IMG/VR virus record: IMGVR_UViG_3300043391_000370 | Location: 17,703-81,702 of that record | Reading direction: 5' to 3' (one strand) | Length of the DNA stretch: 64,000 bases | Origin: a virus | Taxonomy: Duplodnaviria > Caudoviricetes | Shown: one piece after another, positions 1 to 64,000 of the stretch | Layout of the letters: the number at the start of each line of letters is the position of its first letter | Position numbering within the stretch: the first letter of the stretch is position 1 | Made by a program: the position numbers and the translations under genes | Notes under the pieces: generated by a model | The model's database searches: none | What the model saw: the letters and a program-made list of their open reading frames with translations, nothing else | Told to the model about the DNA's origin: nothing

Positions 1-1884
1 ATCAATATTTGCCCCACCATTAGCATCAATAACTCCAGTAAAGGTACTAAATCCAGTAACTTGAAGATCTCTGGTTGTAGTTAATCCAGAAACTCCAAGA
101 TCCTTAATGGTTGCAATACCAGTGACCTGAAAATCTTTGGTTTTTAGAAACTCTGTGAACTCTGCTCTTCTACCACTAATTTCATCATAAAAAACATCAT
201 CTTTAACATATAAATCACCACCAACATATAAGTCACCACCAGTAGTGGTAATTCCACCATTAGATGCTAATGTTGTGATTCCAGCAATATTTAATTGTCC
301 ACCAACATTTAGATTTTTCTCAATTCCGACACCACCATTTACTATAAGAGCACCAGTATCTTTATCATCGGATTGTGTTGTGTCATTTACATAGACGGCA
401 TCATTTATTTGAGTCGTTCCTAACTGAGAATCTAAAATAAGATTTCCAATAGTTGTACTAATCGTATCTACAGAAAGTTTAATATTATCAAATGTACCAA
501 CACCAGTAACATTCAAATCATTAATGGTTGCAATTCCAGTGACTCTCAAATCTCTGGTGCTTGTAAAACCGGCAACATTTAATTTATTAGTAGTGGTTAC
601 TCCAATAACATCTAGATTTGTAGTAGTAGTGAGTCCAGTAACACCTAATGTTTTTATGGTTGCTATACCAGTTACATTTAAATTAATTAAATTTGTTCTC
701 TCAATATTAATATCACCAACTGTTAAAATACCAATATATCCATATTGTGAGGTAATAAAACCAACGGTGGCAATTCCAGATACAACAAGATTTCCATTAA
801 CCGTTGCTGTTGATGAGGTTAAAGAAATAATATTATTATAAGTTCCACCAGAATTTTTAGCATTTAATGAAATTGTGCCCCCAATAGAAGAATTAAAAAT
901 TCCAAAGATGCTATCCGTTCCACCATTTACAATAATATCTCCACCAACATCTGTAGTATTAGTAATATAAAGATTGTTACCTAGTGTGGTAACACCAGTA
1001 ACTATAAGACCATTGGTTGTAGTAATACCAGTAACACCTAAAGTTGCTATGGTAGATACACCAGTGACTCTTAAGTTATCAATCTCTGTCTGACCCTTAA
1101 ATCTAGAATACCCAAGAACATCTAAAAGATATGCTGGTTGAGTACTACCAATACCAATACGACTATTAACTGGATCGAATACAAAATTAGAAGCACCATC
1201 AACTAAACCAGCAGAATTATTATACTGTATATTTGTATATGTTCCACCGGCACCTGCTCTAATCGTGCTCTGATTTACCCAAAGTAATCCACCTAAACTA
1301 TTTTTAACTAATAATTCTCCATTGTTTCCGGATTGATTATTATAATCATAGATTGTACCTCTTAAACGAAGATCACCAGTTAGGTCAAGTTCTTGTGTTG
1401 GGAGTGTTGTTCCTATCCCAACATAGTTTGTAGAATTATCATAAAAGAGTCCCGATGCTCCCTTAAAATCATTATTATTATTGAATATAACTTGCCCCTG
1501 AGTACCTGGAGAAAATACTGTAATCGTAACTCCAGTTCCTGGAGATCCATCAGGATTTAAGTAACCTTTTGCAGTAATTGCGGAACCAACAAAGTTAAGT
1601 TGAGTAATGCTACTTACTCCACCTGCTGGGGTGATTAATCCTTCATCATATATTGAAATAGCTCCAGGAATTAATCCCCCACCAACAGGAACCCAATATC
1701 TTTGTCCAGGAAATCCAATAATTGATACTGATTGGTATTGTTGTCCAACAGGAAGTATGGCACCAGGAAGAACTGGATCACCAAGATTTGGTTCTGCCTG
1801 ATTTACTGCAAGATATTGATACCTATCTGAAGTAAGTCCAGATTGTGCTATTCTTTTAGATCTTCCGCTTAGATACTTTGCCAT
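1..1884 (-). CDS. Virion structural / tail-fibre-like protein (partial, runs off the left edge)
   Basis: Missing from the ORF track. ATG at 1884 reads MAKYLSGRSKRIAQSGL..., with VGIGTT..P and GVSTIATLGVTG motifs typical of cyanomyovirus fibre proteins. Confidence 0.8.
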   Translation of the reverse strand, partial: MAKYLSGRSKRIAQSGLTSDRYQYLAVNQAEPNLGDPVLPGAILPVGQQYQSVSIIGFPGQRYWVPVGGGLIPGAISIYDEGLITPAGGVSSITQLNFVGSAITAKGYLNPDGSPGTGVTITVFSPGTQGQVIFNNNNDFKGASGLFYDNSTNYVGIGTTLPTQELDLTGDLRLRGTIYDYNNQSGNNGELLVKNSLGGLLWVNQSTIRAGAGGTYTNIQYNNSAGLVDGASNFVFDPVNSRIGIGSTQPAYLLDVLGYSRFKGQTEIDNLRVTGVSTIATLGVTGITTTNGLIVTGVTTLGNNLYITNTTDVGGDIIVNGGTDSIFGIFNSSIGGTISLNAKNSGGTYNNIISLTSSTATVNGNLVVSGIATVGFITSQYGYIGILTVGDINIERTNLINLNVTGIATIKTLGVTGLTTTTNLDVIGVTTTNKLNVAGFTSTRDLRVTGIATINDLNVTGVGTFDNIKLSVDTISTTIGNLILDSQLGTTQINDAVYVNDTTQSDDKDTGALIVNGGVGIEKNLNVGGQLNIAGITTLASNGGITTTGGDLYVGGDLYVKDDVFYDEISGRRAEFTEFLKTKDFQVTGIATIKDLGVSGLTTTRDLQVTGFSTFTGVIDANGGANID

Positions 1885-1887
1885 ATC

Positions 1888-2547
1888 TTATACTAAACTA
1901 TTTTCCAAGATGCTACAAATAAACTCCATTTGTAATGGTGCAACTAATCCACCACTCACATAACTATGTGTAATTCCAGCACCTACACCAGAATTAGTCA
2001 CAAATGTCTTTGAAGTTCCTACATCACCAATAATGGAAGTTATAGTAAAAGATGCTTGTGGTGATGGAAAAATAGTCGTTGTGATTCCAGTTGATCCGGT
2101 GCAAATAAAATTAAGTCCACTCATTGTGACTTGATCATTTGCAACAAAATTATGAGCAGTTGAGGTTGTAATAGTAGTGATTCCTGTATAAGTATCATAT
2201 ACACAAGTACTAATAGAAACAGTACCTGATTGAGTTCCTCGTATTACAATGGAATCGGAAATAAGTGCCGTTCTTTCTAGTACCAATCTACCATCAATTA
2301 TGATTAAACTATCATTTGGTGGAATTTGAGACTCTTTAATGATTCTAATATCTCTAGTATTTGCTGTTTTATTTGTCTTTCTTCTATGCGTAAATGTAAT
2401 TGATGGATATGTATTGACTCCAACATTCGATACTTGTGCATAAAGAATAATTGAAGATACTCCAGTTGGGGTGGAGTAGACTGTTTGCTCTCCCGGTGCA
2501 ACCGGAACTGCAATTGTTAGAAACTTATTAACTGGTGCAACTGCCAT
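1888..2547 (-). CDS. Virion structural protein (219 aa), paralog of 55233..55574 with an extra inserted domain
   Basis: ORF track; N- and C-termini align by eye with the 113-aa ORF. Confidence 0.75.
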   Translation of the reverse strand: MAVAPVNKFLTIAVPVAPGEQTVYSTPTGVSSIILYAQVSNVGVNTYPSITFTHRRKTNKTANTRDIRIIKESQIPPNDSLIIIDGRLVLERTALISDSIVIRGTQSGTVSISTCVYDTYTGITTITTSTAHNFVANDQVTMSGLNFICTGSTGITTTIFPSPQASFTITSIIGDVGTSKTFVTNSGVGAGITHSYVSGGLVAPLQMEFICSILENSLV

Positions 2548-2551
2548 TTTT

Positions 2552-5500
2552 TTATCTCAATGCAAGAATTAAAGGTGTAACTTGTGCCTGTATTGCTTTA
2601 CTAAAATCTCTACCAGTAATTGTTGATGTTGTTTGATCCACTTGAATACCTTCACCAATGTTAAAGTTTCCTTTTTGATCTGTACTTGTATAGGGTATTT
2701 GGGCACCATCAAGAGCAACAATTTCATTTTCTTTGATGGGTACAGCACCCTTCAAAGGAGTTGAAGTATTTATATCGGTTCCAGTGCCAATATATTCAAA
2801 AGAATGTCCACTTGTGAGAATACGACTAATTCTTCTCATTTCAATCGCATCATTGGCATAAACAAGATAAGGGACAAATTCATTCAATGTTACTGTCGTT
2901 ACAGTACTAATTCCACTTAATGTTTTCGGTAATGTTGCCTCAGAAACTGTATAATAAATCGGTTCCATAACCGCAGTCAAATTATTTGTTGGAACTCCAT
3001 TAATCCTAACTTTCATATTTTGAGAAGAAAGATAATTTCTTCCACTATTGATTAGATCAACAGAAGTAATTTCTCCAGCATCATTAATTGTTGGAGAAAC
3101 TTCGGCAATAATTCCTTCTGGACCTAATGGAGTTGTATTATTTGTATTAAAATCGTAGATAGTAATATCGGGTGGTGACCCAGCACTATATCCAGAAAGA
3201 GTAGTACCTATTCCAATACTCTTCAATCTTTGCATTGGTGCAGTAATAATTCCAGTTTGTCCGGTATTATAATTTGAAAGATTGATCTTAAACCATAGTG
3301 CCTGACCATCATAAGGTCTTCTTATTTGAGTTCCGTCAGTTACATTTTTGAAGGTAATTATATCTGCTTCTGCAGTTGTGGTTGTGCTGACAATTCCAGT
3401 AAATTCTGTTCTACCCAGACCAACTGCATAAAGTCCAAAATTACCAAAAGATGAATTAGAGTTTGTAAGGTCACACTGCCCACCACTATCCACATAAATT
3501 GCCTTATCACAGTTAATGGTAAAGATAGAAACCAACTGAGCATATCCACCGTTTGTAATAGAGACACCAATACCTGCCTCATTATATTGCGTAAATGAGT
3601 CACAAACCATACACTTAAGGTCTGCACCAATAATATTAGTACCAGTAAAATTGGCACTTGCATGATCTCCATTAATCTTCATACCAATACTTAATGGCAT
3701 AAAGTTGGTACAGTTTCTTACATATGGAGATCTCCATCTTCCACTTGCACCTTCATTTGCAGGTCCTGGTGCAGTATATCCAGTCACTGCACCATAAGAT
3801 TTTCCTGCCACAATATCAGCAGTTATTGGTGGGAACGCAAGTGCTCCTCCACCAGGATTTGTTCGTCCAGTATCACATGAAAAGTTCATATTTTCAATCA
3901 GACATCCTCGTCTTACGTGAAAAATATCTTTACCAGTATTTTGAGGGACAACGGTAACAAGTCTCAAATCTTGTCCAGATACACCAACATCGGTTCTCAA
4001 TCCAATAGGATTATTCTCATAATAAACTCCTGGACGAACCATAATAGTATCTCCAGATTGAGCAATTGCTGCCGCAGCACCAATTGTAAGTTTGGCATCC
4101 CCTTCGGTATTTCCACCATTATCATCATTACCATACTTGGAAACCCAAATTAGATTTCTAGAATCTGCTCCTGCTGGTGCCCAAATAATCTTTCCGTCAG
4201 GATTATTAACTGGTACTGCATTTGGACCATTACTAATAATTGTAGTTACAATACCAGCACAAGTATAAATTGCAGATACTACATTAGAACAACCATTGGG
4301 ATTGGCATTTCCCCCAACATTTGTATCATCTTGAAGAGTTAAGTCCTTTATTTGACGAATGCTACTTACACCACTTTGATATGATTTTAGTAGTGGTGCA
4401 TTATTAATTACATATCTTGCAACAGTTGCAGCAGCACCAATCGCAGCAATAGAAGCAGCTTTAACATTAAGATCATTAATATAAAGTAAGGTATTTCCAC
4501 TATAATATGATCGACCAGCACCTACAGACTGAACATTACCACCTTTTGTAATGTCAACAGTAATTGCCTTTAGAATATCTTTAATATCATCCTTACATGA
4601 AGTATAATCTCCTGAAGTTAATGTAAATGCCGGACTTTTATAATCAGTACTGGTAATATATCCAACTGCCTCATTTGCAATGAAATCAAGATTCAAACGA
4701 ATCATATTTGCGGCATCAAAGAATCTACCACCAATGATTTCTCCAGAATCATCTACACTGACTTGTGTTAGTACTGATCTTGGAGTTTGATAGAAATTAG
4801 TATCGTACCCAACTTTATTATTTTTATCAATTATTGCTTTTCTAAATTTAACATCCTTTGCCAAATCAATATCAAACTCTGGATTGTAGGTCCCTATACC
4901 TACAGAACCAATCCCTGTAGTGGTAATAACTGTTCCAGCAATTCCAACTTTAAGAGTTGAATTTAAATTAGTTGCTCCACCAACATTTAAGTTCTCTTCA
5001 ATTCCAACACCACCTTCTACTATAAGTGCCCCAGTATCTTTAGTTGTAGAAGAAGTTGTAGAAAATACCTTAGCAACTCCACCAACATTTAAGTTCTCTT
5101 CAATTCCAACACCACCTTCTACTATAAGTGCCCCAGTATCTTTAGTTGTAGAAGAAGTTGTAGAAAATACCTTAGCAACTCCACCAACATTTAAGTTCTC
5201 TTCAATTCCAACACCACCATTTGTTATTACTAATGCACCATTATCCTTCGTAGTTGATGATGTAGAACTGGTAAAAGTAACATTTCCATCTACATTTAAC
5301 GTCCCTGTAACACCTTCATTTCCACCAATATAAGTATTTCCTTCAACACCCAGTCCACCATTTGCAATGACAACTGCTCCAGTATCTTTATTTGTCGATT
5401 GTATACTTGAATTAAAAGTCGAAAGTCCGTCAATATCTAAAGTTGACTCAAATTTAACTCCTTGTGTAGCACGAAAAGTTCCAGTAATATCTAATTTATA

Positions 5501-5842
5501 TGTTGGATTTGTAAGTCCTACCCCAACTTTTCCAGTAGAAGTAACTACGAGATCAGATCCAGTGGCACCAACTTGAAAATTTTCAAAAACTACAGATGTT
5601 CTAATACCAACATTAGTAAGTCTATATACTGCCGCACTTTGTCCCGTACCAGTAAATCCCCACAAATCTTGTGTTTGAATGTCAGCAATCCAATTAGGAT
5701 TACTTGGGTTTACGACTGGTATACAAGTATCTGTTCCAATACCAAGACTGTTTATTTGTTTAAAATTAATAGCACCAAATACCTGTGCTAGGTCATTTGT
5801 TGGAATAAATACACCTTGGTCTTGAACATAAAATCTTGTCAT
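2552..5842 (-). CDS. Large virion structural protein (1096 aa) with a pectin-lyase-like beta-helix region
   Basis: Motifs WVSKYGNDDNGG..GDAKLTIGAA, CDSFTQYNEAGIGVSITNGGYAQLVSIFTI and C-terminal SGHSFEYIGTG..STDQKGNF; paralog of 55578..58487. Confidence 0.8.
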   Translation of the reverse strand: MTRFYVQDQGVFIPTNDLAQVFGAINFKQINSLGIGTDTCIPVVNPSNPNWIADIQTQDLWGFTGTGQSAAVYRLTNVGIRTSVVFENFQVGATGSDLVVTSTGKVGVGLTNPTYKLDITGTFRATQGVKFESTLDIDGLSTFNSSIQSTNKDTGAVVIANGGLGVEGNTYIGGNEGVTGTLNVDGNVTFTSSTSSTTKDNGALVITNGGVGIEENLNVGGVAKVFSTTSSTTKDTGALIVEGGVGIEENLNVGGVAKVFSTTSSTTKDTGALIVEGGVGIEENLNVGGATNLNSTLKVGIAGTVITTTGIGSVGIGTYNPEFDIDLAKDVKFRKAIIDKNNKVGYDTNFYQTPRSVLTQVSVDDSGEIIGGRFFDAANMIRLNLDFIANEAVGYITSTDYKSPAFTLTSGDYTSCKDDIKDILKAITVDITKGGNVQSVGAGRSYYSGNTLLYINDLNVKAASIAAIGAAATVARYVINNAPLLKSYQSGVSSIRQIKDLTLQDDTNVGGNANPNGCSNVVSAIYTCAGIVTTIISNGPNAVPVNNPDGKIIWAPAGADSRNLIWVSKYGNDDNGGNTEGDAKLTIGAAAAIAQSGDTIMVRPGVYYENNPIGLRTDVGVSGQDLRLVTVVPQNTGKDIFHVRRGCLIENMNFSCDTGRTNPGGGALAFPPITADIVAGKSYGAVTGYTAPGPANEGASGRWRSPYVRNCTNFMPLSIGMKINGDHASANFTGTNIIGADLKCMVCDSFTQYNEAGIGVSITNGGYAQLVSIFTINCDKAIYVDSGGQCDLTNSNSSFGNFGLYAVGLGRTEFTGIVSTTTTAEADIITFKNVTDGTQIRRPYDGQALWFKINLSNYNTGQTGIITAPMQRLKSIGIGTTLSGYSAGSPPDITIYDFNTNNTTPLGPEGIIAEVSPTINDAGEITSVDLINSGRNYLSSQNMKVRINGVPTNNLTAVMEPIYYTVSEATLPKTLSGISTVTTVTLNEFVPYLVYANDAIEMRRISRILTSGHSFEYIGTGTDINTSTPLKGAVPIKENEIVALDGAQIPYTSTDQKGNFNIGEGIQVDQTTSTITGRDFSKAIQAQVTPLILALR
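4975..5218. repeat. Exact 102-bp tandem repeat (~2.4 copies) inside the CDS
   Basis: caacatttaag recurs at 4981, 5083 and 5185; encodes the 34-aa unit GVGIEENLNVGGVAKVFSTTSSTTKDTGALIVEG. Confidence 0.95.
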
Positions 5843-5863
5843 TTTATTTTCTTGTGTTAAAAA

Positions 5864-5871
5864 TATTTATA
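5864..5871 (-). promoter_or_regulatory. T4-type late promoter TATAAATA
   Basis: Exact consensus ~20 nt upstream of the 2552..5842 start codon. Confidence 0.7.
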
Positions 5872-5881
5872 GATCATAATA

Positions 5882-6415
5882 TTAAGAATAGAGTGGCACA
5901 CCTTCATCTAGAATGAACATTCCCTCAGTAGTGCCAATTCCTGGACCTCCTGGTACAGGTTCTATAACTATAGGAATCCATCTAATTCCTCTATCATCCA
6001 TTGCCAAATAATATCCATTTTCTCCAGGAGAGTTTACTGAGTCGTAAATATACTGATCAATTTTAACACTTCCGGCCACATCAAGTCTTTGTTGTGGTTC
6101 TGTGCTTCCAATACCAACTTTATTACTAACTAAGGCTGTTCCAGTTACATCAAGTTGTTTTTGTGGGTTGACATTACCAATACCAACTTTATCACTAACT
6201 ATTGCTATTCCAACTACATCAAGTGCTTGCCTTGCTGTAGTAGTAGTTCCTATTCCAGCTTTATTACTAACTATTAAATTATCAGAAAGTAAATTGATTA
6301 AATCTTCTGGTATCTTGTAAGTAGTACCAAACTCCGGATCCGGATCAGTTACAAACTCTATTTCGTCGGAAACAAAATATTTTTTAGCGTAAGTGAAAGT
6401 ACTAAATGCCGACAT
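5882..6415 (-). CDS. Virion structural protein (177 aa)
   Basis: Three KVGIG..P.Q.LDV.G repeats; position in the structural operon. Confidence 0.7.
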   Translation of the reverse strand: MSAFSTFTYAKKYFVSDEIEFVTDPDPEFGTTYKIPEDLINLLSDNLIVSNKAGIGTTTTARQALDVVGIAIVSDKVGIGNVNPQKQLDVTGTALVSNKVGIGSTEPQQRLDVAGSVKIDQYIYDSVNSPGENGYYLAMDDRGIRWIPIVIEPVPGGPGIGTTEGMFILDEGVPLYS

Positions 6416-6418
6416 GTT

Positions 6419-7129
6419 TTAGATTACCTTTTTATCATAGTGATACCCAGCTATCGACCTTTCAGAATTATCACCAGGATAATCTTCTATATCACCCTCA
6501 TATTCTACTATTAATTTTTCAGTATCTATTCTTTCTCCGTATACGTGGTAAAAGCAATGTATATTACTCGTATGATTAGATTCTAATACGATTTCAGTAC
6601 TATCAAATTTTTTTACAATAATATCTTGATGAAATTCAATTGGAGTAATTGAAACAGTAATAGTATTAGGATCTACAAGTTTTTTCCAATATTCTGGAAG
6701 TTCAATTACATTTTTATTTATTAATTTACCTCGAATATATACCGCCGCTTCTGGACCTTCAACACAACTATGAGTTAGTCTCCAACCATCTTTTGTTGGG
6801 TGGGGAATATCAAAGTTTTTCTTTGTCGAAAGTCTGTGCTTCCCATTATTGGAATAGACTTCTCCCTTTGCCTTAATATTTTTTTCTACATTTACATTCT
6901 TTTTTACATTTATATTTCCTTCTACATTTACGTCTTTATCTACATTTACATTCTTTTTAACATTTACATTGCCGTCTGTATTAATATTAGGTGTAGAAGG
7001 TTCTTCAGGATTTTTGATTACATTTAGATCTCCATAAAGATTGGAGTTATTAAAACCTTCTATGCCTGCCCAAAAAATTGGAGGTTCATTAAAATTTATT
7101 TGATTACTTAAGTAGGTTTTATCTGCCAT
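6419..7129 (-). CDS. Baseplate/tail protein (236 aa) with hexapeptide repeats and an FDIPHP..GPEA C-terminal domain
   Basis: NVNVKK/DVNVEG repeats and KNFDIPHPTKDGWRLTHSCVEGPE motif; downstream of gp5. Confidence 0.65.
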   Translation of the reverse strand: MADKTYLSNQINFNEPPIFWAGIEGFNNSNLYGDLNVIKNPEEPSTPNINTDGNVNVKKNVNVDKDVNVEGNINVKKNVNVEKNIKAKGEVYSNNGKHRLSTKKNFDIPHPTKDGWRLTHSCVEGPEAAVYIRGKLINKNVIELPEYWKKLVDPNTITVSITPIEFHQDIIVKKFDSTEIVLESNHTSNIHCFYHVYGERIDTEKLIVEYEGDIEDYPGDNSERSIAGYHYDKKVI

Positions 7130-7131
7130 TT

Positions 7132-7686
7132 TTATTTAATAAATTTATTAGTATCACCGGCATTAAAACTATTTTGCACAATATCATCACCTGCTGGAGA
7201 ACCTGGAGGGAATATTCTTTCCCCAGAAGAGGTTCCTTTTGGAGCAAGATTTCCCGTTTTTGCAACACAATCTGCCTGATTTGCCTGAACTACAAATCGA
7301 GAACCTGCCTTAATATTAACATTTCTTCCTGCACTTAGATTAATGTTTTCATCAGCATCAATAATAACATTTTTTGCTCTGATTCTTACATTACCATTTC
7401 TTTCTGCCGTAATCGTTACATCTCCATTTTTACCAGCAATAACAATATCTACACCACCTGTATTATTCTGTCCTGCAATTATTTCTATTGATCGATCATT
7501 ATAAAGTTTAAACATCCCATTGGCGTTACTTAGTCCAAATACATTCGTATCTTTATTGTCGGTAACTCCATAAAAACTATAAATGTCAGTACCATCCAAA
7601 CCTACCTGCTGATTCCTAATATCTAATCCAAAGTTAGGTCCTAGTTTCCAGTAACTTCTTTTTTGCCAGTCTGTTTCTTTAGTCAT
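7132..7686 (-). CDS. Probable gp5 C-terminal (beta-helix needle-like) fragment
   Basis: Beta-helix-like repeats (DVTITAERNGNVRIRAKNVIIDADENINLSAGRNVNIKAG) immediately after gp5. Confidence 0.55.
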   Translation of the reverse strand: MTKETDWQKRSYWKLGPNFGLDIRNQQVGLDGTDIYSFYGVTDNKDTNVFGLSNANGMFKLYNDRSIEIIAGQNNTGGVDIVIAGKNGDVTITAERNGNVRIRAKNVIIDADENINLSAGRNVNIKAGSRFVVQANQADCVAKTGNLAPKGTSSGERIFPPGSPAGDDIVQNSFNAGDTNKFIK

Positions 7687-7688
7687 TT

Positions 7689-9755
7689 TTATTTAACACA
7701 ATCAATAACTTGTTTCACTTCACCCTGATATACCTGTGCCGTAAATCCAAAGACAGGTTTTAATTTTGCTCCAGAACCAGTATTTGATATAACTCTTAAA
7801 ACTGGTCTGTCAGTAATGTTTTTAATATTTATGGGAGTAACACTGGAGATTGATCCATTATTAATTACAACATCATATTTATTTTTAAAGTTATCTGTTA
7901 CAATATCTCCGGGTTTATAATTATATCCAGGATTTTCAATAATAACTCTAGAGATTGTTATATTCTGTTGTTGCTGTAGTTGTCCTGCATCCTCCACAAC
8001 TACTGCACCTTCTATATCATTAGGTATCGGTTGATCTCCCAAAGTATATCCTTCACCATCAGAATTAATTACAATTGCCGTAACCTGCCCATTTTCAATA
8101 ACCGATTGAGCAACGGCACCATACCCCTTTCCACAATTATCTGAAATTGATACAAACGGTGGATATGTGTATCCAGAACCAGAAGATGTCATAATTGCAC
8201 CAATAATACTTCCAGTATCTCCCAAAATAGATCCAAAGATTGGAAGTGCCGATGCTCCAGAACCACCACCCCCAAATATATTAATTGTAGGTGGATTGCA
8301 AGTAGTTGGTGTTCCACCAAAACATGCACTCAATCCATTACCAGTAAAGTCTGGAAGACTAATGTTTGGGCTTAAGAAATCAAGAGATCCAACAACACTT
8401 TCAAGTGCAGATAATGGACTTTGGGCACCATCAGCAATAGATTTTGCAGTATTTGCAAGGCTTAGAATATCATTTACATTAAATGATGATGATTGAACAG
8501 GCCCAGAACCAATCTTCCATTTCTGAACACTATCCTCAGGATTTTCAGGTTCTTCCCCACAATTAAGAGATAATGAAATGCCAAGTAGACTTTCGGCAAG
8601 ATTTTTTACTGTATCCAGAAGATTAAAGTTACTAAAACTCAATAGTAAACCAAGAACACCAAGAACTGCAGACATTCCTGCTGTAATTAAATCAATAATT
8701 GCATTTAATATTCCACCAACAAACTGATCAATCACACAATTTACAACATTTGCAACATTTTTTAACAAGGCACATACCATATCTCCAATCAAAGATCCAA
8801 GTTGATCTATAATGCTGCCAATCAAACAAGGAATTAGTTTCTGTAATTGTTTGACTGGTTCAATTGTTGCTGCCTGTGCTTTTGCCCCTGCTAAATGTGC
8901 CGCAGACTTACTTTGTGTGGAAGCAAATACTGTTGCGTATGTAGTGTTATAAACACTTTTAGCACCTTGTTCTAGAGCAGGTTGCAATTTCTCATAAGTA
9001 CCATTTACAACTCCTCCAACAATTTCCGTACTAATACCCTGTATTTTTTTAGAGATTTCTTCACATAATTTTTCAACTTGAGCATCAATCCATTCTTGTG
9101 CTAGATTTGGATATGATTTAAGATCTTGCAAAAATTTAATTGCATTTTGCATTTCTGTGGAGATTTTATCAATCTTAGATCCAGGAATTGTGGTTCCAAG
9201 TTGTAGTGTATCGCCAATTACACTAGAATATGCAATTTTATTGATACTATTTGCAACTTGTGGGGGTAAATGAACGGGAGACTCTTGTGCTTCTGTTGTC
9301 TGCTCATTTGTTTGATTTTCCTTTAACTTAGATCCATCATTTTCTATTTTACTTGTATATCCTGTAAATGGTTGAAATGGCAATCTAAATTCTTCTTTTG
9401 ATGCTCCTTCTTTTGTTTTACCAAATACTCCTATAATAACGGGAAGTTGAGCATTATCACCATCCATAAAGAAACCGAATACGGAATCTCCTGGTGCAAC
9501 TTTTATACTCGTCGCATAATTTCCGGCACCACTACCATCAGTTGCGGATAATAAGACTTGTGCCCAAGGAAGATCATCATTTGATAAGTCCGCCTCATTG
9601 GACGGATGATACCCCATAATACGAACTTTACGTCTATTTCCCCATCCCTCTTTATCAAGTTGCTTCTTTTGAGCAGATTCTGGTGCTACTTGCCCAATCC
9701 ACCAAAGAAAACCATCTCTTCCAACGAAATTACTTTTGAGTAAAGACTGTTCCAT
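7689..9755 (-). CDS. gp5: Baseplate hub subunit gp5 (OB-fold N-terminus)
   Basis: N-terminal DGFLWWIGQV..RKVRIMGYHP..DLPWAQV..GDSVFGFFMDG..QLPVIIG is the gp5 OB-fold signature. Confidence 0.85.
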   Translation of the reverse strand: MEQSLLKSNFVGRDGFLWWIGQVAPESAQKKQLDKEGWGNRRKVRIMGYHPSNEADLSNDDLPWAQVLLSATDGSGAGNYATSIKVAPGDSVFGFFMDGDNAQLPVIIGVFGKTKEGASKEEFRLPFQPFTGYTSKIENDGSKLKENQTNEQTTEAQESPVHLPPQVANSINKIAYSSVIGDTLQLGTTIPGSKIDKISTEMQNAIKFLQDLKSYPNLAQEWIDAQVEKLCEEISKKIQGISTEIVGGVVNGTYEKLQPALEQGAKSVYNTTYATVFASTQSKSAAHLAGAKAQAATIEPVKQLQKLIPCLIGSIIDQLGSLIGDMVCALLKNVANVVNCVIDQFVGGILNAIIDLITAGMSAVLGVLGLLLSFSNFNLLDTVKNLAESLLGISLSLNCGEEPENPEDSVQKWKIGSGPVQSSSFNVNDILSLANTAKSIADGAQSPLSALESVVGSLDFLSPNISLPDFTGNGLSACFGGTPTTCNPPTINIFGGGGSGASALPIFGSILGDTGSIIGAIMTSSGSGYTYPPFVSISDNCGKGYGAVAQSVIENGQVTAIVINSDGEGYTLGDQPIPNDIEGAVVVEDAGQLQQQQNITISRVIIENPGYNYKPGDIVTDNFKNKYDVVINNGSISSVTPINIKNITDRPVLRVISNTGSGAKLKPVFGFTAQVYQGEVKQVIDCVK

Positions 9756-11093
9756 TTATGGTTTCTCTATATTTGTTCCGTAACGTCCAAAGGTATCTCT
9801 AAGTAATGTCATTGAAGTATATGAACCTTCTGTATCAAAGTGATGACATAATTCTTTTATCATATATAGACCACTTTGATCATCATCATATTTTACTCCA
9901 TCTTCTCTGGAAATCTTAGGGAACTTACAAGTAATAATATCACCAGCTCTTAGATTTGTATTTGAAGGTACAGTCATACTCAAAGTTTGAGTAAAGAGTA
10001 CATTATATCTCATAATTGCCTGAGATTGATATTTTGATGGATCTGCATTGGATGCCTTAGAAATATCTGCATCCACAGTTCCAATATCCAAAACTTGACT
10101 TAAGATTCTTGTGGGTAGATCACCAAGTTTTTGATTAGAATCATTACTAATTTTAGGTAGTTCTAATGTTTGTCCTAGATTTGCAGATTTTCCTGCATAA
10201 TTCTCAAGTTTAAATACTGATTCCTTAAATGTAAAATTAAGTGGATCATAAACTATTCTGTAACTAGAATAGGTTCCTAATCTAAGTTTCTCAATTAGAT
10301 TTTGATTTCTGTTTGTGGTATATTGTAGAATACTAAAATCATTATCTCTTTCATATCCAGTCTGGTTTACATCACTATAGATGTAAGTTGCTTTTGATGG
10401 TTGTGAAATTAGATTATCAATTGATCTGAAACTGAATCCATCTTGTGTTTGGAAGAATACATAACCTGCCGTGGCATCTTTCTTTGAGGATTCAGGAACT
10501 CCTTTAGATGCTAACCATACTAAAACTGTAAATGGTTTTCTTAGATTTCCAATAAATCCATACTTATTCTGTGTCTTATCAATTTCATCAATCTTATCAG
10601 TCTTTAAGTATTCCTTGATGATACTTTCTACAGAGTCACTGATTGATTGACTGGTTGGAAACTTCTTTGGAACTCTTACAGTCTCATTTGTAATTGCTTC
10701 TCTTGAAACTAGATTTAGTTCAAAGAACTCTTTTTGAGATCCTGAAATAACATTGGTGATACTTGAAACATAAAGATAATCCTTCTCATCGGTTGCAAAA
10801 TCTAATCCAGGATTTGTGGCAGAATTACCGGCAATCTTTAAGGAAACTCTTTCACCACCTCTTAAGGGAAGACCATTATAAATTGACTGAAATGATCCTG
10901 TTGCATTTCCTTCATTATCCTTTGCCTGGATAGAATCTCCAGTGTTTCCTACTTGAATCTTTGCAGTGATTGATGGTGAGAAGATATCCTCATAATAATC
11001 AATAGAAACTGTACCAGTTCTAATATCAACCGTTCTCTTTTGGTCGTTGGATTCAAGTATAAGTTCTTCGTAAATTGACTTTTTTACTGACAT
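9756..11093 (-). CDS. Conserved baseplate hub protein (gp27-like, tentative)
   Basis: Position upstream of gp5; YYEDIFSPSITA, YVFFQTQDGFSFRSID and C-terminal SGLYMIKELCH..L.RDT.G motifs. Confidence 0.55.
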   Translation of the reverse strand: MSVKKSIYEELILESNDQKRTVDIRTGTVSIDYYEDIFSPSITAKIQVGNTGDSIQAKDNEGNATGSFQSIYNGLPLRGGERVSLKIAGNSATNPGLDFATDEKDYLYVSSITNVISGSQKEFFELNLVSREAITNETVRVPKKFPTSQSISDSVESIIKEYLKTDKIDEIDKTQNKYGFIGNLRKPFTVLVWLASKGVPESSKKDATAGYVFFQTQDGFSFRSIDNLISQPSKATYIYSDVNQTGYERDNDFSILQYTTNRNQNLIEKLRLGTYSSYRIVYDPLNFTFKESVFKLENYAGKSANLGQTLELPKISNDSNQKLGDLPTRILSQVLDIGTVDADISKASNADPSKYQSQAIMRYNVLFTQTLSMTVPSNTNLRAGDIITCKFPKISREDGVKYDDDQSGLYMIKELCHHFDTEGSYTSMTLLRDTFGRYGTNIEKP

Positions 11094-13039
11094 TATGTGT
11101 ATGCTAGATCTAGTAAGAGTTTCTTTGTGATGAAACTATTTAACGGATTAATTATAATGGGAATTATTCCTCCCCCACCACCTCCAGCAGAGACTTGTGG
11201 TTGTGCTGGTGGATCTTCTTCTATCACAACAATAGTAGGACCATTTCTTTGTTGTGCTAATTGTTGAGATACTTGTTGTCTTTGTTGAGTTCCTTGTGGT
11301 GCTATTTGTGCTGGTGTTGGTGCAGAAATTGTTGTTGGTTGCCCAGAAGTTCCAGTTAATTGTTTTCCGATTGAAAGAAGATTTAGATATGGTCTTGGAT
11401 TAATAGAATCACCACCTCCAGGTCTTACTTCAAAGTGAAGGTGTATTCCAGTAGATCCACCTGTGCTTCCAATTTCACCAATTGTTTGTCCATTATAAGA
11501 CTGCCCACGTTTTACAAATACTTTTGCTAGGTGCGCAAAACGATATATTGTATTTCCAGATTTAATATCAACATAATTACCATATCCACCACTATACCCC
11601 AAAGAAACATCAGAAATTGTGCCCGATAGTTTTAATGCAACATAGTATCCTGGTCCTGCCGGAGCAATATCAATTCCATTGTGCATCCGATATTTGCCAG
11701 TTGTGGGACTAAGCCTCATTCCTCGTTCTGATGTAATCTTTCCTGCTGCTCCTCCAGGTTTACCTTTAAATTGATCTATAACTGATGTTGAAACTGCCGA
11801 TGATGTTTGTGCTGGTGCTGTTTGTGTTTGCGGAGATCCTAATGATTTTTTATACGTTGATTGTAGACTTCCTATTGATTTATATGATTGTCCATAAAAA
11901 CTTTTTCCCCCCTTTGGGGAATATGGGAAAGATGCCCACTCCGGAGCAAGAAGATCTGAGACTCTTTGACTCATACCTTCTTTTTTTAACATTTCTGCAG
12001 TAACTCCTCTCCTTTTAGCAAGATATATTGCTGCCTCATCTTGTTTTCTTGCAGTAAATGCCTCATTTGATTTTAATATTCCAGCAGCAACTAGTCCCCC
12101 TAATGTTGAAGGCATAAATTGATATCTACCAGTAGCACCACTCCATTTATGTTGACTACCTGGCCTCCCATAACTATTACCCAAATCTATAACTTGCTGA
12201 ACTGTCAGTTTACCAGATTCCAAATCTTTGTTAACCCCACCACCAGAAATGGTTCCATAACTTTTTGAGGTTCCTTCAGCAAAAGCAATAGTTTCTAACA
12301 TTGCTTTTTGTTCTGAAGTACCAACAGATGCCCCACCAGCACCTCCACCACCAGAAGGTTCTTGCATACTCTCATTTTCATATTTTGTTCCAGTAGGTTT
12401 AGCATCCTCACCACTAGCAATTCCTTCACCCAGAGATGTAGTGAGTAATCTAAATCCCTCATCAAACTGACTTTGCATATCATCAAAGGTATTTCCCAAA
12501 CCTTTCACAGCATTCTCAACTCTCTTGTTACTATCGGTAAAGTCAAATGTTAGAATATTTTTACCAATAGCACCTAGAACATTTCCAAATCCTCTAAAGA
12601 TACTCACAGTATTATTAAAAAATCCACTTACAATAGTAGAAAGTCTTTGCATTCTAGCAATCAATTCTTGTGCCATCGTAATAATGGACGGTAGATTATA
12701 AAGCAACCATCCAACTAACAGAGTTCCAAGGAAGTCCATAATTCTTCCCAAGAATCCTTTGGTACTTGAAGCAATTGCCTTTGCCTGTCTTTTAATAACT
12801 CCACCAATACTTGATGCTTCTATCAAGTCTTCTCTATTTTTTCTTCTTTCTCCCTCTTGTCTTCTTTGGGAAAGAATATAATTTCTTGCTATTGATTCTC
12901 TTTTTACCTTTGTTTTTCTTAATAGAATATTATTAAGTTTTCCAGTTTTTTTCTTTAGACCAGAAAATGAAGACCTTACGGACTTGATACTGGAACGAAT
13001 ATTGATGAGACTATTGGATGGTTTTACTGCTACTGCCAT
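11093..13039 (-). CDS. Tail-associated lysin-like protein: lambda-type lysozyme domain plus M23 peptidase domain
   Basis: LETIAFAEG..GRYQFMPSTL (lambda R/GH104-like) and HNGIDIA..YGNYV..FAHL..GSTGGSTGIHLHFEVR (M23 HxxxD and HxH). Confidence 0.8.
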   Translation of the reverse strand: MAVAVKPSNSLINIRSSIKSVRSSFSGLKKKTGKLNNILLRKTKVKRESIARNYILSQRRQEGERRKNREDLIEASSIGGVIKRQAKAIASSTKGFLGRIMDFLGTLLVGWLLYNLPSIITMAQELIARMQRLSTIVSGFFNNTVSIFRGFGNVLGAIGKNILTFDFTDSNKRVENAVKGLGNTFDDMQSQFDEGFRLLTTSLGEGIASGEDAKPTGTKYENESMQEPSGGGGAGGASVGTSEQKAMLETIAFAEGTSKSYGTISGGGVNKDLESGKLTVQQVIDLGNSYGRPGSQHKWSGATGRYQFMPSTLGGLVAAGILKSNEAFTARKQDEAAIYLAKRRGVTAEMLKKEGMSQRVSDLLAPEWASFPYSPKGGKSFYGQSYKSIGSLQSTYKKSLGSPQTQTAPAQTSSAVSTSVIDQFKGKPGGAAGKITSERGMRLSPTTGKYRMHNGIDIAPAGPGYYVALKLSGTISDVSLGYSGGYGNYVDIKSGNTIYRFAHLAKVFVKRGQSYNGQTIGEIGSTGGSTGIHLHFEVRPGGGDSINPRPYLNLLSIGKQLTGTSGQPTTISAPTPAQIAPQGTQQRQQVSQQLAQQRNGPTIVVIEEDPPAQPQVSAGGGGGGIIPIIINPLNSFITKKLLLDLAYT

Positions 13040-13040
13040 C

Positions 13041-14693
13041 TTATATTACCACATTATAATTAACTTGTGAATAGAGCACATAGAAATTATCTGGGTTTGA
13101 TGCTGATATTGCTGGAACTTCATTTACAGAACCACCAGTAGGAGCAGCACCAGATTGTTGTTGAGCAGGAGAACCTATTCTCTTATACACTACATTTGGT
13201 GTTGGTTCTGGTGCTGGACCCACATTAAGTGGTAATGTTGCTATTTTACTAGTTTGAGCAGGTGTTTTTATATCTGCCTGTGCTGGTTGTGATGAAACTT
13301 GTGCAGGAGTTCCCTGCTCTGGGTTCATATTAACTTCTCCAAATTGTGGTGGTTTTGTCCAATCAATTTTACTTGCTTGAGATGTTAAATCTCCCATCTT
13401 CTGATCAAATGATTGCTCATTTCCTGCAGGAGTGGGGGCATTTGGTGTTTTATTTTTTGGTACTACTGGTGTTTTTGGGGTTACTGCTGCTTTTGGTGGT
13501 GTTTTTTTATTTTGCCCAATACCAGTAAAATCTGCAGCATATCCCAATCCAGATGTAATCAGTCCAGCTGTCCAGACAAATGGTATGCTAATACCAGCTG
13601 CTTCAGAAAAACTAAGTGCTGCTGAAGTAGAATGAAGACTTCCTGCTAATGGATTACCTCTTTCAAAAGATTCTTTAGCAGAATTAGCTTCAATTACTCC
13701 ACCAGCAACAGGGAAAAGTCCTCCCAAAAATTTTGCTCCTAATCCTGTACCCCTCTTTACTGCCGCAGATGCAGCTTTAGCCTCTACTGATGTTGCTGCC
13801 TTTACTCCAGTGCCTGTTATTGCTGCTACACCAGCCTTTGCTGTCGAAACTATTGCCGATCCAGCAGATGTTAATACTTTTGCAAGTGCTCCAAAGAATC
13901 TACCAACAGTATTCTTAAGTAACCACCCACCAATTTTAAGAGATAGTTTTGTGATAGTACCAGCAATAGCAAAAAATCCACCATTCAATAAGAATAATGT
14001 TCCGGCAGCAATTCCAAGACCTTTTAGAACATTATCTCTGATTTCTTCTAATTTTTTACCATTTCCTTCTGATAATGCTTTAAGAACCTCAATTCCTTTA
14101 TTAGCAAACCATCCAGCAAATAGTGTCGTAAAGAATTGTGCTACTTTACTTAAAATAGATTGTGCCTTTTGTGCAATTTTCTGCACAGGAGCAATTAATG
14201 CACCCTGAATTGCTTTTTCTAAAAGACTTTCCCTTCCTACTCTTAATCCCTGCTCTGTTGCCCTCCTCTGTTCTTCTTGCTCCTGTTTTGTACGATTTTG
14301 TTCTAGAACACTATCATAAGCAATTACATCAGTAATTCTACTTAAGGCACCACTAAAATCAGTGACTTCTGTTTTTAATCCCCCAACCTGTTCCTGCAAT
14401 CCACCTATGGTTTGTGTCTGGATGGACACTACATTGTTTAAATTAACGACTTGAGTTCTTAAACTGTTAACCTGTTCTTGTAAGGAAGTTATTGTTTGTG
14501 ATTGAGTCTGTACGAGTGCTAAAGCTCCCTCATCTGGTTGCCTGTTAATAGCAACCAGTGGACCACCACGTCTAAAAATATTTGATGATATATTACGACT
14601 TTTTGCGAATATTGCCTTTCTTCTTTCCGCAGACAAATAGGACCCTGATACAGGATCTACTCCACTTTGTGCTATTTGTGCGAGATCAGCCAT
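13041..14693 (-). CDS. Baseplate hub-region protein (coiled-coil N-terminus, hydrophobic middle; tape-measure-like)
   Basis: Heptad-rich LQEQV..L segments; lies between gp51 and the lysin gene. Confidence 0.5.
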   Translation of the reverse strand: MADLAQIAQSGVDPVSGSYLSAERRKAIFAKSRNISSNIFRRGGPLVAINRQPDEGALALVQTQSQTITSLQEQVNSLRTQVVNLNNVVSIQTQTIGGLQEQVGGLKTEVTDFSGALSRITDVIAYDSVLEQNRTKQEQEEQRRATEQGLRVGRESLLEKAIQGALIAPVQKIAQKAQSILSKVAQFFTTLFAGWFANKGIEVLKALSEGNGKKLEEIRDNVLKGLGIAAGTLFLLNGGFFAIAGTITKLSLKIGGWLLKNTVGRFFGALAKVLTSAGSAIVSTAKAGVAAITGTGVKAATSVEAKAASAAVKRGTGLGAKFLGGLFPVAGGVIEANSAKESFERGNPLAGSLHSTSAALSFSEAAGISIPFVWTAGLITSGLGYAADFTGIGQNKKTPPKAAVTPKTPVVPKNKTPNAPTPAGNEQSFDQKMGDLTSQASKIDWTKPPQFGEVNMNPEQGTPAQVSSQPAQADIKTPAQTSKIATLPLNVGPAPEPTPNVVYKRIGSPAQQQSGAAPTGGSVNEVPAISASNPDNFYVLYSQVNYNVVI

Positions 14694-14859
14694 TTGCTTG
14701 ATTCTTTAGATTTTCTTCTTCAATATAATTTTGTAGCAAAGTTACGTAGATCTCCCTCTCCCAAGGAATCATATCTTCAAGTTCTGTCAAAGAGTATTTA
14801 TGATGCTGCATCATGGCAAAGTTTGTCTTGTAGTATGACGCAAGGTCAGTATGCGCCAT
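14686..14859 (-). CDS. gp51: Baseplate hub assembly catalyst gp51 (57 aa)
   Basis: Read manually: MAHTDLASYYKTNFAMMQHHKYSLTELEDMIPWEREIYVTLL..., directly after gp26. Confidence 0.85.
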   Translation of the reverse strand: MAHTDLASYYKTNFAMMQHHKYSLTELEDMIPWEREIYVTLLQNYIEEENLKNQANG

Positions 14860-14861
14860 AC

Positions 14862-15581
14862 TTACGCGAAAAAAGCAGATAATCCCTCCAGAACTACCTC
14901 ACTCTCAACTTTAGTATTGGGATTTTTAATCTTAATTGTATGAGAAAGTTTGGGCATTGTTTCAAAGAACTTTTCAACTTCTTTGAATTGCTTCGAACTT
15001 AACTGCTCAACAAATTCTAATAGTTCTTTCTTTGTAGAATCACTCGCAGTCCAAGACTCTTCTTCCGAATAAATTTGATCAATACAAGAAACAATCAAAT
15101 CAAAGGTATCATCAACACTTACACTCTCACCAGAATCAAAGTTGTTCTTAATGAACTCAGTCATTGATGGATATCGCATTCTCAATGTTAAAGAATCGTC
15201 CAACTTGATATCACGAGAATGTTTTGGGTCTACTTCAACGTTAATTTCATCAAGATTGATACTTGTTGGAACCTGAGTTGTTCCATCATCAGGGCAGGTG
15301 ATCAAAACATCTACTGTTTCACCAACTGACTTACCTCTAATATTAAGGAACAAATACTCAATATCAAATGTTGAGAGGTCTTCTACTTTAATACCTTTGC
15401 TTAAAATGCAATTAGAAATTACTGTCTTAACCGCATTCGCAATCTGTTTGGAATCTTCGGTTTCTAGTGCAATGATCAGAATCTTTTCTTCTTTGACTAG
15501 GAAGGGTCTATATCTAATTTTCTTTTTTAATGATGGAATTTCCAACTCATAAATTGGAGTCGCAATCTTTGGTAAAGGCAT
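14862..15581 (-). CDS. gp26: Baseplate hub subunit gp26
   Basis: MPLPKI..PIYELEIPS..YRPFLVKEEKIL..FDIEYLFLNIRGKSVGE. Confidence 0.9.
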   Translation of the reverse strand: MPLPKIATPIYELEIPSLKKKIRYRPFLVKEEKILIIALETEDSKQIANAVKTVISNCILSKGIKVEDLSTFDIEYLFLNIRGKSVGETVDVLITCPDDGTTQVPTSINLDEINVEVDPKHSRDIKLDDSLTLRMRYPSMTEFIKNNFDSGESVSVDDTFDLIVSCIDQIYSEEESWTASDSTKKELLEFVEQLSSKQFKEVEKFFETMPKLSHTIKIKNPNTKVESEVVLEGLSAFFA

Positions 15582-15619
15582 AATAACCCATAAAGTTCAG
15601 TTAAAATTATTTAGACTGC

Positions 15620-16393
15620 TTATGCAATACCTCTTGGTCTTGGATCATCCAATCTACCTGTTCCAAGATTTAAGTTTCTATTAATCAACTCATCTCTTCC
15701 AGTTGCAAGTCTGGTTAATTGATTACTTGTACTAGATGTAGTAGCAGGATTGGGAACGTTGCTAATTATATTATTATTAATATTTTTTTCAACATCCCAA
15801 CTTAATACCTTACCACAAACATATCTCTCATAATTGAATGAGGCACTGATTCTCAATACATCAGAACCATTATAACTTACCGGTGTGGAGTTTAATGCCA
15901 GTGGAAAAAGTCCAAAGAAATTATATTCAATCTCCTTATTATAATCTCTATCAAATTTAATAATCTTGGTTGTATTGCACTTATATGCTTCTGGATATCG
16001 CATTCTAAAATAATACCCCTCTCTATATGGATCAGCATTAGATCCACCAGAAATAAACTCCATCCAGTGCTCTATAAATCTTAACTGCCGATAATCTCTA
16101 TCAACATAGAACTCTAACCCAATTTCGGTAAAGATTCTACGATGAGCAATTCTCTCATTTACTCCTGTGAAATTATTATTGATATCTGCCGTCGCAAATG
16201 AGGTTCCGGGTAGTGATGCAGAATGGCAAAGTAATCCTGCTTCTTCTGCAATAAATCTTGGTTCAACACCTCTCACATAAAGATGCGATAAGAGTGCCCC
16301 AGGCAGACCACCAAAGATAACCTGGAAGTGTGAAGTCTGGGCAAGATTAGTAAATAGTGGTTTGAAATCAGCTATTCTACGAGGTCTGACCAC
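15620..16393 (-). CDS. Tail-tube-family protein (gp54-like tube initiator, tentative)
   Basis: LCHSASLPG..F.VD..Y..FIEHWMEFI..YNFFGLFP..L...SASFNYE pattern of the tube fold; GTG start; divergent from gp4. Confidence 0.55.
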   Translation of the reverse strand: MVRPRRIADFKPLFTNLAQTSHFQVIFGGLPGALLSHLYVRGVEPRFIAEEAGLLCHSASLPGTSFATADINNNFTGVNERIAHRRIFTEIGLEFYVDRDYRQLRFIEHWMEFISGGSNADPYREGYYFRMRYPEAYKCNTTKIIKFDRDYNKEIEYNFFGLFPLALNSTPVSYNGSDVLRISASFNYERYVCGKVLSWDVEKNINNNIISNVPNPATTSSTSNQLTRLATGRDELINRNLNLGTGRLDDPRPRGIA

Positions 16394-16394
16394 T

Positions 16395-16431
16395 CTAAAT
16401 ACCTTTTATGAGTCTTAGTATACTTATTTAG
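16395..16431. promoter_or_regulatory. Two face-to-face late-promoter-like motifs (CTAAATA on each strand)
   Basis: CTAAATA at 16395-16401 (+) and 16425-16431 (-) in the 38-bp gap between the divergent genes. Confidence 0.55.
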
Positions 16432-16869
16432 ATGTCTTATAAGGGAAAATACCAACCGTCATTCCCAAAAAAATATAAAGGAGATCCCACAAATATTGTG
16501 TATAGATCTTTGTGGGAGAGGACTTTTATGAAATATTGTGATACGAATGATAACGTTTTAGAATGGTTCTCGGAAGAAATTGCAGTTCCTTACAGATCTC
16601 CAATAGATAATAAGATTCATAGATACTTCCCAGACTTTTATATCAAAGTTAAAGAAAGTAATGGGCAGATTAAAAAGTATATAATCGAAATCAAACCAAA
16701 GAAGCAAACAGTAGAACCAATACCACAAAAGAGAAGGACAAAAGGATATATCTATGAGGTTTATGAGTATGCCAAGAATCAGGCAAAGTGGAAGGCAGCA
16801 GAAGAATGGTGTGCTGATAGGGGGTATGAGTTTAAGGTGCTCACGGAAGATGATTTAGGTATCAAATAA
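16432..16869 (+). CDS. gp4: Head completion nuclease gp4
   Basis: YKGDPTNIVYRSLWE..HRYFPDFYIK..IIEIKP..NQAKWKAA. Confidence 0.9.
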   Translation: MSYKGKYQPSFPKKYKGDPTNIVYRSLWERTFMKYCDTNDNVLEWFSEEIAVPYRSPIDNKIHRYFPDFYIKVKESNGQIKKYIIEIKPKKQTVEPIPQKRRTKGYIYEVYEYAKNQAKWKAAEEWCADRGYEFKVLTEDDLGIK

Positions 16870-17279
16870 TGCCAAGAAAGACTCTCAGACAAAGAAAAGG
16901 TCCAAATCCCACAAGTGATAAGAGTAATCGTATTCGTAGTGTTTTGGATAATTTAATTGGAAATGAAGATCCTGATGATTTAATGATTGAGATATTGGAT
17001 GCGATACAAGAAAGTGGAAAGATACCCAGTGTGGGTAAGTATTATGTCTTTGTTTATAATCCAAAGACACCCAACATACAATACGATCAAAATCCATTAG
17101 TCGCAGTGACTGATATATTCCCTCAATGGGGATTTAGGGGTATTAACTTTCACTGGGGGTCTAAGGGAGTTAGACAATATACTTGGGACGAAATACCTGG
17201 TTCTTTATATGAGGTTTATGCGGAAGAACTTGCCGACTTGAGAGAGATACCTTTTGGTAAAATTCGTCTAAATAGTTAG
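16869..17279 (+). CDS. gp2-like (DNA end protector-related) protein
   Basis: GKYYVFVYNPKTP..YDQNPLV..GFRGINFHW resembles gp2; located between gp4 and gp48. Confidence 0.5.
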   Translation: MPRKTLRQRKGPNPTSDKSNRIRSVLDNLIGNEDPDDLMIEILDAIQESGKIPSVGKYYVFVYNPKTPNIQYDQNPLVAVTDIFPQWGFRGINFHWGSKGVRQYTWDEIPGSLYEVYAEELADLREIPFGKIRLNS

Positions 17280-17289
17280 AAAATCGATA

Positions 17290-18264
17290 ATGGCAGTTTC
17301 TTTTCCATCTAATTTATCATCAGCAACTCAAGCAGCTGGCATACAGGAATATAGAAATGCTAATGCTGCTTCTACAGCACCCGCACTAAGATATAGATAT
17401 CCACAGAAGAGTATTGGTAAGGATGACGACTACTTAGAGATAGGTGTTATTGAATATGTTCCACCTGGATTTGAGACAGGAAAGAATAATCTCAAATTAA
17501 AAACTGGAACAGAAACCAATTCTAATAAAAAAGCAAGATATACAATACAACTACCAATTCCGGCAAATATTGGTGATACCAACCAGGTTAATTGGGGTGA
17601 TGATAGTATGAATCCTCTTGTTGCTTATGGTAGTGAGCAAATAGGAGATGCTCTTAAAAGTGGTCAGTTGCAAAAAGGTATTGCCGATGTATATAATAAT
17701 ACAGTTAGTACTGCAAAAGAAATACTAACCAAAGGTGGTGGGCAGGATTTAATTTCAAAGTATTTTCAATCACAATTAGTAAATTCATTAGGTGCAAACA
17801 CGACACCAGAAGGATTACTATCAAGAGCTAGTGGAAGTGTTCTAAATCCAAACCTAGAACTATTATTCAGTGGTGTTAATTTGAGATCTTTTGCTTTTGA
17901 TTTTGATTTTGCACCAAGAAACTTAGAAGAATCAAATGTTGTTAAGCAAATTATAAGAATATTCAAACAATCAATGGCTCCAAAAACTGGTAGCAACACA
18001 TCAGGTGCCGGACTATTCATCGAGGCTCCAAATGTCTTCCTTCTAAAATATAAAACCGGAAGTCGAGACCATCCATATCTAAACAAGTTCAAACCTTGTG
18101 CTCTTACAAATATGGGTGTGAATTATACAGGTTCTGGTTCTTATGCAACTTATGCGGATAAGACACCTGTTCATATGAAATTAAATCTAAGTTTCACCGA
18201 ACTGAATCCAATTTACAATGAAGACTACAATGAGATTCCATTATCACAAGGAGTAGGTTACTAA
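17290..18264 (+). CDS. gp48: Baseplate tail tube cap gp48
   Basis: LNPNLELLFSGVNLRSFAFDFDFAPRN..E..KPCALT.M.VNY..PV...L.F.EL. Confidence 0.9.
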   Translation: MAVSFPSNLSSATQAAGIQEYRNANAASTAPALRYRYPQKSIGKDDDYLEIGVIEYVPPGFETGKNNLKLKTGTETNSNKKARYTIQLPIPANIGDTNQVNWGDDSMNPLVAYGSEQIGDALKSGQLQKGIADVYNNTVSTAKEILTKGGGQDLISKYFQSQLVNSLGANTTPEGLLSRASGSVLNPNLELLFSGVNLRSFAFDFDFAPRNLEESNVVKQIIRIFKQSMAPKTGSNTSGAGLFIEAPNVFLLKYKTGSRDHPYLNKFKPCALTNMGVNYTGSGSYATYADKTPVHMKLNLSFTELNPIYNEDYNEIPLSQGVGY

Positions 18265-18265
18265 A

Positions 18266-18913
18266 ATGTCTTATTTCAGAGAACTACCAGACCTAGAATA
18301 TCAATCTCCTTTTGTAGATAGTAATTCCTCACAGAATTATGTAAGAGCAAAGAATTTATTTCGTCGGGTAAAACTTCGTGATGATTTAACAAATGTCTTT
18401 ACTCTGTTTAATAAGTATCAAATTCCAGATGGTGTAAGACCTGATATTGTTGCAGAAGCAGTTTATGGTAGAGCAGATTATGATTGGATAGTTATATTAA
18501 CTGCTGGTATTGTAAATGTAAGAGACGAATGGCCTCTTTCGAATAGAGACCTCTACAGATATGCCGAGAACATTTATGGTGAGGACTTAAATGCTGTTCA
18601 TCATTATGAAACCACAGAAGTTAAAGATTCTAATGGAAGATTGATTCTTCCTGCTGGTAAGGTTGTTGATTCTAACTTTACTATTCCAAACCCAACTGAT
18701 TATAGAGCAACATTAAATCCAGTTGTAGGTATTGGTAATTATGAATATGAAACTCTAAAGAACGAAGAAAAGAGATCAATATACTTACTAAGACCGGATT
18801 ATCTACAGCAATACTTAAATGATATGAGAACAATTATGTATTATGAAAAGTCTTCTCAGTATGTTGATAAGAAATTAATTCGTACCGAGAACACCAGAGT
18901 CACAATGCCATAA
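18266..18913 (+). CDS. gp53: Baseplate wedge component gp53
   Basis: MSYFRELP..KNLFRRVKLR..RPDIVA..YG..DWIVIL..N..WP. Confidence 0.9.
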   Translation: MSYFRELPDLEYQSPFVDSNSSQNYVRAKNLFRRVKLRDDLTNVFTLFNKYQIPDGVRPDIVAEAVYGRADYDWIVILTAGIVNVRDEWPLSNRDLYRYAENIYGEDLNAVHHYETTEVKDSNGRLILPAGKVVDSNFTIPNPTDYRATLNPVVGIGNYEYETLKNEEKRSIYLLRPDYLQQYLNDMRTIMYYEKSSQYVDKKLIRTENTRVTMP

Positions 18914-18934
18914 AAAAAGGGAGGTTTCCCTCCC
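18912..18934 (-). terminator. Intrinsic terminator after gp32
   Basis: gggagg-tttc-cctccc hairpin with a 7-nt A run (U tail on the minus strand). Confidence 0.75.
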
Positions 18935-18943
18935 CCGTTATTA

Positions 18944-19858
18944 TCATTCGGCAAGTTTTGCAAAGTAACTCAGAGTATCATCATCGTCTTCATCATAAGA
19001 AGAAGACTTAGAAGAACTTAGATTGCTCAGTTCGGTACGAAGATCTTCATCAAGGTCACGAACCGGACCACGGGAAGTCTCTTCCTCATCGGCAACCTCA
19101 GGATCTTGACGACGAGTTCCTTTGTTACCGAGAACATAGTCAAGACGCTTCTTCAGTTCATCATAAGACTTAAACTGATCGACAGCAACGAGTTCTGCAA
19201 GAGAATACTGCTTCTTCCACACTGCTTCCATCTCTTCATCATCGTCCAGTAGGGCACCTTGTGCGGCAAACTCACTGGAATCATAGTTGCGATAACCAGC
19301 AACGTTCTTTGCCTTCAGTTTGAAGTTAGCACCCTGCCAGAAGTCAAACGGATCGATAGGAGTCTCATCTTCAAACTCAGGTTGCATTGCGGCAGTAATC
19401 TTATCAAAGATTTTCTTACCGAACTTATAAAGGAAGACTTTACCTTCGTTAGCAGGATTCGCAGGATCTTTGACAACGTAGATATTAGCAGCATAAGTCA
19501 GTTTGCGTTTCTGCTTACGTGCCAATTCCTTACCAGCATCAGTACCATTGTTCCAGAGTTCGGAGTTCAGTTCTGATACGGGATCCTTTTGTCCTAAGGT
19601 AGTCAGAGAGTTCTCAATGAACCAACCACCAGGACCTTGGAATGCATGGGAATAGAGCTTCACAAACGGCAGGTCTTCACCGTCAGGAGCAGGGAGGAAA
19701 CGAATGATTGCATAACCATTCTGAGATTTATCACATTCTAAACGCCATAACCGATCATCAGAAGAACTAGAAGAAGAATTCATCTTCTCAACTTCTTTAA
19801 CAAGTTTGGCAGTGAGAGAACCAAGTTTGGATTGTTTTTTTAAATCTGAAAAAGACAT
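18944..19858 (-). CDS. gp32: Single-stranded DNA-binding protein gp32
   Basis: NGYAIIRFLPAP..HAFQGPGGWFIENSLTT..GANFKLK..NYDSSEF and acidic tail ending YFAKLAE. Confidence 0.95.
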   Translation of the reverse strand: MSFSDLKKQSKLGSLTAKLVKEVEKMNSSSSSSDDRLWRLECDKSQNGYAIIRFLPAPDGEDLPFVKLYSHAFQGPGGWFIENSLTTLGQKDPVSELNSELWNNGTDAGKELARKQKRKLTYAANIYVVKDPANPANEGKVFLYKFGKKIFDKITAAMQPEFEDETPIDPFDFWQGANFKLKAKNVAGYRNYDSSEFAAQGALLDDDEEMEAVWKKQYSLAELVAVDQFKSYDELKKRLDYVLGNKGTRRQDPEVADEEETSRGPVRDLDEDLRTELSNLSSSKSSSYDEDDDDTLSYFAKLAE

Positions 19859-19928
19859 TTGGATTTTTTGGATAAATTGGATTTGTTGGATTTTATTTTG
19901 TGTGAGTTACCAACACATATATTATATA

Positions 19929-20603
19929 TCAGATGTTCTCTGAAGTCAAGTATCTAAGAGTATCCGAACCTAAAATTTTCATCAATTTTCTTTTCCCTCG
20001 ACAGCACTCCGATAAATGCCCCACATTACACTCTAGTATTCTAGCAGCTTCTTTAATACTTTCATATTTGCATATCAAACTACCCCCACTATTAAATCTC
20101 CCAACTTCTTTCCTATTTGGATTAGAATATCTTAATTTTTTTCTAGTTTCTTCAGAATGAATTTTTCCTTTGTTTATCTGACTTAATTTTCTTTTTGTCT
20201 CTTCAGATAGTTTATTGCCCAAATGAGATTTTCTCAAGTTCTCAATATGTTCTGGAGAGAACTTCATCCCCTTCCTTATTTGTGATATCTTCTTTTTTGT
20301 ATCTTCGGACATCTCATATTGACTGCCGCCTTTCATAAGATTATAACCATTTGGATACAAAGAGTTTTTTTCTTGTATCCAATATTCTTCCCTATCATTC
20401 AATAATTTAACCTCACATTCTTCAATAATATTAATAGTAAAATTATCCCATCCATATTTTCTTATTGCATTATAAAAAGGATTTGTATTTTTATAGGATT
20501 TAGCATTGTATCTATGGCATCTTATTCTAGACTTAAAATCTTTTGCCTGACCAACATATATTTTCCCATTAATTTTATTTACAAACTCATACACAACTTT
20601 CAT
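19929..20603 (-). mobile_element. Free-standing GIY-YIG homing endonuclease (Seg-like) with NUMOD3-type repeats
   Basis: VVYEFVNKINGKIYVGQA..R..E..LYPNGYN catalytic domain; SPEH..LRKS, SEETKRKLS and SEETRKKL repeats; C-terminal YESIKEAA helix-turn-helix. Confidence 0.9.
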
Positions 20604-20631
20604 TTTTTTATCAACTTCCAGTTTCCATTAT

Positions 20632-20662
20632 TATTTATAACAAAAATAATATTATCTGTCAA
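20632..20662 (-). promoter_or_regulatory. Overlapping sigma70 (TTGACA-17-TATAAA) and late (TATAAATA) promoters
   Basis: TTGACA at 20662-20657 and TATAAATA at 20639-20632. Confidence 0.75.
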
Positions 20663-20984
20663 GAAATTGTTTGAGAGACTCAATGGTCTTATTCATACTA
20701 CTGAAAAGTAAATTCATATCAGTGTCTGGTGAGAATCCCATCAGAGCCACAGATTTTTTCAGATTTTCTTTCATCTCAACCGCTTGTGGGTCATCAGAAA
20801 GAGAAAGTCTTGTGTACATAATACGTTGCTTTTCTAATAGCAACGTCATCTTTTCAATGTGTTCCAGTTTATCTTCACGGGACATTGAACCAAAAGAAAG
20901 AATACTTCCATAAATGAACTTCTGAAGATCATTAATTTCTTCAAGTTCTTCTTGTATAAGTTCAGAGTCAAAGAATTTACTCAT
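20652..20984 (-). CDS. Conserved cyanophage protein (DUF1825-like)
   Basis: FFDSELIQEEL..LLEKQRIMYTRLSLSDDP; usual position between gp59 and gp32. Confidence 0.75.
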   Translation of the reverse strand: MSKFFDSELIQEELEEINDLQKFIYGSILSFGSMSREDKLEHIEKMTLLLEKQRIMYTRLSLSDDPQAVEMKENLKKSVALMGFSPDTDMNLLFSSMNKTIESLKQFLDR

Positions 20985-21567
20985 TTACAATTTCCCGTAG
21001 AAGTTCTTTATAATCAGACACATCAATATGTATAAAGGGATTGTATTTCCTAATTTTTAAACTTACAATTTCCCAAACAGGATCTAGTAGTTTCGTATCA
21101 AATACCTTCCCGAACTGGAAGATTTTGTCGTATATGACTAGAACTTCAGGAGAAATCTTCCCACCCAGGAACTTTTTTAGAATTGGTGGATGGCCTTTCG
21201 AACAATTGAAAGCATCTTCTAATTTTGTTTCCGAGAGTAATTCTTCCGATTGTTCTTTGAACAAGTAAGTCAAACTCTGCTGTCGTTTCATCCACTCTGT
21301 GTATGTTCTTTCTCCTTCGTTTATTAAAGAACCAATCCATAAATTTTGTGGGGTGTCTGTGGCAACAAAGTTTGATACAAGAAAATCTACAATTTCATTA
21401 TCAGAATATTTCCTCGAAGATTTCTCAAAGAAATATTTGTCTTTTCGTTTATTGAAGGAAGTTAGAGTTGCTCTTGACTTCCCACGATATTTAAAGAAAT
21501 CGTATTTTGGATTTGTGAAATGACTTTTGAGTGAAAGATAATGTTGATATGTCTCAAAAGGACTCAT
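20977..21567 (-). CDS. gp59: Helicase loader gp59
   Basis: YQHYLSLKSHFT..KYDFFKY..F.KRKDKYFF..KY.PF. Confidence 0.9.
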   Translation of the reverse strand: MSPFETYQHYLSLKSHFTNPKYDFFKYRGKSRATLTSFNKRKDKYFFEKSSRKYSDNEIVDFLVSNFVATDTPQNLWIGSLINEGERTYTEWMKRQQSLTYLFKEQSEELLSETKLEDAFNCSKGHPPILKKFLGGKISPEVLVIYDKIFQFGKVFDTKLLDPVWEIVSLKIRKYNPFIHIDVSDYKELLREIVNE

Positions 21568-21824
21568 AGTGGCAATTTTGCTCTCGAAGTTTTTTTCATA
21601 AAGTTTAGATTGATAGCATCATACTTCAATCTTTCTTTGAGTGGTTTAGATACAAGTTTCGTAATTGAATCTACCTCAATCTTATTAATCTCACAATAAT
21701 GGCAAATAGCATCGATGTAGTTCATACCTTCCTCTGCAACAATCTTCTCTATTTCTAGGGAAAACTTGGAAGGAGTTAAGAACTTATCCTCTATTGCCTG
21801 CTCTAATTCCTTGTTAGGTTCCAT
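21564..21824 (-). CDS. gp33: Late promoter coactivator gp33 (start reassigned to MEPNKEL)
   Basis: KFLTPSKFSLEIEKIV..YIDAICHYCE..LKERLKYDAINLNFMK. Confidence 0.9.
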   Translation of the reverse strand: MEPNKELEQAIEDKFLTPSKFSLEIEKIVAEEGMNYIDAICHYCEINKIEVDSITKLVSKPLKERLKYDAINLNFMKKTSRAKLPL

Positions 21825-22494
21825 ACTGCTCAAGTTTATCTCCAACAAATTTTCTAATATATTGGACGAGCAATTTAAGGTACTTTGCTTTGTCGTATTC
21901 TTCATAAACTACACATTCTCCATTTTCACAAGACATAATGATAACAAATTTTTTGACTGATACCCCAGTCAGTTCGTAGTACATTGCAGCATAAGCACAG
22001 CACTGAACGAAATAATGATCGATCCAATCTCTTGGTTTCGGTTTCTTAGAAGTCTTAAAGTCGATGATTGCTAATTCACCATTATACTCGGCAATGCAAT
22101 CAACAGTTCCTGCAATACCTAATTGCTTACTATATAGGGAACCTTCAAGAGAGTGAATATTATCAATATTCTTGAGAGTTGACTTCGCAATATTAAACAG
22201 AAACTCTGAGATTGGAAGAATATCTGTAGGAAGATCATGATTTTTCAGAAAATACTCAGTAAGAGTATGCATATCCGTACCACGACTTGTTGCAAGTTTT
22301 GTGATACGGTCTGCTTCCTCATCTCCAACTTTCTTCCTCCACTTCACAAAGATTTCTTTATTAAAATGACTTGTGATAGAAGTGATTGAAACTAGTTTGA
22401 GTAGTTCTTCATCATCAGGTACTTTATAATATCGAATACCATCTATAGTCTCCCGATCAAGTTTCGGGAGAGTCACATCAATATGATTGAACAT
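21814..22494 (-). CDS. PD-(D/E)XK exonuclease (Cas4-like fold)
   Basis: RGTDMH..AGTVDCIAEY..IIDFKTS..YFVQCCAYA. Confidence 0.85.
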   Translation of the reverse strand: MFNHIDVTLPKLDRETIDGIRYYKVPDDEELLKLVSITSITSHFNKEIFVKWRKKVGDEEADRITKLATSRGTDMHTLTEYFLKNHDLPTDILPISEFLFNIAKSTLKNIDNIHSLEGSLYSKQLGIAGTVDCIAEYNGELAIIDFKTSKKPKPRDWIDHYFVQCCAYAAMYYELTGVSVKKFVIIMSCENGECVVYEEYDKAKYLKLLVQYIRKFVGDKLEQYGT

Positions 22495-23252
22495 TAAAAT
22501 CCTTCTTCAATTTTAGCAATAAGATACTGACGAACTAATCCAGAACGGACAATATCATCGACACCAAACTCTATTATATCAAAAGAATCCATTTTACGCA
22601 AGACACTCATAAAATCAATAATTCCATTCTTCTCACTTGTTTTTACAAGGTCTGATTGAGTAGCATCTCCACAGAACATAATCTTACAATTTTCACCAAC
22701 ACGAGTAATAATAGAATCTAATTCGTGAAAATTAAGGTTGGCAAACTCATCTACAAGTACAATACAATTATCCAGAGTAACTCCACGAAGAAAAGAAGTA
22801 GACCAGAACTTAATCGTCTCTTGTGATTTAAGATTGCCATAGAGCATCTCAAACTCAACATCAGAAGGCATTTGGAACATATACTTCACCATATTCTTAT
22901 AAGGAATCTGGTAGATGTCTGCCTTATCATCGTGAGAACCAGGAAGAAATCCAATTTCTCTTGTAGGAACTAATGACCTTACAATATAAACTTTTTCATA
23001 AGGAGTTCTTTCATCCAGCACTTCTTTTAGAGCATTATAAAGAGTGATGAAAGTCTTACCAGTACCTGCACATCCATAGGCAACAAGATGCTTACCTTCG
23101 GCATATGCATCAAAAAGTTTTCTTTGATTGTCTGTAAGGGGATCAATATCTAATAGATATTCACTCCCAAGTGCTTTCTTTCTTTTCATCTGACGAGTTG
23201 TAAGACCAACACCGATTGGTTGGTCATTCGTCGTTCTTTTTCTTCTTGCCAT
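22494..23252 (-). CDS. phoH: PhoH-family ATPase
   Basis: GCAGTGKT Walker A, GFLPG, LRGVTLD..VDEFAN, GD..QSDL, IVRSGLV. Confidence 0.95.
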   Translation of the reverse strand: MARRKRTTNDQPIGVGLTTRQMKRKKALGSEYLLDIDPLTDNQRKLFDAYAEGKHLVAYGCAGTGKTFITLYNALKEVLDERTPYEKVYIVRSLVPTREIGFLPGSHDDKADIYQIPYKNMVKYMFQMPSDVEFEMLYGNLKSQETIKFWSTSFLRGVTLDNCIVLVDEFANLNFHELDSIITRVGENCKIMFCGDATQSDLVKTSEKNGIIDFMSVLRKMDSFDIIEFGVDDIVRSGLVRQYLIAKIEEGF

Positions 23253-23261
23253 ATTAGTTGT

Positions 23262-23504
23262 TTAGATTTTCTTTACTCTTGATCCAGGAGCCCTGCTTGA
23301 TTTTTCAAGAACTTCGTTCCATCCAGGATTTTTTGCAACGAGTTTATCTTTCCACTCACCAATCTCTCCTGGACTTGCAGATCCTTGCGACCAATCTCTT
23401 TTCCATTCAGGATTGTCCTGATACCACTGTGTGACGTCATGAACACTCATTTCAAGCACTTTTGTCTCACCAGTTTCTTTATGAATAATCGGATAAATTG
23501 CCAT
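23262..23504 (-). CDS. Conserved cyanophage hypothetical protein (80 aa)
   Basis: ORF track; usual position between thyX and phoH. Confidence 0.75.
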   Translation of the reverse strand: MAIYPIIHKETGETKVLEMSVHDVTQWYQDNPEWKRDWSQGSASPGEIGEWKDKLVAKNPGWNEVLEKSSRAPGSRVKKI

Positions 23505-23534
23505 TTTTTATAATAATGTGTACGATTATTTAGA

Positions 23535-24287
23535 TTAAGGACTCAAACGTGCCTTATGAAGTCTCTTCTCTTCATAATATGCCCAAATACTTGGAGTCCA
23601 TTTTTGGAGTTCGGGTGCAAAAGAATCGCATAATGCTTGAATCTCAAGTTGAGCATCAAGTTTAGAACGAAGATCCATAAAGTGAAGTACAGAACGAAGG
23701 TTGAATGAAACTACAAAGTTCTGACGAATTGCTTGTGCAAGATAATCACGAATATGCTCTTCACACATACCTTTATCATACTTCACGGCATAACGCTTAC
23801 ACCCCTCTACAATCCACTGTAGTTCATCTTGTCGATCTTCTCCTGTCCACTCATACTTCTTACCTTTACGGTTAGTATAGAACCCCACAGGTCGCACATA
23901 GAAGACTTCTTCAACATCCAGTTCTCCACTGGCAACTTTGACTACACGCTTACCGGTATAACGTTGAGATTGAACATCCCAAGTTGTTCCAATACGATGA
24001 GTTCTTGCCTGAACGATCACATTATGAACAAATCCAGCACAAGAAAATGTAATTTGTGGATGCTCCAAAGGCCCCCAATGTCCTCTTTCATTTGCCAAAA
24101 GTTGTTCTACAACCCACTCACCACATTTTTGATTGCTAGGAACTTCCACTTGATGAATTGGAACTTCAGAATAATCACCCTTACCTGCTTGCCAAATTAC
24201 TTGTTCTGGGGTTGGGTAGCATTGAAGTTTTACTACCTCAAGATTCTTATCAAGTTCAAGTAGATCTTTTGATTTAATAGGTCTCAT
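23535..24287 (-). CDS. thyX: Flavin-dependent thymidylate synthase
   Basis: GHWGPLEH, QARTHR..VQSQRY, NLRSVLHF.DLR...DAQLEI. Confidence 0.9.
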   Translation of the reverse strand: MRPIKSKDLLELDKNLEVVKLQCYPTPEQVIWQAGKGDYSEVPIHQVEVPSNQKCGEWVVEQLLANERGHWGPLEHPQITFSCAGFVHNVIVQARTHRIGTTWDVQSQRYTGKRVVKVASGELDVEEVFYVRPVGFYTNRKGKKYEWTGEDRQDELQWIVEGCKRYAVKYDKGMCEEHIRDYLAQAIRQNFVVSFNLRSVLHFMDLRSKLDAQLEIQALCDSFAPELQKWTPSIWAYYEEKRLHKARLSP

Positions 24288-24439
24288 TTCTTTCCAAATC
24301 CTTTGTATTCTTTTGATGTGGTCTTTTCTAATTCTAGCACAGAAAGTTGTGCCTTCATAAATTGAAGTTCTTCACTGGAATACAAATAATCCTGCTTCAG
24401 TGCTTCCTTGATCAATTTAATTGCCTTTTTGTTCCTCAT
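24284..24439 (-). CDS. Small hypothetical protein (51 aa)
   Basis: Read manually: MRNKKAIKLIKEALKQDYLYSSEEL...KGFGKK; ATGA overlaps at both ends. Confidence 0.7.
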   Translation of the reverse strand: MRNKKAIKLIKEALKQDYLYSSEELQFMKAQLSVLELEKTTSKEYKGFGKK

Positions 24440-24591
24440 TCTAAATCCTCAAAAATTTCGTCGTAATCTAACTCTTTTGGTGTAATATCATCAAATTGAT
24501 ATGCCTGAACATCAGAATATAATTCTGCTTTCAGGGAATCTACAAGAAGTTCTAAATTACGGACAATTAGTTTTAGTTTGTCTTTGTCCAT
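24436..24591 (-). CDS. Small conserved cyanophage protein (51 aa)
   Basis: Read manually: MDKDKLKLIVRNLELLVDSLKAELYSD...; translationally coupled to the next ORF. Confidence 0.75.
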   Translation of the reverse strand: MDKDKLKLIVRNLELLVDSLKAELYSDVQAYQFDDITPKELDYDEIFEDLE

Positions 24592-24612
24592 TGCATATAG
24601 TTCTCTGGGAGC

Positions 24613-24641
24613 ATTCTACATAAAAAAAGGAGACCTGTCAA
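24613..24641 (-). promoter_or_regulatory. sigma70 promoter TTGACA-17-TAGAAT for the thyX/phoH operon
   Basis: -35 at 24641-24636 and -10 at 24618-24613. Confidence 0.75.
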
Positions 24642-24648
24642 GGTCTCC
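24622..24648 (-). terminator. Intrinsic terminator closing the riboswitch-peptide unit
   Basis: ggagacc-tgtcaa-ggtctcc 7-bp stem with a 7-nt A run. Confidence 0.8.
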
Positions 24649-24654
24649 AGTAAA

Positions 24655-24747
24655 TCAACGCATTGCCATTGCAAGTTTTGCTTGATGTTTGCGTTGCTCT
24701 TTTTCTTTTTGTTGTTTGATTAAAATAAGTTGCCAATTGTTTTTCAT
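24655..24747 (-). CDS. 30-aa basic peptide MKNNWQLILIKQQKEKEQRKHQAKLAMAMR
   Basis: AGGAG 8 nt upstream of the ATG; lies between the riboswitch and a terminator. Confidence 0.75.
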   Translation of the reverse strand: MKNNWQLILIKQQKEKEQRKHQAKLAMAMR

Positions 24748-24779
24748 AAGAGGTGCTCCTTTACTTTGTGGGTATTGGT

Positions 24780-24833
24780 GCGTTCCTTCGGTATTCCTAC
24801 TTCCGTTTGCTATTCGCAAATAGCAAATGAACG
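24780..24833 (-). ncRNA. Glutamine riboswitch (glnA RNA motif type)
   Basis: RNA CGUUC-A-UUUGCUAUU-UGCG-AAUAGCAAA-CGGAAGUA-GG-AAUA-CC-GAAG-GAACG-C: P1, 9-bp P2, CGGAAGUA/GAA E-loop and P3, as in the glnA motif. Confidence 0.85.
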
Positions 24834-24839
24834 TTCGAT

Positions 24840-24847
24840 TATTTATG
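24840..24847 (-). promoter_or_regulatory. Late-promoter-like motif CATAAATA
   Basis: NATAAATA ending 6 nt before the riboswitch P1. Confidence 0.55.
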
Positions 24848-24858
24848 ATTTTTATTCT

Positions 24859-24872
24859 GTAACAAATGATAC
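24859..24872. promoter_or_regulatory. NtcA-binding box GTA-N8-TAC
   Basis: tGTAACaaatGATACa palindromic box with AT-rich flanks, ~30 nt upstream of the riboswitch. Confidence 0.7.
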
Positions 24873-24932
24873 AAAATTAAAAACCTTCGTGTGAGAAAAT
24901 TTTGGGGAGATTTTTTCCCACTATTTTGGAAA

Positions 24933-25274
24933 TCACTTCCGCTTTTTCTTTTCGGGTGCTTTGTATCCCCAGATTCTTGGATTTACTTTACCATAACCCC
25001 AGGCAATTTTCTGAACTGCTCCGTGACCGAACTTATCAAAATATAAATCAAAGATTTTTACTTTACTTCCACGGCAAAGATCCATATAAGTTTCATCCTT
25101 AACAATATAAGTTACGATATAGGCATCAAGGGGAAATGATGGATCCTTGAGTTGTTGTAGTGTTGCTTTTTCTAAAAGAATTTCACATCCATAACGGGAA
25201 GGAATATCTTTCTTTTCTTCTGCCGTCCATTCCACAGTTGTTTTTTCCTCTGCGACACTGCTGGTTTTACTCAC
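24933..25274 (-). CDS. Conserved cyanophage hypothetical protein (GTG start)
   Basis: GTGA overlap with the upstream stop; YGCEILLEKAT..P.DAYIVTY..IFDLYFDKFG. Confidence 0.7.
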   Translation of the reverse strand: MSKTSSVAEEKTTVEWTAEEKKDIPSRYGCEILLEKATLQQLKDPSFPLDAYIVTYIVKDETYMDLCRGSKVKIFDLYFDKFGHGAVQKIAWGYGKVNPRIWGYKAPEKKKRK

Positions 25275-25870
25275 GAACGACCACCCCAAGTAATAGATGG
25301 GTATGCCTGACTTACAATTTCTTTTGTAATCTTATATTTGGTATCAAGTTTCTTATCCTTTACAAGAATTAGAATTTCTGCTTCTAGTGGATGCAGTCCC
25401 TCTAGAATATTAATGAACATAGATTCTCTACGAATACTATTTATTGCGTCATTACCACCTTTAAGGAAGTGATAGAAGTGCTTAAACTCTCTACGAATTG
25501 TACTATGCCCCTTATTTGCATCTGCAGTATTACCGATAGAGAACGAACCAACTTCATGCATCTTACGAATTTCTTCAGTAAGTTTATCACTCATTGATCC
25601 ATTAAAAGTTGTCTGATCCTTATAACCAGAATACGGTACAGGGCCATCTGGGAGCACAGAAATCACACTCTCATCAAAGTTCCAAATAAAGACTGCTCTG
25701 ATTGATGGATGATCATACTTTTGTAGAAGTTCTACCTTCTTTGCATTGGTTTTTTGACGAGATACCAAGTCAAAAACCTCAAAGGCAAATGGATTAGTTG
25801 GTAAATTGTCAATTACAGGAGCAACTCTTTTGGTAGTGGTTGTCTTGGTTTTTGTTGTAGTTGTAGTCAT
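25271..25870 (-). CDS. Conserved cyanophage hypothetical protein (199 aa)
   Basis: ORF track; FIWNFD..LPDGPVPY..RRESMFINILEGLHPLEAEIL. Confidence 0.8.
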   Translation of the reverse strand: MTTTTTKTKTTTTKRVAPVIDNLPTNPFAFEVFDLVSRQKTNAKKVELLQKYDHPSIRAVFIWNFDESVISVLPDGPVPYSGYKDQTTFNGSMSDKLTEEIRKMHEVGSFSIGNTADANKGHSTIRREFKHFYHFLKGGNDAINSIRRESMFINILEGLHPLEAEILILVKDKKLDTKYKITKEIVSQAYPSITWGGRS

Positions 25871-25893
25871 AATTATTATCAGTTAAAAAAAAA

Positions 25894-26121
25894 TTAATCT
25901 TCGTCGTCTTCTTCGTCAGAGTCAAAATAACCTTCCTCAAAACGAATTGCTAATACTTCGTCAGGAATTAGGTTTCCCTGATTATCAAACATTTCTGGAT
26001 GAATTCTAGGAATCTCCCTATAACTCATCATATACTCCCTGGCAACCCATCCAGTTACAATTCCTACTATAAAGAACAGTATGATTAAAAAAGAACCTAA
26101 TACTAAGCTAACTGCTAACAT
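25894..26121 (-). CDS. Small membrane protein (75 aa)
   Basis: N-terminal hydrophobic helix, HPEMFD motif, acidic tail. Confidence 0.7.
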   Translation of the reverse strand: MLAVSLVLGSFLIILFFIVGIVTGWVAREYMMSYREIPRIHPEMFDNQGNLIPDEVLAIRFEEGYFDSDEEDDED

Positions 26122-26329
26122 CTTTTTTTCTCCTTATAGGGATTGTTTTTTTCTTTATAGTCAAAGAAAATTCAAAATAGATAGTTACTTCTCGTCTTAA
26201 AAAGCAAAGTAATTTCTCAAAAATAATATGAAAGTCTTTCGGTTGCCTTCTTTTACCCCCACTAAGTATAAGTTCTACTCCACGATTCATACCGTGGTTC
26301 TCAGAGTTATTTATGTTCCTATTAGGCAA
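26108..26329 (-). CDS. Small hypothetical protein (start uncertain)
   Basis: ORF track; fills the gap after nrdC. Confidence 0.55.
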   Translation of the reverse strand: MPNRNINNSENHGMNRGVELILSGGKRRQPKDFHIIFEKLLCFLRREVTIYFEFSLTIKKKTIPIRRKKDVSS

Positions 26330-26558
26330 TTTGCTTCTCTTTCAAAAACTTAACGGTATCAGTACACCCACCAAGTTTTTGATTATCACAAATAACCTGG
26401 GGGAATGTAGAACCTTCACCAAACTCCGAATAGAATTCTTCTTTGGTAAAATCTTCTCCCAAATTATACACCACAAAGTTATTTCCTGTCAACTCTAGAA
26501 CTTGTTTAACTTTGTAACAGTAAGGGCAATCTTGTTTGGAATAAACGGCGAAGTTCAT
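26322..26558 (-). CDS. nrdC: Glutaredoxin
   Basis: CPYC active site, TFPQV, LGGCTD. Confidence 0.95.
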   Translation of the reverse strand: MNFAVYSKQDCPYCYKVKQVLELTGNNFVVYNLGEDFTKEEFYSEFGEGSTFPQVICDNQKLGGCTDTVKFLKEKQIA

Positions 26559-26590
26559 AATTTTGTAATATCTATAGTAATTTATATAAG

Positions 26591-26616
26591 AAAAAAGAGG
26601 AGATTTCTCTCCTCTT
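26591..26616 (-). terminator. Intrinsic terminator
   Basis: aagaggag-atttct-ctcctctt stem plus A run. Confidence 0.8.
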
Positions 26617-26690
26617 ATTATACCACCAACTCACTTCTTCTCACCACAGAAGAAGGTCTTGGTCCCGAAGTCGCAGGGAATCATCAAGAC
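26591..26690 (-). ncRNA. Candidate small structured RNA (or 17-aa micro-ORF 26631..26684)
   Basis: Bounded by a consensus promoter and a terminator; two hairpins; also reads MIPCDFGTKTFFCGEKK. Confidence 0.5.
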
Positions 26691-26696
26691 TCCTAT

Positions 26697-26725
26697 ATTA
26701 TAAGGGATTTTATGGTAGGTGTCAA
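26697..26725 (-). promoter_or_regulatory. Perfect sigma70 promoter TTGACA-17-TATAAT
   Basis: -35 at 26725-26720 and -10 at 26702-26697. Confidence 0.85.
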
Positions 26726-26949
26726 GCCTCTGCAGGAACCTCTTCTGAAGTGACATCAACGGTTTGCTCTCCAGCAACTGGTTCGCAAACAGGAGTCGTG
26801 ATTGTTGCTTCTATTTCATAATCTGGACCATGCTCTTCAATCAAAGCAGAGACCTCTTCGATTGTATGACCAGTATCGTTATTAGAATCTGCAGTTAAAT
26901 GATACAGATGCATTAAAGGCAGTGTAAGTGTTGTAGTTTCGGTTGCCAT
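26722..26949 (-). CDS. Acidic hypothetical protein (75 aa; start reassigned to MATETT)
   Basis: TAATG coupling to the glycosyltransferase stop. Confidence 0.65.
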   Translation of the reverse strand: MATETTTLTLPLMHLYHLTADSNNDTGHTIEEVSALIEEHGPDYEIEATITTPVCEPVAGEQTVDVTSEEVPAEA

Positions 26950-27980
26950 TAACCTTTCCTCCATAATTCTTTTGAAAATTGTACCCAATCTTGTATGCGG
27001 GTTTCCCAACTGTAGTAATTATTTATGACCTCTACCTGACGAGTACTATCGAACTCACCATTTCGGTATTCCGTAATTGTTCTTTTCAGTTCTCTGGCAA
27101 ATCTTTCAATATGCTTTTGACGATCAGGAATATAACCATAATGACGGGCAAATCCCATTCCAGTTTCTGGTAGAGCAGCAAGATTACTGGACAGTACAGA
27201 ACATCCAGCAGCAAGTGCCTCAATCATACAAATACAAGAAGTCTCCTGAAAGTATGCAGGATATGCAAAGATATGAGTGTTCATTAACTGCTCACGAATC
27301 TTAGAGTTATTTGTTCTTGTATGACGAACAACTCTCTTATCAGCATTTGCAAGTGATAAGCAATAACGAAGAAACTGTTCCTCTTGTTCACAGACATGGG
27401 CATATTCATAACTCTGGAATCCTTCTGCATGTTGCTTCTTACGATTATCAGGATCAAGTTCATGGAAGATATGAAGATCAAAGTCTTCTTCGGGAAGAAG
27501 TTTAATCGATTCCAAAAGAACATCCAGACCACGAATAGGATTAGGATGGAACATCAATTGAAGTTTTCCTTCCGGTTTCTGATGCACTTCAAAAGGATGA
27601 GTTGCATTCTTCAAGACATAACACTTCTCCATCGGAAGACCAAACTTCTCACCAAATCTTTCGTACTGCCAATCAGAAACAAAGACATATGCCTTAAAGT
27701 GTTTCTGGAATTGTTTGTCCATCAGTTGTTCTAGGTTGGCTTCCAGATGATGTGGATGCAACCAAACAATATTTGAACTATCAGGTGCGATTACATTATC
27801 ACCTGGAATCACACACCAATGCCAGTCTGCAAGGTCAGGAGCAGCAGGAAGAACTAGATCTTGCCATGCTCTTCCCATAATCTCAGTACCACCAGTTCCA
27901 TCGGGATTTAGTGATGCTTCCAGAAGTGGGGGCATATTGTTGTGTAGATATTCAGGTTTTGTGTTTACAGTTTCAGTCAT
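26949..27980 (-). CDS. GT-B fold glycosyltransferase (GT4-like)
   Basis: GGTE N-terminal motif, FVSDWQ, RGLDVLL, and ETSCICMIEALAAG (EX7E). Confidence 0.85.
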   Translation of the reverse strand: MTETVNTKPEYLHNNMPPLLEASLNPDGTGGTEIMGRAWQDLVLPAAPDLADWHWCVIPGDNVIAPDSSNIVWLHPHHLEANLEQLMDKQFQKHFKAYVFVSDWQYERFGEKFGLPMEKCYVLKNATHPFEVHQKPEGKLQLMFHPNPIRGLDVLLESIKLLPEEDFDLHIFHELDPDNRKKQHAEGFQSYEYAHVCEQEEQFLRYCLSLANADKRVVRHTRTNNSKIREQLMNTHIFAYPAYFQETSCICMIEALAAGCSVLSSNLAALPETGMGFARHYGYIPDRQKHIERFARELKRTITEYRNGEFDSTRQVEVINNYYSWETRIQDWVQFSKELWRKG

Positions 27981-28819
27981 ACTACCTCCTTTAAGAAGTT
28001 TTCCATCGGTGATTTTTTGAATATCTCAAGTCCTTGTTCTGCCTGTTCATCAAGTTTTTTTGCATCTCTTAGAAGTTCATAAGTCTTTCTTACAAAGTCT
28101 TCATAAGGTGCAGTATTTACAGTACCTTCCATATAATCGGGAAAGTCAGTTGTTACATTTCTTTCAGAGATTACAGGCACTTTATTCTGAATTAAATGTG
28201 ATACACGAATGATCTCAAAGATTTCATTATCGTGATTGTGTAAATTGATGACTAACTTTGCTCTCTTAATGAGATCATCTCGTTCATCACCATAGGTGCT
28301 TTGAACTGCAACGAAGTTGACATTCTTATCTTCGGCAAACTGATTCATAATGTTCAGTCTTCTTTGACTTGGAGACATATAGGCAAGAATATCAATATCT
28401 CTTTCCTCTGGTTTGTTTCTTTCAAAGTATGAGATTTCTGGAACATATCCAATTTGAACATGCTTGATATTTTCTACACCTGCCTTTTGAAGTACATCAA
28501 CATTTCGTTTTGAATAGTCCCATACTTCAAGACCACGATACTTACGACACCAACGCAGACATTCTGGTTGATCTCTCATCTGTTCCAAAGAATAAACAAT
28601 CGTATCTTTTGGAATGTCGTGTCTCACAACGTCCACAGGAGTATGATGCATTCCAAATACAATATTTCGTGCATTCGGATTGAAGTCATTAATACTATTC
28701 GTTACTTCATGTCCCAATTTTTGAAGAGTAAAATAAACTGCTGCTTCAATTTCGTTAAAGACATTTGAATGAACATAGAACCCATTATCAGGCACTATAC
28801 GGCACAAATTAAATCTCAT
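27977..28819 (-). CDS. Glycosyltransferase-like protein (start reassigned to MRFNL)
   Basis: VWDYS..N, DIDIL, YGDERDDLIKRAKLVINLH..FEIIRVSHLIQNKVPVISE (GT-B C-domain-like). Confidence 0.6.
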   Translation of the reverse strand: MRFNLCRIVPDNGFYVHSNVFNEIEAAVYFTLQKLGHEVTNSINDFNPNARNIVFGMHHTPVDVVRHDIPKDTIVYSLEQMRDQPECLRWCRKYRGLEVWDYSKRNVDVLQKAGVENIKHVQIGYVPEISYFERNKPEERDIDILAYMSPSQRRLNIMNQFAEDKNVNFVAVQSTYGDERDDLIKRAKLVINLHNHDNEIFEIIRVSHLIQNKVPVISERNVTTDFPDYMEGTVNTAPYEDFVRKTYELLRDAKKLDEQAEQGLEIFKKSPMENFLKEVV

Positions 28820-30242
28820 AAATAAACTCTCCAAAGTTTTTCTTAATATCACTAATTAGATTTATATCCTTAGAAACAATACCCAAACCGTTCGAATGAC
28901 GGAAGTTTGTTTTAGGTAGATTGATTTCCTTAAAGAATCGACTCACACCATAACCTGCTTTATCTACACAAGTATCGTGCATCAGAATGATACCATCTTC
29001 CTTTACAAACTTGATCCAAGTTTCAAAGTCATTCTTGACTGCTTCATAAGTATGATAACCATCAATATGAAGAATGTCAATTGGTTTGTTCCAGGTTTTT
29101 GCCACATCATCAAATAAACCTTTGATTAAGGTAATATTAGATAATTCAAGTTCTTTTTGTTTCTCAAGTACATATTCATAAGTATCACGAATACCTGCCT
29201 GATCATCACCCTCAAAACTATCCACACCATAGATATGACCTATTTCTGGAAGTGCAAAACAGAATGTTGAGTATCCATAATCCACACCAAGATCCACGAT
29301 TGTTTCTGGTTTCTTGATACGAACCAACCAATCGGCAAACTGCCTATGATCTCTCCAGTTCATATTACTTCTTGTGCCAACCTCTGTAAGAGTATGAATC
29401 TTGTTAAATCGACGAACCTCTTCTTCACTCTTATGACTCTCATCATACATCTCTCTTGGATAGTAGATGAAGTATCTTTCCAGACCTTGATTATCATACT
29501 GATGATGACGACGATAATGAAAACAGAACTGCTTTGGAATACCAGTTGCCATCCAAAGTTCAAAACAATAACGATAGTTTTGTAGTTCTCTCATCATAGC
29601 TTCAACATCCATGTACTCTTCAATCTTGAGTGGATGTTTCAGTTTACGAATGTAATCATTTCGTGCCCACCAGAAGTTTCCGGCATAGTGCTGAACCACA
29701 AAGTCCAATTTAATGTCGTGCCTTTCAACCCAATCAACACCACAGCAATCATATCCTTCATCTAGTTTGGCAATACAATCTTCCCACTTTTCAATATTAA
29801 AGTACTGCATATAGTGCCTCCAATCTTTGATGGCACCAGGAATGTGGGTTGTATAAGAACTCATTCCTTTGTTATGGAAGTAGAAGGTATAACCATCATC
29901 TTCTAGAGCATGTTCATAAATCTTTGCAAGAGTCTGTCCTTCATAAAGATTTGGTTGCTCTCCTACGTTCCTGACATCGATAATGTTCACAAAAGGGAAT
30001 CGTTCTTTAATATATCCAAGAACCATGTCATCATAAGAATGCCCAGTCTTAGAGTTGTGCAGTCCTAAAGGAAGAGTCACGCACATATTGACCGTTGCCT
30101 TATCAGCAAGACCACTAGATCTCAACAATCCCATTTGCTCATCAATCCACCAGATCCACATATTCTGTGTGTCGGGAATGAATAGATGATAGAAAATTGT
30201 AATTGTTTTCTTAATTTCTTTTTCGTTTTTATAATTGAGCAT
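28809..30242 (-). CDS. Fusion of an uncharacterised HNKG/GNFWW domain and a class I SAM methyltransferase (Methyltransf_24-like)
   Basis: IVDLGVDYGYS, GVDSFEGD, IDILHIDGYHTYEAVKNDF, GIILMHD; start reassigned to MLNYKN. Confidence 0.8.
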   Translation of the reverse strand: MLNYKNEKEIKKTITIFYHLFIPDTQNMWIWWIDEQMGLLRSSGLADKATVNMCVTLPLGLHNSKTGHSYDDMVLGYIKERFPFVNIIDVRNVGEQPNLYEGQTLAKIYEHALEDDGYTFYFHNKGMSSYTTHIPGAIKDWRHYMQYFNIEKWEDCIAKLDEGYDCCGVDWVERHDIKLDFVVQHYAGNFWWARNDYIRKLKHPLKIEEYMDVEAMMRELQNYRYCFELWMATGIPKQFCFHYRRHHQYDNQGLERYFIYYPREMYDESHKSEEEVRRFNKIHTLTEVGTRSNMNWRDHRQFADWLVRIKKPETIVDLGVDYGYSTFCFALPEIGHIYGVDSFEGDDQAGIRDTYEYVLEKQKELELSNITLIKGLFDDVAKTWNKPIDILHIDGYHTYEAVKNDFETWIKFVKEDGIILMHDTCVDKAGYGVSRFFKEINLPKTNFRHSNGLGIVSKDINLISDIKKNFGEFIYEI

Positions 30243-30930
30243 ATCGTTCTCTTGGATAAAGTGCATGATAATGATCAACAGCACTATAATGAATTGATCT
30301 TACCTTTGGTTTGTTGGTTGCTAACCACACCTCATAACAGAATCGATGCCCACCTAGTTTTTCGGTGAGACTCTCATCATAATATAAAGTTCTGTCCAAT
30401 ACATTTGGAAGTGTTTTGATATAGTCGGTAGTTGCCCACCAGAAGTTTCCAGAAAAATGTGGATAGAACTCATGAGTCCAGTTCGTAGAAACTGCATCTA
30501 CCTGATCATCTTCAATTTTCTGAACACAATCTTTCCACCTTTCAATTGACCAGTAGTTCATATAGTGTCTCCAGTCTTCTACAGGTGGAGAACCATATTG
30601 TAGCATACCTTTGGAGTGAATGTAAAGGACATATCCATCATTTGTTTTTGAATATGTCTGAAGTTCTTTAAGTGTTTGCCCTTCGAAGAGATTCTCCTGT
30701 TCACCTTTTCCAGACATTACTCTAGAAGATAAAATATTTACAAAAGGAAACTTCTGTTTAATAAAGATTTTGATTTCATTTACGGCAAAATCAGGTGCGG
30801 CAAAGCACATATTAACCGTTGCCGCATCTGCCAAACCACTTGACTTTACGAGTGATAGTTGCTCTGTCACAATCTTATCCCAGGCACTATTCATGGCACC
30901 TAGGTGATAAAATACTGCAAGTTTTTTCAT
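30229..30930 (-). CDS. Uncharacterised protein, paralog of the N-terminal domain of 28809..30242
   Basis: Shared FYH, LYIHSKG/FYFHNKG, DWRHYM, HFSGNFWWA/HYAGNFWWA and CYEVWL/CFELWM motifs. Confidence 0.75.
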   Translation of the reverse strand: MKKLAVFYHLGAMNSAWDKIVTEQLSLVKSSGLADAATVNMCFAAPDFAVNEIKIFIKQKFPFVNILSSRVMSGKGEQENLFEGQTLKELQTYSKTNDGYVLYIHSKGMLQYGSPPVEDWRHYMNYWSIERWKDCVQKIEDDQVDAVSTNWTHEFYPHFSGNFWWATTDYIKTLPNVLDRTLYYDESLTEKLGGHRFCYEVWLATNKPKVRSIHYSAVDHYHALYPRERYAQL

Positions 30931-31610
30931 ACTACAATATTAGACTTAACGTGCCCCACGACTACAGTTGGATCAACAAAAACTTGATGACCATTTTGTG
31001 CGACTCTATCACACCAGTCCAGGTCTTCACCCAATGGAAGTTCATAAATGACTCCATCAACTTCCTGAACAACTTTGCCAAGACCATACCAAGGACGTTT
31101 GATACCTTCAAAGACTCCTTGCTTGACGCACATGAAACCAAGACCAACACCATAGACTGGAAATGAATCTCCGACTTGCTGAAGTAATGAGATCTCATCT
31201 CTAGTCATCGGACGATAATCATCTTTGTTTTGATGAATCATGGCATCGGCACCTTGTGCCTCAAAATAGACACCAGAAATAATATCCTGTTCTGAACTAT
31301 AGAGTTTCAGAAAGTGCTCAGGATTCCAGACAATATCACTATCGATACAGAATAGTTTATCATAAGTGTATTGTCCTTTGCCTGGTTGAGAATTAAAGAC
31401 TTCTAACTGACGACTACCAGTAATGGTTGCTTCTCTTGCATTCGTGACAATCGAAGCATACTCATTCTGATAGTGCCAGGTCAGTCCATTTGCCTGAAGA
31501 GCCTGAATGGTTCCTAGCAAAGACTTAACATACTCCGACACCATGTTACGACCTGGTGTCGTAATGACCACATTAAAGTGTGGTTTTTGATTATTTTGAT
31601 ATTTCATCAT
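30927..31610 (-). CDS. GT-A fold (GT2-like) glycosyltransferase
   Basis: FCIDSDIVW (DxD), GLGFMCVKQGVFE, GEDLDWC, VGHVK. Confidence 0.75.
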   Translation of the reverse strand: MMKYQNNQKPHFNVVITTPGRNMVSEYVKSLLGTIQALQANGLTWHYQNEYASIVTNAREATITGSRQLEVFNSQPGKGQYTYDKLFCIDSDIVWNPEHFLKLYSSEQDIISGVYFEAQGADAMIHQNKDDYRPMTRDEISLLQQVGDSFPVYGVGLGFMCVKQGVFEGIKRPWYGLGKVVQEVDGVIYELPLGEDLDWCDRVAQNGHQVFVDPTVVVGHVKSNIVV

Positions 31611-32332
31611 AGTACGATCATTTTTTCATGTCCAACTCTAACCTTTGGATTACACCAAATCTCAAAACCATATTCCCTAAAGTCCTCACACATCGCAACA
31701 TCTTCTGAGCACATGTCCTCAAGAATAACTCCATCCTCACGAATGAGTTGAACTTTCTTTGGTGCAAACCAAGGATAAGGAATCTTCTCAAAGACACCTT
31801 TCTTCATCAGAACCCAACCAAATCCACAGTACTCAATCTTAAATGGTCCTGGTCGTCTTTGCATATCTTCAATTGTCTCAAAGTAATAAGAACCTTTGTT
31901 CATCAAAAGTTTCTTATCCATATCAACGACGACTGTGGACTGATTGGATGATGCAGTTCCATTTGATTGGACATACCAACCAGTCGAAATATCCTTATCC
32001 ATCTCAAGAAGGTCTAAGACATTCTGTGTATTGAAAACAATATCACTATCGATCCACATAATATAATCATAATTAACCTGACCTCTCCAGGGAGTCAGCA
32101 TCGTTCCGGCAAAGTTATCTGCCTGCAAACAATCAGTTCGGGCAAAGTTTACCATCGAACTATAGTGTTGAGAGATGTAAAAATTGATTCCGAGTTGGTT
32201 TAAATCAAAAACCAATCGAATGAATTGTGTGAGAAATGTACCTGAATATGAACGACCCGGAAGACAGAAGGCAATTGTTTTTCCTTTAAAATCATTCTTC
32301 GGTTGATTCGAATAATTTAGCATAAATGACAA
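31607..32332 (-). CDS. GT-A fold (GT2-like) glycosyltransferase, paralog of the next gene
   Basis: MWIDSDIVF, GFGWVLMKKGVFE, SEDVAMC, VGHEK. Confidence 0.75.
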   Translation of the reverse strand: MSFMLNYSNQPKNDFKGKTIAFCLPGRSYSGTFLTQFIRLVFDLNQLGINFYISQHYSSMVNFARTDCLQADNFAGTMLTPWRGQVNYDYIMWIDSDIVFNTQNVLDLLEMDKDISTGWYVQSNGTASSNQSTVVVDMDKKLLMNKGSYYFETIEDMQRRPGPFKIEYCGFGWVLMKKGVFEKIPYPWFAPKKVQLIREDGVILEDMCSEDVAMCEDFREYGFEIWCNPKVRVGHEKMIVL

Positions 32333-32345
32333 TCAGATAATAATG

Positions 32346-32354
32346 ATTATAGCA
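32346..32354 (-). promoter_or_regulatory. Extended -10 promoter candidate TGCTATAAT
   Basis: TGn-TATAAT in the 36-bp gap before the glycosyltransferase cluster. Confidence 0.4.
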
Positions 32355-32368
32355 TATCTAGGCAAGTT

Positions 32369-35300
32369 TTACCACCAGGTAATTTTAACATATCCATCCC
32401 CACCATCTCCACCGACACCAAAGGTTTGATTTTCATCTGCATATGCACCACCACCTCCACCACCTCCACGATCCCCATTACCACCATCACCGGCAATTCC
32501 TATTGAAGTTATAGAAGATGAAGATAGGGTTCCAGAAACACCAGCTGCGGCATAACCAGCAGCACCATAGGTAATTGAATTCAAAAGGTTTGTTGTGGTG
32601 GATGTTCTTGATGTCCAGGTGATCGCATCCGTGGAGAGTCTGATTACACCACCAGCACCGACTGCATAATAGATGCTGTTCAAATAACTTAATCTAAAAA
32701 TTGCAGAAGTACCAAAACCTGTTGTTCTTTGTTCCCAAATGATTGTATCTGTGGATGTTCTAAGCAATCCAGCATTACCACCGGCAAAGAATACTGTACC
32801 ATAACTTACGGCATTAATGTTTGTTGTACCAAATCCTGTGGTTCTTAGTACCCAAGAAATCGTATCAGTCGAAGTGATAATAGTATTGGTCACACCGAAA
32901 TAATCACTTGTTGCCGCAACATAATAATTACTATCATAAGTGAGTGCAGTAATGGACTGAACATTTGTCATAACCGTGGTTCTTAATGTCCAGGAAGCAG
33001 TATCTGCAGAAACGGCAAAGTATGCACCATTCACACCATAAGATGATAGAAGTGTCTGAGTCGATGCAGTTAGAGTTCCTGCTGCACCGGCAAGTAGGTA
33101 GTTATTATTACCATAGACTGAAGTAGAAATTGCCGTTGTACCAAATCCAGAAGTTCTTGCAGTCCATACAATACCATCAGTCGAAGTTCTACTGATTGCA
33201 CTATTACCGGAAGCAACATATATTCCATCACCATAAACATAAATGATACTGTTGACATTTATCGTACCAAATCCAGTAGTTCTTGTTGTCCAGGCAATTG
33301 CATCTGTTGAAGTTCTTAATGTTGCAGCACCACCAGCAATATAGATTGTTCCATAAGTTAATGCAAGTATACTAGAAGTACCGAATCCAGTAGTTCTTGA
33401 AGTCCAGACAATTGAGTCCGTGGATGTTCCAAGCAATCCACCATTACCACCGGCAACAAAAAGAGTTCCGGCAGTAAAGGCATTAATTTGAGTTGCACCG
33501 AATCCTGATGTTCTTTCAGACCAGGTGATATTATCAGTAGAAGCAATCAAACTTCTAGCATTTCCAAGATAGTTGGTGCCTGTTGCAAGATTATAACTTA
33601 GTTGCGTGGTTGTAGAAGTTGTTATGGTTCCACCATAACCACCGGCAACAAGAATATTATTTGCAAAAAGTAATTGAGCACGAACGATTGATGTTCCAAA
33701 ACCAGGGTTTCTTAAAGTCCAGGTGATTGCATCTGTTGAAATATTTAATCTTCCACCATCACCACCAATAACATAAAGATTATTTGCATAAAGTAAAGAC
33801 CAAATGCTTCCCCCAGTAAATCCAGAAGTTCTTAATGTCCAGGTGATTGCATCTGTTGAAGTGCCTAAAGATGGACCACCACCAATACTAGCAGCAACAT
33901 AAAGACCATTCCCATAAACTAAAGAATAAATGATTGTTGTACCAAATCCAGAAGTTCTTTGTGTCCAGGTGATTGCATCTGTTGAAGTGTTTAAGATTGC
34001 ACTATCACCAGCAGCAACATAAAGATTATTTCCATAGACTACAGAAAAAATATATGAACTACCAAAACCAGAGCAAGTTCTTAATGTCCAGGTAAGTGAG
34101 TCTGTGGATGTTGACAGATTTCCAGACTGATTTCCAGTTACATACTGATTATTTGCATAAATGATTGACCACGTTTGCGTGGCAGGTGTGGTTCGGTATT
34201 GCCAGACAATTCCATCAGTTGAAGTATTTAAGAATCCACCATCACCACTTAGGAAATAAGTATTATTTGCATAAGTTGAAGTGATAAAATTATCAACCAT
34301 ACCATTAGAAGTTCTTTGAGTCCAGGTGATAGTATCTGTTGAAGTGACTATAGTTCCACCACCACCAGCAGCAACATAAAGACCATTCCCATAAGTTAGA
34401 GCATAAATGACTGATGAACCAAATCCAGAGGTTCTTTGAGTCCAAGTACTGAATGGAACTAAAGTACCACCATTTACAGCAGTAAGAGTTTGAATATTAA
34501 GTGCGGTACTTCTAACAGTCCAGGTGATTGTATCGGTTGAAGCATTCAAAGTAACACCAGTACCAAAAGAACCAAGAATACTTTGAGGGGTTGAAATCAT
34601 TCTTCCCGTAATACCACTCATCACAAAAGTCTGATTGCCATAAACTGAAGCAGTAATTGCACTTGTACCAAATCCTGATGTTCTAAGTGTCCAAACAATA
34701 GCATCCGTTGAAACTAATTGAGTACCCGCAACACCACCAGAAGCATAAACATTATTATTATAAACTAGAGTGTTGATGACTGATACACCAAATCCAGAAG
34801 TCTGTAGTGCCCAGTTAATTGTATCAGTTGAAGTTGTTAAGAAAGGTTGACCGATATAGTTTGTACCGGCAGCAACATAAAGAGATTCACTTGTGGTTAA
34901 TGTCGTAATCGTTTGAGTATTAAGTCCAGTACTTCTGAGTGTCCAGGTGATTGTATCAGTCGAAGAACTTAGATATGCACCATTACCAAAGGAAGAAAGA
35001 ACAGTATCATTTGAAGTAGTCAGAGTTCCACTTGCACCACCGGCAAAATAAATGTTATTTCCAAAAGTCAGAGCATTAATTTGTGATGTACCAAATCCAG
35101 AAGTTCTGAGTATCCAGGTTATTGCATTTGTAGAAGTTGCCGATACACCATTTACACCAACTGCCGTAAAGACTGATTGCCCATAAGTTAATCCAAGAAT
35201 ATTGTTTGCACCAAATCCCGAAGTTCTTAATGTCCAGACAACTGAATCTGTAGAAGATGATACCAATCCACCATTACCACCGGCAAGATAAAGTGTTGCT

Positions 35301-38300
35301 CCATAAGAAATTGCACGAATATCTGTTGTACCAAGTCCAGAAGTTTGTACAATCCAACTGGTTGAATCACGAGAATATGTAATTGTTCCAGAGGCACCAC
35401 CAATAAGATAGAGTCCATCAACAGTTGAATATAATCCGGCATAAATTGTTGATGTACCAAAACCAGAAGTTTGTGCAGTCCAGGTGATTGTATCGGTAGA
35501 AGATGTAAGTGTTCCTGCATCACCACCAGCAATATAGATTCCTAAATCACTTGAGTAGGTTGTTTCATAAATGATTGAAGTACCAAAACCAGAGGTTCTC
35601 AATTCCCAAGTAATTCTATCCGTTGAAGTGGTTAATGTTCCAGCAGCACCACCGGCAACAAAAGATGTTCCATAGGTCAAGGCATTAATTAAAGTCGTAC
35701 CAAAACCAGAAGTTCTTAATATCCAGTTAATGGAATCAGTTGAAGTATTGATGATTCCAGCATCCCCACCGGCAATATAAAAATTATTTCCATAGGTCAA
35801 AGCATTAATTGAAGATGTACCAAAACCAGTAGTGGTTCTTGTAGTCCAAAGAGTTGAAAGTGTGGCACCGGCAGCAACATAAAGATTATTAGTATAACCA
35901 AAAGCATTAATTGCTAGTGTCGTTCCAGAGGTTCTTTGAGTCCAAACAATATTATTAGTAGAGACTTGTAGATTTCCATTTACCGCAGAAAGGTAATTGG
36001 TTCCTGTTAGGAATGAATAAGATCCACCAGAACCTAGTGTTGTAATTTTATCCAGATTAAGAAATCCAGTAGTTCTTAATGTCCAGTTAATCGCATCAGT
36101 CGAAGCACTTATTACTCCACCATCACCAAGATTAGCAAGTGTGGTTTGTGTTGTAGATGTTAATGTGCCAGCATCACCACCATTTAGATAAGTATTGTTT
36201 CCATAAACAAGTGCTCGTATTGTGGTGCCACCGAATCCTGATGTTCTCAAAGTCCAGGTGATTGCATCTGTAGAACTGATATTTGCACCAGCAACACCAG
36301 AAGCAACATAAACTCCACTATTATGGGCAAGACCAACGAAACTTTGAATTACACCAGCAGTTCTTAATGTCCAGGCAATTGCATCTGTTGAAGTTAAAAT
36401 TGTTCCACTTACACCAGAGACAACATAAACACCAGCATAAAGAGATTGATATAATGCATTTGCGGTTCCTGATGTTCTTGCAGTCCAGGTAATTGCATCG
36501 GTAGAAGTTTGAATCACACCGGCATTACGTGTTAAAAGATAAGTCGGTGTCGGTAAACTAGAATAATTAAGTGACTGGATAGAATTAGTAACATCACCAG
36601 ATGTTCTTATAGTCCAACGAATAGCATCAGTAGAAGTAAATACTGTTACCGAACTAGTAAAAACATAAGTGGATATTGGAGAATCACCATAAGCAATTGC
36701 CACAATACTAAGAGTTGTAGCAGTTCTTTGTGTCCAGGCAATAGTATCTGTAGAAGTTCTTAAAAGTCCAGAACCACCAGATAATACATAAGGTTCATTA
36801 CCTGTAGTTGCAGAACCAGATTTTCCGGCAACATACAGAAGTCCATTACCACCAGAAGATTGACCAATAGTGGCTGCTGTTCCAGAAGTTCTAGAAGTCC
36901 AGGCAATACCATCTGTAGATACTACCAATCTTCCACCAGTACCAGCAGCAAGGAAGTTAGTACCATCATATATTGATGTATAAATTGCAGAAGTACCAAA
37001 TCCAGAAGTTCTTTGATCCCAAATAATATTTGCACCACCAATAAGAATCTCACCATTAAAGAATGTTGCAGTATTAATTATAGATGGACTGGTTGATGTG
37101 GTTCTTGTAGTCCAGGCAATTGCATCTGTAGAAGTTCTGGTTGTAATATTACTGGCAGCAAGGTAAATATTATTTCCAAAGGCAAGTGTAGAAATTGTGG
37201 ATGTACCGAATCCAGCAGTTCTGAGGAACCAAATTGTAGAAACAGAAGCACCTCCGGCAACGAACTCATTATTAAAGAATGTCATCGCACCAATTGCAGT
37301 CGTTCCGAATCCAGAGGTTCTAATTGCCCAGGAAATTGTATCGGTAGAAGCAGTTAAGAGTCCACCAGCACCGGCAGCAGCATAAAAATTATTACCAAAT
37401 GCAAGTGTGGCAATTGCAGAAGTACCAAATCCTGATGTTCTTTGATTCCACATCGTGGTGATTGTTGCACCACCGGCAAGATAAAGACCGTTATTATATC
37501 CTAGTGCCGTGATTGGTTGGTTATTGGCAATACCAGGATTTCTTGATGTCCAGTTAATCGTATCCGTAGAGGCAATTATAAAACCTTCGTTTATATAATT
37601 AGTACCACCGGCAAGATAAAAAGTATTATCAGAGAATGTTGTAGTAATGGTTTGAGTATTGATTCCTGTGGTTCTAAGTGTCCAATTGATCGTATCAGTA
37701 GAGATACTAAAGTGAGCACCATTACCAAACGAAGAAACTTGTGCATCTAAAGCAGTAGCAATTGTTCCACCACTACCAGCAGCATAGAAAGATCCAGAAT
37801 TATATAATAACTGGCCGATTGTGGATCCACCAAATCCAGAAGTCCTAGTGACCCAAGTAATTCCATCTGTTGATGTCGTAACTGTATTTGTTCCAGAATT
37901 AACTTGACCTCCAGCAACATATACACCATTACCATAACTCAAAGTATTAATAAAGACTGTACCAAATCCTGCTGTTCTTAATGTCCAGACAATTGTATTT
38001 GTTGAAGTGTTTAGAACTCCACCTTGCCCACCCGCAAGATAAAGATTATTTGCATAAAGTAAAGAGTTAATGTTGGAAGTACCAAATCCAGAAGAAGTTC
38101 TTGAAACCCAAGAAATTGAATCGGTCGAAACTCTAATTGTTCCACCAGCACCACTAGCAAGATAAGGATTTGGTTGCCCAGAAGCATAAATTAATCCGTT
38201 TCCAGCAGCAAAATTACCAATACCAGATGTACCAAATCCAGAAGTTCTTAAAGTCCATGCAATTGTATCTGTTGAAGTGTTTATAATTCCAGAAGTAGCA

Positions 38301-40549
38301 CCAAGAAAATAATTAGTACCATCAAACATAAAAGTGTAAATAGAGGATGCACTAACTGCAGCACTTCTTAAAGTCCAGGTTATTGTATCCGTAGAAGCAA
38401 TTAAAATTCCCAAAGTACCCCCGGCAAGATAGATTCCATTACCATATCCTAGTGAAAGAATACCTGATGTACCAAAACCTGAAATGGTTGTTCTTTGAGT
38501 CCAGGTGATTGAGTCTGTAGATGCTGACAGAGTTCCGGTTATTCCACCAGCAACATAAAGATTGTTGCCAAATGTAAATGCCTGGATAATGGTAGAACCA
38601 AATCCTGATGTTCTTTGAGTCCAAAGAGTTGATACTGCAACACCAGCAGCATAATAAGTCGTACCCTTATATCCAAGAGCATTAATTGTTTGAGTAGTAC
38701 CAAAAGTTCTCAAATTCCAAGTTGATAGTCCAGATGAGAATGCTCCACCACCGGCACCACCACTACCGATGCTTCCAGTATAAGAACTTAGAATACTTGC
38801 TGCTCCATTTGTTCCGGCATTTGAACCACCAGTAACAGTATAACTATTTCCATAATAGTAAGAGGTAACACTACCACCACTATTCGTATTATAAGCACCA
38901 CCGGCACCACCAGTCGGTTGATAAGGTACTGATGGTGATGTTGCATTAATTCCAGTTCCAAGTACAGAAAGACCGGCACCACCAGCAAGACCGGCAGTTG
39001 TATAGAATGGATTTACAGTAGATGCAGTTGCCGCACCTGCTGGACCTGCCGTGACTGCCGTATCAGAAGCACCAGTACCACCGGCAGCACTTAAGGTATA
39101 AGTAAGTGTCCCGTCAGTAATATGAGGTATTCCAGTCCAGGTTAAAGTTGTTGCGGAACCTGATGATGTACTGTTAACAACATTAAGATTACCAGTAGTG
39201 CCTACAAGATAAAGACCATTTAAGTATTCAGTTGTCCATGCAATACCATAATTCTGAACAAGTGCGGTTCTTTGTGTCCAAACTATCGTATCGGTAGAAG
39301 TCGCAACAAATCCAGTTGGTGCCGATGTAACTCCAATATTAATAGCAGCACCACCAGAAGCAACATAAACACCATTACCATAAGTTATAAACCATGTCGA
39401 TGATTTACCAAACCCAGAAGTTCTATAAGTCCAGGTGATTGCATCTGTAGAAGTGGTTAGTACTCCAGCAGAACCACCGACAACATAAAGATTATTCGCA
39501 AACTTAATTGCTTTTACATCAGTATAACCAAATCCAGAAGTTCTTTGTGTCCAGGTGATTGCATCTGTTGAAGTGTTTAGAACTCCACCATTACCAACGG
39601 CAACAAAAGATGTTCCATAAGCAAAAGTATTAATAGTTGTTGTACCAAAACCAGAAGTTCTTTGTGTCCAGGTAATCGAGTCCGTTGAAGTATTTAAGAT
39701 TCCACTATCACCACCGACAACATAGGTATTGTTTGCATAAAATGAGGTATAAATGTTTGATGTACCAAAACCAGATGAAGTTCTTAAAGTCCAGGCAATT
39801 GCATCTGTTGAAGTTTGAATCAATCCAGAAAATCCACCAATTACAAAAATATTATTCCCATAAATGATAGACCTACTAACAGTAGTTGGTGCCGCAGAAG
39901 TTCTTAAAGTCCAAATAATTGTATCTGGAGAAGTATATATTGATACAGAAAAGGAAACATAAACACCATTACCATATGCTAATCCAAAAACAGTATTATT
40001 AGTGGCTCTTGGTCTCCATGTAATACCATCAGTACTTACAGATAATCCACGATTTCCTGCAAGACCACGAGTACCAGGTGTTACGGTAATCGTAGAAGCA
40101 CCGGCAAGTTCTGGACGACGAATGATCCAAGAAGCATAGGCACCAGAACCTCCACCGGCAGCGGCACCTAATGTACCTGTTGGTCTTCCTGCTGATCCCG
40201 CACCACCTGCACCAATTGCCTCAATATAAAGAGTCGATGCACTTTGAGGAACATAAAAGGTTTGTGCAAATGGTTGTGTAAACTCCTGAGCACCTTTATA
40301 AGTTACTGCATTACTTGCCGATGAAGTTAATGGTTTCCAACTGGTTGAACTACTTGAATATGGTGATGTGAGTAAGGTTCCAGTACCACCACCAGAGATT
40401 ACATAATTATCCGATGTCTTTGTGGAGTATAATAAAGATGAAGTATTCGAAGTTCTGAGTGTCCAGGTGATTGAATCCGTCGAACTAAGTACTGCACCAG
40501 TTAATGGACTTGTCGCAATATAAGTATTATTGATGTAATTGATCTTCAT
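32369..40549 (-). CDS. Giant Asp-box/BNR-like repeat protein (2726 aa) on a Gly-rich scaffold; putative virion appendage
   Basis: About 57 S-T-D-x-I-x-W-T-x-R-T-S-G repeats; C-terminus GDGGDGYVKITWW. Confidence 0.85.
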   Translation of the reverse strand: MKINYINNTYIATSPLTGAVLSSTDSITWTLRTSNTSSLLYSTKTSDNYVISGGGTGTLLTSPYSSSSTSWKPLTSSASNAVTYKGAQEFTQPFAQTFYVPQSASTLYIEAIGAGGAGSAGRPTGTLGAAAGGGSGAYASWIIRRPELAGASTITVTPGTRGLAGNRGLSVSTDGITWRPRATNNTVFGLAYGNGVYVSFSVSIYTSPDTIIWTLRTSAAPTTVSRSIIYGNNIFVIGGFSGLIQTSTDAIAWTLRTSSGFGTSNIYTSFYANNTYVVGGDSGILNTSTDSITWTQRTSGFGTTTINTFAYGTSFVAVGNGGVLNTSTDAITWTQRTSGFGYTDVKAIKFANNLYVVGGSAGVLTTSTDAITWTYRTSGFGKSSTWFITYGNGVYVASGGAAINIGVTSAPTGFVATSTDTIVWTQRTALVQNYGIAWTTEYLNGLYLVGTTGNLNVVNSTSSGSATTLTWTGIPHITDGTLTYTLSAAGGTGASDTAVTAGPAGAATASTVNPFYTTAGLAGGAGLSVLGTGINATSPSVPYQPTGGAGGAYNTNSGGSVTSYYYGNSYTVTGGSNAGTNGAASILSSYTGSIGSGGAGGGAFSSGLSTWNLRTFGTTQTINALGYKGTTYYAAGVAVSTLWTQRTSGFGSTIIQAFTFGNNLYVAGGITGTLSASTDSITWTQRTTISGFGTSGILSLGYGNGIYLAGGTLGILIASTDTITWTLRSAAVSASSIYTFMFDGTNYFLGATSGIINTSTDTIAWTLRTSGFGTSGIGNFAAGNGLIYASGQPNPYLASGAGGTIRVSTDSISWVSRTSSGFGTSNINSLLYANNLYLAGGQGGVLNTSTNTIVWTLRTAGFGTVFINTLSYGNGVYVAGGQVNSGTNTVTTSTDGITWVTRTSGFGGSTIGQLLYNSGSFYAAGSGGTIATALDAQVSSFGNGAHFSISTDTINWTLRTTGINTQTITTTFSDNTFYLAGGTNYINEGFIIASTDTINWTSRNPGIANNQPITALGYNNGLYLAGGATITTMWNQRTSGFGTSAIATLAFGNNFYAAAGAGGLLTASTDTISWAIRTSGFGTTAIGAMTFFNNEFVAGGASVSTIWFLRTAGFGTSTISTLAFGNNIYLAASNITTRTSTDAIAWTTRTTSTSPSIINTATFFNGEILIGGANIIWDQRTSGFGTSAIYTSIYDGTNFLAAGTGGRLVVSTDGIAWTSRTSGTAATIGQSSGGNGLLYVAGKSGSATTGNEPYVLSGGSGLLRTSTDTIAWTQRTATTLSIVAIAYGDSPISTYVFTSSVTVFTSTDAIRWTIRTSGDVTNSIQSLNYSSLPTPTYLLTRNAGVIQTSTDAITWTARTSGTANALYQSLYAGVYVVSGVSGTILTSTDAIAWTLRTAGVIQSFVGLAHNSGVYVASGVAGANISSTDAITWTLRTSGFGGTTIRALVYGNNTYLNGGDAGTLTSTTQTTLANLGDGGVISASTDAINWTLRTTGFLNLDKITTLGSGGSYSFLTGTNYLSAVNGNLQVSTNNIVWTQRTSGTTLAINAFGYTNNLYVAAGATLSTLWTTRTTTGFGTSSINALTYGNNFYIAGGDAGIINTSTDSINWILRTSGFGTTLINALTYGTSFVAGGAAGTLTTSTDRITWELRTSGFGTSIIYETTYSSDLGIYIAGGDAGTLTSSTDTITWTAQTSGFGTSTIYAGLYSTVDGLYLIGGASGTITYSRDSTSWIVQTSGLGTTDIRAISYGATLYLAGGNGGLVSSSTDSVVWTLRTSGFGANNILGLTYGQSVFTAVGVNGVSATSTNAITWILRTSGFGTSQINALTFGNNIYFAGGASGTLTTSNDTVLSSFGNGAYLSSSTDTITWTLRSTGLNTQTITTLTTSESLYVAAGTNYIGQPFLTTSTDTINWALQTSGFGVSVINTLVYNNNVYASGGVAGTQLVSTDAIVWTLRTSGFGTSAITASVYGNQTFVMSGITGRMISTPQSILGSFGTGVTLNASTDTITWTVRSTALNIQTLTAVNGGTLVPFSTWTQRTSGFGSSVIYALTYGNGLYVAAGGGGTIVTSTDTITWTQRTSNGMVDNFITSTYANNTYFLSGDGGFLNTSTDGIVWQYRTTPATQTWSIIYANNQYVTGNQSGNLSTSTDSLTWTLRTCSGFGSSYIFSVVYGNNLYVAAGDSAILNTSTDAITWTQRTSGFGTTIIYSLVYGNGLYVAASIGGGPSLGTSTDAITWTLRTSGFTGGSIWSLLYANNLYVIGGDGGRLNISTDAITWTLRNPGFGTSIVRAQLLFANNILVAGGYGGTITTSTTTQLSYNLATGTNYLGNARSLIASTDNITWSERTSGFGATQINAFTAGTLFVAGGNGGLLGTSTDSIVWTSRTTGFGTSSILALTYGTIYIAGGAATLRTSTDAIAWTTRTTGFGTINVNSIIYVYGDGIYVASGNSAISRTSTDGIVWTARTSGFGTTAISTSVYGNNNYLLAGAAGTLTASTQTLLSSYGVNGAYFAVSADTASWTLRTTVMTNVQSITALTYDSNYYVAATSDYFGVTNTIITSTDTISWVLRTTGFGTTNINAVSYGTVFFAGGNAGLLRTSTDTIIWEQRTTGFGTSAIFRLSYLNSIYYAVGAGGVIRLSTDAITWTSRTSTTTNLLNSITYGAAGYAAAGVSGTLSSSSITSIGIAGDGGNGDRGGGGGGGAYADENQTFGVGGDGGDGYVKITWW

Positions 40550-40602
40550 CTATTATACACCTTTCTGTTGGAAATTATAATTCAACGGACACATTTTAAT
40601 TC

Positions 40603-40609
40603 TATTTAG
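40603..40609 (-). promoter_or_regulatory. Late-promoter-like CTAAATA in the gap between the two giant genes
   Basis: Same motif as upstream of gp26 (15608-15614) and in the gp4 divergent gap. Confidence 0.5.
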
Positions 40610-40632
40610 ATTGATTACAAAATGGTAATATA

Positions 40633-43600
40633 CTAATATCCAGAAGTTCTCTGAGTCCAGGTAATTGTATCTGTTGAGACTGCAAAGGAACTACCTGTAT
40701 CACTTGCAATATAAAGACTATCCTTACCAACAAAGGTAATATCATCCACAGAAGAAGTTCCAAATCCAGAAGTTCTTAAGTACCAAGTAACAGTATCAAT
40801 TGAAGTAGCAATTGTTCCAGAATCACCAACAATAAAATAAGTTGCATTATAATATTTAACACCATTAATTATTGTTCCCATAGTAATTCCTGTTGCTCTT
40901 GTAGTCCAGATAATTGAATCCGTCGATGCCGCAATTATTCCAGGTCTTCTATCATAATCTGAGAACGATGCCAGATAATATTGACTTCCCAAAATAACAT
41001 GATCTAATTGCTGTACGTTCACAGAAGAAGTTCTTAATCTCCAGGAAATTGCATCGGTGGAAACAATAATAGTGGCACCATCTCCACGATTCGTTAGAGA
41101 ACTATAAGTTCCGGTAGCAACATAACCAAATGATGAAACCTGAACATAAGTATCATTATTATAAGCAATACCATTAATTATATCAGTAATACCAGAGGTT
41201 CTGGCAATCCAGATTACACCATCAGTTGAAGCAGAGTTACCACCACCACCAGAAGTTACATAAAGATTATTGGCATATAATACATTTCGAGTACCACCCG
41301 TAGCAACAGTTCTTAAAGTCCAGGTGATTGAATCTGTGGATGTTTGAATAATTCCAGCACCAGATGGAGAAATGTGTCCAGCAACATAAAGATTTGTACC
41401 ATTATAAGTTATACCATTAATTGGATATCCTGGTTGCCTATAAGCAGATGTTCTTAATACCCAAGAAACGGCATTTGTGGAAACTGCAATTGATGTATTG
41501 CCATCAAAATCACTAAATCCACCGACAAACTTCAGACCATCATAGAAAAAGGTATTTGCATCTTGAACATTTGATACTGTGGTTCTAACAAACCAGTTAA
41601 TGGTGTCTGTAGATGCCGATAAGAATGCACCATTACCTGGATTAGTGAGTGATGCATAGGTTGCCGTACCCAGAATACCAAGCTCTCCAGAAAAAATAAA
41701 TTGATTATTTGCATAACTTAAAGTAAAAATATTTCGGGTTACTCCAGAAGTTCTAAGAGACCAAGTAATTGTGTCTGTTGAGATTGCTGTGCCACCTGTA
41801 GATGCACTAACAACATAAAGTCCATTATCATAAGCAAATGAATAGATAGTTGTTGAACCAAATCCAGAAGTTCTTAGTGTCCAGGTGATTGCATCTGTTG
41901 AAGTGTTTAAAGTTCCACCACCGGCACCACCAAGAATATAAGTACCGTTCTGATACAACATTCCATAGATTGTTGCACCAGTACCTGATATGCCAGCAGT
42001 TCTTAACGTCCAGGTGATAGTATCTGTCGATGTTATAATAGGTGGAATTTCACCAGATCTCCCACCACCACCAGCAACATAAAGACCATTACCATAGATT
42101 AATCCTCGACTATCTCCAGTATTAGTAAGTCCGGTTGTTCTTAGTGACCAGAAAATTGCATTTGTCGAAACTGAAATTACACAATCATTTGCAACACCAA
42201 GAGATTCTCCAGAAACACCAGAACCAACATAAAGACCATTAACATAGATTAGTGCTCGATAAAATGCGGTTGTTCCAGAAGTTCTTTGTGTCCAGGCAAT
42301 TGCATTTGTTGAAGACGTAATGGTTCCACCCCGACCATTCAAAACATAAGTACCGGCATTATAAACAAACCCATGTATTGCACTCGTACCAAATCCAGAA
42401 GTTCTAGCAGTCCAGGTGATTGTATCCGTAGAAGCAATTAAGAGTCCACTATTGCCACCAGTAACGTAAAAACCATTCTGATAAATTACTGTTCCCATTC
42501 CACCAAATCCAGAAGTTCTTAAAGTCCAGGCAACAGTAGGATTCAAACCACCAATCAAATAAAATCCACCACCAAAATAAACAGTATTTACAGTCTTACC
42601 ATAAGACCTAGAAGTTCTTAAAATCCAGGTGATATTATCAGTCGAAGCAGAAGTCACACCAGGAATTGAGAAATAATCAGTTCCGGAAGCAACATAATAA
42701 GAACTCGAAGCAGTTAGTTTATCAACCTGAACCATTCCTGATGATGTGGTTCTTGTAGTCCAGGAGACTGCATCAGTAGAAACATTCAGTCTTGCACCAT
42801 TACCTAAGGTTGTTAAGATACTTGCAGATGCTGATTGAAGTCTTCCTGTGGTTCCAGAAGTTATGAAAGTATTATTACCGGCAGCAGCACGATGCATTAA
42901 AGTAACAGATTGACTTATAGTAGATGTTCTTGATATCCAAATGATTCCATCAGTTGATGTTCTTGTAGAACCTCCAGCAGTAGCAAGCACAAAAATATTA
43001 TTTGCATATACTAAATCTCTAGATATTGATGTTCCTAGTGACCCAGTTCTTAATGTCCAAGTGATTGTATCTGTGGAAGTTTGTATAATGCCATTATTAT
43101 CACTCGAAACAGTAACATAAAGATTTGAACCATTTGTACTAAGAACTGCAGTATAATTTGATGCTGCAGCAGTTCTTGCAGTCCAGTTAATCGTATCTGT
43201 GGAAACTGCAAGTGTTGTATTGGAATTATAATTACTCAGAGCAGCAAGATAAAGTGAAGAACTGGAAGTGATCGCATCTACTTGCTGAACATTCGGTATT
43301 GAAGTTCTTATGTCCCAGGTGATATTATCAGTAGAGGTTGATAGAAGTGCTCCGTTTCCTAGATTTGTGAGTTGTGAGTATGTTGCCGTGGTTAGAGTTC
43401 CATTATCACCACCAGCAACATAAGTATTATTGCCAAAGGTTAATCCAATTATACGAGTTGAACCAAATCCAGAAGTTCTTTGTGTCCAAGTGATAGTATC
43501 TGTTGAAATGATTAATGTTCCACTATTACCTGAAGCAACATAAAGATTATTTCCATAAAGAAACTCATATAAATTAACTGCAGTTCCAGAAGTTCTAAAA

Positions 43601-45777
43601 GTCCAGGCAATTGTATCTGTTGAAGTGGTTATAAGTCCACCATTACCACCGGCAACATAAGTATTGTTTCCATAAACTAATGATTGAATTGCATTCGTAC
43701 CAAATCCAGAAGTTCTAAATGTCCAAGTGATTGCATCTGAGGATGTTGCTAAGGTTCCAACAACACCACCAGCAACATAAAAATTATTACCAAATGTAAG
43801 TGTTTGAATATTAGTATTGCCAAATCCTGAAGTTCTATAAGTCCAAGTGATTGCATCTGTTGAAGTGGTTATAGTTCCACCCGTACCACCAGCAACATAA
43901 AGGTTATTTGCATAAGTAATTTCAAATATACTACTTGTACCAAATCCAGAAGTTCTCTGCTCCCAAGTAATAGTATCTGTTGAAGTCGATAATACATTTG
44001 CACCAAATGCATTAGCAACATAAAGATTATTTCCATATGTTATTGCAAAAATTTCAGTTGTACCAAATCCAGAAGTTCTCAAAATCCAACTGATTGAATC
44101 AGTCGAAGTACTTATGAGACCATTTCTTCCATTAATTGTATAAAAATTATTTGCAAAAAGGATATTACTTATTTGTTCTGCAGTTCCAGAAGTTCTTAAA
44201 GTCCAACTTACAACAAGACTTAAACCACCAACCAAATATCTACTATCATCGGCATAAAGTGAAGTAATCGCATTTCCACTCACACCAGCAGTTCTTAAAG
44301 TCCAAATGATATTATTTGTAGATACAGAAATAATACCTCCCACACCAGCATAAGTACAATTTGATGCAAGATAATATGAGGAATTAGAAGCAAAATAATC
44401 GACTTGTGCAATACCTGATGTTGTGGTTCTTGTAGTCCAGGATACTGCATCGGTAGAAGCAGTTAGAAGAGCACCATTATCAAGAAGTCCTGATGCCGTG
44501 GTTAAAGTTCCACCACTACCACCAGCAACATAAAGATTGTTTACATAACGTAACATACTAATAAGTGATGTACCAAATCCAGAAGTTCTATAAGTCCAGG
44601 TGATTGCATCTGTTGAAGTGGTTAATCTTCCATTATCACCACCAGCAACATAAGTATTGTTTGCATAAAGTAAAGATAGAATATGTGTAGAACCAAATCC
44701 AGAAGTTCTTAAAGTCCAGGCAATTGTATCTGTTGAAGTGTTTAGAGTTCCACCAGTACCACCTACAATATAAGTATTGTTTGCATAAAGTACGGAACGA
44801 ATCTGTGATGCACCAAATCCAGAAGTTCTTTGAGTCCAAGTGATTGAATCAGTTGAAGTGTTTAGAACTCCACTAAACCCACCAGCAACATAAAGATTAT
44901 TTGCATAAATTAAAGGAATAATAACTGTTGCACCAAATCCAGAAGTTCTTAGTGTCCAGGCAATTGAGTCTGTCGAAACTGATATTCCACCATCACCTGC
45001 AATATAATAATTACTGTTTGCATAAATTAATGATGCAATAGTTACCGAAACACCAGAAGTTCTTAGTGTCCAGGCAATTGAGTCTGTTGAAGTGTTTAGA
45101 GTTCCACCAGCACCAGCAGTAACATAAAAATTATTTTCAAAAATAATTGCTCTTATGGTACTTACACCAAATCCAGAAGTTCTTTGAGTCCAATTATTCA
45201 AAGAATCATAAAGACCACCAGCAAGAAAATATCCCTGACCAAAGACTACATCATTAATATCAACACTACCAAACCCAGAAGTTCTTAATGTCCAGGTAAT
45301 TGTATCAGTATATCCACCGGCAACAAAGTATCCATTTCCATAGGTTACGTCATTAACTGTAGTAGTTCCAAATCCTGAAGTTCTTAAAGTCCAACTTAAA
45401 CTTCTATCCGTGTCACCACCGGCAAGGTAAATATTATTCCCATAAACAACATCATACAATATCGCATTTGAAGCAGACGTTCTTAAAGTCCAAGATACTG
45501 CATCCGTAGAAGTATTTAATATTCCTGTACTACTTCCTCCAACGGCAACATAAAGATTATTGGAATAAAGGAGTCCGTTAATATTATCTGTACCAAAACC
45601 AGCAGTTCTTAAAATCCAGACAACTCCTGGAGATGGATCAACTTGCAAAAAGGTATTAGCAGCTGCCGTTGTAACTGATGCAAATGAGGCATTATCTACA
45701 TACTCTTTGTTTACAACATCAGTAGAATTGGATACTACACTTACATCAATAACCTTATTACTGTCTAATGTTGCCAT
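40633..45777 (-). CDS. Giant Asp-box/BNR-like repeat protein (1714 aa), ends in mid-repeat
   Basis: About 40 repeats; N-terminal STDVVNKEYVDN; ends TDTITWTQRTSGY-stop. Confidence 0.85.
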   Translation of the reverse strand: MATLDSNKVIDVSVVSNSTDVVNKEYVDNASFASVTTAAANTFLQVDPSPGVVWILRTAGFGTDNINGLLYSNNLYVAVGGSSTGILNTSTDAVSWTLRTSASNAILYDVVYGNNIYLAGGDTDRSLSWTLRTSGFGTTTVNDVTYGNGYFVAGGYTDTITWTLRTSGFGSVDINDVVFGQGYFLAGGLYDSLNNWTQRTSGFGVSTIRAIIFENNFYVTAGAGGTLNTSTDSIAWTLRTSGVSVTIASLIYANSNYYIAGDGGISVSTDSIAWTLRTSGFGATVIIPLIYANNLYVAGGFSGVLNTSTDSITWTQRTSGFGASQIRSVLYANNTYIVGGTGGTLNTSTDTIAWTLRTSGFGSTHILSLLYANNTYVAGGDNGRLTTSTDAITWTYRTSGFGTSLISMLRYVNNLYVAGGSGGTLTTASGLLDNGALLTASTDAVSWTTRTTTSGIAQVDYFASNSSYYLASNCTYAGVGGIISVSTNNIIWTLRTAGVSGNAITSLYADDSRYLVGGLSLVVSWTLRTSGTAEQISNILFANNFYTINGRNGLISTSTDSISWILRTSGFGTTEIFAITYGNNLYVANAFGANVLSTSTDTITWEQRTSGFGTSSIFEITYANNLYVAGGTGGTITTSTDAITWTYRTSGFGNTNIQTLTFGNNFYVAGGVVGTLATSSDAITWTFRTSGFGTNAIQSLVYGNNTYVAGGNGGLITTSTDTIAWTFRTSGTAVNLYEFLYGNNLYVASGNSGTLIISTDTITWTQRTSGFGSTRIIGLTFGNNTYVAGGDNGTLTTATYSQLTNLGNGALLSTSTDNITWDIRTSIPNVQQVDAITSSSSLYLAALSNYNSNTTLAVSTDTINWTARTAAASNYTAVLSTNGSNLYVTVSSDNNGIIQTSTDTITWTLRTGSLGTSISRDLVYANNIFVLATAGGSTRTSTDGIIWISRTSTISQSVTLMHRAAAGNNTFITSGTTGRLQSASASILTTLGNGARLNVSTDAVSWTTRTTSSGMVQVDKLTASSSYYVASGTDYFSIPGVTSASTDNITWILRTSRSYGKTVNTVYFGGGFYLIGGLNPTVAWTLRTSGFGGMGTVIYQNGFYVTGGNSGLLIASTDTITWTARTSGFGTSAIHGFVYNAGTYVLNGRGGTITSSTNAIAWTQRTSGTTAFYRALIYVNGLYVGSGVSGESLGVANDCVISVSTNAIFWSLRTTGLTNTGDSRGLIYGNGLYVAGGGGRSGEIPPIITSTDTITWTLRTAGISGTGATIYGMLYQNGTYILGGAGGGTLNTSTDAITWTLRTSGFGSTTIYSFAYDNGLYVVSASTGGTAISTDTITWSLRTSGVTRNIFTLSYANNQFIFSGELGILGTATYASLTNPGNGAFLSASTDTINWFVRTTVSNVQDANTFFYDGLKFVGGFSDFDGNTSIAVSTNAVSWVLRTSAYRQPGYPINGITYNGTNLYVAGHISPSGAGIIQTSTDSITWTLRTVATGGTRNVLYANNLYVTSGGGGNSASTDGVIWIARTSGITDIINGIAYNNDTYVQVSSFGYVATGTYSSLTNRGDGATIIVSTDAISWRLRTSSVNVQQLDHVILGSQYYLASFSDYDRRPGIIAASTDSIIWTTRATGITMGTIINGVKYYNATYFIVGDSGTIATSIDTVTWYLRTSGFGTSSVDDITFVGKDSLYIASDTGSSFAVSTDTITWTQRTSGY

Positions 45778-45813
45778 TTACTTCGAGTCTCCGTAATGAT
45801 ATTTATTGATCAT

Positions 45814-47604
45814 CTACCACCAAGTAATTTTCACATAACCATCACCACCATTACCACCATTACCAAAAGTACTTCCAATCGAAGCACCACCACCTCCACC
45901 ACCACCTCTGATACCATTACCACCAGTTGCGGCAATTGATACACTTGCTCCTGCACCACCACCACCAAAACCATAAGGAAGTCCAGTAATTGCAGTTGCA
46001 CTACTTCCATTTGTTCCTAATGATGACCCACCAGATACTGATGTCGTATTTCCATAAAAATTAATTGTTCCACCGGCACCACCAGATGTTGTTGTGATTC
46101 CTGCACCAGATCCACCACCGGTTGCCTGATATTGATTGGAAGATGTAAGTGCAGTATATCCAATACCACCTGTATTATTTGCACCCGAGAGTCCGATGGT
46201 AGTGTAATAATAATTGGTGATTGCAGTTTGTGCGATACCTGGTGTTTGTCCAGGACTACCAGATGCAGTTAAATTATAAGTTCCTCCGGGGCCAGTCCAG
46301 GATACCGTGGTTCCGGCACCTGCAGAACCTCTAGCAGCATCCGTACTTCCACCAGAACCACCAACCCCAGGATTGACTGTAAGATTCGAACTTACAATAT
46401 TTTTCGGAATGTACCAGGAAGTATAAGAACCAGAACCACCACCGACTCCTCCTGTCTGATAATATGAGACTGCTAGAGTTCCACTAGCACCCCCGGCAAC
46501 ATAAATGTTATTAGCATATGTTATAGAAGTAACAGATGATGTACCAAATCCAGAAGTTCTTAATGTCCAGGCAATTGCATTTGTTGAAGTGTTTAGAACT
46601 CCAGAAATACCACCAGCAACATAAAAATTATTTGCATAGACAAGAATATTGATAGTTGTTGCACCAAATCCAGAAGTTCTTTGTGTCCAACGGATTGAGT
46701 CTGTTGAAGTTGCTAAAGTTCCAGAAGCACCACCGGCAACATAAGTATTGTTTGCATAAATTAAAGAAGTAATCTGTGAATTACCAGATCCAGTAGTTCT
46801 TTGTGTCCAGAAGATAGCATTTGTAGAAGTGGTTAGAACTCCACCAGTACCACCAGCAACATAAGTATTGTTTGCATAAAGTACGGAAATAATAGATGTT
46901 GCACCGAATCCAGAAGTTCTTTGTGTCCAACGGATTGAGTCTGTTGAAGTTGCTAAAGTTCCAGAAGCACCACCGGCAACATAAGTATTGTTTCCATAAT
47001 GTAATATTTGAATGCTAGTTGATCCAAATCCAGAAGTTCTTTGAGTCCAAGTGATTGCATCTGTTGAAGTGGTTAGTGTCGCAGCAATACCATTAGCATA
47101 ATAATTATTGTTTAAATAAGTTAAGAAAAGAATCTGTGATGTACCAAATCCAGAAGTTCTAAAAGTCCAGGCAACCGAATCTGTAGAAGTGATTAATATT
47201 CCATTATTACCACCGGCAACATAAGTATTGTTTCCATAAACTAATGATTGAATTGCATTCGTACCAAATCCAGAAGTTCTAAATGTCCAAGTAACTGCTG
47301 CTTGTTCCGTGGTTTGTCCTGCACTTCCACCACCACCAGCACCGATTGCCTCAATATACAACATATTTGCCTGATTTGGAACCGTAAAGGTTTGTGCTCC
47401 GGTTGATGTAAACTCCTGATAATTGGTAACATAATCCCAGGATGTTGTCGTCCCATCAGTTGTGGTTAAAAACTTTCCGGCATTACCAGTCTGTGATGGT
47501 AATGTTTGATTCAGTTTTAAATCTACATATGCCTTATTTGGAACATCAGTCGGTTGTGTAAATGATGTGATTCCTTGAATTGAACTAGAAGTAATTGTAA
47601 TCAT
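45814..47604 (-). CDS. Gly-rich scaffold protein with one 7-repeat insert (596 aa)
   Basis: FTVP..YIEAIGAGGGG, then 7 repeats, then GGGSGSY..GDGYVKITWW. Confidence 0.85.
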   Translation of the reverse strand: MITITSSSIQGITSFTQPTDVPNKAYVDLKLNQTLPSQTGNAGKFLTTTDGTTTSWDYVTNYQEFTSTGAQTFTVPNQANMLYIEAIGAGGGGSAGQTTEQAAVTWTFRTSGFGTNAIQSLVYGNNTYVAGGNNGILITSTDSVAWTFRTSGFGTSQILFLTYLNNNYYANGIAATLTTSTDAITWTQRTSGFGSTSIQILHYGNNTYVAGGASGTLATSTDSIRWTQRTSGFGATSIISVLYANNTYVAGGTGGVLTTSTNAIFWTQRTTGSGNSQITSLIYANNTYVAGGASGTLATSTDSIRWTQRTSGFGATTINILVYANNFYVAGGISGVLNTSTNAIAWTLRTSGFGTSSVTSITYANNIYVAGGASGTLAVSYYQTGGVGGGSGSYTSWYIPKNIVSSNLTVNPGVGGSGGSTDAARGSAGAGTTVSWTGPGGTYNLTASGSPGQTPGIAQTAITNYYYTTIGLSGANNTGGIGYTALTSSNQYQATGGGSGAGITTTSGGAGGTINFYGNTTSVSGGSSLGTNGSSATAITGLPYGFGGGGAGASVSIAATGGNGIRGGGGGGGASIGSTFGNGGNGGDGYVKITWW

Positions 47605-47616
47605 TTGTTTTCCTCC

Positions 47617-50307
47617 TTACCACCAACTGATACGAACATAACCATCACCACCAGTACCACCGGCACCAACAGTACCGGTAGTGGATTCAAATGCACCACC
47701 ACCACCTCCACCACCCTTGACTCCATAACCACCATAACCCGCAACTGCCGAGTCTGGTGAATTAAATAAACTACCCAGATTACCGGCAGCAAAATAATTC
47801 ATGTTATTATATAAAATTGAAAAAATTGAACTAGAAACCGTTCTTGCTGTCCATACAATTGAATCTGTTGATGTTGATAGTCTTGGAAAAAAACCACCGG
47901 CAAGATATAAATTATTTCCATAAGTTACAGTTCTTATACTATTTGTATAACCAGAAGTTCTTAAAGTCCAGGTGATTGCATCTGTTGAAGTGTTTAGAAC
48001 TCCATTACCAACACCAAGAAAATAGATATTGTTTGCATAAATTGTAGTAATAATTGGTAAAGAAGGAGTTCCAGAAGTTCTTAGAGTCCAGGTGATTGTA
48101 TCTGTTGAAGTTGCTAAAGTTCCAGAATCACCACCAGCAACATAGGCATTCGTTTTTCCTGGTGCATAATTCAAAGATAAAATGTTTATTGTACCAAAAC
48201 CAGAAGTTCTATAAGTCCAGGTGATTGCATCTGTTGAAGTGGTCAATACTCCACCATAACCAGCAGCATAATACTTATTATTTGCATTTATAATTGTATG
48301 AATATTAGAAGTACCAAACCCAGAAGTTCTTTGAGTCCAAGTAATTGTATCTGTTGAAGTGGTCAATACTCCACCATCACTAGCATCTGTAGTTCCACCT
48401 CCACCGGCAACATAAGTATTGTTTGCATAAGTAACTGCAAGTATACTAGTTGTACCAAATCCAGAAGTTCTATAAGTCCAGGTGATTGCATCTGTTGAAG
48501 TGGTTAAACAACCACCCTCACCAACAGAAACATAAGTACTGTTTCCAAAAATAATTGCTCTTATGGTACTTGTACCAAACCCAGAAGTTCTTGTTGCCCA
48601 TATGACTCCACCAGAACTTTGTGCTCCTCCACCACCTCCACCACCTCCATAAGAAAGTCCTACACGGAACTTGGGATTTGTACCATAAACACCATTAGGA
48701 GTATTTGTTGCAGTATTTCCATAAAAACTAATCGTTCCATTAGAACCACCAAAACTTCCTCCTCCTTCACTTACTCCTCCCCCACCACCACCAGTTGTTT
48801 GAAAAGATAATGTTGCACCTATTGCATTAGCACCGGCAACAGTTTCAAAAACACTTCCAGTACCACCGACAGTTCCTGCAGTTGCCTGAAGATAATTTGT
48901 GGTTGCTGCAGGTATTGTTCCACCAGCACCACCATTAGGAATTACAATATTAGTTCCAGGACTTCCACCATTTGCCGATAGAGTATAAGTTCCTGATGGG
49001 CCAGTCCAGGATACTGTGGTTGCTGCTCCTACTGTATTTGAAGTTCCACCAGAACCAACATTTACAGTAAGTGTTGACCCAGTAATATATGCCTTTGAAA
49101 TCTTCCAGGATGCTGATGCTCCTCCACCTCCTCCACCACCTGAGAATCCTGATACTGTTGTTGGTGAGATTGTTAGAGTTCCACCAGCACCAGCAGCAAG
49201 ATAAGTATTATTCTGATAAAAAACTGTAAATATACTACTTGTACCAAATCCAGAAGTTCTTTGAGTCCAGACAATCGTATCTGTTGAAGTTGCTAATAAT
49301 CCACCATCACTAGAAGCAAGGTAAGTATTATTTCCAAAAGTTATGTCAGTTATACGACTTGAACCGAATCCAGAAAATCTTTGAATCCAGGTAATCGTAT
49401 CCGTTGAAGTGGTTAGAGTTCCACCATTACCACAAGCAACATAAAGATTGTTTACATAACGTAACATACTAATAAGTGATGTACCAAATCCAGAAGTTCT
49501 ATAAGTCCAGGTGATTGCATCTGTTGAAGTGGTCAAAGTTCCAATATTGCCACCAGCAAAATAAGTATTGTTTGCATAAAGTAGTGGGGTAAGAGTTGTT
49601 GTACCAAATCCAGAAGTTCTTTGAGTCCAGGCAATTGTATCTGTTGAAGTGGTTATAAGTCCACCATTACCACCGGCAACATAAAGATTATTTCCATAAG
49701 CAAGTGCTGTTAAACTAGTTGTACCAAATCCAGAAGTTCTTTGTGTCCAGGAAATTGTATCTGTTGAAGTTGCTAATAATCCACCATCACCGCAGGCAAC
49801 ATAAAGATCATTTGAGTAGATAATTGAAGCTGATCTAGTTGAACCAAATCCAGAAGTTCTTTGAACCCAAGTGATTGAATCTGTTGAACTATACATAACT
49901 CCAACAGTACCGACAGAAGTATAAAAACTGTTTGCATAAACAATTGAAATGATTTGGTTTCCAGATCCAGAAGTTCTTTGAGTCCATAAAGTTCCTGGTT
50001 GATAAGAAACTCCACTATTATTTCCAGATGCTCCTCCACCACCGGCACCCGTTGCTTCAATTAAAAACTCTTTTGCCTGATTCGGTACAGTAAAGGTATA
50101 ATTTCCTGCTGCTGTGTATTCTTGTACTCCATCAATTGGTTGCCAAGAAGTATTACTACCATCAGTAAATAAGAACTGATTAGTTTTTCCCGATACAGAA
50201 GGTAATGAACTCGGTAGATTATCAACATATTGCTTAATGACAGCATCAGTCGAACTGATTGATGTAGTAATTCCTGTGATACTAGTTAAACCTACCTGTA
50301 CTGGCAT
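47617..50307 (-). CDS. Gly-rich scaffold protein with two 7-repeat inserts (896 aa)
   Basis: Same scaffold ending GDGYVRISWW. Confidence 0.85.
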   Translation of the reverse strand: MPVQVGLTSITGITTSISSTDAVIKQYVDNLPSSLPSVSGKTNQFLFTDGSNTSWQPIDGVQEYTAAGNYTFTVPNQAKEFLIEATGAGGGGASGNNSGVSYQPGTLWTQRTSGSGNQIISIVYANSFYTSVGTVGVMYSSTDSITWVQRTSGFGSTRSASIIYSNDLYVACGDGGLLATSTDTISWTQRTSGFGTTSLTALAYGNNLYVAGGNGGLITTSTDTIAWTQRTSGFGTTTLTPLLYANNTYFAGGNIGTLTTSTDAITWTYRTSGFGTSLISMLRYVNNLYVACGNGGTLTTSTDTITWIQRFSGFGSSRITDITFGNNTYLASSDGGLLATSTDTIVWTQRTSGFGTSSIFTVFYQNNTYLAAGAGGTLTISPTTVSGFSGGGGGGGASASWKISKAYITGSTLTVNVGSGGTSNTVGAATTVSWTGPSGTYTLSANGGSPGTNIVIPNGGAGGTIPAATTNYLQATAGTVGGTGSVFETVAGANAIGATLSFQTTGGGGGGVSEGGGSFGGSNGTISFYGNTATNTPNGVYGTNPKFRVGLSYGGGGGGGGAQSSGGVIWATRTSGFGTSTIRAIIFGNSTYVSVGEGGCLTTSTDAITWTYRTSGFGTTSILAVTYANNTYVAGGGGTTDASDGGVLTTSTDTITWTQRTSGFGTSNIHTIINANNKYYAAGYGGVLTTSTDAITWTYRTSGFGTINILSLNYAPGKTNAYVAGGDSGTLATSTDTITWTLRTSGTPSLPIITTIYANNIYFLGVGNGVLNTSTDAITWTLRTSGYTNSIRTVTYGNNLYLAGGFFPRLSTSTDSIVWTARTVSSSIFSILYNNMNYFAAGNLGSLFNSPDSAVAGYGGYGVKGGGGGGGAFESTTGTVGAGGTGGDGYVRISWW

Positions 50308-50308
50308 A

Positions 50309-52132
50309 TCAAATATCTCCTACCTTTCTTTCCAGTTCTTCTATTCTTTGATTCTGTTCTTTAATTGCTTCAATCAAAAGTCCAATAAGATTTGCATAAG
50401 CAACTGATTTTGTTTCATAATCTGGATACTCACCTTTTGGATATACAACTTCCGGAATTACTTCTTCAACTTCCTGAGCAATTACACCAATCTGATGCTC
50501 CCCATTATCTATACGATCATATTCAACACCACGAAGTGATAAGACTTTACTCAGAGCATTGTCAATTGTTCTTACATTTTCTTTGAGTTTTATATCAGAG
50601 TTTGCGGTTACTGTTCCTGATGCAAGAATATTTCCAACGACATGTAATGATTGTGTCGGTGCCGAGATTCCTACACCCAAAGAACCAGAAATATAAGCAC
50701 CACCAGTAACTTGAAGTCTTTGTAGTGCTATTCCTGTCGAAGTTCCACTTCCAATTAATACTGGGCCATTTGTAATGGTTGAAATACCAGCAATTTGAAT
50801 ATTAGTTATATTGGAATTAGTACTAGTCAATACTGTAATCGTACCAACACCGGCATTAACTTGCCCACTAAAAGTTGTTGCGGTAATAACACCAACAAAC
50901 TTGGCATTACCAATTACATCAACTTTTACTTGTGGACTTGCACTACCTATACCCAGGTTTCCAGTCGAAGGAACAAAGGACAGAAAAGTATTAATTCCAA
51001 TTGCAGTTGTAGAAGCACTAGAAACAAATGCAAGATACTGTGAAGTGCTTGATGTTGATGTGGAAATTGAAAAAGTACCAGCCAACCCAATAAGAGAATC
51101 TGCTGAAATATTTGTGAGTCCAGATCCATTACCATAATAAAAGACTGTGGATACACCAGGACTTGGTGATGTTATAATTCCAGATGAAATCTTAACAGAT
51201 CCTAATGTACTGATTCCGGTTGCAACAATATTAGGAACATAAAGTAGATTATCATAAACTGTAAATCCAACACCAACGGTCAGACGACTTCCACTAATAA
51301 CTGTTGATGTATTACCAATTGAAAGAGCATAATTACTTACCCAGGCATCAGTACCCATTCCAGAATAGGCACCTGCCCTAATCCACATAAATTGCTTATA
51401 TGTGAATGGAAAACTATTGATACCTACTTGTATTGGAAAATTGATTAATGGGTTTCCTACAGTACTCGCAACCGCAATACCACCATGAGTTGCCGTAAGA
51501 TCTGTGGAAATCTCATTTTCAGTTAAATCAGTAGTAACTCCAAGAACAATATCTCTGTCTCTAATTTGTAACGTAGTTGCACTTAAGGTTGTAGAAGTAC
51601 CTCCAATACTAACAGTTCCAGTAACATTTAGATTTCCATTAATACTCAGTCCATTTGATTGAGTAATTACGCTTCCAGGAGCAACTCCCGTTAAGTATTG
51701 CGCATCATTCGAAACTGTAATTGTTGAAATATTACCACTAACAGTAGCAGAAATATTTGATCCAACAAAGTTTAATATGGAAACACTTCCTGCTGCTCCA
51801 ATAATGGAACCCTCATCAGAAATAGTAATTCCATTAAAAGCACCTGATACAGCATTTATCGATGCCCAATAAGGATCTTGTCCACCACCACCAGTAACTA
51901 AAACATTACCAGATGATCCCGGAGATAACAATGCTGTTGCATTAGTTCCGGATTGAAATGGAATAGATCCTCTTGTCCCACCATTAATATTTGCTGCACT
52001 TATTGCACTTGTTGCAGTTCCAGTAAATGATAATGCACTAACTATACCAGTAAATAACCCATTACCAACAACATGTAATGGTACGATTGGGTTAGTGATT
52101 CCTATACCAGTATTAGCTTTTAAAAGTGCCAT
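50309..52132 (-). CDS. Tail fibre with C-terminal intramolecular chaperone (peptidase S74-like)
   Basis: SDIKLKENVRTIDNALSKVLSLRGV.Y..IGVIAQEVEEVIPEVV..SVAYANLIGLLIEAIKE. Confidence 0.85.
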   Translation of the reverse strand: MALLKANTGIGITNPIVPLHVVGNGLFTGIVSALSFTGTATSAISAANINGGTRGSIPFQSGTNATALLSPGSSGNVLVTGGGGQDPYWASINAVSGAFNGITISDEGSIIGAAGSVSILNFVGSNISATVSGNISTITVSNDAQYLTGVAPGSVITQSNGLSINGNLNVTGTVSIGGTSTTLSATTLQIRDRDIVLGVTTDLTENEISTDLTATHGGIAVASTVGNPLINFPIQVGINSFPFTYKQFMWIRAGAYSGMGTDAWVSNYALSIGNTSTVISGSRLTVGVGFTVYDNLLYVPNIVATGISTLGSVKISSGIITSPSPGVSTVFYYGNGSGLTNISADSLIGLAGTFSISTSTSSTSQYLAFVSSASTTAIGINTFLSFVPSTGNLGIGSASPQVKVDVIGNAKFVGVITATTFSGQVNAGVGTITVLTSTNSNITNIQIAGISTITNGPVLIGSGTSTGIALQRLQVTGGAYISGSLGVGISAPTQSLHVVGNILASGTVTANSDIKLKENVRTIDNALSKVLSLRGVEYDRIDNGEHQIGVIAQEVEEVIPEVVYPKGEYPDYETKSVAYANLIGLLIEAIKEQNQRIEELERKVGDI

Positions 52133-52169
52133 CTTTTCTTCTTATATAAATCTATTTATTGGTTATAAT

Positions 52170-53216
52170 TTAGGCATCACCCGTAAACATAAATCCAACA
52201 TAATTAGTAGTTTCAACTTTAGATCCTGCCCAATATAAAATGGCACTTGAATCAGTATTATTATAATTTCCAAACCCATAACCATTTGCTGTTCTATAAT
52301 CAGGACCATCGTTACCATCCACCTTTCCACCAATAGCATATGCCCACATTCCATCATCAAAAGAAAAGTTTGATTCTGTATAATATCCGGTTATTTCACT
52401 AGGAGTTTGGTTATTACTAAATCCCCATCCGGCATTTCCAGTTGTGTCTGATGCCACAACATTTCCAGATGGATCAATAACAACTTGATAGATTCTCATA
52501 TAATCTAATGGGTTTAATGGTACATCAAAAATATTTTTAGTAAAAATTACATCTTTACCATTAGTCAGTACATTATTTGAAATATTAATTGTGTCATTGG
52601 TAAAAATCCATAACATAATCCCACGAAATCCATTTGTGGTTCCATCATATATTGCTGCTGCCATCCACCTTTTACCATCAATTTCTGGATATCCATAATT
52701 TGCCCCATTCTCCATATACACTATTTCCTTTCCGGTAGAAAGTCCATAAAATATCGAAGTATTATATGCAAATCCAGGAGTAGTAAATGTATATTTTCCG
52801 GTAGGACTACCAAATCCAGGAAGTTGTTCAGAATTAAAATCGTTTGTTGCTACGGCAAAAACATTAAAGGATGGATGTGAAGACTGAATCACACTTTGGA
52901 CATTTTTAAAATCAGTGCTAGTAACTGATGTAATTGTTTTTAAAGTGGAAGATGCTGACACTAAACCACCAAATATATCTGTGGAAAATGACAATAATCT
53001 TTCATCAAAATAATTATATGCTAAGATTTTTTTATCATTCTTAATTCTCAAACGAACATTAAATTGCAAGTCTGAAGATGTATTTTCATCGAATTGTGAT
53101 GCATACATTACCCCATCAGTAGTAATACCAGCATTTCGAGTTGGATCGGAAAGTTCATCAATTACAGTATAAACCTGCATCACTCCGTTAGAATTAAGTC
53201 TTCCTACGATTGCCAT
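52170..53216 (-). CDS. Hypothetical (probably structural) protein, 348 aa
   Basis: ORF track; ATG/TAA coupling in the structural operon. Confidence 0.7.
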   Translation of the reverse strand: MAIVGRLNSNGVMQVYTVIDELSDPTRNAGITTDGVMYASQFDENTSSDLQFNVRLRIKNDKKILAYNYFDERLLSFSTDIFGGLVSASSTLKTITSVTSTDFKNVQSVIQSSHPSFNVFAVATNDFNSEQLPGFGSPTGKYTFTTPGFAYNTSIFYGLSTGKEIVYMENGANYGYPEIDGKRWMAAAIYDGTTNGFRGIMLWIFTNDTINISNNVLTNGKDVIFTKNIFDVPLNPLDYMRIYQVVIDPSGNVVASDTTGNAGWGFSNNQTPSEITGYYTESNFSFDDGMWAYAIGGKVDGNDGPDYRTANGYGFGNYNNTDSSAILYWAGSKVETTNYVGFMFTGDA

Positions 53217-55231
53217 TATACAAATATAAAGTCAAGTGAGTTTAGAGAAATATTGTATTGCATATAAAAACGATTTGAAGCACCCGCAGATTGAATACCA
53301 ATTGTTCCAATTACGTCCAGATTTTCTCTGGGTGTTCCGGTTCCTATTCCAAGTTTATTAGTAGAAGGAATGAACGACAATTTAGTTGTAGAAATACCAA
53401 GACTTGAGACTCCAATATTACCTGCCAGAGTAGGATATATTATAGAAGAAACTGGGTCTTGAGGTGTAATTGTAAGTTGCGCACCAACTCCAGTTAAATT
53501 AGAACCATCACCATAATAAGTAACAACACCAGAAGTGGCAGTAACAATACCAGAAGATATTTGTACCGTTCCAAATGTAGAAACACCAGATACACTTAAA
53601 GAAGTTACAGAAGCAATCCCACCGATAACATTTGTTGATACTCCTGCTACTGTGGCATAAGTTGCTATGCCTGCTCTATCAGCATAGATTGCATTAGTGG
53701 CAAGGGTTGCTATGCCTGCAACATTCGCGTAATCAGCAGAGCTTGCTATACCCGATGCATTCGCATAAGTGGCAAGAGTTGCTATGCCCGATGCATTCGC
53801 ATAAGTGGCAAGAGTTGCTATGCCTGCAACATTCGCATAATCTACTATTCCAGTAATAGCAGATGCCTGAATATTAGTTAGATTGAAACCATCACCATAA
53901 TAAGTAACAACACCAGAAGTGGCAGTAACAATACCAGAAGATATTTGTACCGTTCCAAGTGTAGAGATACCAGATACTGATAATGATATTACTGATGTAG
54001 TATCACCTATAAACTGTGATGCAGATACAATCCCAGTTACTCTTGCATCTCCTTGCAAATGTAAATTATAAGTACCTAAATCAGTCGTTCCTATTCCAAC
54101 TCGCCCAGATATATAAGCATCCTGCGGAGTTGATGCTGCACCAACTTGAAGTCTTATGTTAGTTCTACCTTCTGTACTTAAAGGATTTCCAGTTCCAACA
54201 AATACTCTACCACCATTTGGTGCAAGATAAGTATTGCCCGTATTAAGATTAATAACTATTCCATTTACTTCTCCCCCAGCACCTTGAGTTGTAGCAAATC
54301 CAACTGGTTGTCTCTTAACAACGAAAACATTAGAATCTGCCCAACCACCACTATTTCTCGTATCAATTCTAAAAATACCACCAGGAAAATTAGTATCCCT
54401 AATAGATTCTAATTGCATCACATTAACACCATAAGATAATAGTCTGCCATTTACTTCTGTAAATAATGCTGACCTATATGATGTTAATCCACCCTGACTA
54501 ATACCACTTTGTGATGGAATAAATGCTAGTCCATTATCAGTAGTTTGATTAATATCGGTAACATCACCAAATCTTACAAATCCATCACCAGTCCAAACGT
54601 CAAGTGGTGCTCTTGGATTTGTTGTACCAATTCCAAGGTAATTTAATCCTGGATTAAATACAATCGAATTACTAGATACGACAATAGTAGAGATTGTACC
54701 GGAAGATACTGGAGATAATAATGGATAATAAAAATTATTGTCATCAATATCTGATATTATATTTGGTGCCGCATTCAAATTTGTTAATGAAGCTCCAGAT
54801 CCCACAAATGCAGTTGCAGTTACAATTCCAGTAAAATATGCATTAGATGCAGTAATAAATCCTAGTGTAGAAATGCCAGTAACTTGGAGTTGAGTTACTG
54901 ATGCAATTCCACCGATGACATTTGTTGCTATGCCTGCTCTATCAGAATAAGTAGCAACTCCAACACCAGCAGGATTAACCCACAAAGTTCCAGTTGTTGT
55001 AGATTGAAGTACTTGACCTAAGTTTCCCGGAAGATTAGTACTGTCATAAATTGCACCAGCAATCCTGGCATTTCCTTGAACATGTAAGGATTGGGATGGA
55101 TTTATGGTTCCAATTCCAACTGAACTGGAAATATAGGCACCACCAGTCACTTCCAATACTGTCAGATTCTCAGTATAAGAAGTAATACCTACCCTTAGAT
55201 TTCTTTGGCGATTGCTGGTGTATTTTGGCAT
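53216..55231 (-). CDS. Tail-fibre-like virion protein (671 aa)
   Basis: VGIGT.NP and GISTLGTVQISSGIVTAT motifs; GIATLATYANAS repeats. Confidence 0.8.
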   Translation of the reverse strand: MPKYTSNRQRNLRVGITSYTENLTVLEVTGGAYISSSVGIGTINPSQSLHVQGNARIAGAIYDSTNLPGNLGQVLQSTTTGTLWVNPAGVGVATYSDRAGIATNVIGGIASVTQLQVTGISTLGFITASNAYFTGIVTATAFVGSGASLTNLNAAPNIISDIDDNNFYYPLLSPVSSGTISTIVVSSNSIVFNPGLNYLGIGTTNPRAPLDVWTGDGFVRFGDVTDINQTTDNGLAFIPSQSGISQGGLTSYRSALFTEVNGRLLSYGVNVMQLESIRDTNFPGGIFRIDTRNSGGWADSNVFVVKRQPVGFATTQGAGGEVNGIVINLNTGNTYLAPNGGRVFVGTGNPLSTEGRTNIRLQVGAASTPQDAYISGRVGIGTTDLGTYNLHLQGDARVTGIVSASQFIGDTTSVISLSVSGISTLGTVQISSGIVTATSGVVTYYGDGFNLTNIQASAITGIVDYANVAGIATLATYANASGIATLATYANASGIASSADYANVAGIATLATNAIYADRAGIATYATVAGVSTNVIGGIASVTSLSVSGVSTFGTVQISSGIVTATSGVVTYYGDGSNLTGVGAQLTITPQDPVSSIIYPTLAGNIGVSSLGISTTKLSFIPSTNKLGIGTGTPRENLDVIGTIGIQSAGASNRFYMQYNISLNSLDFIFV
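53503..53958. repeat. 72-bp exact direct repeat (53503-53574, 53887-53958) flanking a 36-bp tandem repeat (53751-53824)
   Basis: Direct base-by-base comparison. Confidence 0.85.
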
Positions 55232-55232
55232 T

Positions 55233-55574
55233 TTAGTTGAGTGTCTCTAGGATACTTCCGATAAACTTAATATTAGAACTGTTGCTTGCAGATAAAACAA
55301 GAGCATCACCAGATTCCAAAGTTAGTTTTCCCTGAAATAAAGAGGTTGAATCATTTCCCTGAAGTGGAAAATCCTTTAAAATCTCAGTCGTAACTGCAAT
55401 ACCCAAAGTGGTTCTTTGATGAGAGAGTGAAATTGTATGAGTATTTGAACTAACATTTGCACATTGTGCCAAAAGGACAACACCACTATATCCAACGGGT
55501 GCTGTATAAATCCCAACTGGACTTGTTGATGCTATTTTTGTAACTGTTTTAAATACATTTAATGGTAATGCCAT
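55233..55574 (-). CDS. Small virion structural protein (113 aa)
   Basis: IYTAPVGYSGVVLLAQCANV..GKLTLESGD; paralog of 1888..2547. Confidence 0.75.
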   Translation of the reverse strand: MALPLNVFKTVTKIASTSPVGIYTAPVGYSGVVLLAQCANVSSNTHTISLSHQRTTLGIAVTTEILKDFPLQGNDSTSLFQGKLTLESGDALVLSASNSSNIKFIGSILETLN

Positions 55575-55577
55575 TTT

Positions 55578-58487
55578 TTATTCTCCTCCTAGTGCTAGAA
55601 TGAATGGTGTTACGGTCGAGAACAAACTCTTAGAATAGAATGATCCAGAAATAGTTCCTGTTTGCTGATTCACCACAACACCATCACCAATTCTGAAGTT
55701 GCCAGATTGATCAGTACTGGTATAAACAACCAGTCCACCATTACGAACATCAGTTTCATTATCTTGAATTGGAACTCCACCAGTTGCAGGTAGTGCATTT
55801 GCAATTTCAGTTCCGGAACCAATATATTCAAACGAATGCCCAGATGCAAGAACTCTGCTTTGCTTATAAAATGGAACTTGTGTTCCGACACCAATTACAT
55901 AAGGAACATTTTCATTCAAAGTAATGGTACAGATTCCAGCAGAGATTGGAGTTGAACTCTTAATTGTATAATAAGATTGTAATAATACTGCAGATGCCGT
56001 AGCTGTATTTATTCCAACATTAGGAGAACTAATTGTAACTTTAGGAACAGAAGAATATCCTCTACCACTCGAAAGAATATCAAATCCAGTTACAGATCCA
56101 TTAGATATGGTTGGAATTGCCTGTGCCGTAACACCCCAACTCGTATCAGGATCTGTAATCGTAACTGTTGGTTGTGAGGTATATCCTGTTCCACCAGATC
56201 CAACTATAACTTTAGAAACTGTATAATATAAATCACCAAAATAAATTACCTGACCATCAAAAGGACGGATGATATTGATTTTTGCGGTTCCGGTATTAGG
56301 AACATAAGTATGTGGTTGAGTTGCAACTCCAACATTACAAGTAAATACTGTACTTGCCATCGAAACTGATGGAAGATTCAACTTAGTTGTGGCAACTCCA
56401 ACACTATTAGAGGTTACTGAACCAACAAGATTATCGATAAATGTCTGAACATTAGCACAAGATGCTGGGGAAGTATTAAATCCAGTTAGAGGATCTGCGG
56501 CAACAGTAAGATCCTTTGTATTAAGTTGATTTGTAATTGCACTTTTAGCATAATCTCTAACTGCATTAAATGCCGTAATAGACTCAGAAACTTCTCCGGT
56601 GAGTCCATTACTCAAAGGATTACCATTAGAATCAAAATATTGTTCAATGAAATTTCTAATATTTTGATTTGTGTAATCTCTCACATCCAAAGAAACTGCA
56701 TCGATCAAATATCCAATGTCCCTATAGCACTTACTTCCTCCAGTAGTAAACGTTCCGTAATTATCAGAACTAGAAATACTTATCAAACTGCCAGCACCAA
56801 TAACTGTCGTAACAATACCGACTAGATTATCAATATTAGATTGAACATCAGAACATGCCAAAGGATCAGTATTTGCATAAACAGTACCTCCACCGTTATA
56901 AGTAGAAGTTCCCGTTGAAATTGTTAAATCAGAATAAGCAGCACCTACAAGAGAGTTTGTAATTGCCTGTTTCATCAAATCTCTCGCTTGATTAAATGCA
57001 TAAATTGATTCGGTAACTTCACCAACTAATCCATTACCAATTGGAGTTCCATTTGCATTAAAATATTGTCTGACAAATTCCCTAGAATAACGATTTCCAC
57101 CAGTAAATACATCGGTTGAAACTGCATCCACAAAATATCCAAGATCTCTCTTACACTTAGTTATTGTAGTAGAGATTCCTGGGTAGACATTATAGGTATT
57201 CGTCCAGGCAGTACCTACAATTACACTTTTATTATTTTGAATTAATCGGTAAGAATCATAATATCTTGATCTAGAATTTGTTTGTGAATCTCCAGGAAAA
57301 TAAAAGTCTGAATGTCCGATTGCAATTGCTGCCAAAGACTTATCTTGAATTTCAATCTTGTTTGCCTGAATTAAATTATAGGAATCATAATATCTTCCAG
57401 GTGCAACTGACTTTGCCTCAAATACATATCCATTTCGACCATTTGGATAAAATCTAGTTCCCGGTTCAAATGAGCAAGTAAATCCAAGTGCGGAAAGAGT
57501 GATACCCATTCCAACTGAGAATTGATGTGGAGTACTTGTATATGCAGTTAGAATACCAGTTGCATTATCATAAAGTGCATTTGTAATATTCAGAGTTGGA
57601 GTACTTAAATCTAATGCAAAAGTATAAGCATTTGCTACGGATGCCGAACCGGTGATAATTCCAGTATATTTAAGAGGACTTACACCATCAGAAACTAACC
57701 CATAATTACCAAAGGATGAGTTTGAGTTTGTAAGATCACATGCAGCACCTGTTCCACAGAAGACTGCAATATCACTACAAATTGTGAACAGAGAAACTAA
57801 CTGAGCATATCCTTCATTTGTAATTGAGATTCCAATACCACCTTGATTGTATTGAGTATAGGAGTCAAGAACCATACTCTTAGTTGGCCCAATTGCCTTA
57901 GAACCATCAATTCTCATTCCAATACTATTAGGAATAAAATTGGTTCCGTTCTGAATATAAGGTGATTGATCGAAATATCCTATTTGATTGGGGTTAAAAG
58001 AGAATATTGCTCCACCAGGATTCATCGTTCCGGTATAAGACATCTCCGCAACATAAACCCCATTTGCCACATAGAACAAATCTTGATCTGGATTTTGTGG
58101 TGATACTGATACTTCCCTTAAACTATCACCAACAATACTAACTTGTTCTGGAATGGTTAAAGGATTATTTTCTAGATAAGATCCAGCACTAACTTTAATA
58201 ACTGATCCTGTTGTTGCTGCGGTGAGTGCTGCTCCGATTGTTCTCTTGGCATCTCCGAGTTTGAGTCCTGTGTTTGTATCGTTTCCGTCTTTTGTGACAT
58301 ATAAAATATTTGTGACTGTTGTGCCAGAACCGATGCGAACAATATCCGTACCGATTCCAGGACGCTCTCTCTTGGCAGTTAATTCACCATCATAGGTATT
58401 GTATGCTAATTCAGCACTTAAGAGTTGATCTGCTGTAGGTCTTTTACCCGGAACAGCAGATCTTTTAATCCTGATAGGAGTTGACAT
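55578..58487 (-). CDS. Large virion structural protein (969 aa), paralog of 2552..5842
   Basis: YVTKDGNDTNTG..GDAKRTIGAA, DSYTQYNQGGIGISITNEGYAQLVSLFTI, two KCxRD(L/I)GY repeats. Confidence 0.8.
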   Translation of the reverse strand: MSTPIRIKRSAVPGKRPTADQLLSAELAYNTYDGELTAKRERPGIGTDIVRIGSGTTVTNILYVTKDGNDTNTGLKLGDAKRTIGAALTAATTGSVIKVSAGSYLENNPLTIPEQVSIVGDSLREVSVSPQNPDQDLFYVANGVYVAEMSYTGTMNPGGAIFSFNPNQIGYFDQSPYIQNGTNFIPNSIGMRIDGSKAIGPTKSMVLDSYTQYNQGGIGISITNEGYAQLVSLFTICSDIAVFCGTGAACDLTNSNSSFGNYGLVSDGVSPLKYTGIITGSASVANAYTFALDLSTPTLNITNALYDNATGILTAYTSTPHQFSVGMGITLSALGFTCSFEPGTRFYPNGRNGYVFEAKSVAPGRYYDSYNLIQANKIEIQDKSLAAIAIGHSDFYFPGDSQTNSRSRYYDSYRLIQNNKSVIVGTAWTNTYNVYPGISTTITKCKRDLGYFVDAVSTDVFTGGNRYSREFVRQYFNANGTPIGNGLVGEVTESIYAFNQARDLMKQAITNSLVGAAYSDLTISTGTSTYNGGGTVYANTDPLACSDVQSNIDNLVGIVTTVIGAGSLISISSSDNYGTFTTGGSKCYRDIGYLIDAVSLDVRDYTNQNIRNFIEQYFDSNGNPLSNGLTGEVSESITAFNAVRDYAKSAITNQLNTKDLTVAADPLTGFNTSPASCANVQTFIDNLVGSVTSNSVGVATTKLNLPSVSMASTVFTCNVGVATQPHTYVPNTGTAKINIIRPFDGQVIYFGDLYYTVSKVIVGSGGTGYTSQPTVTITDPDTSWGVTAQAIPTISNGSVTGFDILSSGRGYSSVPKVTISSPNVGINTATASAVLLQSYYTIKSSTPISAGICTITLNENVPYVIGVGTQVPFYKQSRVLASGHSFEYIGSGTEIANALPATGGVPIQDNETDVRNGGLVVYTSTDQSGNFRIGDGVVVNQQTGTISGSFYSKSLFSTVTPFILALGGE

Positions 58488-58543
58488 TTATCGCATTCGG
58501 TATGTACCAAATTGACAGTATGTACTGCCTTTCATTTATTTAT

Positions 58544-58927
58544 TCAAGTTAAATTATTTCTTCTTGGACGATAAGCATAAAGATTTGCAGGTGCCTCTGG
58601 TTTCATCCATTCCTTAATCTTCTCATAGTTCTCTTCTGAAAAGAAACACTGATTATAATACCACTGCTCCCAAGGAGTATGTCCCTTGGATTGATTACAA
58701 GAATGGCAACATGCAATCACATTTGTTTTAATATCTAATCCACCCTTACACTGGGGAGTAATGTGATCAAGTGTGATGTTTTCTTCTGACTCACAATAAG
58801 CACACTTGTGTTCCCATTGTTCTTTTATATTTCTCCTCCACATTCGTTTTGCTTCTGCTTTACTTGTCGTTTCTAGATTAAACAGATAGTCCTTGAACGA
58901 ATGTAGAGGAACCATAAGTATTTGCAA
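58544..58927 (-). CDS. HNH endonuclease
   Basis: CAYC..TLDHITP..KGG..NVIACCHSCNQSKG. Confidence 0.85.
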   Translation of the reverse strand: MQILMVPLHSFKDYLFNLETTSKAEAKRMWRRNIKEQWEHKCAYCESEENITLDHITPQCKGGLDIKTNVIACCHSCNQSKGHTPWEQWYYNQCFFSEENYEKIKEWMKPEAPANLYAYRPRRNNLT

Positions 58928-59037
58928 CTTATTATTATTTATTCTTAGTTTTGATAACTTTTACCAGTTCTTTCAGAGTAATATAGATGTAATAAAATTC
59001 CTCATAAACTGTAATGTCTTGGTCTCTCTCAAAAATA

Positions 59038-59187
59038 TCAAGTATTCTTTTCCACATTTTGTTTCTTACACATATCACGAGCATATGCCCTTGTTACATT
59101 ATCTATATGAGAACAGGGTTTGCCTTTCTCTTCACAATAAGGACACTTGGCATCTGGTGGATCATTAGGATATTGAAACTTACTCAT
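59038..59187 (-). CDS. Small Cys-rich protein (49 aa)
   Basis: Read manually: MSKFQYPNDPPDAKCPYCEEKGKPCSH...; overlaps the upstream stop. Confidence 0.55.
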   Translation of the reverse strand: MSKFQYPNDPPDAKCPYCEEKGKPCSHIDNVTRAYARDMCKKQNVEKNT

Positions 59188-59483
59188 ACCCTAACATAAA
59201 AGGGTTCTTGTTGTCCTTCTGGTAGTTTGATTTGCCCAAGTTGTTTCGTATCACGAATATTCTCTTGAGTATTAGACACAGCAATATTTGTGGTTGGAAG
59301 TGCTTTGGGCATCACTACATCAATCACTGGACTCATCAGTGTTTTGTTTTTTACAATTTCACGATTTGGTGCGTCCATATACATAATCATTCTTGCATCT
59401 TCAAAATCCCCACAGTCACAAATCTTTCTTCCAGTCCTTCTTTCTCTTACTGAAAAATAATCTTCGGTATTATACTTGTTCAT
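59184..59483 (-). CDS. Hypothetical protein (99 aa)
   Basis: ORF track; downstream of a sigma70 promoter. Confidence 0.7.
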   Translation of the reverse strand: MNKYNTEDYFSVRERRTGRKICDCGDFEDARMIMYMDAPNREIVKNKTLMSPVIDVVMPKALPTTNIAVSNTQENIRDTKQLGQIKLPEGQQEPFYVRV

Positions 59484-59592
59484 TTTTTGAAGTCTTTTGA
59501 TTATTATACACCTTTTTCATCGGTCTGTAAAGGTTGGGCCAAGTATCTTGTATGATTTCTGCCAGTTTGTATGGAGTTGTTGAGGATATCAT
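59470..59592 (-). CDS. Small hypothetical protein (40 aa) MISSTTPYKLAEIIQDTWPNLYRP...
   Basis: Read manually; ATGA coupling. Confidence 0.55.
   Translation of the reverse strand: MISSTTPYKLAEIIQDTWPNLYRPMKKVYNNQKTSKNEQV
59503..59531 (-). promoter_or_regulatory. sigma70 promoter TTTACA-17-TATAAT
   Basis: -35 at 59531-59526 and -10 at 59508-59503. Confidence 0.65.
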
Positions 59593-59654
59593 AGTAGGGA
59601 TATTAGAAAGAGGAACACTCCGAATGCTATGAATGCTGCGAGAATTGTTAGCAT
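59589..59654 (-). CDS. 21-aa single-helix membrane peptide MLTILAAFIAFGVFLFLISLL
   Basis: Read manually; coupled to both neighbours. Confidence 0.45.
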   Translation of the reverse strand: MLTILAAFIAFGVFLFLISLL

Positions 59655-59655
59655 T

Positions 59656-60084
59656 TTATTGGTGCTTTTGTAGGTATTTAATATATTCCTCAAAAAGACT
59701 TATATCATCATACGCCTGTCCTAGTATCATATTACATCTCCTACAAAGTAATTGCCGAACTTTACCTGTCTTATGGTCGTGGTCTACGCAAAGTTTTTCC
59801 CACTTTCCATCACCGGGTTTTTTGCAAGTAGCACAGACACCATTCTGTTCCTCATACATTTGTTGATGTTCTTTGAGTGTTATTCCATAATTTCTTTTTA
59901 AGTCATTATTCCTTGTTCTTTCCGGATTTTCTTGGTGTCTTGCTTTTACTCTTGCTTTATCACATTCTTTGCAAGCAGAGTGCCTTCTTCCAGTTTTTTT
60001 ATCACGAACATAAAACTCCGTGATGTACTTCTCAACATCGCAAGTCATACAAGTTCTGTAAAGGTCGGAGTATAATTTGGTCAT
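59656..60084 (-). mobile_element. Free-standing endonuclease VII-family homing endonuclease (F-CphI-like)
   Basis: YGITL..Q.GVCATC..LCVDHDHKTGKVRQLLCRRCNMILG; directly downstream of psbA, as in S-PM2. Confidence 0.85.
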
Positions 60085-60109
60085 TCTCGTGTTTTCTTTC
60101 GTGCTTAAT

Positions 60110-60117
60110 TATTTATA
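60110..60117 (-). promoter_or_regulatory. Late promoter TATAAATA for the endonuclease
   Basis: Exact consensus abutting the psbA terminator. Confidence 0.75.
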
Positions 60118-60142
60118 AAAAAAAGGAACTCCGAAGAGTTCC
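60117..60142 (-). terminator. psbA terminator
   Basis: 7-bp stem with a UUCG tetraloop and U8 tail on the minus strand. Confidence 0.85.
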
Positions 60143-60153
60143 CCTTTATTATA

Positions 60154-62136
<1,983 letters not shown>

Positions 62137-62149
62137 TTGTTAAAGGGTA

Positions 62150-62250
62150 AGTATGAGTTCAAGGGGAATTGAACGATTACAGTATATCCTACACCACCCT
62201 CCAGTGCAGGGATGAGAGATGCTTTACTTCTGATGATCTCGGTTGCAGAA
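62150..62250 (-). ncRNA. psbA leader RNA, PhotoRC-II-like motif
   Basis: ACCGAGA..UCUCUCAU..GAGGGU elements upstream of phage psbA, recognised from memory. Confidence 0.55.
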
Positions 62251-62288
62251 GGTTACGGAACGTAAAGATTTGTCTTTGTTTCCTGACT

Positions 62289-62322
62289 TATTTATCATAG
62301 CACTGGATGCCGATGGTGTCAA
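62289..62322 (-). promoter_or_regulatory. psbA dual promoter: TTGACA-17-TATGAT overlapping late GATAAATA
   Basis: -35 at 62322-62317, -10 at 62299-62294, late box at 62296-62289. Confidence 0.75.
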
Positions 62323-62327
62323 GGGGT

Positions 62328-64000
62328 TTATGCCAGAGTTAGGTTGACACTCCTCAAAACTCCGTCAGATCCCCTAACTTTAATTCTTAAGTTTGTATCA
62401 CTAATAAGTTCAAAACTCATCTGCGAATTACTTGGAGGAGTTGATGTTGTTCCCAAACCAACTGTTGAAATTCCAGTAATTAAACTACTACCAACTACAT
62501 GAAGTGGTGATGTTGGGTTTGTAATACCAATACCAAGATTAGTTGGTGAAGGAATAAAGACTGTGCTTGCTGCACCAGCAGTAGCAGAACCAACAGTAAT
62601 TAATGTCCTAGAACCAGAAGCACCACCAGTACCAAGGTTGAGTGTCTTGGTTGTTCCTATACCAGAAACACCAGTAGCAATACCTACTGTTTGTGATGCT
62701 GTTGATACTCCTAGTGTAATTGCACCAGTTTGAGTAGCACCACCAACAATTAAGGTTGCGGTTGTTTGATTAGTACCAAGTACTATAGCACCTGTTGTTG
62801 TACCACTCAAAGTAATAGCACCAGTACCAGTTAATGTTCCAGCAACAGTTGCAGAACCATCAACTTGAAGTGTTCCTTGTGTAAGGATATTACTATCAAA
62901 ATGTGCAAGTCCTTTTACATATAACTTATCCTTTACTCTGGTTTCATTATTCAGAACAATTGAAGATTCACTTGAAATACCACTGGGAGCAATCTCAAGT
63001 GCTGGTGTATTTGTGGAATATTGGAATACAGTATCAGTAGTACTACCAACAATATAAGCAACATTTTGCTCTGGTATGACATGAAGTCCCGTTACTGTGA
63101 TTTCATTAAATCCAATATAAACATCATCATAAAATACAGCAGTAGAAATATTCCAAGCAGTTCCTAAACGGAATTCATAAATTCTATCCTGTGTATTTCC
63201 AACAATCCATAATACAGTTCCTGTGGAATTGAATGAAATATCAGTTGGTAAAATTTCTAATAAAAGTGGATTTGTTCCTAAAACAAGTGAAATATTATCA
63301 TAAGTCACACCAGAAGCAAGACTGTATGGTGTAGAAAGTGAATATTGATAAATGGTATTATTTGCGTCACCACAAACATACATTTTGGAACCACTATTAC
63401 CAAAAGTAACTCCTTGTGCTGTTGTGTCTTCGTTTGATACCCTAAAACTCGTTGTATATCCAGCACTGGAAACCGTCCAAGCAATTGATAATGAATATTC
63501 ATGAACATATTCACCACTAGCAATCAGTGGAGCAAGAGCAGTTTGTCCAGAAACAAACATTTTTGTTCCTGTTGTATTAAAATCAATTCCATTTGGATTG
63601 GATTCTTGTAATGCAACGGAGAATGCTGCAATAGAAGCACCAGCAGTGCTTATATCATAAGGTATTGAAAGAGTATATTGAAAAATTCTATTGCCAAAAT
63701 CACCAACTATAAACATTGCAGTTCCTGCTGCACCAACATAAACTGCACTTGGTGCTGAATCATCCAAAGTAGCGATATTTTTTGATTTGTTGGTATAATA
63801 CCAAGATTGAATATCAGTTGTTGAGAATATTGAATTAATTCCAACTGTTCCTACACCAACGGTAATTGCACCACGAACATCTAATGCTGATTGGGGATTT
63901 GTGGTTCCAATACCAACAGACCCTAAAGTATAAGGACCACTAACACCATCTGCCCAACTATCATTACTAATATCAACATCAGTAAATTCAAACTTACCTA
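62328..64000 (-). CDS. Virion/tail protein with a YQYSL..P..I-type propeller region (partial, open to the right edge)
   Basis: Frame is open from 63998; six repeats such as IFQYTLSIPYDIST and IYQYSLSTPYSL. Confidence 0.75.
   Translation of the reverse strand, partial: GKFEFTDVDISNDSWADGVSGPYTLGSVGIGTTNPQSALDVRGAITVGVGTVGINSIFSTTDIQSWYYTNKSKNIATLDDSAPSAVYVGAAGTAMFIVGDFGNRIFQYTLSIPYDISTAGASIAAFSVALQESNPNGIDFNTTGTKMFVSGQTALAPLIASGEYVHEYSLSIAWTVSSAGYTTSFRVSNEDTTAQGVTFGNSGSKMYVCGDANNTIYQYSLSTPYSLASGVTYDNISLVLGTNPLLLEILPTDISFNSTGTVLWIVGNTQDRIYEFRLGTAWNISTAVFYDDVYIGFNEITVTGLHVIPEQNVAYIVGSTTDTVFQYSTNTPALEIAPSGISSESSIVLNNETRVKDKLYVKGLAHFDSNILTQGTLQVDGSATVAGTLTGTGAITLSGTTTGAIVLGTNQTTATLIVGGATQTGAITLGVSTASQTVGIATGVSGIGTTKTLNLGTGGASGSRTLITVGSATAGAASTVFIPSPTNLGIGITNPTSPLHVVGSSLITGISTVGLGTTSTPPSNSQMSFELISDTNLRIKVRGSDGVLRSVNLTLA

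What the first reader, a model, noticed from the sequence alone, without database searches (positions are those of the whole stretch)
24622..24875. Phage nitrogen-sensing unit: NtcA box, glutamine riboswitch, 30-aa basic peptide, terminator
Seen: in order on the minus strand are GTA-N8-TAC (24872-24859), CATAAATA, a complete glnA-type riboswitch (24833-24780), AGGAG, a K/R/Q-rich 30-codon ORF and a terminator. Established: cyanobacterial gifA/gifB (glutamine synthetase inactivating factors IF7/IF17) are repressed by NtcA bound over the promoter, gifB carries this riboswitch class, and IF function depends on basic residues. The box is centred ~30 nt upstream of the predicted start, which is repressor geometry. 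Inference: the phage reads both host 2-oxoglutarate (via NtcA) and glutamine to control a peptide that may inactivate host glutamine synthetase or tune infection to nitrogen status. Peptide similarity to IF7 is weak (K11/R19 spacing only). Glutamine riboswitches have been noted in cyanophages before; the full double-control layout is the notable part.
Basis: partly seen in the sequence, partly recalled or inferred. Interest (0 to 1): 0.85.

Follow-up and report, generated by a model that had tools for sequence, protein, structure and literature searches.

The report
Phage nitrogen-gated riboswitch peptide cassette
An uncultured T4-like cyanophage carries a tiny self-contained gene whose promoter bears a host nitrogen-regulator (NtcA) site and whose leader is a glutamine riboswitch; its 30-residue peptide belongs to an unnamed family that ocean cyanobacteria also keep behind glutamine riboswitches, so the phage has its own copy of the host's nitrogen-status circuit.

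Summary
The aptamer scores 56.3 bits against Rfam RF01739 (cut-off 35).

An exact GTA-N8-TAC box precedes the aptamer at fixed offsets (38/39 or 58/59 nt) in 57 of 68 cyanophage-type riboswitch units. It precedes only 6 of 59 units of other types.

The 30-codon ORF is a real gene. Its frame is open in 41 of 41 distinct homologues, and synonymous changes outnumber non-synonymous ones. It has about 800 relatives at 90% clustering, all unnamed.

In related phages this peptide ("C") is translationally coupled or fused to DUF4278 (IF17-like) ORFs. In 9 of 401 cyanobacterial genomes, all of them small, C-like proteins were found. All nine sit directly behind a Glutamine-II aptamer.

The peptide is not detectably an IF7 homologue (hhalign probability 0.3%). 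The three invariant arginines of IF7 are missing.

Best reading: this is a phage copy of the host gif-type logic. The promoter would be occluded by NtcA and translation switched on by glutamine, so the peptide would be made only in nitrogen-replete hosts. Its target is unknown, and inhibition of glutamine synthetase remains unproven.

This is a new variant of a known kind. No RNA or binding data could be obtained. The scan had flagged the same stretch once before, in an overlapping window.

The parts
24858..24873 (-). NtcA-type box. The core GTA-N8-TAC is at 24872-24859, and with flanks it reads TGTA-N8-TACA.
   Evidence: Exact pattern match. An exact box sits at the same 38/39-nt offset from P1 in 21 distinct related loci and at 58/59 nt in 31 more. 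It is present in 57 of 68 cyanophage-type units and 6 of 59 other units (Fisher p 7e-18; the loci are related, so this p overstates independence).
24840..24847 (-). -10-like element. The hexamer TAAATA is at 24845-24840, and the 8-mer also resembles the T4-type late motif.
   Evidence: A TA(A/T)ATA hexamer lies 13 nt after the box in both spacing classes and 5-6 nt before P1 in class 38/39. That it acts as a promoter is inferred.
24833..24835 (-). Predicted transcription start, at the 5' edge of the aptamer.
   Evidence: Inferred from the position of the -10-like hexamer.
24777..24835 (-). Glutamine riboswitch aptamer, type 1 (glnA RNA, RF01739). P1 pairs 24833-24829 with 24785-24781. P2 pairs 24827-24819 with 24814-24806.
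   Evidence: cmscan 56.3 bits against gathering score 35. P2 and P3 differ by compensating changes among related loci (judged by eye).
24772..24780 (-). Anti-SD segment directly after P1. It begins with the C that forms the long-range pair in the ligand-bound aptamer.
   Evidence: The linker folds so that the G of P1 and positions 24780, 24778, 24777 and 24774-24772 pair with the GUA-AA-GGAGC stretch that contains the SD. The energy is -4.5 kcal/mol. The same hairpin forms in three other linker variants at -5.1 to -8.3 kcal/mol. This matches the model proposed for Synechocystis gifB (PMC6212724).
24756..24761 (-). Shine-Dalgarno AAGGAG.
   Evidence: Read directly from the sequence. The motif AGUAAAGGAGCA is conserved in all single-aptamer relatives.
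24655..24747 (-). 30-codon ORF for the family 'C' peptide, stop codon included.
   Evidence: The frame is open in 41 of 41 distinct homologous DNAs, against 2 and 7 for the other frames, with 3185 synonymous and 2548 non-synonymous single-base codon differences. There are 794 clusters at E<=0.01 and 152 representatives at 50% identity. AlphaFold2 predicts one helix over residues 2-29 at pLDDT 91.9.
24622..24648 (-). Intrinsic terminator: stem-loop 24648-24629 and T-run 24628-24622.
   Evidence: Terminator scan. An equivalent hairpin plus T6-8 follows the last ORF of the cassette in 28 of 41 related loci.

Best explanation
This is a self-contained transcription unit of about 210 nt in a T4-like cyanophage. 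It reproduces the regulatory logic of host gif-type genes. The steps below are marked shown or inferred.

1. Promoter (inferred). Host RNA polymerase would start at the 5' edge of the aptamer, from a TA(A/T)ATA -10 element.
2. NtcA (inferred). The NtcA box sits where a -35 element would be, centred about -30 to -32. When 2-oxoglutarate is high in a nitrogen-starved host, NtcA would bind there and block the promoter.
3. Riboswitch (aptamer shown; mechanism inferred). The leader is a type-1 glutamine aptamer. Without glutamine, the nucleotides just after P1 pair with the Shine-Dalgarno sequence. Glutamine binding would capture the first of those nucleotides in the long-range pair, free the ribosome-binding site and switch translation on.
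4. Product (shown). The product is a conserved 30-residue basic alpha-helical peptide of an unnamed family, 'C'. Picocyanobacteria encode this family behind Glutamine-II aptamers. Related phages couple or fuse it to DUF4278 (IF17-like) ORFs.
5. Terminator (shown as sequence). A terminator ends the unit.

The net effect would be that the peptide is made only in nitrogen-replete hosts. It most likely acts as a small protein-binding modulator in the same nitrogen-control pathway as the DUF4278/IF17-like proteins. Its target is not known.
For: - **Aptamer.** It scores above the Rfam cut-off.
- **Box.** It is conserved at fixed offsets and is specific to cyanophage-type units.
- **-10-like hexamer.** It is conserved 13 nt after the box.
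[quoted passage not shown] The glutamine riboswitch switches gifB translation on, and the MED4 IF17-like gene carries both an NtcA site and a riboswitch (PMC6212724).
- **Anti-SD hairpin.** It forms in all four linker variants tested.
- **ORF under purifying selection**.
- **Family size**.
- **Host homologues.** They occur in 9 of 401 cyanobacterial genomes, all of 1.7-2.7 Mb. All nine lie directly behind an RF01704 aptamer.
- **Links to DUF4278.** Phage loci show C fused after a DUF4278-like part or overlapping its stop. Other database proteins of unknown source show fusions in both orders.
- **Same locus in cultured phages.** S-SRM01 carries A-B-C and P-TIM68 carries B only, each with a box and aptamers.
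- **Terminator conserved**.
Against: - No transcription start, NtcA binding, glutamine response or translation has been measured.
- The -10-like element lacks the usual final T and also resembles a T4-type late promoter.
- In the larger 58/59-nt class, the box lies about -51 from a canonical TTGACT-17-TAnnnT promoter. The sign of NtcA control is therefore not settled for the family as a whole.
- The anti-SD helix is weak in the window (-4.5 kcal/mol). RNAfold of the whole leader prefers a different local SD hairpin.
- The SD side of the helix is invariant, so there is no true covariation for it.
- No DUF4278 gene is present in the 81.7-kb record, which is only 38% complete.
Confidence: 0.68

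Rival explanations
1. The peptide is a functional analogue of IF7. It would bind and inactivate host glutamine synthetase. This could raise 2-oxoglutarate and so drive the phage's other NtcA-dependent promoters.
For: It has the same double control as gifB (PMC6212724). It is a basic helix. It occupies the position next to DUF4278 that the IF7-like domain occupies in IF17. Cyanophages carry many NtcA sites and were proposed to exploit 2-oxoglutarate signalling (PMC3037559).
Against: hhalign of the C family against host IF7-like domains gives probability 0.3%. The three arginines that are invariant in 23 host sequences, spaced 13 and 7 residues apart, have only one partly conserved basic counterpart. 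The literature states that marine picocyanobacteria appear to lack full-length IF homologues and calls their GS regulation unclear (PMC6316151). No Pfam, NCBIfam, PDB or ESM Atlas lead was found.
Confidence: 0.22
2. NtcA activates the unit rather than repressing it, or the box serves another factor. The peptide would then be made under nitrogen stress, or only in the transient state after nitrogen upshift when 2-oxoglutarate and glutamine are both high.
For: In 34 of 64 box-bearing units the box lies upstream of a complete -35/-10 promoter, centred about -51. The review cites NtcA-activated promoters with motifs upstream of -41.5 and a proposed activating site at -77.5 in Anabaena gifA (PMC6316151). 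Sullivan et al. treat cyanophage NtcA sites as promoters (PMC3037559).
Against: In the window's class the box ends 13 nt before the -10-like hexamer, not the 22 nt of class II NtcA promoters (established knowledge). No TAnnnT lies at 22 nt. The host counterparts are repressed by NtcA (PMC6316151, PMC6212724).
Confidence: 0.12
3. The ORF is only a leader or spacer with no function as a protein, or the whole arrangement is a chance juxtaposition.
For: The ORF is very short and compositionally simple, and no family annotation exists.
Against: The frame is open in 41 of 41 homologues and synonymous changes are in excess. The core aligns without gaps across phage and host proteins. Host homologues are always behind a riboswitch. 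The family occurs in natural fusions.
Confidence: 0.03

Closest known systems
Synechocystis gifB (IF17): NtcA-repressed promoter plus type-1 glutamine riboswitch (Klahn et al. 2018, PMC6212724)
   Same: It has the same aptamer class. A GTA-N8-TAC box lies over the core promoter. Glutamine acts as a translational ON switch through an RBS-pairing segment just after P1. The product is a small basic protein.
   Different: The host box lies 24-31 nt before P1 in 42 of the cyanobacterial loci examined. In Synechocystis it is centred at -7.5. The phage box lies 38/39 or 58/59 nt before P1. The phage product lacks both DUF4278 and the IF7-like domain with three arginines.
IF17-like / 'Downstream-peptide' small ORFs behind Glutamine-II aptamers in marine picocyanobacteria (Weinberg et al. 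2010, PMC2864571; Klahn et al. 2018)
   Same: The window peptide is homologous to the N-terminal segment of such host proteins. Some of those host genes also carry NtcA boxes (4 of 9). Both are associated with DUF4278.
   Different: The hosts use the type-2 aptamer (RF01704) and the phage uses type 1 (RF01739). The two types were reported as mutually exclusive in cyanobacterial genomes (PMC6212724). The C segment itself has no Pfam or NCBIfam family and is not discussed in the papers read.
Synechocystis and Anabaena gifA promoters (NtcA sites at -30.5 and -28.5; PMC6316151)
   Same: The box is centred about 30 nt upstream of the start, that is, over the -35 position. This is the repressing geometry.
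   Different: gifA has no riboswitch. The phage start site is predicted, not mapped.
NtcA sites and glnA RNA motifs already reported in T4-like cyanophages (Sullivan et al. 2010, PMC3037559; S-CREM1 paper, PMC9964418)
   Same: The elements and the phage group are the same. P-TIM68 and other isolates are listed as carrying glnA RNA.
   Different: Those papers list the elements separately. The papers read do not describe the fixed box-to-aptamer architecture or the downstream small-ORF families A, B and C.

Membership tests
Glutamine riboswitch, type 1 (Rfam RF01739) | Covariance-model score at or above the gathering score over the full model | tested here: met
   56.3 bits against 35, model positions 1-53.
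Glutamine riboswitch, type 1 (Rfam RF01739) | Selective binding of L-glutamine with a structural change | not testable with these tools
   This needs in-line probing or ITC.
Glutamine riboswitch, type 1 (Rfam RF01739) | Expression platform in which the segment after P1 can pair with the ribosome-binding site | tested here: met
   The hairpin forms in the window and in three other linker variants at -4.5 to -8.3 kcal/mol. The SD side is invariant, so covariation cannot confirm the helix.
NtcA-regulated promoter | GTA-N8-TAC palindrome conserved at a fixed position relative to the promoter | tested here: met
NtcA-regulated promoter | Class II activator spacing, with the box 22 nt before a TAnnnT -10 (centre -41.5) | tested here: not met
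   The spacing to the -10-like hexamer is 13 nt, and no TAnnnT lies at 22 nt.
NtcA-regulated promoter | Repressor geometry, with the box overlapping the core promoter | tested here: inconclusive
   The box centre is about -30 to -32 from a predicted start. The start is unmapped. The 58/59-nt class places the box at about -51.
NtcA-regulated promoter | 2-oxoglutarate-dependent binding of NtcA | not testable with these tools
   This needs a gel shift or ChIP.
GS inactivating factors IF7 / IF17 | IF7-like domain with three invariant arginines spaced 13 and 7 residues apart | tested here: not met
   Host alignment A3 shows the three invariant arginines. In the C family only one position is partly basic.
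GS inactivating factors IF7 / IF17 | Detectable sequence or profile similarity to the IF7-like domain | tested here: not met
   hhalign probability 0.3%, E 0.21.
GS inactivating factors IF7 / IF17 | DUF4278 N-terminal domain (IF17) | tested here: not met
   It is absent from the window peptide and from the 81.7-kb record. It is present as a neighbouring or fused ORF in related phages.
GS inactivating factors IF7 / IF17 | Inhibition of glutamine synthetase by direct binding | not testable with these tools
   This needs an enzyme assay or a pull-down.
Riboswitch-associated small protein family 'C' (unnamed; among the Downstream-peptide ORFs) | Profile match to proteins encoded directly behind glutamine aptamers in picocyanobacteria and cyanophages | tested here: met
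   The window peptide seeds profiles A1 and A4. Nine host hits have E from 4e-5 to 7e-4 per genome. All nine lie behind RF01704, eight of them above the cut-off. The core aligns without gaps.
Rho-independent terminator | GC-rich stem-loop followed by a T-run directly after the stop codon | tested here: met

The most novel reading that the evidence does not exclude
Family C peptides, alone or paired with DUF4278 proteins, may be the missing regulators of glutamine synthetase or of PII/PipX/NtcA signalling in marine picocyanobacteria. Cyanomyoviruses would deploy their own glutamine- and NtcA-gated copies to push a nitrogen-replete host into a pseudo-starved, high 2-oxoglutarate state. That state would feed NtcA-dependent phage promoters, and the cassette would then shut itself off through its own NtcA box.
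Probability: 0.15. Interest if true: 0.85.

Novelty: new variant of a known kind. Interest (0 to 1): 0.62.

Why it matters
How marine Synechococcus and Prochlorococcus regulate glutamine synthetase is unclear, and the function of the many small ORFs behind their glutamine riboswitches is unknown (PMC6316151, PMC2864571). This cassette shows that their viruses keep the same sensor-plus-peptide logic under selection, with a phage-specific promoter layout and a different aptamer class. It also defines a second small-protein family, C, tied to DUF4278 by repeated fusion.

Cultured phages carry the cassette at the same locus: P-TIM68 on Prochlorococcus MIT9515 and S-SRM01 on a freshwater Synechococcus. 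The function of these peptides and the two-signal gate can therefore be tested directly. The 210-nt unit is also a compact natural two-input sensor for 2-oxoglutarate and glutamine.

Tried and rejected
- **Family and structure searches for the peptide.** Pfam, NCBIfam and PDB-sequence searches with the peptide and its family found nothing. The only exception was weak DUF4278 hits on the fused forms.
- **ESM Atlas.** It returned only generic charged-helix clusters.
- **tblastn against phage isolates.** Two family members found nothing, probably because the low-complexity filter masks these K/Q/E-rich peptides. This is therefore not evidence of absence.
- **Homology to IF7.** Rejected after hhalign and after inspecting the arginine pattern.
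- **IF7 in the PDB.** A profile of host IF7-like domains found no solved structure, so no structural comparison was possible.
- **Activator geometry.** The class II spacing was checked and not found.
- **Short query.** It was re-run with a fused form first.

Full report
**Observation**

On the minus strand the window reads, in order:
- an exact GTA-N8-TAC at 24872-24859, flanked to give TGTA...TACA;
- CATAAATA at 24847-24840;
- an aptamer that cmscan assigns to Rfam RF01739 (glutamine riboswitch, glnA leader) at 24835-24777, with 56.3 bits against a gathering score of 35, over the whole model;
- AAGGAG at 24761-24756;
- an ATG at 24747 opening a 30-codon ORF that stops at 24657-24655;
- an 8-bp GC-rich hairpin at 24648-24629 followed by seven T.

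The window is part of an 81.7-kb, 38%-complete IMG/VR record of a T4-like cyanomyovirus. It also holds a PhotoRC-II element and a group I intron. The unit is single-copy in that record. In the window alone, a box within 60 nt of the aptamer would occur by chance about 1-3% of the time. The case therefore rests on comparison with other loci.

**The layout is conserved**

Together with two isolates found by blastn and the window, this gave 129 aptamer units.

Sixty-four of them have an exact GTA-N8-TAC within 80 nt upstream. The background rate in the same loci is one box per 2.7 kb, so about 3 would be expected.

The boxes sit at fixed distances from the first base of P1:
- 38/39 nt in 21 units, including the window;
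- 58/59 nt in 34 units;
- 61/62 nt in 5 units;
- 44/45 nt in 2 units.

The box is specific to one kind of unit. It is present in 57 of 68 units whose downstream ORFs belong to families A, B or C (defined below), and in 6 of 59 units with other ORFs (Fisher p 7e-18). The loci are related to one another, so these p-values overstate independence. The contrast between unit types within one scan is still a fair internal control.

**Promoter geometry**

In both spacing classes a TA(A/T)ATA-like hexamer follows the box after 13 nt. In the window's class this hexamer ends 5-6 nt before P1. A transcript would therefore begin at the 5' edge of the aptamer, and the box would be centred about -30 to -32, over the -35 position.

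The spacing is 13 nt, not the 22 nt of class II NtcA-activated promoters (established knowledge). No TAnnnT lies at 22 nt. Published repressing sites are centred at -30.5 (Synechocystis gifA), -28.5 (Anabaena gifA) and -7.5 (gifB) (PMC6316151).

A scan of bacterial genomes for the same aptamer gave many cyanobacterial loci. In 42 of them a box starts 24-31 nt before P1, overlapping the -10 region, and IF17 or IF7-like ORFs lie downstream. The phage spacing is thus distinct from the host spacing.

The 58/59 class carries an extra 20 nt. This insert holds a canonical TTGACT-17-TAnnnT promoter whose -10 lies in the loop of a hairpin, and the stem sequences differ between loci while staying complementary (judged by eye only). 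Relative to that promoter the box is centred near -51. The sign of NtcA control is therefore less clear for that class. The start site, the binding and the sign of control are all inferred.

**Riboswitch and expression platform**

All single-aptamer relatives share the linker that follows P1 and the motif around the SD. When folded alone, the linker pairs the last G of P1, the following C and the next few bases with the SD region. The energy is -4.5 kcal/mol in the window and -5.1 to -8.3 kcal/mol in three other linker variants.

This is the arrangement proposed for Synechocystis gifB. There, the C after P1 and its neighbours pair with the ribosome-binding site until glutamine binding draws that C into a long-range pair (PMC6212724). 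By analogy, the unit is a translational ON switch.

Two caveats apply. RNAfold of the whole leader prefers a different small SD hairpin. The SD side is invariant, so there is no covariation to confirm the helix.

**The peptide**

The ORF is coding:
- Across 41 distinct homologous DNAs the frame is always open, while the other two frames are open in 2 and 7.
- Third codon positions vary most.
- Single-base codon differences are 3185 synonymous to 2548 non-synonymous.

A profile of 38 phage sequences finds 794 clusters at E<=0.01. All are unnamed and without Pfam domains, and among the 120 best listed the longest contig is 239 kb. The exact window peptide occurs on 30 contigs, and one member of its cluster occurs on 184. 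AlphaFold2 with the family alignment predicts one helix over residues 2-29 at pLDDT 91.9.

In box-bearing phage loci the aptamer is followed by up to three small ORF families:
- A, about 50 aa;
- B, 45-55 aa with two YRG motifs and weak DUF4278 matches;
- C, 26-33 aa, the window's family.

The observed arrangements are A-B-C (10), B-C (16), C alone (9, including the window), B alone (8), A-B (6) and B fused to C. B and C usually overlap by 1-4 nt. An 86-aa protein is a full B-C fusion.

The orthologous locus lies just upstream of a small MDK... ORF and thyX. It carries A-B-C in Synechococcus phage S-SRM01 and B alone in Prochlorococcus phage P-TIM68, each with a box and aptamers.

**Host homologues**

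The C profile was searched against 401 genomes sampled across the cyanobacterial phylum. It hit 9 genomes, all of 1.7-2.7 Mb, which is the size range of picocyanobacteria. E-values were 4e-5 to 7e-4 per genome.

All nine hits are the N-terminal part of 33-58-aa ORFs lying directly behind a Glutamine-II aptamer (RF01704). Eight aptamers score above the gathering score, and the ninth scores 32.2 against 33. Four of the nine also carry an exact NtcA box. The host and phage sequences align without gaps in the core.

An exhaustive profile search adds proteins in which C precedes or follows YRG repeats, or is itself repeated. That library gives no source organisms.

C is therefore a second family of riboswitch-controlled small proteins, shared by host and virus and tied to DUF4278 by repeated fusion. 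It has no Pfam or NCBIfam model. Weinberg et al. noted conserved short ORFs behind Downstream-peptide RNAs, and Klahn et al. noted DUF4278 there (PMC2864571, PMC6212724). Neither paper separates this family, as far as could be read.

**Test of the IF7 idea**

An alignment of 23 host IF7-like domains, taken from ORFs behind glnA aptamers, has exactly three invariant arginines spaced 13 and 7 residues apart. This fits the three essential arginines described for IF7 (PMC6316151). The C family has nearly invariant K11, K16, A23 and L25 and lacks two of those arginines. hhalign gives probability 0.3%.

Membership in the IF7/IF17 family is therefore not supported. What remains is analogy. C is a basic helix that stands next to DUF4278, as the IF7-like domain does in IF17, and it is under the same two controls.

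**Mechanism, with status**

| Status | Item |
|---|---|
| Shown | Aptamer identity |
| Shown | Conserved box, hexamer, linker and terminator |
| Shown | Coding ORF |
| Shown | Family shared with hosts |
| Shown | Linkage to DUF4278 |
| Inferred | Start site |
| Inferred | NtcA binding and repression |
| Inferred | Glutamine-ON translation |
| Inferred | Expression only in nitrogen-replete hosts |
| Speculative | The target: glutamine synthetase, another nitrogen-signalling protein, or host DUF4278 proteins |

**Known and new**

Three things are already known. Glutamine aptamers occur in cyanophages (PMC9964418, PMC2864571). NtcA sites occur in cyanophages (PMC3037559). Host gifB and the MED4 IF17-like gene have the NtcA-plus-riboswitch logic (PMC6212724).

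Four things were not found in the papers searched:
- the fixed phage-specific box-to-aptamer architecture;
- the A/B/C cargo and the definition of family C;
- homology between the phage peptide and host proteins that sit behind the other aptamer class;
- the same locus in cultured phages.

The finding is thus a new variant of a known kind.

The scan's own notes hold one earlier first-stage reading of this same stretch from an overlapping window, with the same idea. It is not independent evidence.

Noticed in passing
L059:~720-890, L012, L073, L038 (related phage loci; not in the window): In A-B-C cassettes the ~50-aa ORF A lies wholly inside the P2 arm of a second, tandem glutamine aptamer. 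The ORF starts 2 nt after the CGTTCAT of P1, and its last codons and stop are the aptamer's 3' half. RNAfold closes P1 around the 170-nt element and pairs the start-codon region of A with codons near its end. Loci without A have the same second aptamer with a short P2.
   Followed up: partly
L004, L008, L013, L021 and other loci with ORF B about 86 nt after the first aptamer; L257:250-365 (P-TIM68): Tandem aptamers have complementary degeneracy. The first keeps the 5' junction consensus but has a variant 3' half. The second has ACGCAAA in place of ACGGAAGTA but keeps GAAGGAACGC. Rfam scores them at 28-34 bits, just under its cut-off.
   Followed up: partly
58/59-nt class loci, e.g. L002:1950-2010, L008, L011; L257:215-270: Between the NtcA box and the aptamer lies a canonical TTGACT-17-TAnnnT promoter. 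Its -10 sits in the loop of a 4-5-bp hairpin, and the stem sequences differ between loci while staying complementary. The window's class lacks these 20 nt. The stem complementarity was judged by eye only.
   Followed up: partly
window 24613-24648 (-): The terminator loop holds TTGACA (24641-24636) and is followed at 17 nt by TAGAAT (24618-24613). The terminator therefore doubles as the -35 of the promoter for the next small ORFs and thyX. TTGAC is present in the terminator loop of most of the 28 related loci that have a terminator.
   Followed up: partly
window, whole; e.g. 9208-9221 (+): GTA-N8-TAC occurs 29 times against 13.7 expected from shuffles (none of 100 shuffles reached 29). The site at 9208-9221 has the extended TGTA...TACA form with a TAnnnT 23 nt downstream, which is activator-like spacing. 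Whether it is intergenic was not checked.
   Followed up: no
window 60244-60466 (-) and 62174-62265 (-): A group I intron (79.9 bits) and a PhotoRC-II RNA (49.4 bits) are present, suggesting an intron-bearing psbA region.
   Followed up: no
L003, L015, L017, L023, L026 and others (viral) and L140, L159, L169, L200, L233 (SAR86, SAR11 and other proteobacterial genomes): Riboswitch units without an NtcA box carry other conserved small-ORF families, at least four of them, some behind tandem aptamers. The same families appear behind the same aptamer in SAR11, SAR86 and other marine proteobacterial genomes. Sharing of riboswitch-plus-small-ORF cassettes between phage and host seems general.
   Followed up: partly
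L139, L161, L163, L175, L179, L180, L188, L204, L208, L215, L225, L230 (cyanobacterial genomes): In several cyanobacteria the type-1 glutamine aptamer sits directly upstream of short IF7-like ORFs of 44-59 aa that lack DUF4278, and not only upstream of IF17.
   Followed up: partly

What the first reader, a model, noticed from the sequence alone, without database searches (positions are those of the whole stretch)
32369..45777. Recursively nested 7-repeat modules: a branched tree of putative beta-propellers
Seen in sequence: the repeats are not a flat array. Some repeats break after ..YxAGG, a short linker leads into a new W-T-x-R-T-S-G series, and the broken repeat resumes later at GNGA/GDG..S. 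Parsed as brackets, the 2726-aa protein has an outer unit P0 (~38719-32515) carrying A (~38623-37751) in blade 1 and B (~37450-33063) in blade 3. B carries C (~37231-34590) and F (~34444-33614). C carries D (~37021-36152) and E (~35848-35013). All seven units count to exactly 7 repeats, and a separate 7-repeat unit lies at ~40046-39170. The 1714-aa protein nests the same way: P1 contains Q; Q contains R and U; R contains S and T. Established: Asp-box/BNR (Ycf48-like) repeats form 7-bladed propellers. Inference: a dendritic, multivalent virion appendage of ~14 propellers built by repeated insertion of a whole domain into the same blade loop. I know of no description of this architecture.
Basis: partly seen in the sequence, partly recalled or inferred. 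Interest (0 to 1): 0.93.

Follow-up and report, generated by a model that had tools for sequence, protein, structure and literature searches.

The report
Propellers nested inside propellers, phage fibre proteins
Two adjacent giant genes in the tail region of an uncultured T4-like cyanophage encode 14 seven-bladed beta-propellers that are spliced into loops of one another like a branching Russian doll rather than strung in a row; the sequence and related phages support this well, but only one parent-child junction could be modelled.

Summary
The 2726-aa protein has 57 roughly 40-aa Asp-box-type blades. Six are cut short after strand 2, and six orphan "strand 3 + Asp-box" pieces lie further downstream. 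Paired as brackets they give seven units of exactly 7 blades, plus one flat 7-blade unit.

The 1714-aa protein nests the same way, with two differences. Unit S has 6 blades. Its outermost propeller has only 5 blades and is completed by the first 62 residues of the next gene; eight related phages have one unsplit gene here.

With the children removed in silico, every parent is 276-291 aa with 7 contiguous blade matches, like the flat propellers. Excised parents best match the excised orthologous parents in a related contig.

AlphaFold2 on one parent-child module gave pLDDT 93. The bracketed child superposes on whole 7-bladed propellers (Z 32) exactly at the bracket boundaries. Parent closure was not seen directly, because no coordinates are returned, and a 943-aa fold failed.

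The same nesting, up to five propeller levels deep, occurs in many uncultured viral contigs. A role as a virion fibre rests on gene neighbourhood only.

A solved precedent for recursive same-domain insertion exists: Si3 of cyanobacterial RNA polymerase. Earlier unchecked notes of this scan report nested RCC1 propellers in other phages.

The parts
40633..45777 (-). Gene for P0002 (1714 aa): N-terminal scaffold piece plus a propeller tree, outer(Q(R(S,T),U)). It ends in mid-propeller at ...WTQRTSGY*.
32369..40549 (-). Gene for P0001 (2726 aa): last two blades of the outer propeller, split Gly-rich scaffold, one flat propeller, and the tree P0(A,B(C(D,E),F)).
40550..40632 (-). 83-nt spacer that splits what is one gene in relatives. 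It has stops in all frames and AAGGTG 9 nt before the ATG. No terminator-like site was found.
45619..45777 (-). Scaffold N-terminal piece (P0002 aa 1-53, MATLDSNKV...FLQVD). It corresponds to the N-termini of the paralogs up to the loop FLxTDG|TTSW.
45415..45618 (-). Outer propeller, piece 1 (P0002 aa 54-121): velcro W strand, blade 1, and strands 1-2 of blade 2 (open).
40636..41085 (-). Outer propeller, piece 2 (P0002 aa 1565-1714): strands 3-4 of blade 2, then blades 3-5.
40364..40549 (-). Outer propeller, piece 3 (P0001 aa 1-62): blades 6 and 7, encoded in the next gene.
41107..45393 (-). Unit Q (span, P0002 aa 129-1557), inserted in blade 2 of the outer unit. It has 7 own blades and carries R and U.
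42832..45294 (-). Unit R (span, aa 162-982), inserted in blade 1 of Q. It has 7 own blades and carries S and T.
   Evidence: excised R is 72% identical to excised R of L004
44494..45192 (-). Unit S (aa 196-428): leaf with 6 blades. The ortholog in L004 has 7.
43381..44205 (-). Unit T (aa 525-799): leaf with 7 blades. This is the child that was folded.
43162..44304 (-). Module folded by AF2 (P0002 aa 492-872): open parental blade, T, exit linker, resumed parental strands, and the 'special' blade.
41659..42528 (-). Unit U (aa 1084-1373): leaf with 7 blades, inserted in blade 3 of Q.
40049..40363 (-). Scaffold piece 2 (P0001 aa 63-167: ...STSWKPL...YIEAIGAGGAGSAG...PGTRGLAGN).
39140..40048 (-). 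Flat 7-blade propeller (P0001 aa 168-470), inserted in a loop of the Gly-rich scaffold.
38720..39139 (-). Gly-rich scaffold, middle piece (P0001 aa 471-610).
32504..38719 (-). Unit P0 (span, P0001 aa 611-2682). It has 7 own blades and carries A in blade 1 and B in blade 3.
37751..38623 (-). Unit A: leaf with 7 blades.
33062..37450 (-). Unit B (span). It has 7 own blades and carries C in blade 2 and F in blade 3.
34589..37231 (-). Unit C (span). It has 7 own blades and carries D in blade 2 and E in blade 4.
36152..37021 (-). Unit D: leaf with 7 blades (the YDGTN / GGNGLLY subtype, conserved in relatives).
35012..35848 (-). Unit E: leaf with 7 blades.
33614..34444 (-). Unit F: leaf with 7 blades, inserted in the strand 1/2 turn of a 'special' blade.
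32372..32503 (-). Gly-rich scaffold, C-terminal piece (...GDGYVKITWW).
45814..50307 (-). Two paralogs on the same scaffold with flat propellers only: 596 aa with one propeller, 896 aa with two. They serve as internal controls for un-nested units.

Best explanation
The two genes encode one ancestral protein, now split in two. A small scaffold (an N-terminal domain plus a glycine-rich Gly_rich_2-type domain ending GDGYVKITWW) carries 14 beta-propellers of an Asp-box/BNR-like, YCF48-like fold.

Each propeller has seven 40-aa four-stranded blades. It begins with its outermost 'W' strand and ends after strand 3 of blade 7, so its two ends meet in one blade (1+3 velcro closure).

That geometry lets a whole propeller sit in a tight turn of a blade of another propeller, almost always the strand 2/3 turn. 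The result is two trees four propeller levels deep: outer(Q(R(S,T),U)) and P0(A,B(C(D,E),F)), plus one flat propeller.

The two halves of a single parental blade can lie up to 1478 residues apart in the chain.

In this phage the outer propeller is cut between blades 5 and 6 by an 83-nt spacer with its own ribosome-binding site. I infer that the two polypeptides reassemble by blade complementation (5+2).

The trees grow and shrink by whole 7-blade cassettes. I infer that this happens through recombination between the conserved entry and exit linkers.

Most likely role (inferred from gene neighbourhood only): a tail or baseplate-attached fibre whose many propeller faces give multivalent binding to host surface glycans.
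For: SHOWN BY SEQUENCE
- Truncated and orphan HMM matches pair as brackets.
- Under the 7-rule, the six predicted exits are the six longest repeats.
- Every unit, parent or leaf, has one W without a preceding Asp-box, six with one, and one box-less exit. For nested units the exit is followed by the motif xxLxxxG[ND]GA.
- After in-silico excision, P0, B, C, Q, R and the outer unit (P0002+P0001) are 276-291 aa with 7 back-to-back blade matches. Flat units are 277-295 aa.

SHOWN BY COMPARISON
- Excised parents best match the excised orthologous parents in contig L004: R 72%, B 55%, Q 55%, P0 51%. All 11 L004 units are 281-296 aa.
- The window's P0 tree is 879 aa longer than L004's, which equals 3 x 293.
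- P0003, P0006, P0007, L001:16593 and L004 all parse into units of 7, with P0007 five propeller levels deep.
- 35 non-redundant leaf modules were found in 15 related loci and this window.
- Eight complete orthologs with the same N-terminus (900-3589 aa) all run through to GDGYV[KR]ITWW. Only the window's stops at WTQRTSGY*.

SHOWN BY MODELLING (one module)
- AF2 gave pLDDT 93.1 and pTM 0.86.
- Whole 7-bladed propellers align to model residues 31-311, the bracketed child: 2z2o Z 32.3, rmsd 2.1 A, 279 residues; also 7big and 3ow8.
- YCF48 matches with TM 0.70-0.74 normalised to the target.
- The parental strands before and after the child have pLDDT 83-93 and the canonical strand lengths.

CONTEXT
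- The genes lie among gp5-like hub, tail-tube cap, baseplate wedge and tail-fibre genes.
- The nearest isolates are T4-like cyanophages S-SRM01 and P-SSM2.
Against: - Pairing of the two halves of a parental blade was not seen directly, because the tool returns no coordinates.
- My alignment for the successful fold contained 66 flat units covering only the child, which itself hints at the domain boundary.
- The 943-aa fold of C with D and E failed (pLDDT 34), so no two-child parent has been modelled.
- 49 repeats is also divisible by 7 under a flat reading.
- Unit S has 6 blades.
- Nothing shows the proteins are in the virion, bind anything, or that the two halves associate.
- The record is a 38%-complete metagenomic contig, so the split and the 6-blade unit could be assembly errors.
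Confidence: 0.72

Rival explanations
1. Beads on a string. The repeats form propellers from sequentially adjacent blades, and the short and long repeats are just degenerate blades or inter-domain linkers.
For: The repeat totals are multiples of 7 either way (49 in the P0 tree). Many relatives have plainly flat arrays of 14, 21 or 28 repeats. The large fold gave no information.
Against: AF2 closes the ring exactly on the bracketed seven repeats and leaves the adjacent truncated repeat outside it. Truncated and orphan pieces add up to one canonical 40-42 aa blade, and their HMM coordinates are complementary. Entries and exits nest like parentheses, with 7 per level. Excised parents are orthologous as wholes.
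Confidence: 0.05
2. The nested architecture is right, but the proteins are not receptor-binding fibres. They could be capsid or tail decoration, a shield against host defences or grazers, or a secreted or cell-surface protein made during infection.
For: No domain with a demonstrated receptor-binding role was identified. Pfam gives only DUF6242 and Gly_rich_2. The same propeller occurs in many bacterial surface proteins with PKD, Ig or FN3 domains. A glycosyltransferase/methyltransferase cluster lies directly downstream.
Against: The genes lie between baseplate and tail-fibre genes, and the same order is seen in L001. The scaffold N-terminus of the 596-aa paralog weakly matches minor-tail and fibre PHROGs. 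Viral structure hits include tail-fibre and baseplate-wedge proteins.
Confidence: 0.25
3. The split into two genes, and the 6-blade unit S, are assembly or sequencing artefacts of a metagenomic contig, or a recent inactivating lesion. The real phage would make one protein of about 4440 aa.
For: All eight complete orthologs are unsplit. L004 has a 7-blade S, and the difference is a clean 44-aa gap. The region is highly repetitive, with identical 87-99 bp blocks between genes. The contig is a 38%-complete fragment.
Against: The spacer is 83 nt of non-repeat, AT-rich sequence with stops in all frames and a well-placed AAGGTG-N9-ATG. That is not what a collapsed repeat or a single-base error gives. 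Both ORFs remain open for 1714 and 2726 codons. The cut falls in the link between two blades, after the outer strand of blade 5.
Confidence: 0.15

Closest known systems
YCF48/HCF136 photosystem II assembly factor (PDB 2xbg, 5ojr, 5oj3)
   Same: A seven-bladed propeller of short blades with Asp-box-like turns. Foldseek TM 0.70-0.74 normalised to the target, 16% identity to the modelled child.
   Different: A single stand-alone domain with no inserted domains. No sequence-level family match for the window proteins.
Flat DUF6242/BNR propellers in phage and bacterial surface proteins (for example BFVD A0A6J5SXG5, 299 aa; S-CBWM1 'BNR repeat domain protein'; the window's own 596-aa and 896-aa paralogs)
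   Same: The same blade, the same 7-blade unit of about 280-295 aa, and the same velcro boundaries. A0A6J5SXG5 matches with TM 0.84 (normalised to the target) and rmsd 2.0 A. 14,795 cluster representatives match the query at E<=0.001.
   Different: The units lie side by side or alone. No blade is interrupted.
Si3 insertion of cyanobacterial RNA polymerase beta' (PMC10895346)
   Same: One domain type inserted repeatedly into copies of itself. [quoted passage not shown]
   Different: Small sandwich-barrel-hybrid-motif (SBHM) domains, eight in all, in an essentially linear nest forming a stalk. Here the domains are 280-aa closed rings in a branched tree, with up to two children per parent.
Crassvirus muzzle protein gp44 (PMC10172136) and integrin alpha-I domains (PMC2784866, abstract only)
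   Same: A foreign domain looped out of a seven-bladed propeller. In gp44, IG1 lies between blades 2 and 3 and IG2 lies inside blade 3.
   Different: Single-level insertion of a different fold, not a propeller within a propeller and not recursive.
Designed eight-bladed propellers Tako8/Ika8 (PDB 6g6m, 6g6o)
   Same: The only PDB sequences that a flat unit matches by sequence (E 4e-8 to 1e-3). They also have 40-aa idealised blades.
   Different: Eight blades. They superpose poorly on the model as a whole (rmsd 11 A). They are artificial.

Membership tests
BNR/Asp-box type beta-propeller (YCF48-like) | Asp-box-like turn (S-x-D-x-G-x-T-W) between strands 3 and 4 of each blade | tested here: met
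   The consensus S-T-D-x-I-x-W precedes six of the seven W strands of every unit. The central G of the classical box is replaced by I/V.
BNR/Asp-box type beta-propeller (YCF48-like) | Closed ring of four-stranded antiparallel blades | tested here: met
   AF2 model of unit T: six blades of 4 strands, plus 3 strands and the N-terminal strand. It aligns over 270-279 residues to whole 7-bladed propellers, Z 30-32, rmsd 2.1-2.3 A. Only this one unit was modelled.
BNR/Asp-box type beta-propeller (YCF48-like) | Match to Pfam BNR (PF02012), BNR_2 or PSII_BNR models | tested here: not met
   No such hit for P0001, P0002 or single units, even at E<=10. More distant homologs do carry them.
Pfam DUF6242 (PF19755) | Score above the gathering threshold (29 bits) | tested here: met
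   P0002 scores 40.3 bits and the 896-aa paralog 30.6 bits. P0001 has no hit, and single units score 21-27 bits. The match covers only the last third of the model.
Pfam Gly_rich_2 (PF21722) scaffold | Score above the gathering threshold (24.3 bits) over the whole domain | tested here: inconclusive
   The 596-aa paralog scores 19.3 bits over model positions 12-225. Homolog P0007 scores 34.1 bits. In P0001 the domain is in three pieces and gives no hit.
Nested (discontinuous) domain insertion | The insert is a complete domain whose two ends are adjacent in space | tested here: met
   The child starts with the outer strand and ends with strand 3 of the same blade (DSSP). The ring spans model residues 31-311.
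Nested (discontinuous) domain insertion | The parent domain is reconstituted from the flanking pieces | tested here: inconclusive
   In favour: excised parents have 7 canonical blades, are orthologous as wholes, and their flanking strands are modelled at pLDDT 83-93 with pTM 0.86. Strand pairing itself could not be inspected.
Phage tail fibre / receptor-binding protein | Encoded in the tail/baseplate module | tested here: met
   Neighbours match tail fibre, baseplate wedge, gp5-like hub, tube cap and an S74 chaperone fibre. The gene order is syntenic in L001.
Phage tail fibre / receptor-binding protein | Present in virions and needed for adsorption | not testable with these tools
   The virus is uncultured and known only as a contig.

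The most novel reading that the evidence does not exclude
Recursive propeller-in-propeller insertion is a general, evolvable way for large phages to grow branched single-chain binding 'trees'. Any 7-blade cassette or whole subtree can be swapped into a blade turn, because all units share entry and exit linkers. In this phage, one propeller split 5+2 between two genes is the non-covalent joint that ties two trees into a 14-propeller assembly.
Probability: 0.4. Interest if true: 0.85.

Novelty: new variant of a known kind. Interest (0 to 1): 0.78.

Why it matters
The proteins are an extreme test case for protein folding and evolution. A parental blade cannot be completed until up to 1478 residues (five further propellers) have been made, yet the design is conserved and varies by whole cassettes between related phages, from 900 to about 4440 aa on one scaffold. 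That makes the stepwise growth of a protein by domain insertion traceable. It suggests how phages can pack many binding faces into a compact branched body rather than a long thread. It also offers a natural template for branched multivalent protein design. In addition, it warns that domain annotation pipelines, which assume contiguous domains, will misread such giant phage proteins.

Tried and rejected
- AF2 on the 943-aa segment holding C with D and E (12-row alignment) gave mean pLDDT 34 and no information.
The plan was three chains rebuilding the outer propeller from P0002 and P0001 pieces, so blade complementation in trans is untested.
- Global alignment of the window tree to the L004 tree, looking for clean 'empty sites', was ambiguous. 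The aligner slides repeats against each other; only the total length difference (879 aa) and the single 44-aa gap in S are usable.
- My automatic bracket parser is fragile on diverged relatives: 245 consistent against 1337 inconsistent units. I rely on hand parses of five relatives and on the stricter leaf-module detector.
- Megablast of neighbouring genes against phage records found nothing. tblastn of P0002 found only flat, short relatives in isolates: DSL-LC01 with a 290-aa propeller and DC31 with 596 aa.
- Literature searches for nested or inserted propellers, for cyanophage propeller fibres and for the Pfam names found no description of this architecture.
- BFVD held no model covering both parent and child; TM normalised to the query was at most 0.67.
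- A catalytic (sialidase-like) role was considered and set aside. The blades are minimal and the conserved residues look structural, but this was not tested.
Full report
WHAT IS THERE

The window is part of an 81.7-kb IMG/VR viral contig judged 38% complete. All genes around the finding lie on the minus strand. They match a T4-like baseplate and fibre module: a gp5-like hub with lysozyme, a tail-tube cap, wedge subunits, several tail-fibre proteins and a fibre with an S74 chaperone domain. The closest isolates for a neighbouring fibre gene are Synechococcus phage S-SRM01 (67% identity) and Prochlorococcus phage P-SSM2. The two ORFs of the finding are 40633-45777 (P0002, 1714 aa) and 32369-40549 (P0001, 2726 aa).

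THE REPEAT AND THE BREAKS

Both proteins consist almost wholly of a 40-aa repeat with consensus WTQRTSGFGTSSIRSLIYANNTYVAGGAGGTLTTSTDAIT. There are 57 copies in P0001 and 40 in P0002.

A blade HMM built from 36 canonical copies reports two unusual kinds of match. The first kind is truncated at HMM column 28-31, directly followed by a short linker and a new repeat. The second kind is an orphan match to columns 26-40 that follows an already complete repeat. One truncated piece (26-28 aa) plus one orphan piece (14 aa) adds up to 40-42 aa, one canonical blade.

THE BRACKET PARSE

Reading truncations as 'open' and orphans as 'close' gives, in P0001:
- P0 = repeats 9, 17, 18, 54-57
- A = 10-16
- B = 19, 20, 42, 50-53
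- C = 21, 22, 30, 31, 39-41
- D = 23-29
- E = 32-38
- F = 43-49
- a separate flat unit = 2-8

Every unit has seven repeats. If one only marks the opens and closes a unit after seven repeats, the six predicted exits fall on repeats of 57, 57, 57, 57, 66 and 58 aa. These are the six longest of the 49; the next longest is 55. By my arithmetic the chance of this is about 7e-8.

Each unit, parent or leaf, also has the same signature. One W strand is not preceded by an Asp-box, six are, and the last blade has no box. For nested units that last blade runs into a conserved exit linker, xxLxxxG[ND]GA.

P0002 parses as outer(Q(R(S,T),U)). Q, R, T and U have seven repeats and S has six.

EXCISION IN SILICO

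Removing the children in a script leaves P0, B, C, Q and R at 276-291 aa, each with seven contiguous, near full-length blade matches. The flat propellers of this locus are 277-295 aa with seven matches.

THE SCAFFOLD AND THE SPLIT GENE

The upstream paralogs (596 and 896 aa) show the uninterrupted scaffold. It has an N-terminal domain (...NKxYVD...FLxTDGxxTSW...QEFT...YIEAxGAGGGG) and a glycine-rich domain ending GDGYV[KR]ITWW. Flat propellers are inserted at one or two loops.

In the giant pair this scaffold is in pieces: P0002 aa 1-53, then P0001 aa 63-167, 471-610 and 2683-2726.

The outer propeller of P0002 sits in the FLxTDG|TTSW loop. It has only five blades, and the protein stops at WTQRTSGY*. 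After 83 nt, with stops in all frames and AAGGTG 9 nt before the ATG, P0001 starts in mid-blade (MKINYINNTYIA...) and supplies blades 6 and 7 before the scaffold resumes. Joined in silico, the outer unit is 287 aa with seven blade matches.

Eight complete orthologs with the same MATLDSNKV N-terminus, 900 to 3589 aa long, all run through to GDGYV[KR]ITWW. Only the window's is cut.

Whether the two polypeptides reassemble is an inference. The complex predictor was closed.

RELATIVES

The blade family is very large: 14,795 cluster representatives at E<=0.001. Most align only to a single flat unit.

Nested forms are common among close relatives. P0003 (1865 aa) has a unit with the same topology as C, b b(7) b b(7) b b b, and aligns co-linearly with it. 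L001:16593 and P0006 are unsplit orthologs with two children in the outer propeller. The late-site tree of P0007 is a linear nest five propeller levels deep, with every unit counting seven.

L004, a 3589-aa single protein 58% identical to P0002, parses as outer(Q(R(S,T),U)), one flat unit, and P0(A,B'(D)). All eleven units have seven blades and are 281-296 aa once excised.

Excised window parents find their excised L004 counterparts as best matches: R 72%, B 55%, Q 55%, P0 51%. D matches D at 70%. So the discontinuous pieces behave as single evolutionary units.

The window's P0 tree is 879 aa longer than L004's, which is 3 x 293 and corresponds to three extra units. The window's S is one blade (44 aa) shorter.

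A strict detector found 35 non-redundant [open blade - 7-blade child - exit - resumed strands - 'special' blade] modules in 15 related loci and this window.

Identical 87-99 bp blocks shared between different repeat genes show ongoing recombination or gene conversion. With the shared entry and exit linkers, that gives a plausible route for cassette gain, loss and swapping. This route is inferred.

STRUCTURE PREDICTION

The first job was C with D and E, 943 aa, with a 12-row alignment. It failed at pLDDT 34.

The second job was the module P0002 aa 492-872, with a 101-row alignment of 35 co-linear modules and 66 flat units. It gave mean pLDDT 93.1 and pTM 0.86.

The DSSP pattern is:
- two parental strands (residues 13-18 and 23-28)
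- the child's outer strand (35-37)
- six four-stranded blades
- a three-stranded seventh blade (285-307)
- a short helix in the exit linker (309-313)
- two parental strands (320-324 and 330-333)
- a complete 'special' blade

Whole 7-bladed propellers superpose on residues 31-311, which is exactly the bracketed child. Virginiamycin B lyase 2z2o gives Z 32.3, rmsd 2.1 A and 279 aligned residues. The designer protein 7big and WDR61 give similar values. YCF48 is among the Foldseek hits.

The prediction therefore does not group the truncated repeat with its sequence neighbours.

Two caveats apply. The flat units in my alignment cover only the child, which hints at the boundary. And no coordinates are returned, so I could not verify that residues 23-28 pair with 320-324. 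The high pLDDT of these flanks (83-93) and the pTM argue that they are packed, not loose.

HOW IT LIKELY WORKS

The Asp-box marks the strand 3/4 turn, so the W strand is the outermost strand. A unit that starts with W and ends after strand 3 has both ends in the same outer blade edge. That is what an inserted domain needs.

Ten of eleven children sit in the AGG|GxG turn between strands 2 and 3. F sits in the strand 1/2 turn of a 'special' blade.

After nine of the eleven resumed blades comes a divergent blade (...NxQxIxxL...Y..A.GTNY...) that may brace the child; after B and Q the next blade is more degenerate. The bracing role is speculation.

The function is inferred from context only: a baseplate- or tail-attached appendage with many propeller faces for multivalent binding to host surface glycans. 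I put about 0.55 on this function and about 0.9 on the nested topology.

WHAT IS KNOWN

Single-level insertion of another fold into a propeller is known. Examples are crassvirus gp44, with Ig-like domains between blades and inside a blade (PMC10172136), and integrin alpha-I domains.

Recursive insertion of one domain into itself is solved for Si3 of cyanobacterial RNA polymerase, where SBHM-2 to -5 are built from distant chain segments (PMC10895346). That lead came from earlier notes of this scan.

I found no paper describing propellers nested in propellers or a branched tree of them. Earlier, unchecked notes of this scan report a similar nesting with RCC1-type blades in other phage genomes (e1-5668092, e1-5668100).

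I therefore class this as a new variant of a known kind. The building block and the principle of nested insertion are known. The branched, four-to-five-level, same-fold propeller tree and the propeller split across two genes are not.

Noticed in passing
window 40550-40632 (between the two giant genes): The outer propeller is split between blades 5 and 6 by an 83-nt spacer with its own ribosome-binding site. All eight complete orthologs fetched are unsplit. This may be a propeller reassembled from two polypeptides (5+2 blades).
   Followed up: partly
window 44494-45192 (unit S): This is the only unit with six blades. The 58%-identical ortholog in L004 has seven, and the difference is one clean 44-aa gap at P0002 aa 330/331. 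It could be a real six-bladed ring or a collapsed repeat in the assembly.
   Followed up: partly
window 45294-45415 (P0002 aa 122-161): Three 'open' blades follow one another directly. One of the three entry linkers (YTDTITW) keeps an Asp-box at the canonical D-to-W spacing; in the other two (DTDRSLSW, LYDSLNNW) the Asp lies one residue further from the W. The entry linkers in P0001 (for example VAVSTLW) have no Asp. The linker may derive from the box turn.
   Followed up: no
window 43642-43728 / 47206-47292; 44524-44622 / 49435-49533; 46667-46753 / 46907-46993: Blocks of 87, 99 and 87 bp are 100% identical between different repeat genes or within one gene, while most repeats are only 60-80% identical. 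This points to recent gene conversion or recombination.
   Followed up: yes
window 26949-32332: A cluster of glycosyltransferase-like and SAM-methyltransferase genes lies directly downstream of the giant genes. The same order (giant repeat genes, then GT-like genes, then a methyltransferase) is seen in L001. The cluster might modify the Ser/Thr-rich propellers.
   Followed up: no
L001:2638-9999: The neighbour of the nested-propeller genes in a related contig is a 2453-aa protein. It has long collagen-like GxQ runs, a block of seven FG-GAP-like repeats (DNFGxSVATSADGKTIIVGA...) and a C-terminal chaperone-like end.
   Followed up: no
L002:381-6929 (P0007): The late-site tree is a purely linear nest five propeller levels deep (top > c1 > c2 > c3 > c4), with each level counting seven blades. 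This topology differs from the branched trees of the window.
   Followed up: partly
window 45814-50307: The two paralogs carry flat propellers at scaffold loops. One of these loops, after GAGGGGSAG, is unused in P0001. The scaffold therefore accepts cassettes at four or more different loops.
   Followed up: partly

Follow-up and report, generated by a model that had tools for sequence, protein, structure and literature searches.

A giant tail-fibre-like gene of a freshwater T4-like cyanomyophage, split at a predicted β-propeller blade boundary and probably reassembled in trans

A freshwater T4-like cyanomyophage carries two adjacent giant open reading frames, ORF1 and ORF2, whose descent from one ancestral gene is well supported by sequence comparison. 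The gene fission is genuine and evolutionarily young. In its likeliest reading, to which we give a probability of roughly 0.6, both chains are made and rebuild a single β-propeller non-covalently. A sequence-only reading of this DNA had hesitated between such a docking joint in trans and a recent break. The evidence leans to the docking joint, because of the start signals in the gap, the lack of a terminator, the persistence of the split form over several studies and the mostly synonymous differences between strains. The window analysed is a stretch of 64,000 nucleotides (positions 17,703 to 81,702 of the 81.7-kb IMG/VR record IMGVR_UViG_3300043391_000370). Its relevant features are collected in Table 1.

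Table 1. Features of the split gene and its surroundings (window positions).
Feature	Position	Strand	Description
ORF1	40633..45777	(-)	1714 aa, giant tail-fibre-like protein
ORF2	32369..40549	(-)	2726 aa, other half of the tail-fibre-like pair
Spacer	40550..40632	(-)	83 nt, non-coding, 24% G+C, stops in all three frames
CTAAATA	40603..40609	(-)	late-promoter-like box, 53 nt upstream of the ORF2 ATG
AGGTG	40558..40562	(-)	Shine-Dalgarno core, 8 nt upstream of the ORF2 ATG
FLQVD, ORF1 residues 43-47	45637..45651	(-)	first strand of the scaffold hairpin; partner strand in ORF2
WILRT, ORF1 residues 54-58	45604..45618	(-)	predicted closing strand of blade 7 (motif parse and model strand phase)
WTQRTSGY, ORF1 residues 1707-1714	40636..40659	(-)	final strand of blade 5, running into the inter-blade loop
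ORF2 residues 1-62	40364..40549	(-)	complete blade 6 and first three strands of blade 7 of P1
STSWKPL, ORF2 residues 68-74	40328..40348	(-)	second strand of the scaffold hairpin
QEFT, ORF2 residues 88-91	40277-40288	(-)	follows STSWKPL
Two single-ORF paralogs	45814..50307	(-)	596 aa and 896 aa; hairpin and scaffold undivided; internal controls

One predicted propeller is divided between two open reading frames

ORF1 and ORF2 lie in different reading frames. The C-terminus of ORF1 reads ..STDTITWTQRTSGY-stop, with the TAG codon (40633-40635) directly after WTQRTSGY. The N-terminus of ORF2 reads MKINYINNTYIATS.., and its predicted N-terminal peptide is (M)KINYINNTYIATS.. ORF1 consists of an N-terminal head of the tail-fibre type, the first hairpin strand of the scaffold, the predicted closing strand of the outermost propeller P1, and P1 blades 1-5. 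A nested tree of five additional propellers sits within P1 blade 2, and Pfam DUF6242 matches ORF1 with E=4e-10. In ORF2 the remainder of P1 is followed by the entire glycine-rich scaffold, which ends in ..GDGYVKITWW and whose loops host additional propeller trees. This scaffold is in three pieces interrupted by inserts, and a Pfam search with ORF2 gave no match at E <= 0.1. Neither exact sequence is present in the protein collection.

The repeated units of the window are seven-bladed β-propellers of the Ycf48/BNR-like type (Pfam DUF6242), as judged from those units that are uninterrupted. An alignment of ten of these shows seven tandem repeats of about 40 residues, each corresponding to a four-stranded sheet. 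The best AlphaFold2 model of the unit (pLDDT 78.9, pTM 0.81) is closed and shows four strands in a regular pattern; the remaining four failed. Foldseek aligned this best model with the 7-bladed propellers β-TrCP, v13WRAP-T and Ycf48 at TM 0.74-0.81. The unit profile also matches the designed propellers Ika4, Ika8 and Tako8 (PDB 6g6q, 6g6o, 6g6m), by sequence (E = 2.9e-7 to 8e-4) as well as by fold.

Blades were parsed by taking the W..RT strand as the last strand of each blade. By this motif the two ORFs together give P1 seven blades: ORF1 contains six of the W..RT strands (W54 and W96, then, beyond the nested insert, W1579, W1624, W1665 and W1707) and ORF2 contains one (W29). The blades are distributed around the nested insert as 2+5 here and as 3+4 in the fused orthologs, both totalling seven. 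The strand starting at W54 would close blade 7, whose remaining three strands come from ORF2 according to the blade parse and the strand phase of the model. The sequence-only reading had counted five full P1 repeats and the start of a sixth in ORF1, with the beginning of ORF2 completing the seven. The first count holds in the repeat phase used there, and W29 of ORF2 does complete the set. The same reading had placed the cut inside a blade, which is correct only in that sequence-repeat phase. By the secondary structure of the modelled unit, the cut falls in the loop joining the last strand of blade 5 to the first strand of blade 6, at a structural blade boundary.

A hairpin of the glycine-rich scaffold is divided as well, in line with the sequence-only reading. 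FLQVD is carried by ORF1, and STSWKPL and QEFT by ORF2. In the two paralogs the corresponding motifs, FLTTTDG-TTTSW..QEFT and FLFTDG-SNTSWQPI..QEYT, are each contained within one ORF. The 596-aa paralog scores 19.3 bits against Pfam PF21722 (Gly_rich_2), below the cut-off of 24.3, and precomputed PF21722 assignments are present on several fused homologs.

All relatives found are fused

A search for homologs encoded as a single ORF, which the sequence-only reading had suggested, identified about 17 relatives. All are single ORFs, colinear over the break, and the two that were seen with their DNA have the same gene neighbourhood. The positional ortholog is one 3328-aa ORF in L009-L012, where the downstream glycosyltransferase-like genes are 77-87% identical, and one 1850-aa ORF in L013. 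In about 15 further relatives an ORF1-type N-terminus stands at the start of the protein and a stretch resembling the ORF2 N-terminus is internal. At least 13 of the proteins are of about 1850 aa; they start MATLDSNKV.. as in ORF1, and ORF2 residues 1-175 match them at about residues 608-790. When aligned with nine relatives, the end of ORF1 and the beginning of ORF2 map next to each other, leaving a gap of 4-5 residues on eight of them and of two residues on the ninth. As every relative found is a single ORF colinear over the break, the descent of ORF1 and ORF2 from one ancestral gene, also put forward from the sequence alone, is well supported.

Searches of metagenome contigs, of proteins of 1499-4771 aa and of shorter proteins yielded no relative carrying the split in diverged form. 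A tblastn search of 50,697 cultured phage records with ORF2 residues 1-175 gave no match, nor did blastn with the junction. We saw the split form in near-identical strains alone, which makes it a young feature and counts against the case for reassembly.

The spacer provides ORF2 with start signals

The sequence-only reading had described 83 AT-rich base pairs with a CTAAATA motif between ORFs in different frames, and each of these elements was seen. The G+C content of the spacer contrasts with the 37-39% of the ORFs. CTAAATA has been reported as a late-promoter motif of the T4-like phage Aeh1 (PMC1524935). Five of its six copies in the 81.7-kb record fall in the non-coding 7%, 22-53 nt upstream of a gene start. 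The spacer copy is the most distant, at 53 nt against 22-31 nt for the other gene-upstream copies, which counts against its use as proposed below. TAA TAG immediately precedes the ORF2 ATG. A Shine-Dalgarno core of at least 5 nt precedes 7 of the 34 genes of the window and about 6.7% of random positions; the AGGTG core of ORF2, with its 8 nt spacing, outdoes 27 of the 34 genes. Both pieces are intact ORFs, the downstream one having its own translation start signals, and their orthologs are one colinear ORF, as expected of 'genes in pieces'.

The spacer contains no terminator. Its sequence is unique in the genome and not blade-like: no second copy that could reveal its source was found in the record or in L009-L012, and a 20-mer taken from it had no match in the viral contig collection. 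A likeness of the first spacer bases to blade-loop coding DNA (TAGTATATT) was rejected as too weak in AT-rich DNA.

The split form in other studies, and alternatives to reassembly

The sequence-only reading had asked that the gap be confirmed. The same 83-nt gap was recovered in independently assembled contigs of other studies. In run X5, a 1876-base contig of depth 289 spans 39909-41300 and shows no difference within 40236-40920 (685 nt). Runs X3 and X8, from other studies, each cover the gap with two identical pieces. The split form is thus present in no fewer than three other studies, with dates of 2022-2025. In the X5 strain, ORF2 shows 5 synonymous and 2 non-synonymous codon differences and ORF1 6 and 2, and a cluster of indels amounts to a net +6 bases, so that the frame is kept. 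The strain differences are few and clustered, and may therefore represent conversion tracts rather than independent mutations. In some X5 contigs, blade positions that lie far apart are brought together, the short side of the join measuring 21-35 nt. We take these to be further members of the blade repeat family and not fused variants; the one such join inspected, from 40486 to 41144, is out of frame.

The most serious alternative to reassembly is a recent disabling break, which we consider unlikely though by no means negligible. The insertion would have truncated the fibre gene, ORF2 being untranslated or missing from virions and not yet decayed, and the phage would live on ORF1 alone or on the paralogs. 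The restriction of the split to near-identical strains, all other relatives being fused, agrees with such a break, and the identity of the 685 nt around the gap fits a recent event. Two intact paralogs adjoin the pair and could cover a loss of function, which also counts against reassembly. However, chance would hardly be expected to place an ATG immediately behind a pair of stops, to add a favourable ribosome-binding site and a promoter-like box, and to do so precisely between two blades at a cost of 4-5 residues. The abundance of the split form and its recurrence over at least three studies also speak against a disabling break, as do the 5 synonymous to 2 non-synonymous differences in ORF2, its frame-keeping indels and its 2726 codons, which are still open.

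Recoding into one polypeptide is very improbable. The ribosome would hop as in T4 gene 60, from a take-off UAU before the UAG to a landing Tyr codon UAC, codon 5 of ORF2. Several features do recall gene 60: the phage is T4-like, a non-coding gap interrupts what was formerly one coding sequence, the stop directly follows the last sense codon, and the ORF2 frame offers a Tyr codon 98 nt downstream. However, the take-off stem-loop that characterizes programmed bypass of this type is absent. No stable RNA fold was detected in the spacer or at the take-off site (fold z-score 0.01), and an Rfam search of the spacer matched no family. The gap is also about twice as long, 98 nt being needed where the gene 60 hop is 50 nt. 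Landing at codon 5 would remove the first strand of blade 6, which is retained by the ATG start, and ORF2 comes with an ATG and a ribosome-binding site of its own. Simple frameshifting is excluded by stops in all frames. Stop-codon reassignment was rejected, since TAG, TAA and TGA all occur in the ORF1 frame of the gap, and so was an intron, for which 83 nt without an Rfam match is too short. Finally, an assembly or sequencing artefact masking one continuous gene, to which a highly repetitive region of more than 90 similar blades would be prone, is largely refuted by the same gap with identical flanks in independent contigs, one of them at depth 289, and by a gap sequence that is unique and not blade-like.

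A proposed joint in trans

We therefore return to reassembly of the two chains. The ancestral gene would have encoded a giant tail-fibre-like protein with a glycine-rich scaffold and nested seven-bladed β-propellers in its loops. About 15 coding bases, those of the loop between blades 5 and 6 of the outermost propeller, would have been exchanged for about 86 bases supplying a stop codon, the late-promoter-like box, a ribosome-binding site and an ATG. Both genes would be transcribed late, either together, in line with the lack of a terminator, or additionally from the new box, and translation of ORF2 would begin at its own start codon. By rebuilding P1, the two chains would then join non-covalently; ORF1 would contribute blades 1-5 and the closing strand, and ORF2 would add blade 6 together with three blade-7 strands. 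Beside the propeller, the divided scaffold hairpin would pair. The outcome would be an interlocked clasp linking a 1714-aa arm and a 2726-aa arm.

More tentatively, and with somewhat less than even confidence, we propose that this natural 5+2 split β-propeller is an interlocked non-covalent joint, with a closing strand crossing back and a shared hairpin, born in the one-step insertion of a small late-promoter/ribosome-binding-site cassette. With cassettes of this kind, T4-like phages would be able to divide an oversized structural gene into pieces that are produced separately.

If the chains do reassemble, nature has here run a clean test of protein fragment complementation. Sister phages have this propeller in fused form, and in the present phage it is split at a cost of 4-5 loop residues; the proposal is therefore directly testable by co-expression of the fragments in comparison with the fused ortholog. 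If true, it would mean that fibre proteins of very large size in phages can be separated into modules where one propeller blade meets the next, and it would bear on the origin of new subunit joints in phage tails. For annotation it would urge caution, two 'hypothetical proteins' being one functional unit. Practical benefits would be modest, the two proteins perhaps finding use as a natural split-propeller tag or docking pair.

Comparison with known systems

Propellers completed in trans are known in Sec13, with Nup145C or Sec31, and in Seh1, with Nup85. In these pairs, strands of a second polypeptide close an open β-propeller, so that two architectural proteins become joined very stably. The Sec13 and Seh1 pairs are ancient, eukaryotic and conserved as two chains, one blade being donated to a 6-blade propeller. 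The phage pair, in contrast, is young, has a 5+2 split with an extra closing strand crossing back, and its fused orthologs are extant. Among the designed propellers, Ika4 is a half-length chain that forms a full propeller by association. Ika4, Ika8 and Tako8 are symmetric 8-bladed homo-oligomers, whereas the phage propeller is natural and 7-bladed, and its proposed assembly is an asymmetric hetero-assembly.

As a gene in pieces, the pair resembles NrdA-a/NrdA-b of Aeromonas phage Aeh1, the ribonucleotide reductase encoded by 'genes in pieces' (Crona et al. 2011, PMC3045599): in both, a gene of a T4-like phage is cut in two by an insertion. The two Aeh1 polypeptides reassemble non-covalently to a working protein, with neither RNA nor protein splicing (PMC3045599), which is proven for NrdA and proposed here. 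In Aeh1 an entire homing-endonuclease gene, mobE, was inserted, and assembly is mediated by new tails that arose from the insertion; in the present phage 83 nt without an ORF were inserted, and no new tails are present. Finally, NrdA is a ribonucleotide reductase, whereas the phage protein described here is structural and would assemble by completion of a β-propeller.

A predicted seven-bladed propeller divided between two genes

The giant genes ORF1 and ORF2, which adjoin in different frames, are both built of ~40-aa repeats (..STDxITWTxRTSGFG..YGNNxYVAGG..) that align well across ten uninterrupted seven-repeat units, all from the window. The best model of these units is a closed propeller (pLDDT 78.9, pTM 0.81), whereas four of the five models failed; it has TM values of 0.74–0.81 against 7-bladed propellers such as β-TrCP, Ycf48 and a 7-bladed designer protein. 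In a sequence search, the unit profile matches the designed propellers Ika8, Tako8 and Ika4. Each blade is predicted to contain four strands in the order I..L.YGNN, YVAGG, G.L.TS and W..RT, with RTSGFGTS modelled as the loop toward the next blade.

ORF1 was parsed by motif, with the strand phase taken from the unit model. Entries, where a blade is broken after its YVAGG strand, and returns, where it is resumed at ..GNGA.L..STD, are correctly nested. In ORF1 the outermost propeller, P1, begins with its closing strand (W54), continues with blade 1 and with a blade 2 that holds a nested tree of 1436 aa, and goes on to blades 3, 4 and 5; the last strand of blade 5 (W1707, WTQRTSGY) is followed by the stop codon. 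ORF2 residues 1–62 parse as the whole of blade 6 plus three of the strands of blade 7, whose missing fourth strand would be W54 of ORF1, and P1 reaches seven blades only when both ORFs are counted. The stretch STSWKPL..QEFT comes directly after the blade 7 strands. In the single-ORF paralogs of 596 and 896 aa, FLTTTDG or FLFTDG runs uninterrupted into the corresponding stretch, whereas the counterpart FLQVD occupies residues 43–47 of ORF1. P1 is therefore best read as an insertion in a scaffold hairpin, with propeller and hairpin both divided between the ORFs. The parse bears out the sequence-only reading in completing P1 across both ORFs, as paralog comparison does for the split scaffold; its cut within the propeller also stands, but "inside a blade" is refined to an inter-blade loop.

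P4, the innermost nested propeller of ORF1 (residues 189–426), has only six W..RT strands (W196, 236, 274, 314, 354 and 394), against seven in every other unit counted; it is either six-bladed or has one degenerate blade. The nested tree lies in blade 2 here and in blade 3 in fused orthologs (contigs L009 and L013). The blades on either side number 2+5 here versus 3+4 there, both totalling seven, and these compensating counts suggest that blade number is kept while blades shuffle.

Features of the phage record, with window positions
Feature	Position	Strand	Remarks
ORF1	40633–45777	minus	1714 aa
ORF2	32369–40549	minus	2726 aa
Gap between ORF1 and ORF2			83 nt; 24% G+C; stops in every frame
P4	44500–45210	minus	within ORF1
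Region where the nested tree enters blade 2	45400–45620	minus	
NTAAATA boxes (examples)	15608, 16425, 23527, 45800, 52153		
psbA pieces	61582–62136; 60351–60890	minus	
Group I intron interrupting psbA	60244–60466	minus	Rfam, 79.9 bits
155-aa ORF	60943–61410		between the psbA pieces; LAGLIDADG-like motif (11 residues)
PhotoRC-II RNA motif	62174–62265	minus	upstream of psbA; Rfam
Baseplate hub			PHROG 1922; in phage record
Tail-fibre proteins			several; one with C-terminal Peptidase_S74 chaperone domain

Source phage and gene neighbourhood

By gene content, the whole record (81.7 kb; CheckV completeness 38%), of which the window covers bases 17703–81702, is that of a T4-like cyanomyophage. The closest cultured phage is Synechococcus phage S-SRM01 (61.5% identity in a tail protein), and the runs containing the phage DNA are freshwater metagenomes. 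The fibre cluster houses both giant genes. Upstream of them are two smaller paralogs, and downstream there is a block of methyltransferase and glycosyltransferase-like genes; the glycosyltransferase-like genes have no Pfam match and owe their label to the sequence-only reading.

Fused relatives and gene fission

Four near-identical IMG/VR contigs (L009–L012) carry a single 3328-aa ORF in the equivalent position, followed by four genes with 77–87% identity to those downstream of ORF2, and in a metagenome contig (L013) a single 1850-aa ORF precedes the same neighbour gene. Among proteins of 1499–4771 aa, ORF2 residues 1–175 matched 13 proteins of ~1850 aa and several others. These relatives start MATLDSNKVTGVSVVSN.., as ORF1 does, and the match is internal, at about residues 608–790. 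In nine homologs the alignment of the ORF1 tail stops just short of the ORF2 M1 equivalent, so that eight have a few residues in between, such as SISNF, TSQEI or GTTA, and the ninth has two. No relative starting or ending at the break was found, nor any other split form among shorter proteins or in the metagenome contigs searched. Since all relatives found are fused and no other split form appeared, the fused state is ancestral and the split derived and confined to this lineage. The single-ORF homologs sought after the sequence-only reading thus exist and are colinear across the break, and the two genes almost certainly arose, as it had claimed, when a single ancestral gene was split.

The N-terminal scaffold stretch of ORF2 (residues 1–175), the only part of the protein family (window 32369–50307) tested, recurs in many freshwater metagenome contigs; it had no tblastn match among 50,697 cultured phage records.

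The gap

The gap is AT-rich, as first described, and TAA TAG immediately precedes the ORF2 ATG. An AGGTG Shine-Dalgarno core lies 8 nt 5′ of this ATG; a core as long is present in only 7 of 34 window genes and at ~6.7% of random positions. The gap also contains CTAAATA, which in the T4-like phage Aeh1 is reported to be the late-promoter motif (PMC1524935). Five of the six CTAAATA copies in the 81.7-kb record fall in the non-coding 7%, 22–53 nt ahead of a gene start, and ATAAATA lies 22 nt ahead of the ORF1 start. Throughout the record, NTAAATA boxes (CTAAATA, ATAAATA, TATAAATA) stand 19–53 nt ahead of many gene starts and are rare within genes; NTAAATA is likely the late-promoter motif of this phage. 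Searches of the gap gave no Rfam match, no terminator, no stable RNA fold (z = 0.01), no match in viral_contigs and no second copy in the record. From its start signals and properties, the gap looks like any other late-gene spacer in this phage, and its position coincides exactly with a boundary between blades. An origin as decayed blade sequence was rejected: the coding sequence lacks only ~15 nt, whereas 83 nt and a stop are present.

Proposed assembly in trans and its alternatives

We favour reassembly of the two chains in trans, with a probability of about 0.6 for the whole statement. The N-terminal strand and hairpin strand of ORF1 would pair with ORF2, and its C-terminal blade 5 would pack against ORF2 blade 6. 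Points in favour of this assembly are the tidy start signals, a loss limited to a loop, the way the proposed topology interlocks, how abundant and recurrent the split form is, and a hint of selection. A recent, tolerated break leaving ORF2 silent or useless would suit the youth of the split and the two intact adjoining paralogs, and we consider it rather unlikely. Ribosome hopping in the style of T4 gene 60 is very improbable, as there is no stem-loop, the hop would be 98 nt and the landing would lose a strand. An assembly artefact is the least credible explanation, the same gap being present in independent assemblies.

These assemblies are contigs rather than raw reads. In run X5, from a different study (2022), one Logan contig (1876 nt, depth 289) spans 39909–41300 with zero differences from the window in 40236–40920; in X3 and X8, from two other studies, the gap is covered by two identical pieces each. 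The X5 strain has 17 listed differing positions flanking the identical core and a cluster of substitutions and indels at 39935–39959 (net gain of 6 bases), and it diverges completely below 39909 (from about codon 214 of ORF2). The cluster and this divergence point to a mosaic pattern of blade exchange among strains. Because X5 differs elsewhere yet has the gap, the split is common to at least two distinguishable strains. Concerning assembly in trans, the codons changed between window and X5 (5 synonymous and 2 non-synonymous in ORF2; 6 synonymous and 2 non-synonymous, both conservative, in ORF1) give a hint that, in strains with the split, both genes are under purifying selection; being few and clustered in part, the changes may instead be conversion tracts.

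Comparison with known systems

Propellers completed in trans include Sec13 with Nup145C or Sec31 and Seh1 with Nup85, and Ika4 is a designed half-propeller. These are the closest structural precedents, the likeness of Ika4 to the phage units being also seen in sequence and fold matches. Among T4-like phages the closest precedent is Aeh1 nrdA, which mobE has divided into two genes; their products reassemble (PMC3045599). Unlike nrdA, ORF1 and ORF2 are split without an endonuclease gene and without new tails. Overall, the case here is a novel form of a known type: a giant phage fibre protein whose propeller was split 5+2, recently and by a minimal insert.
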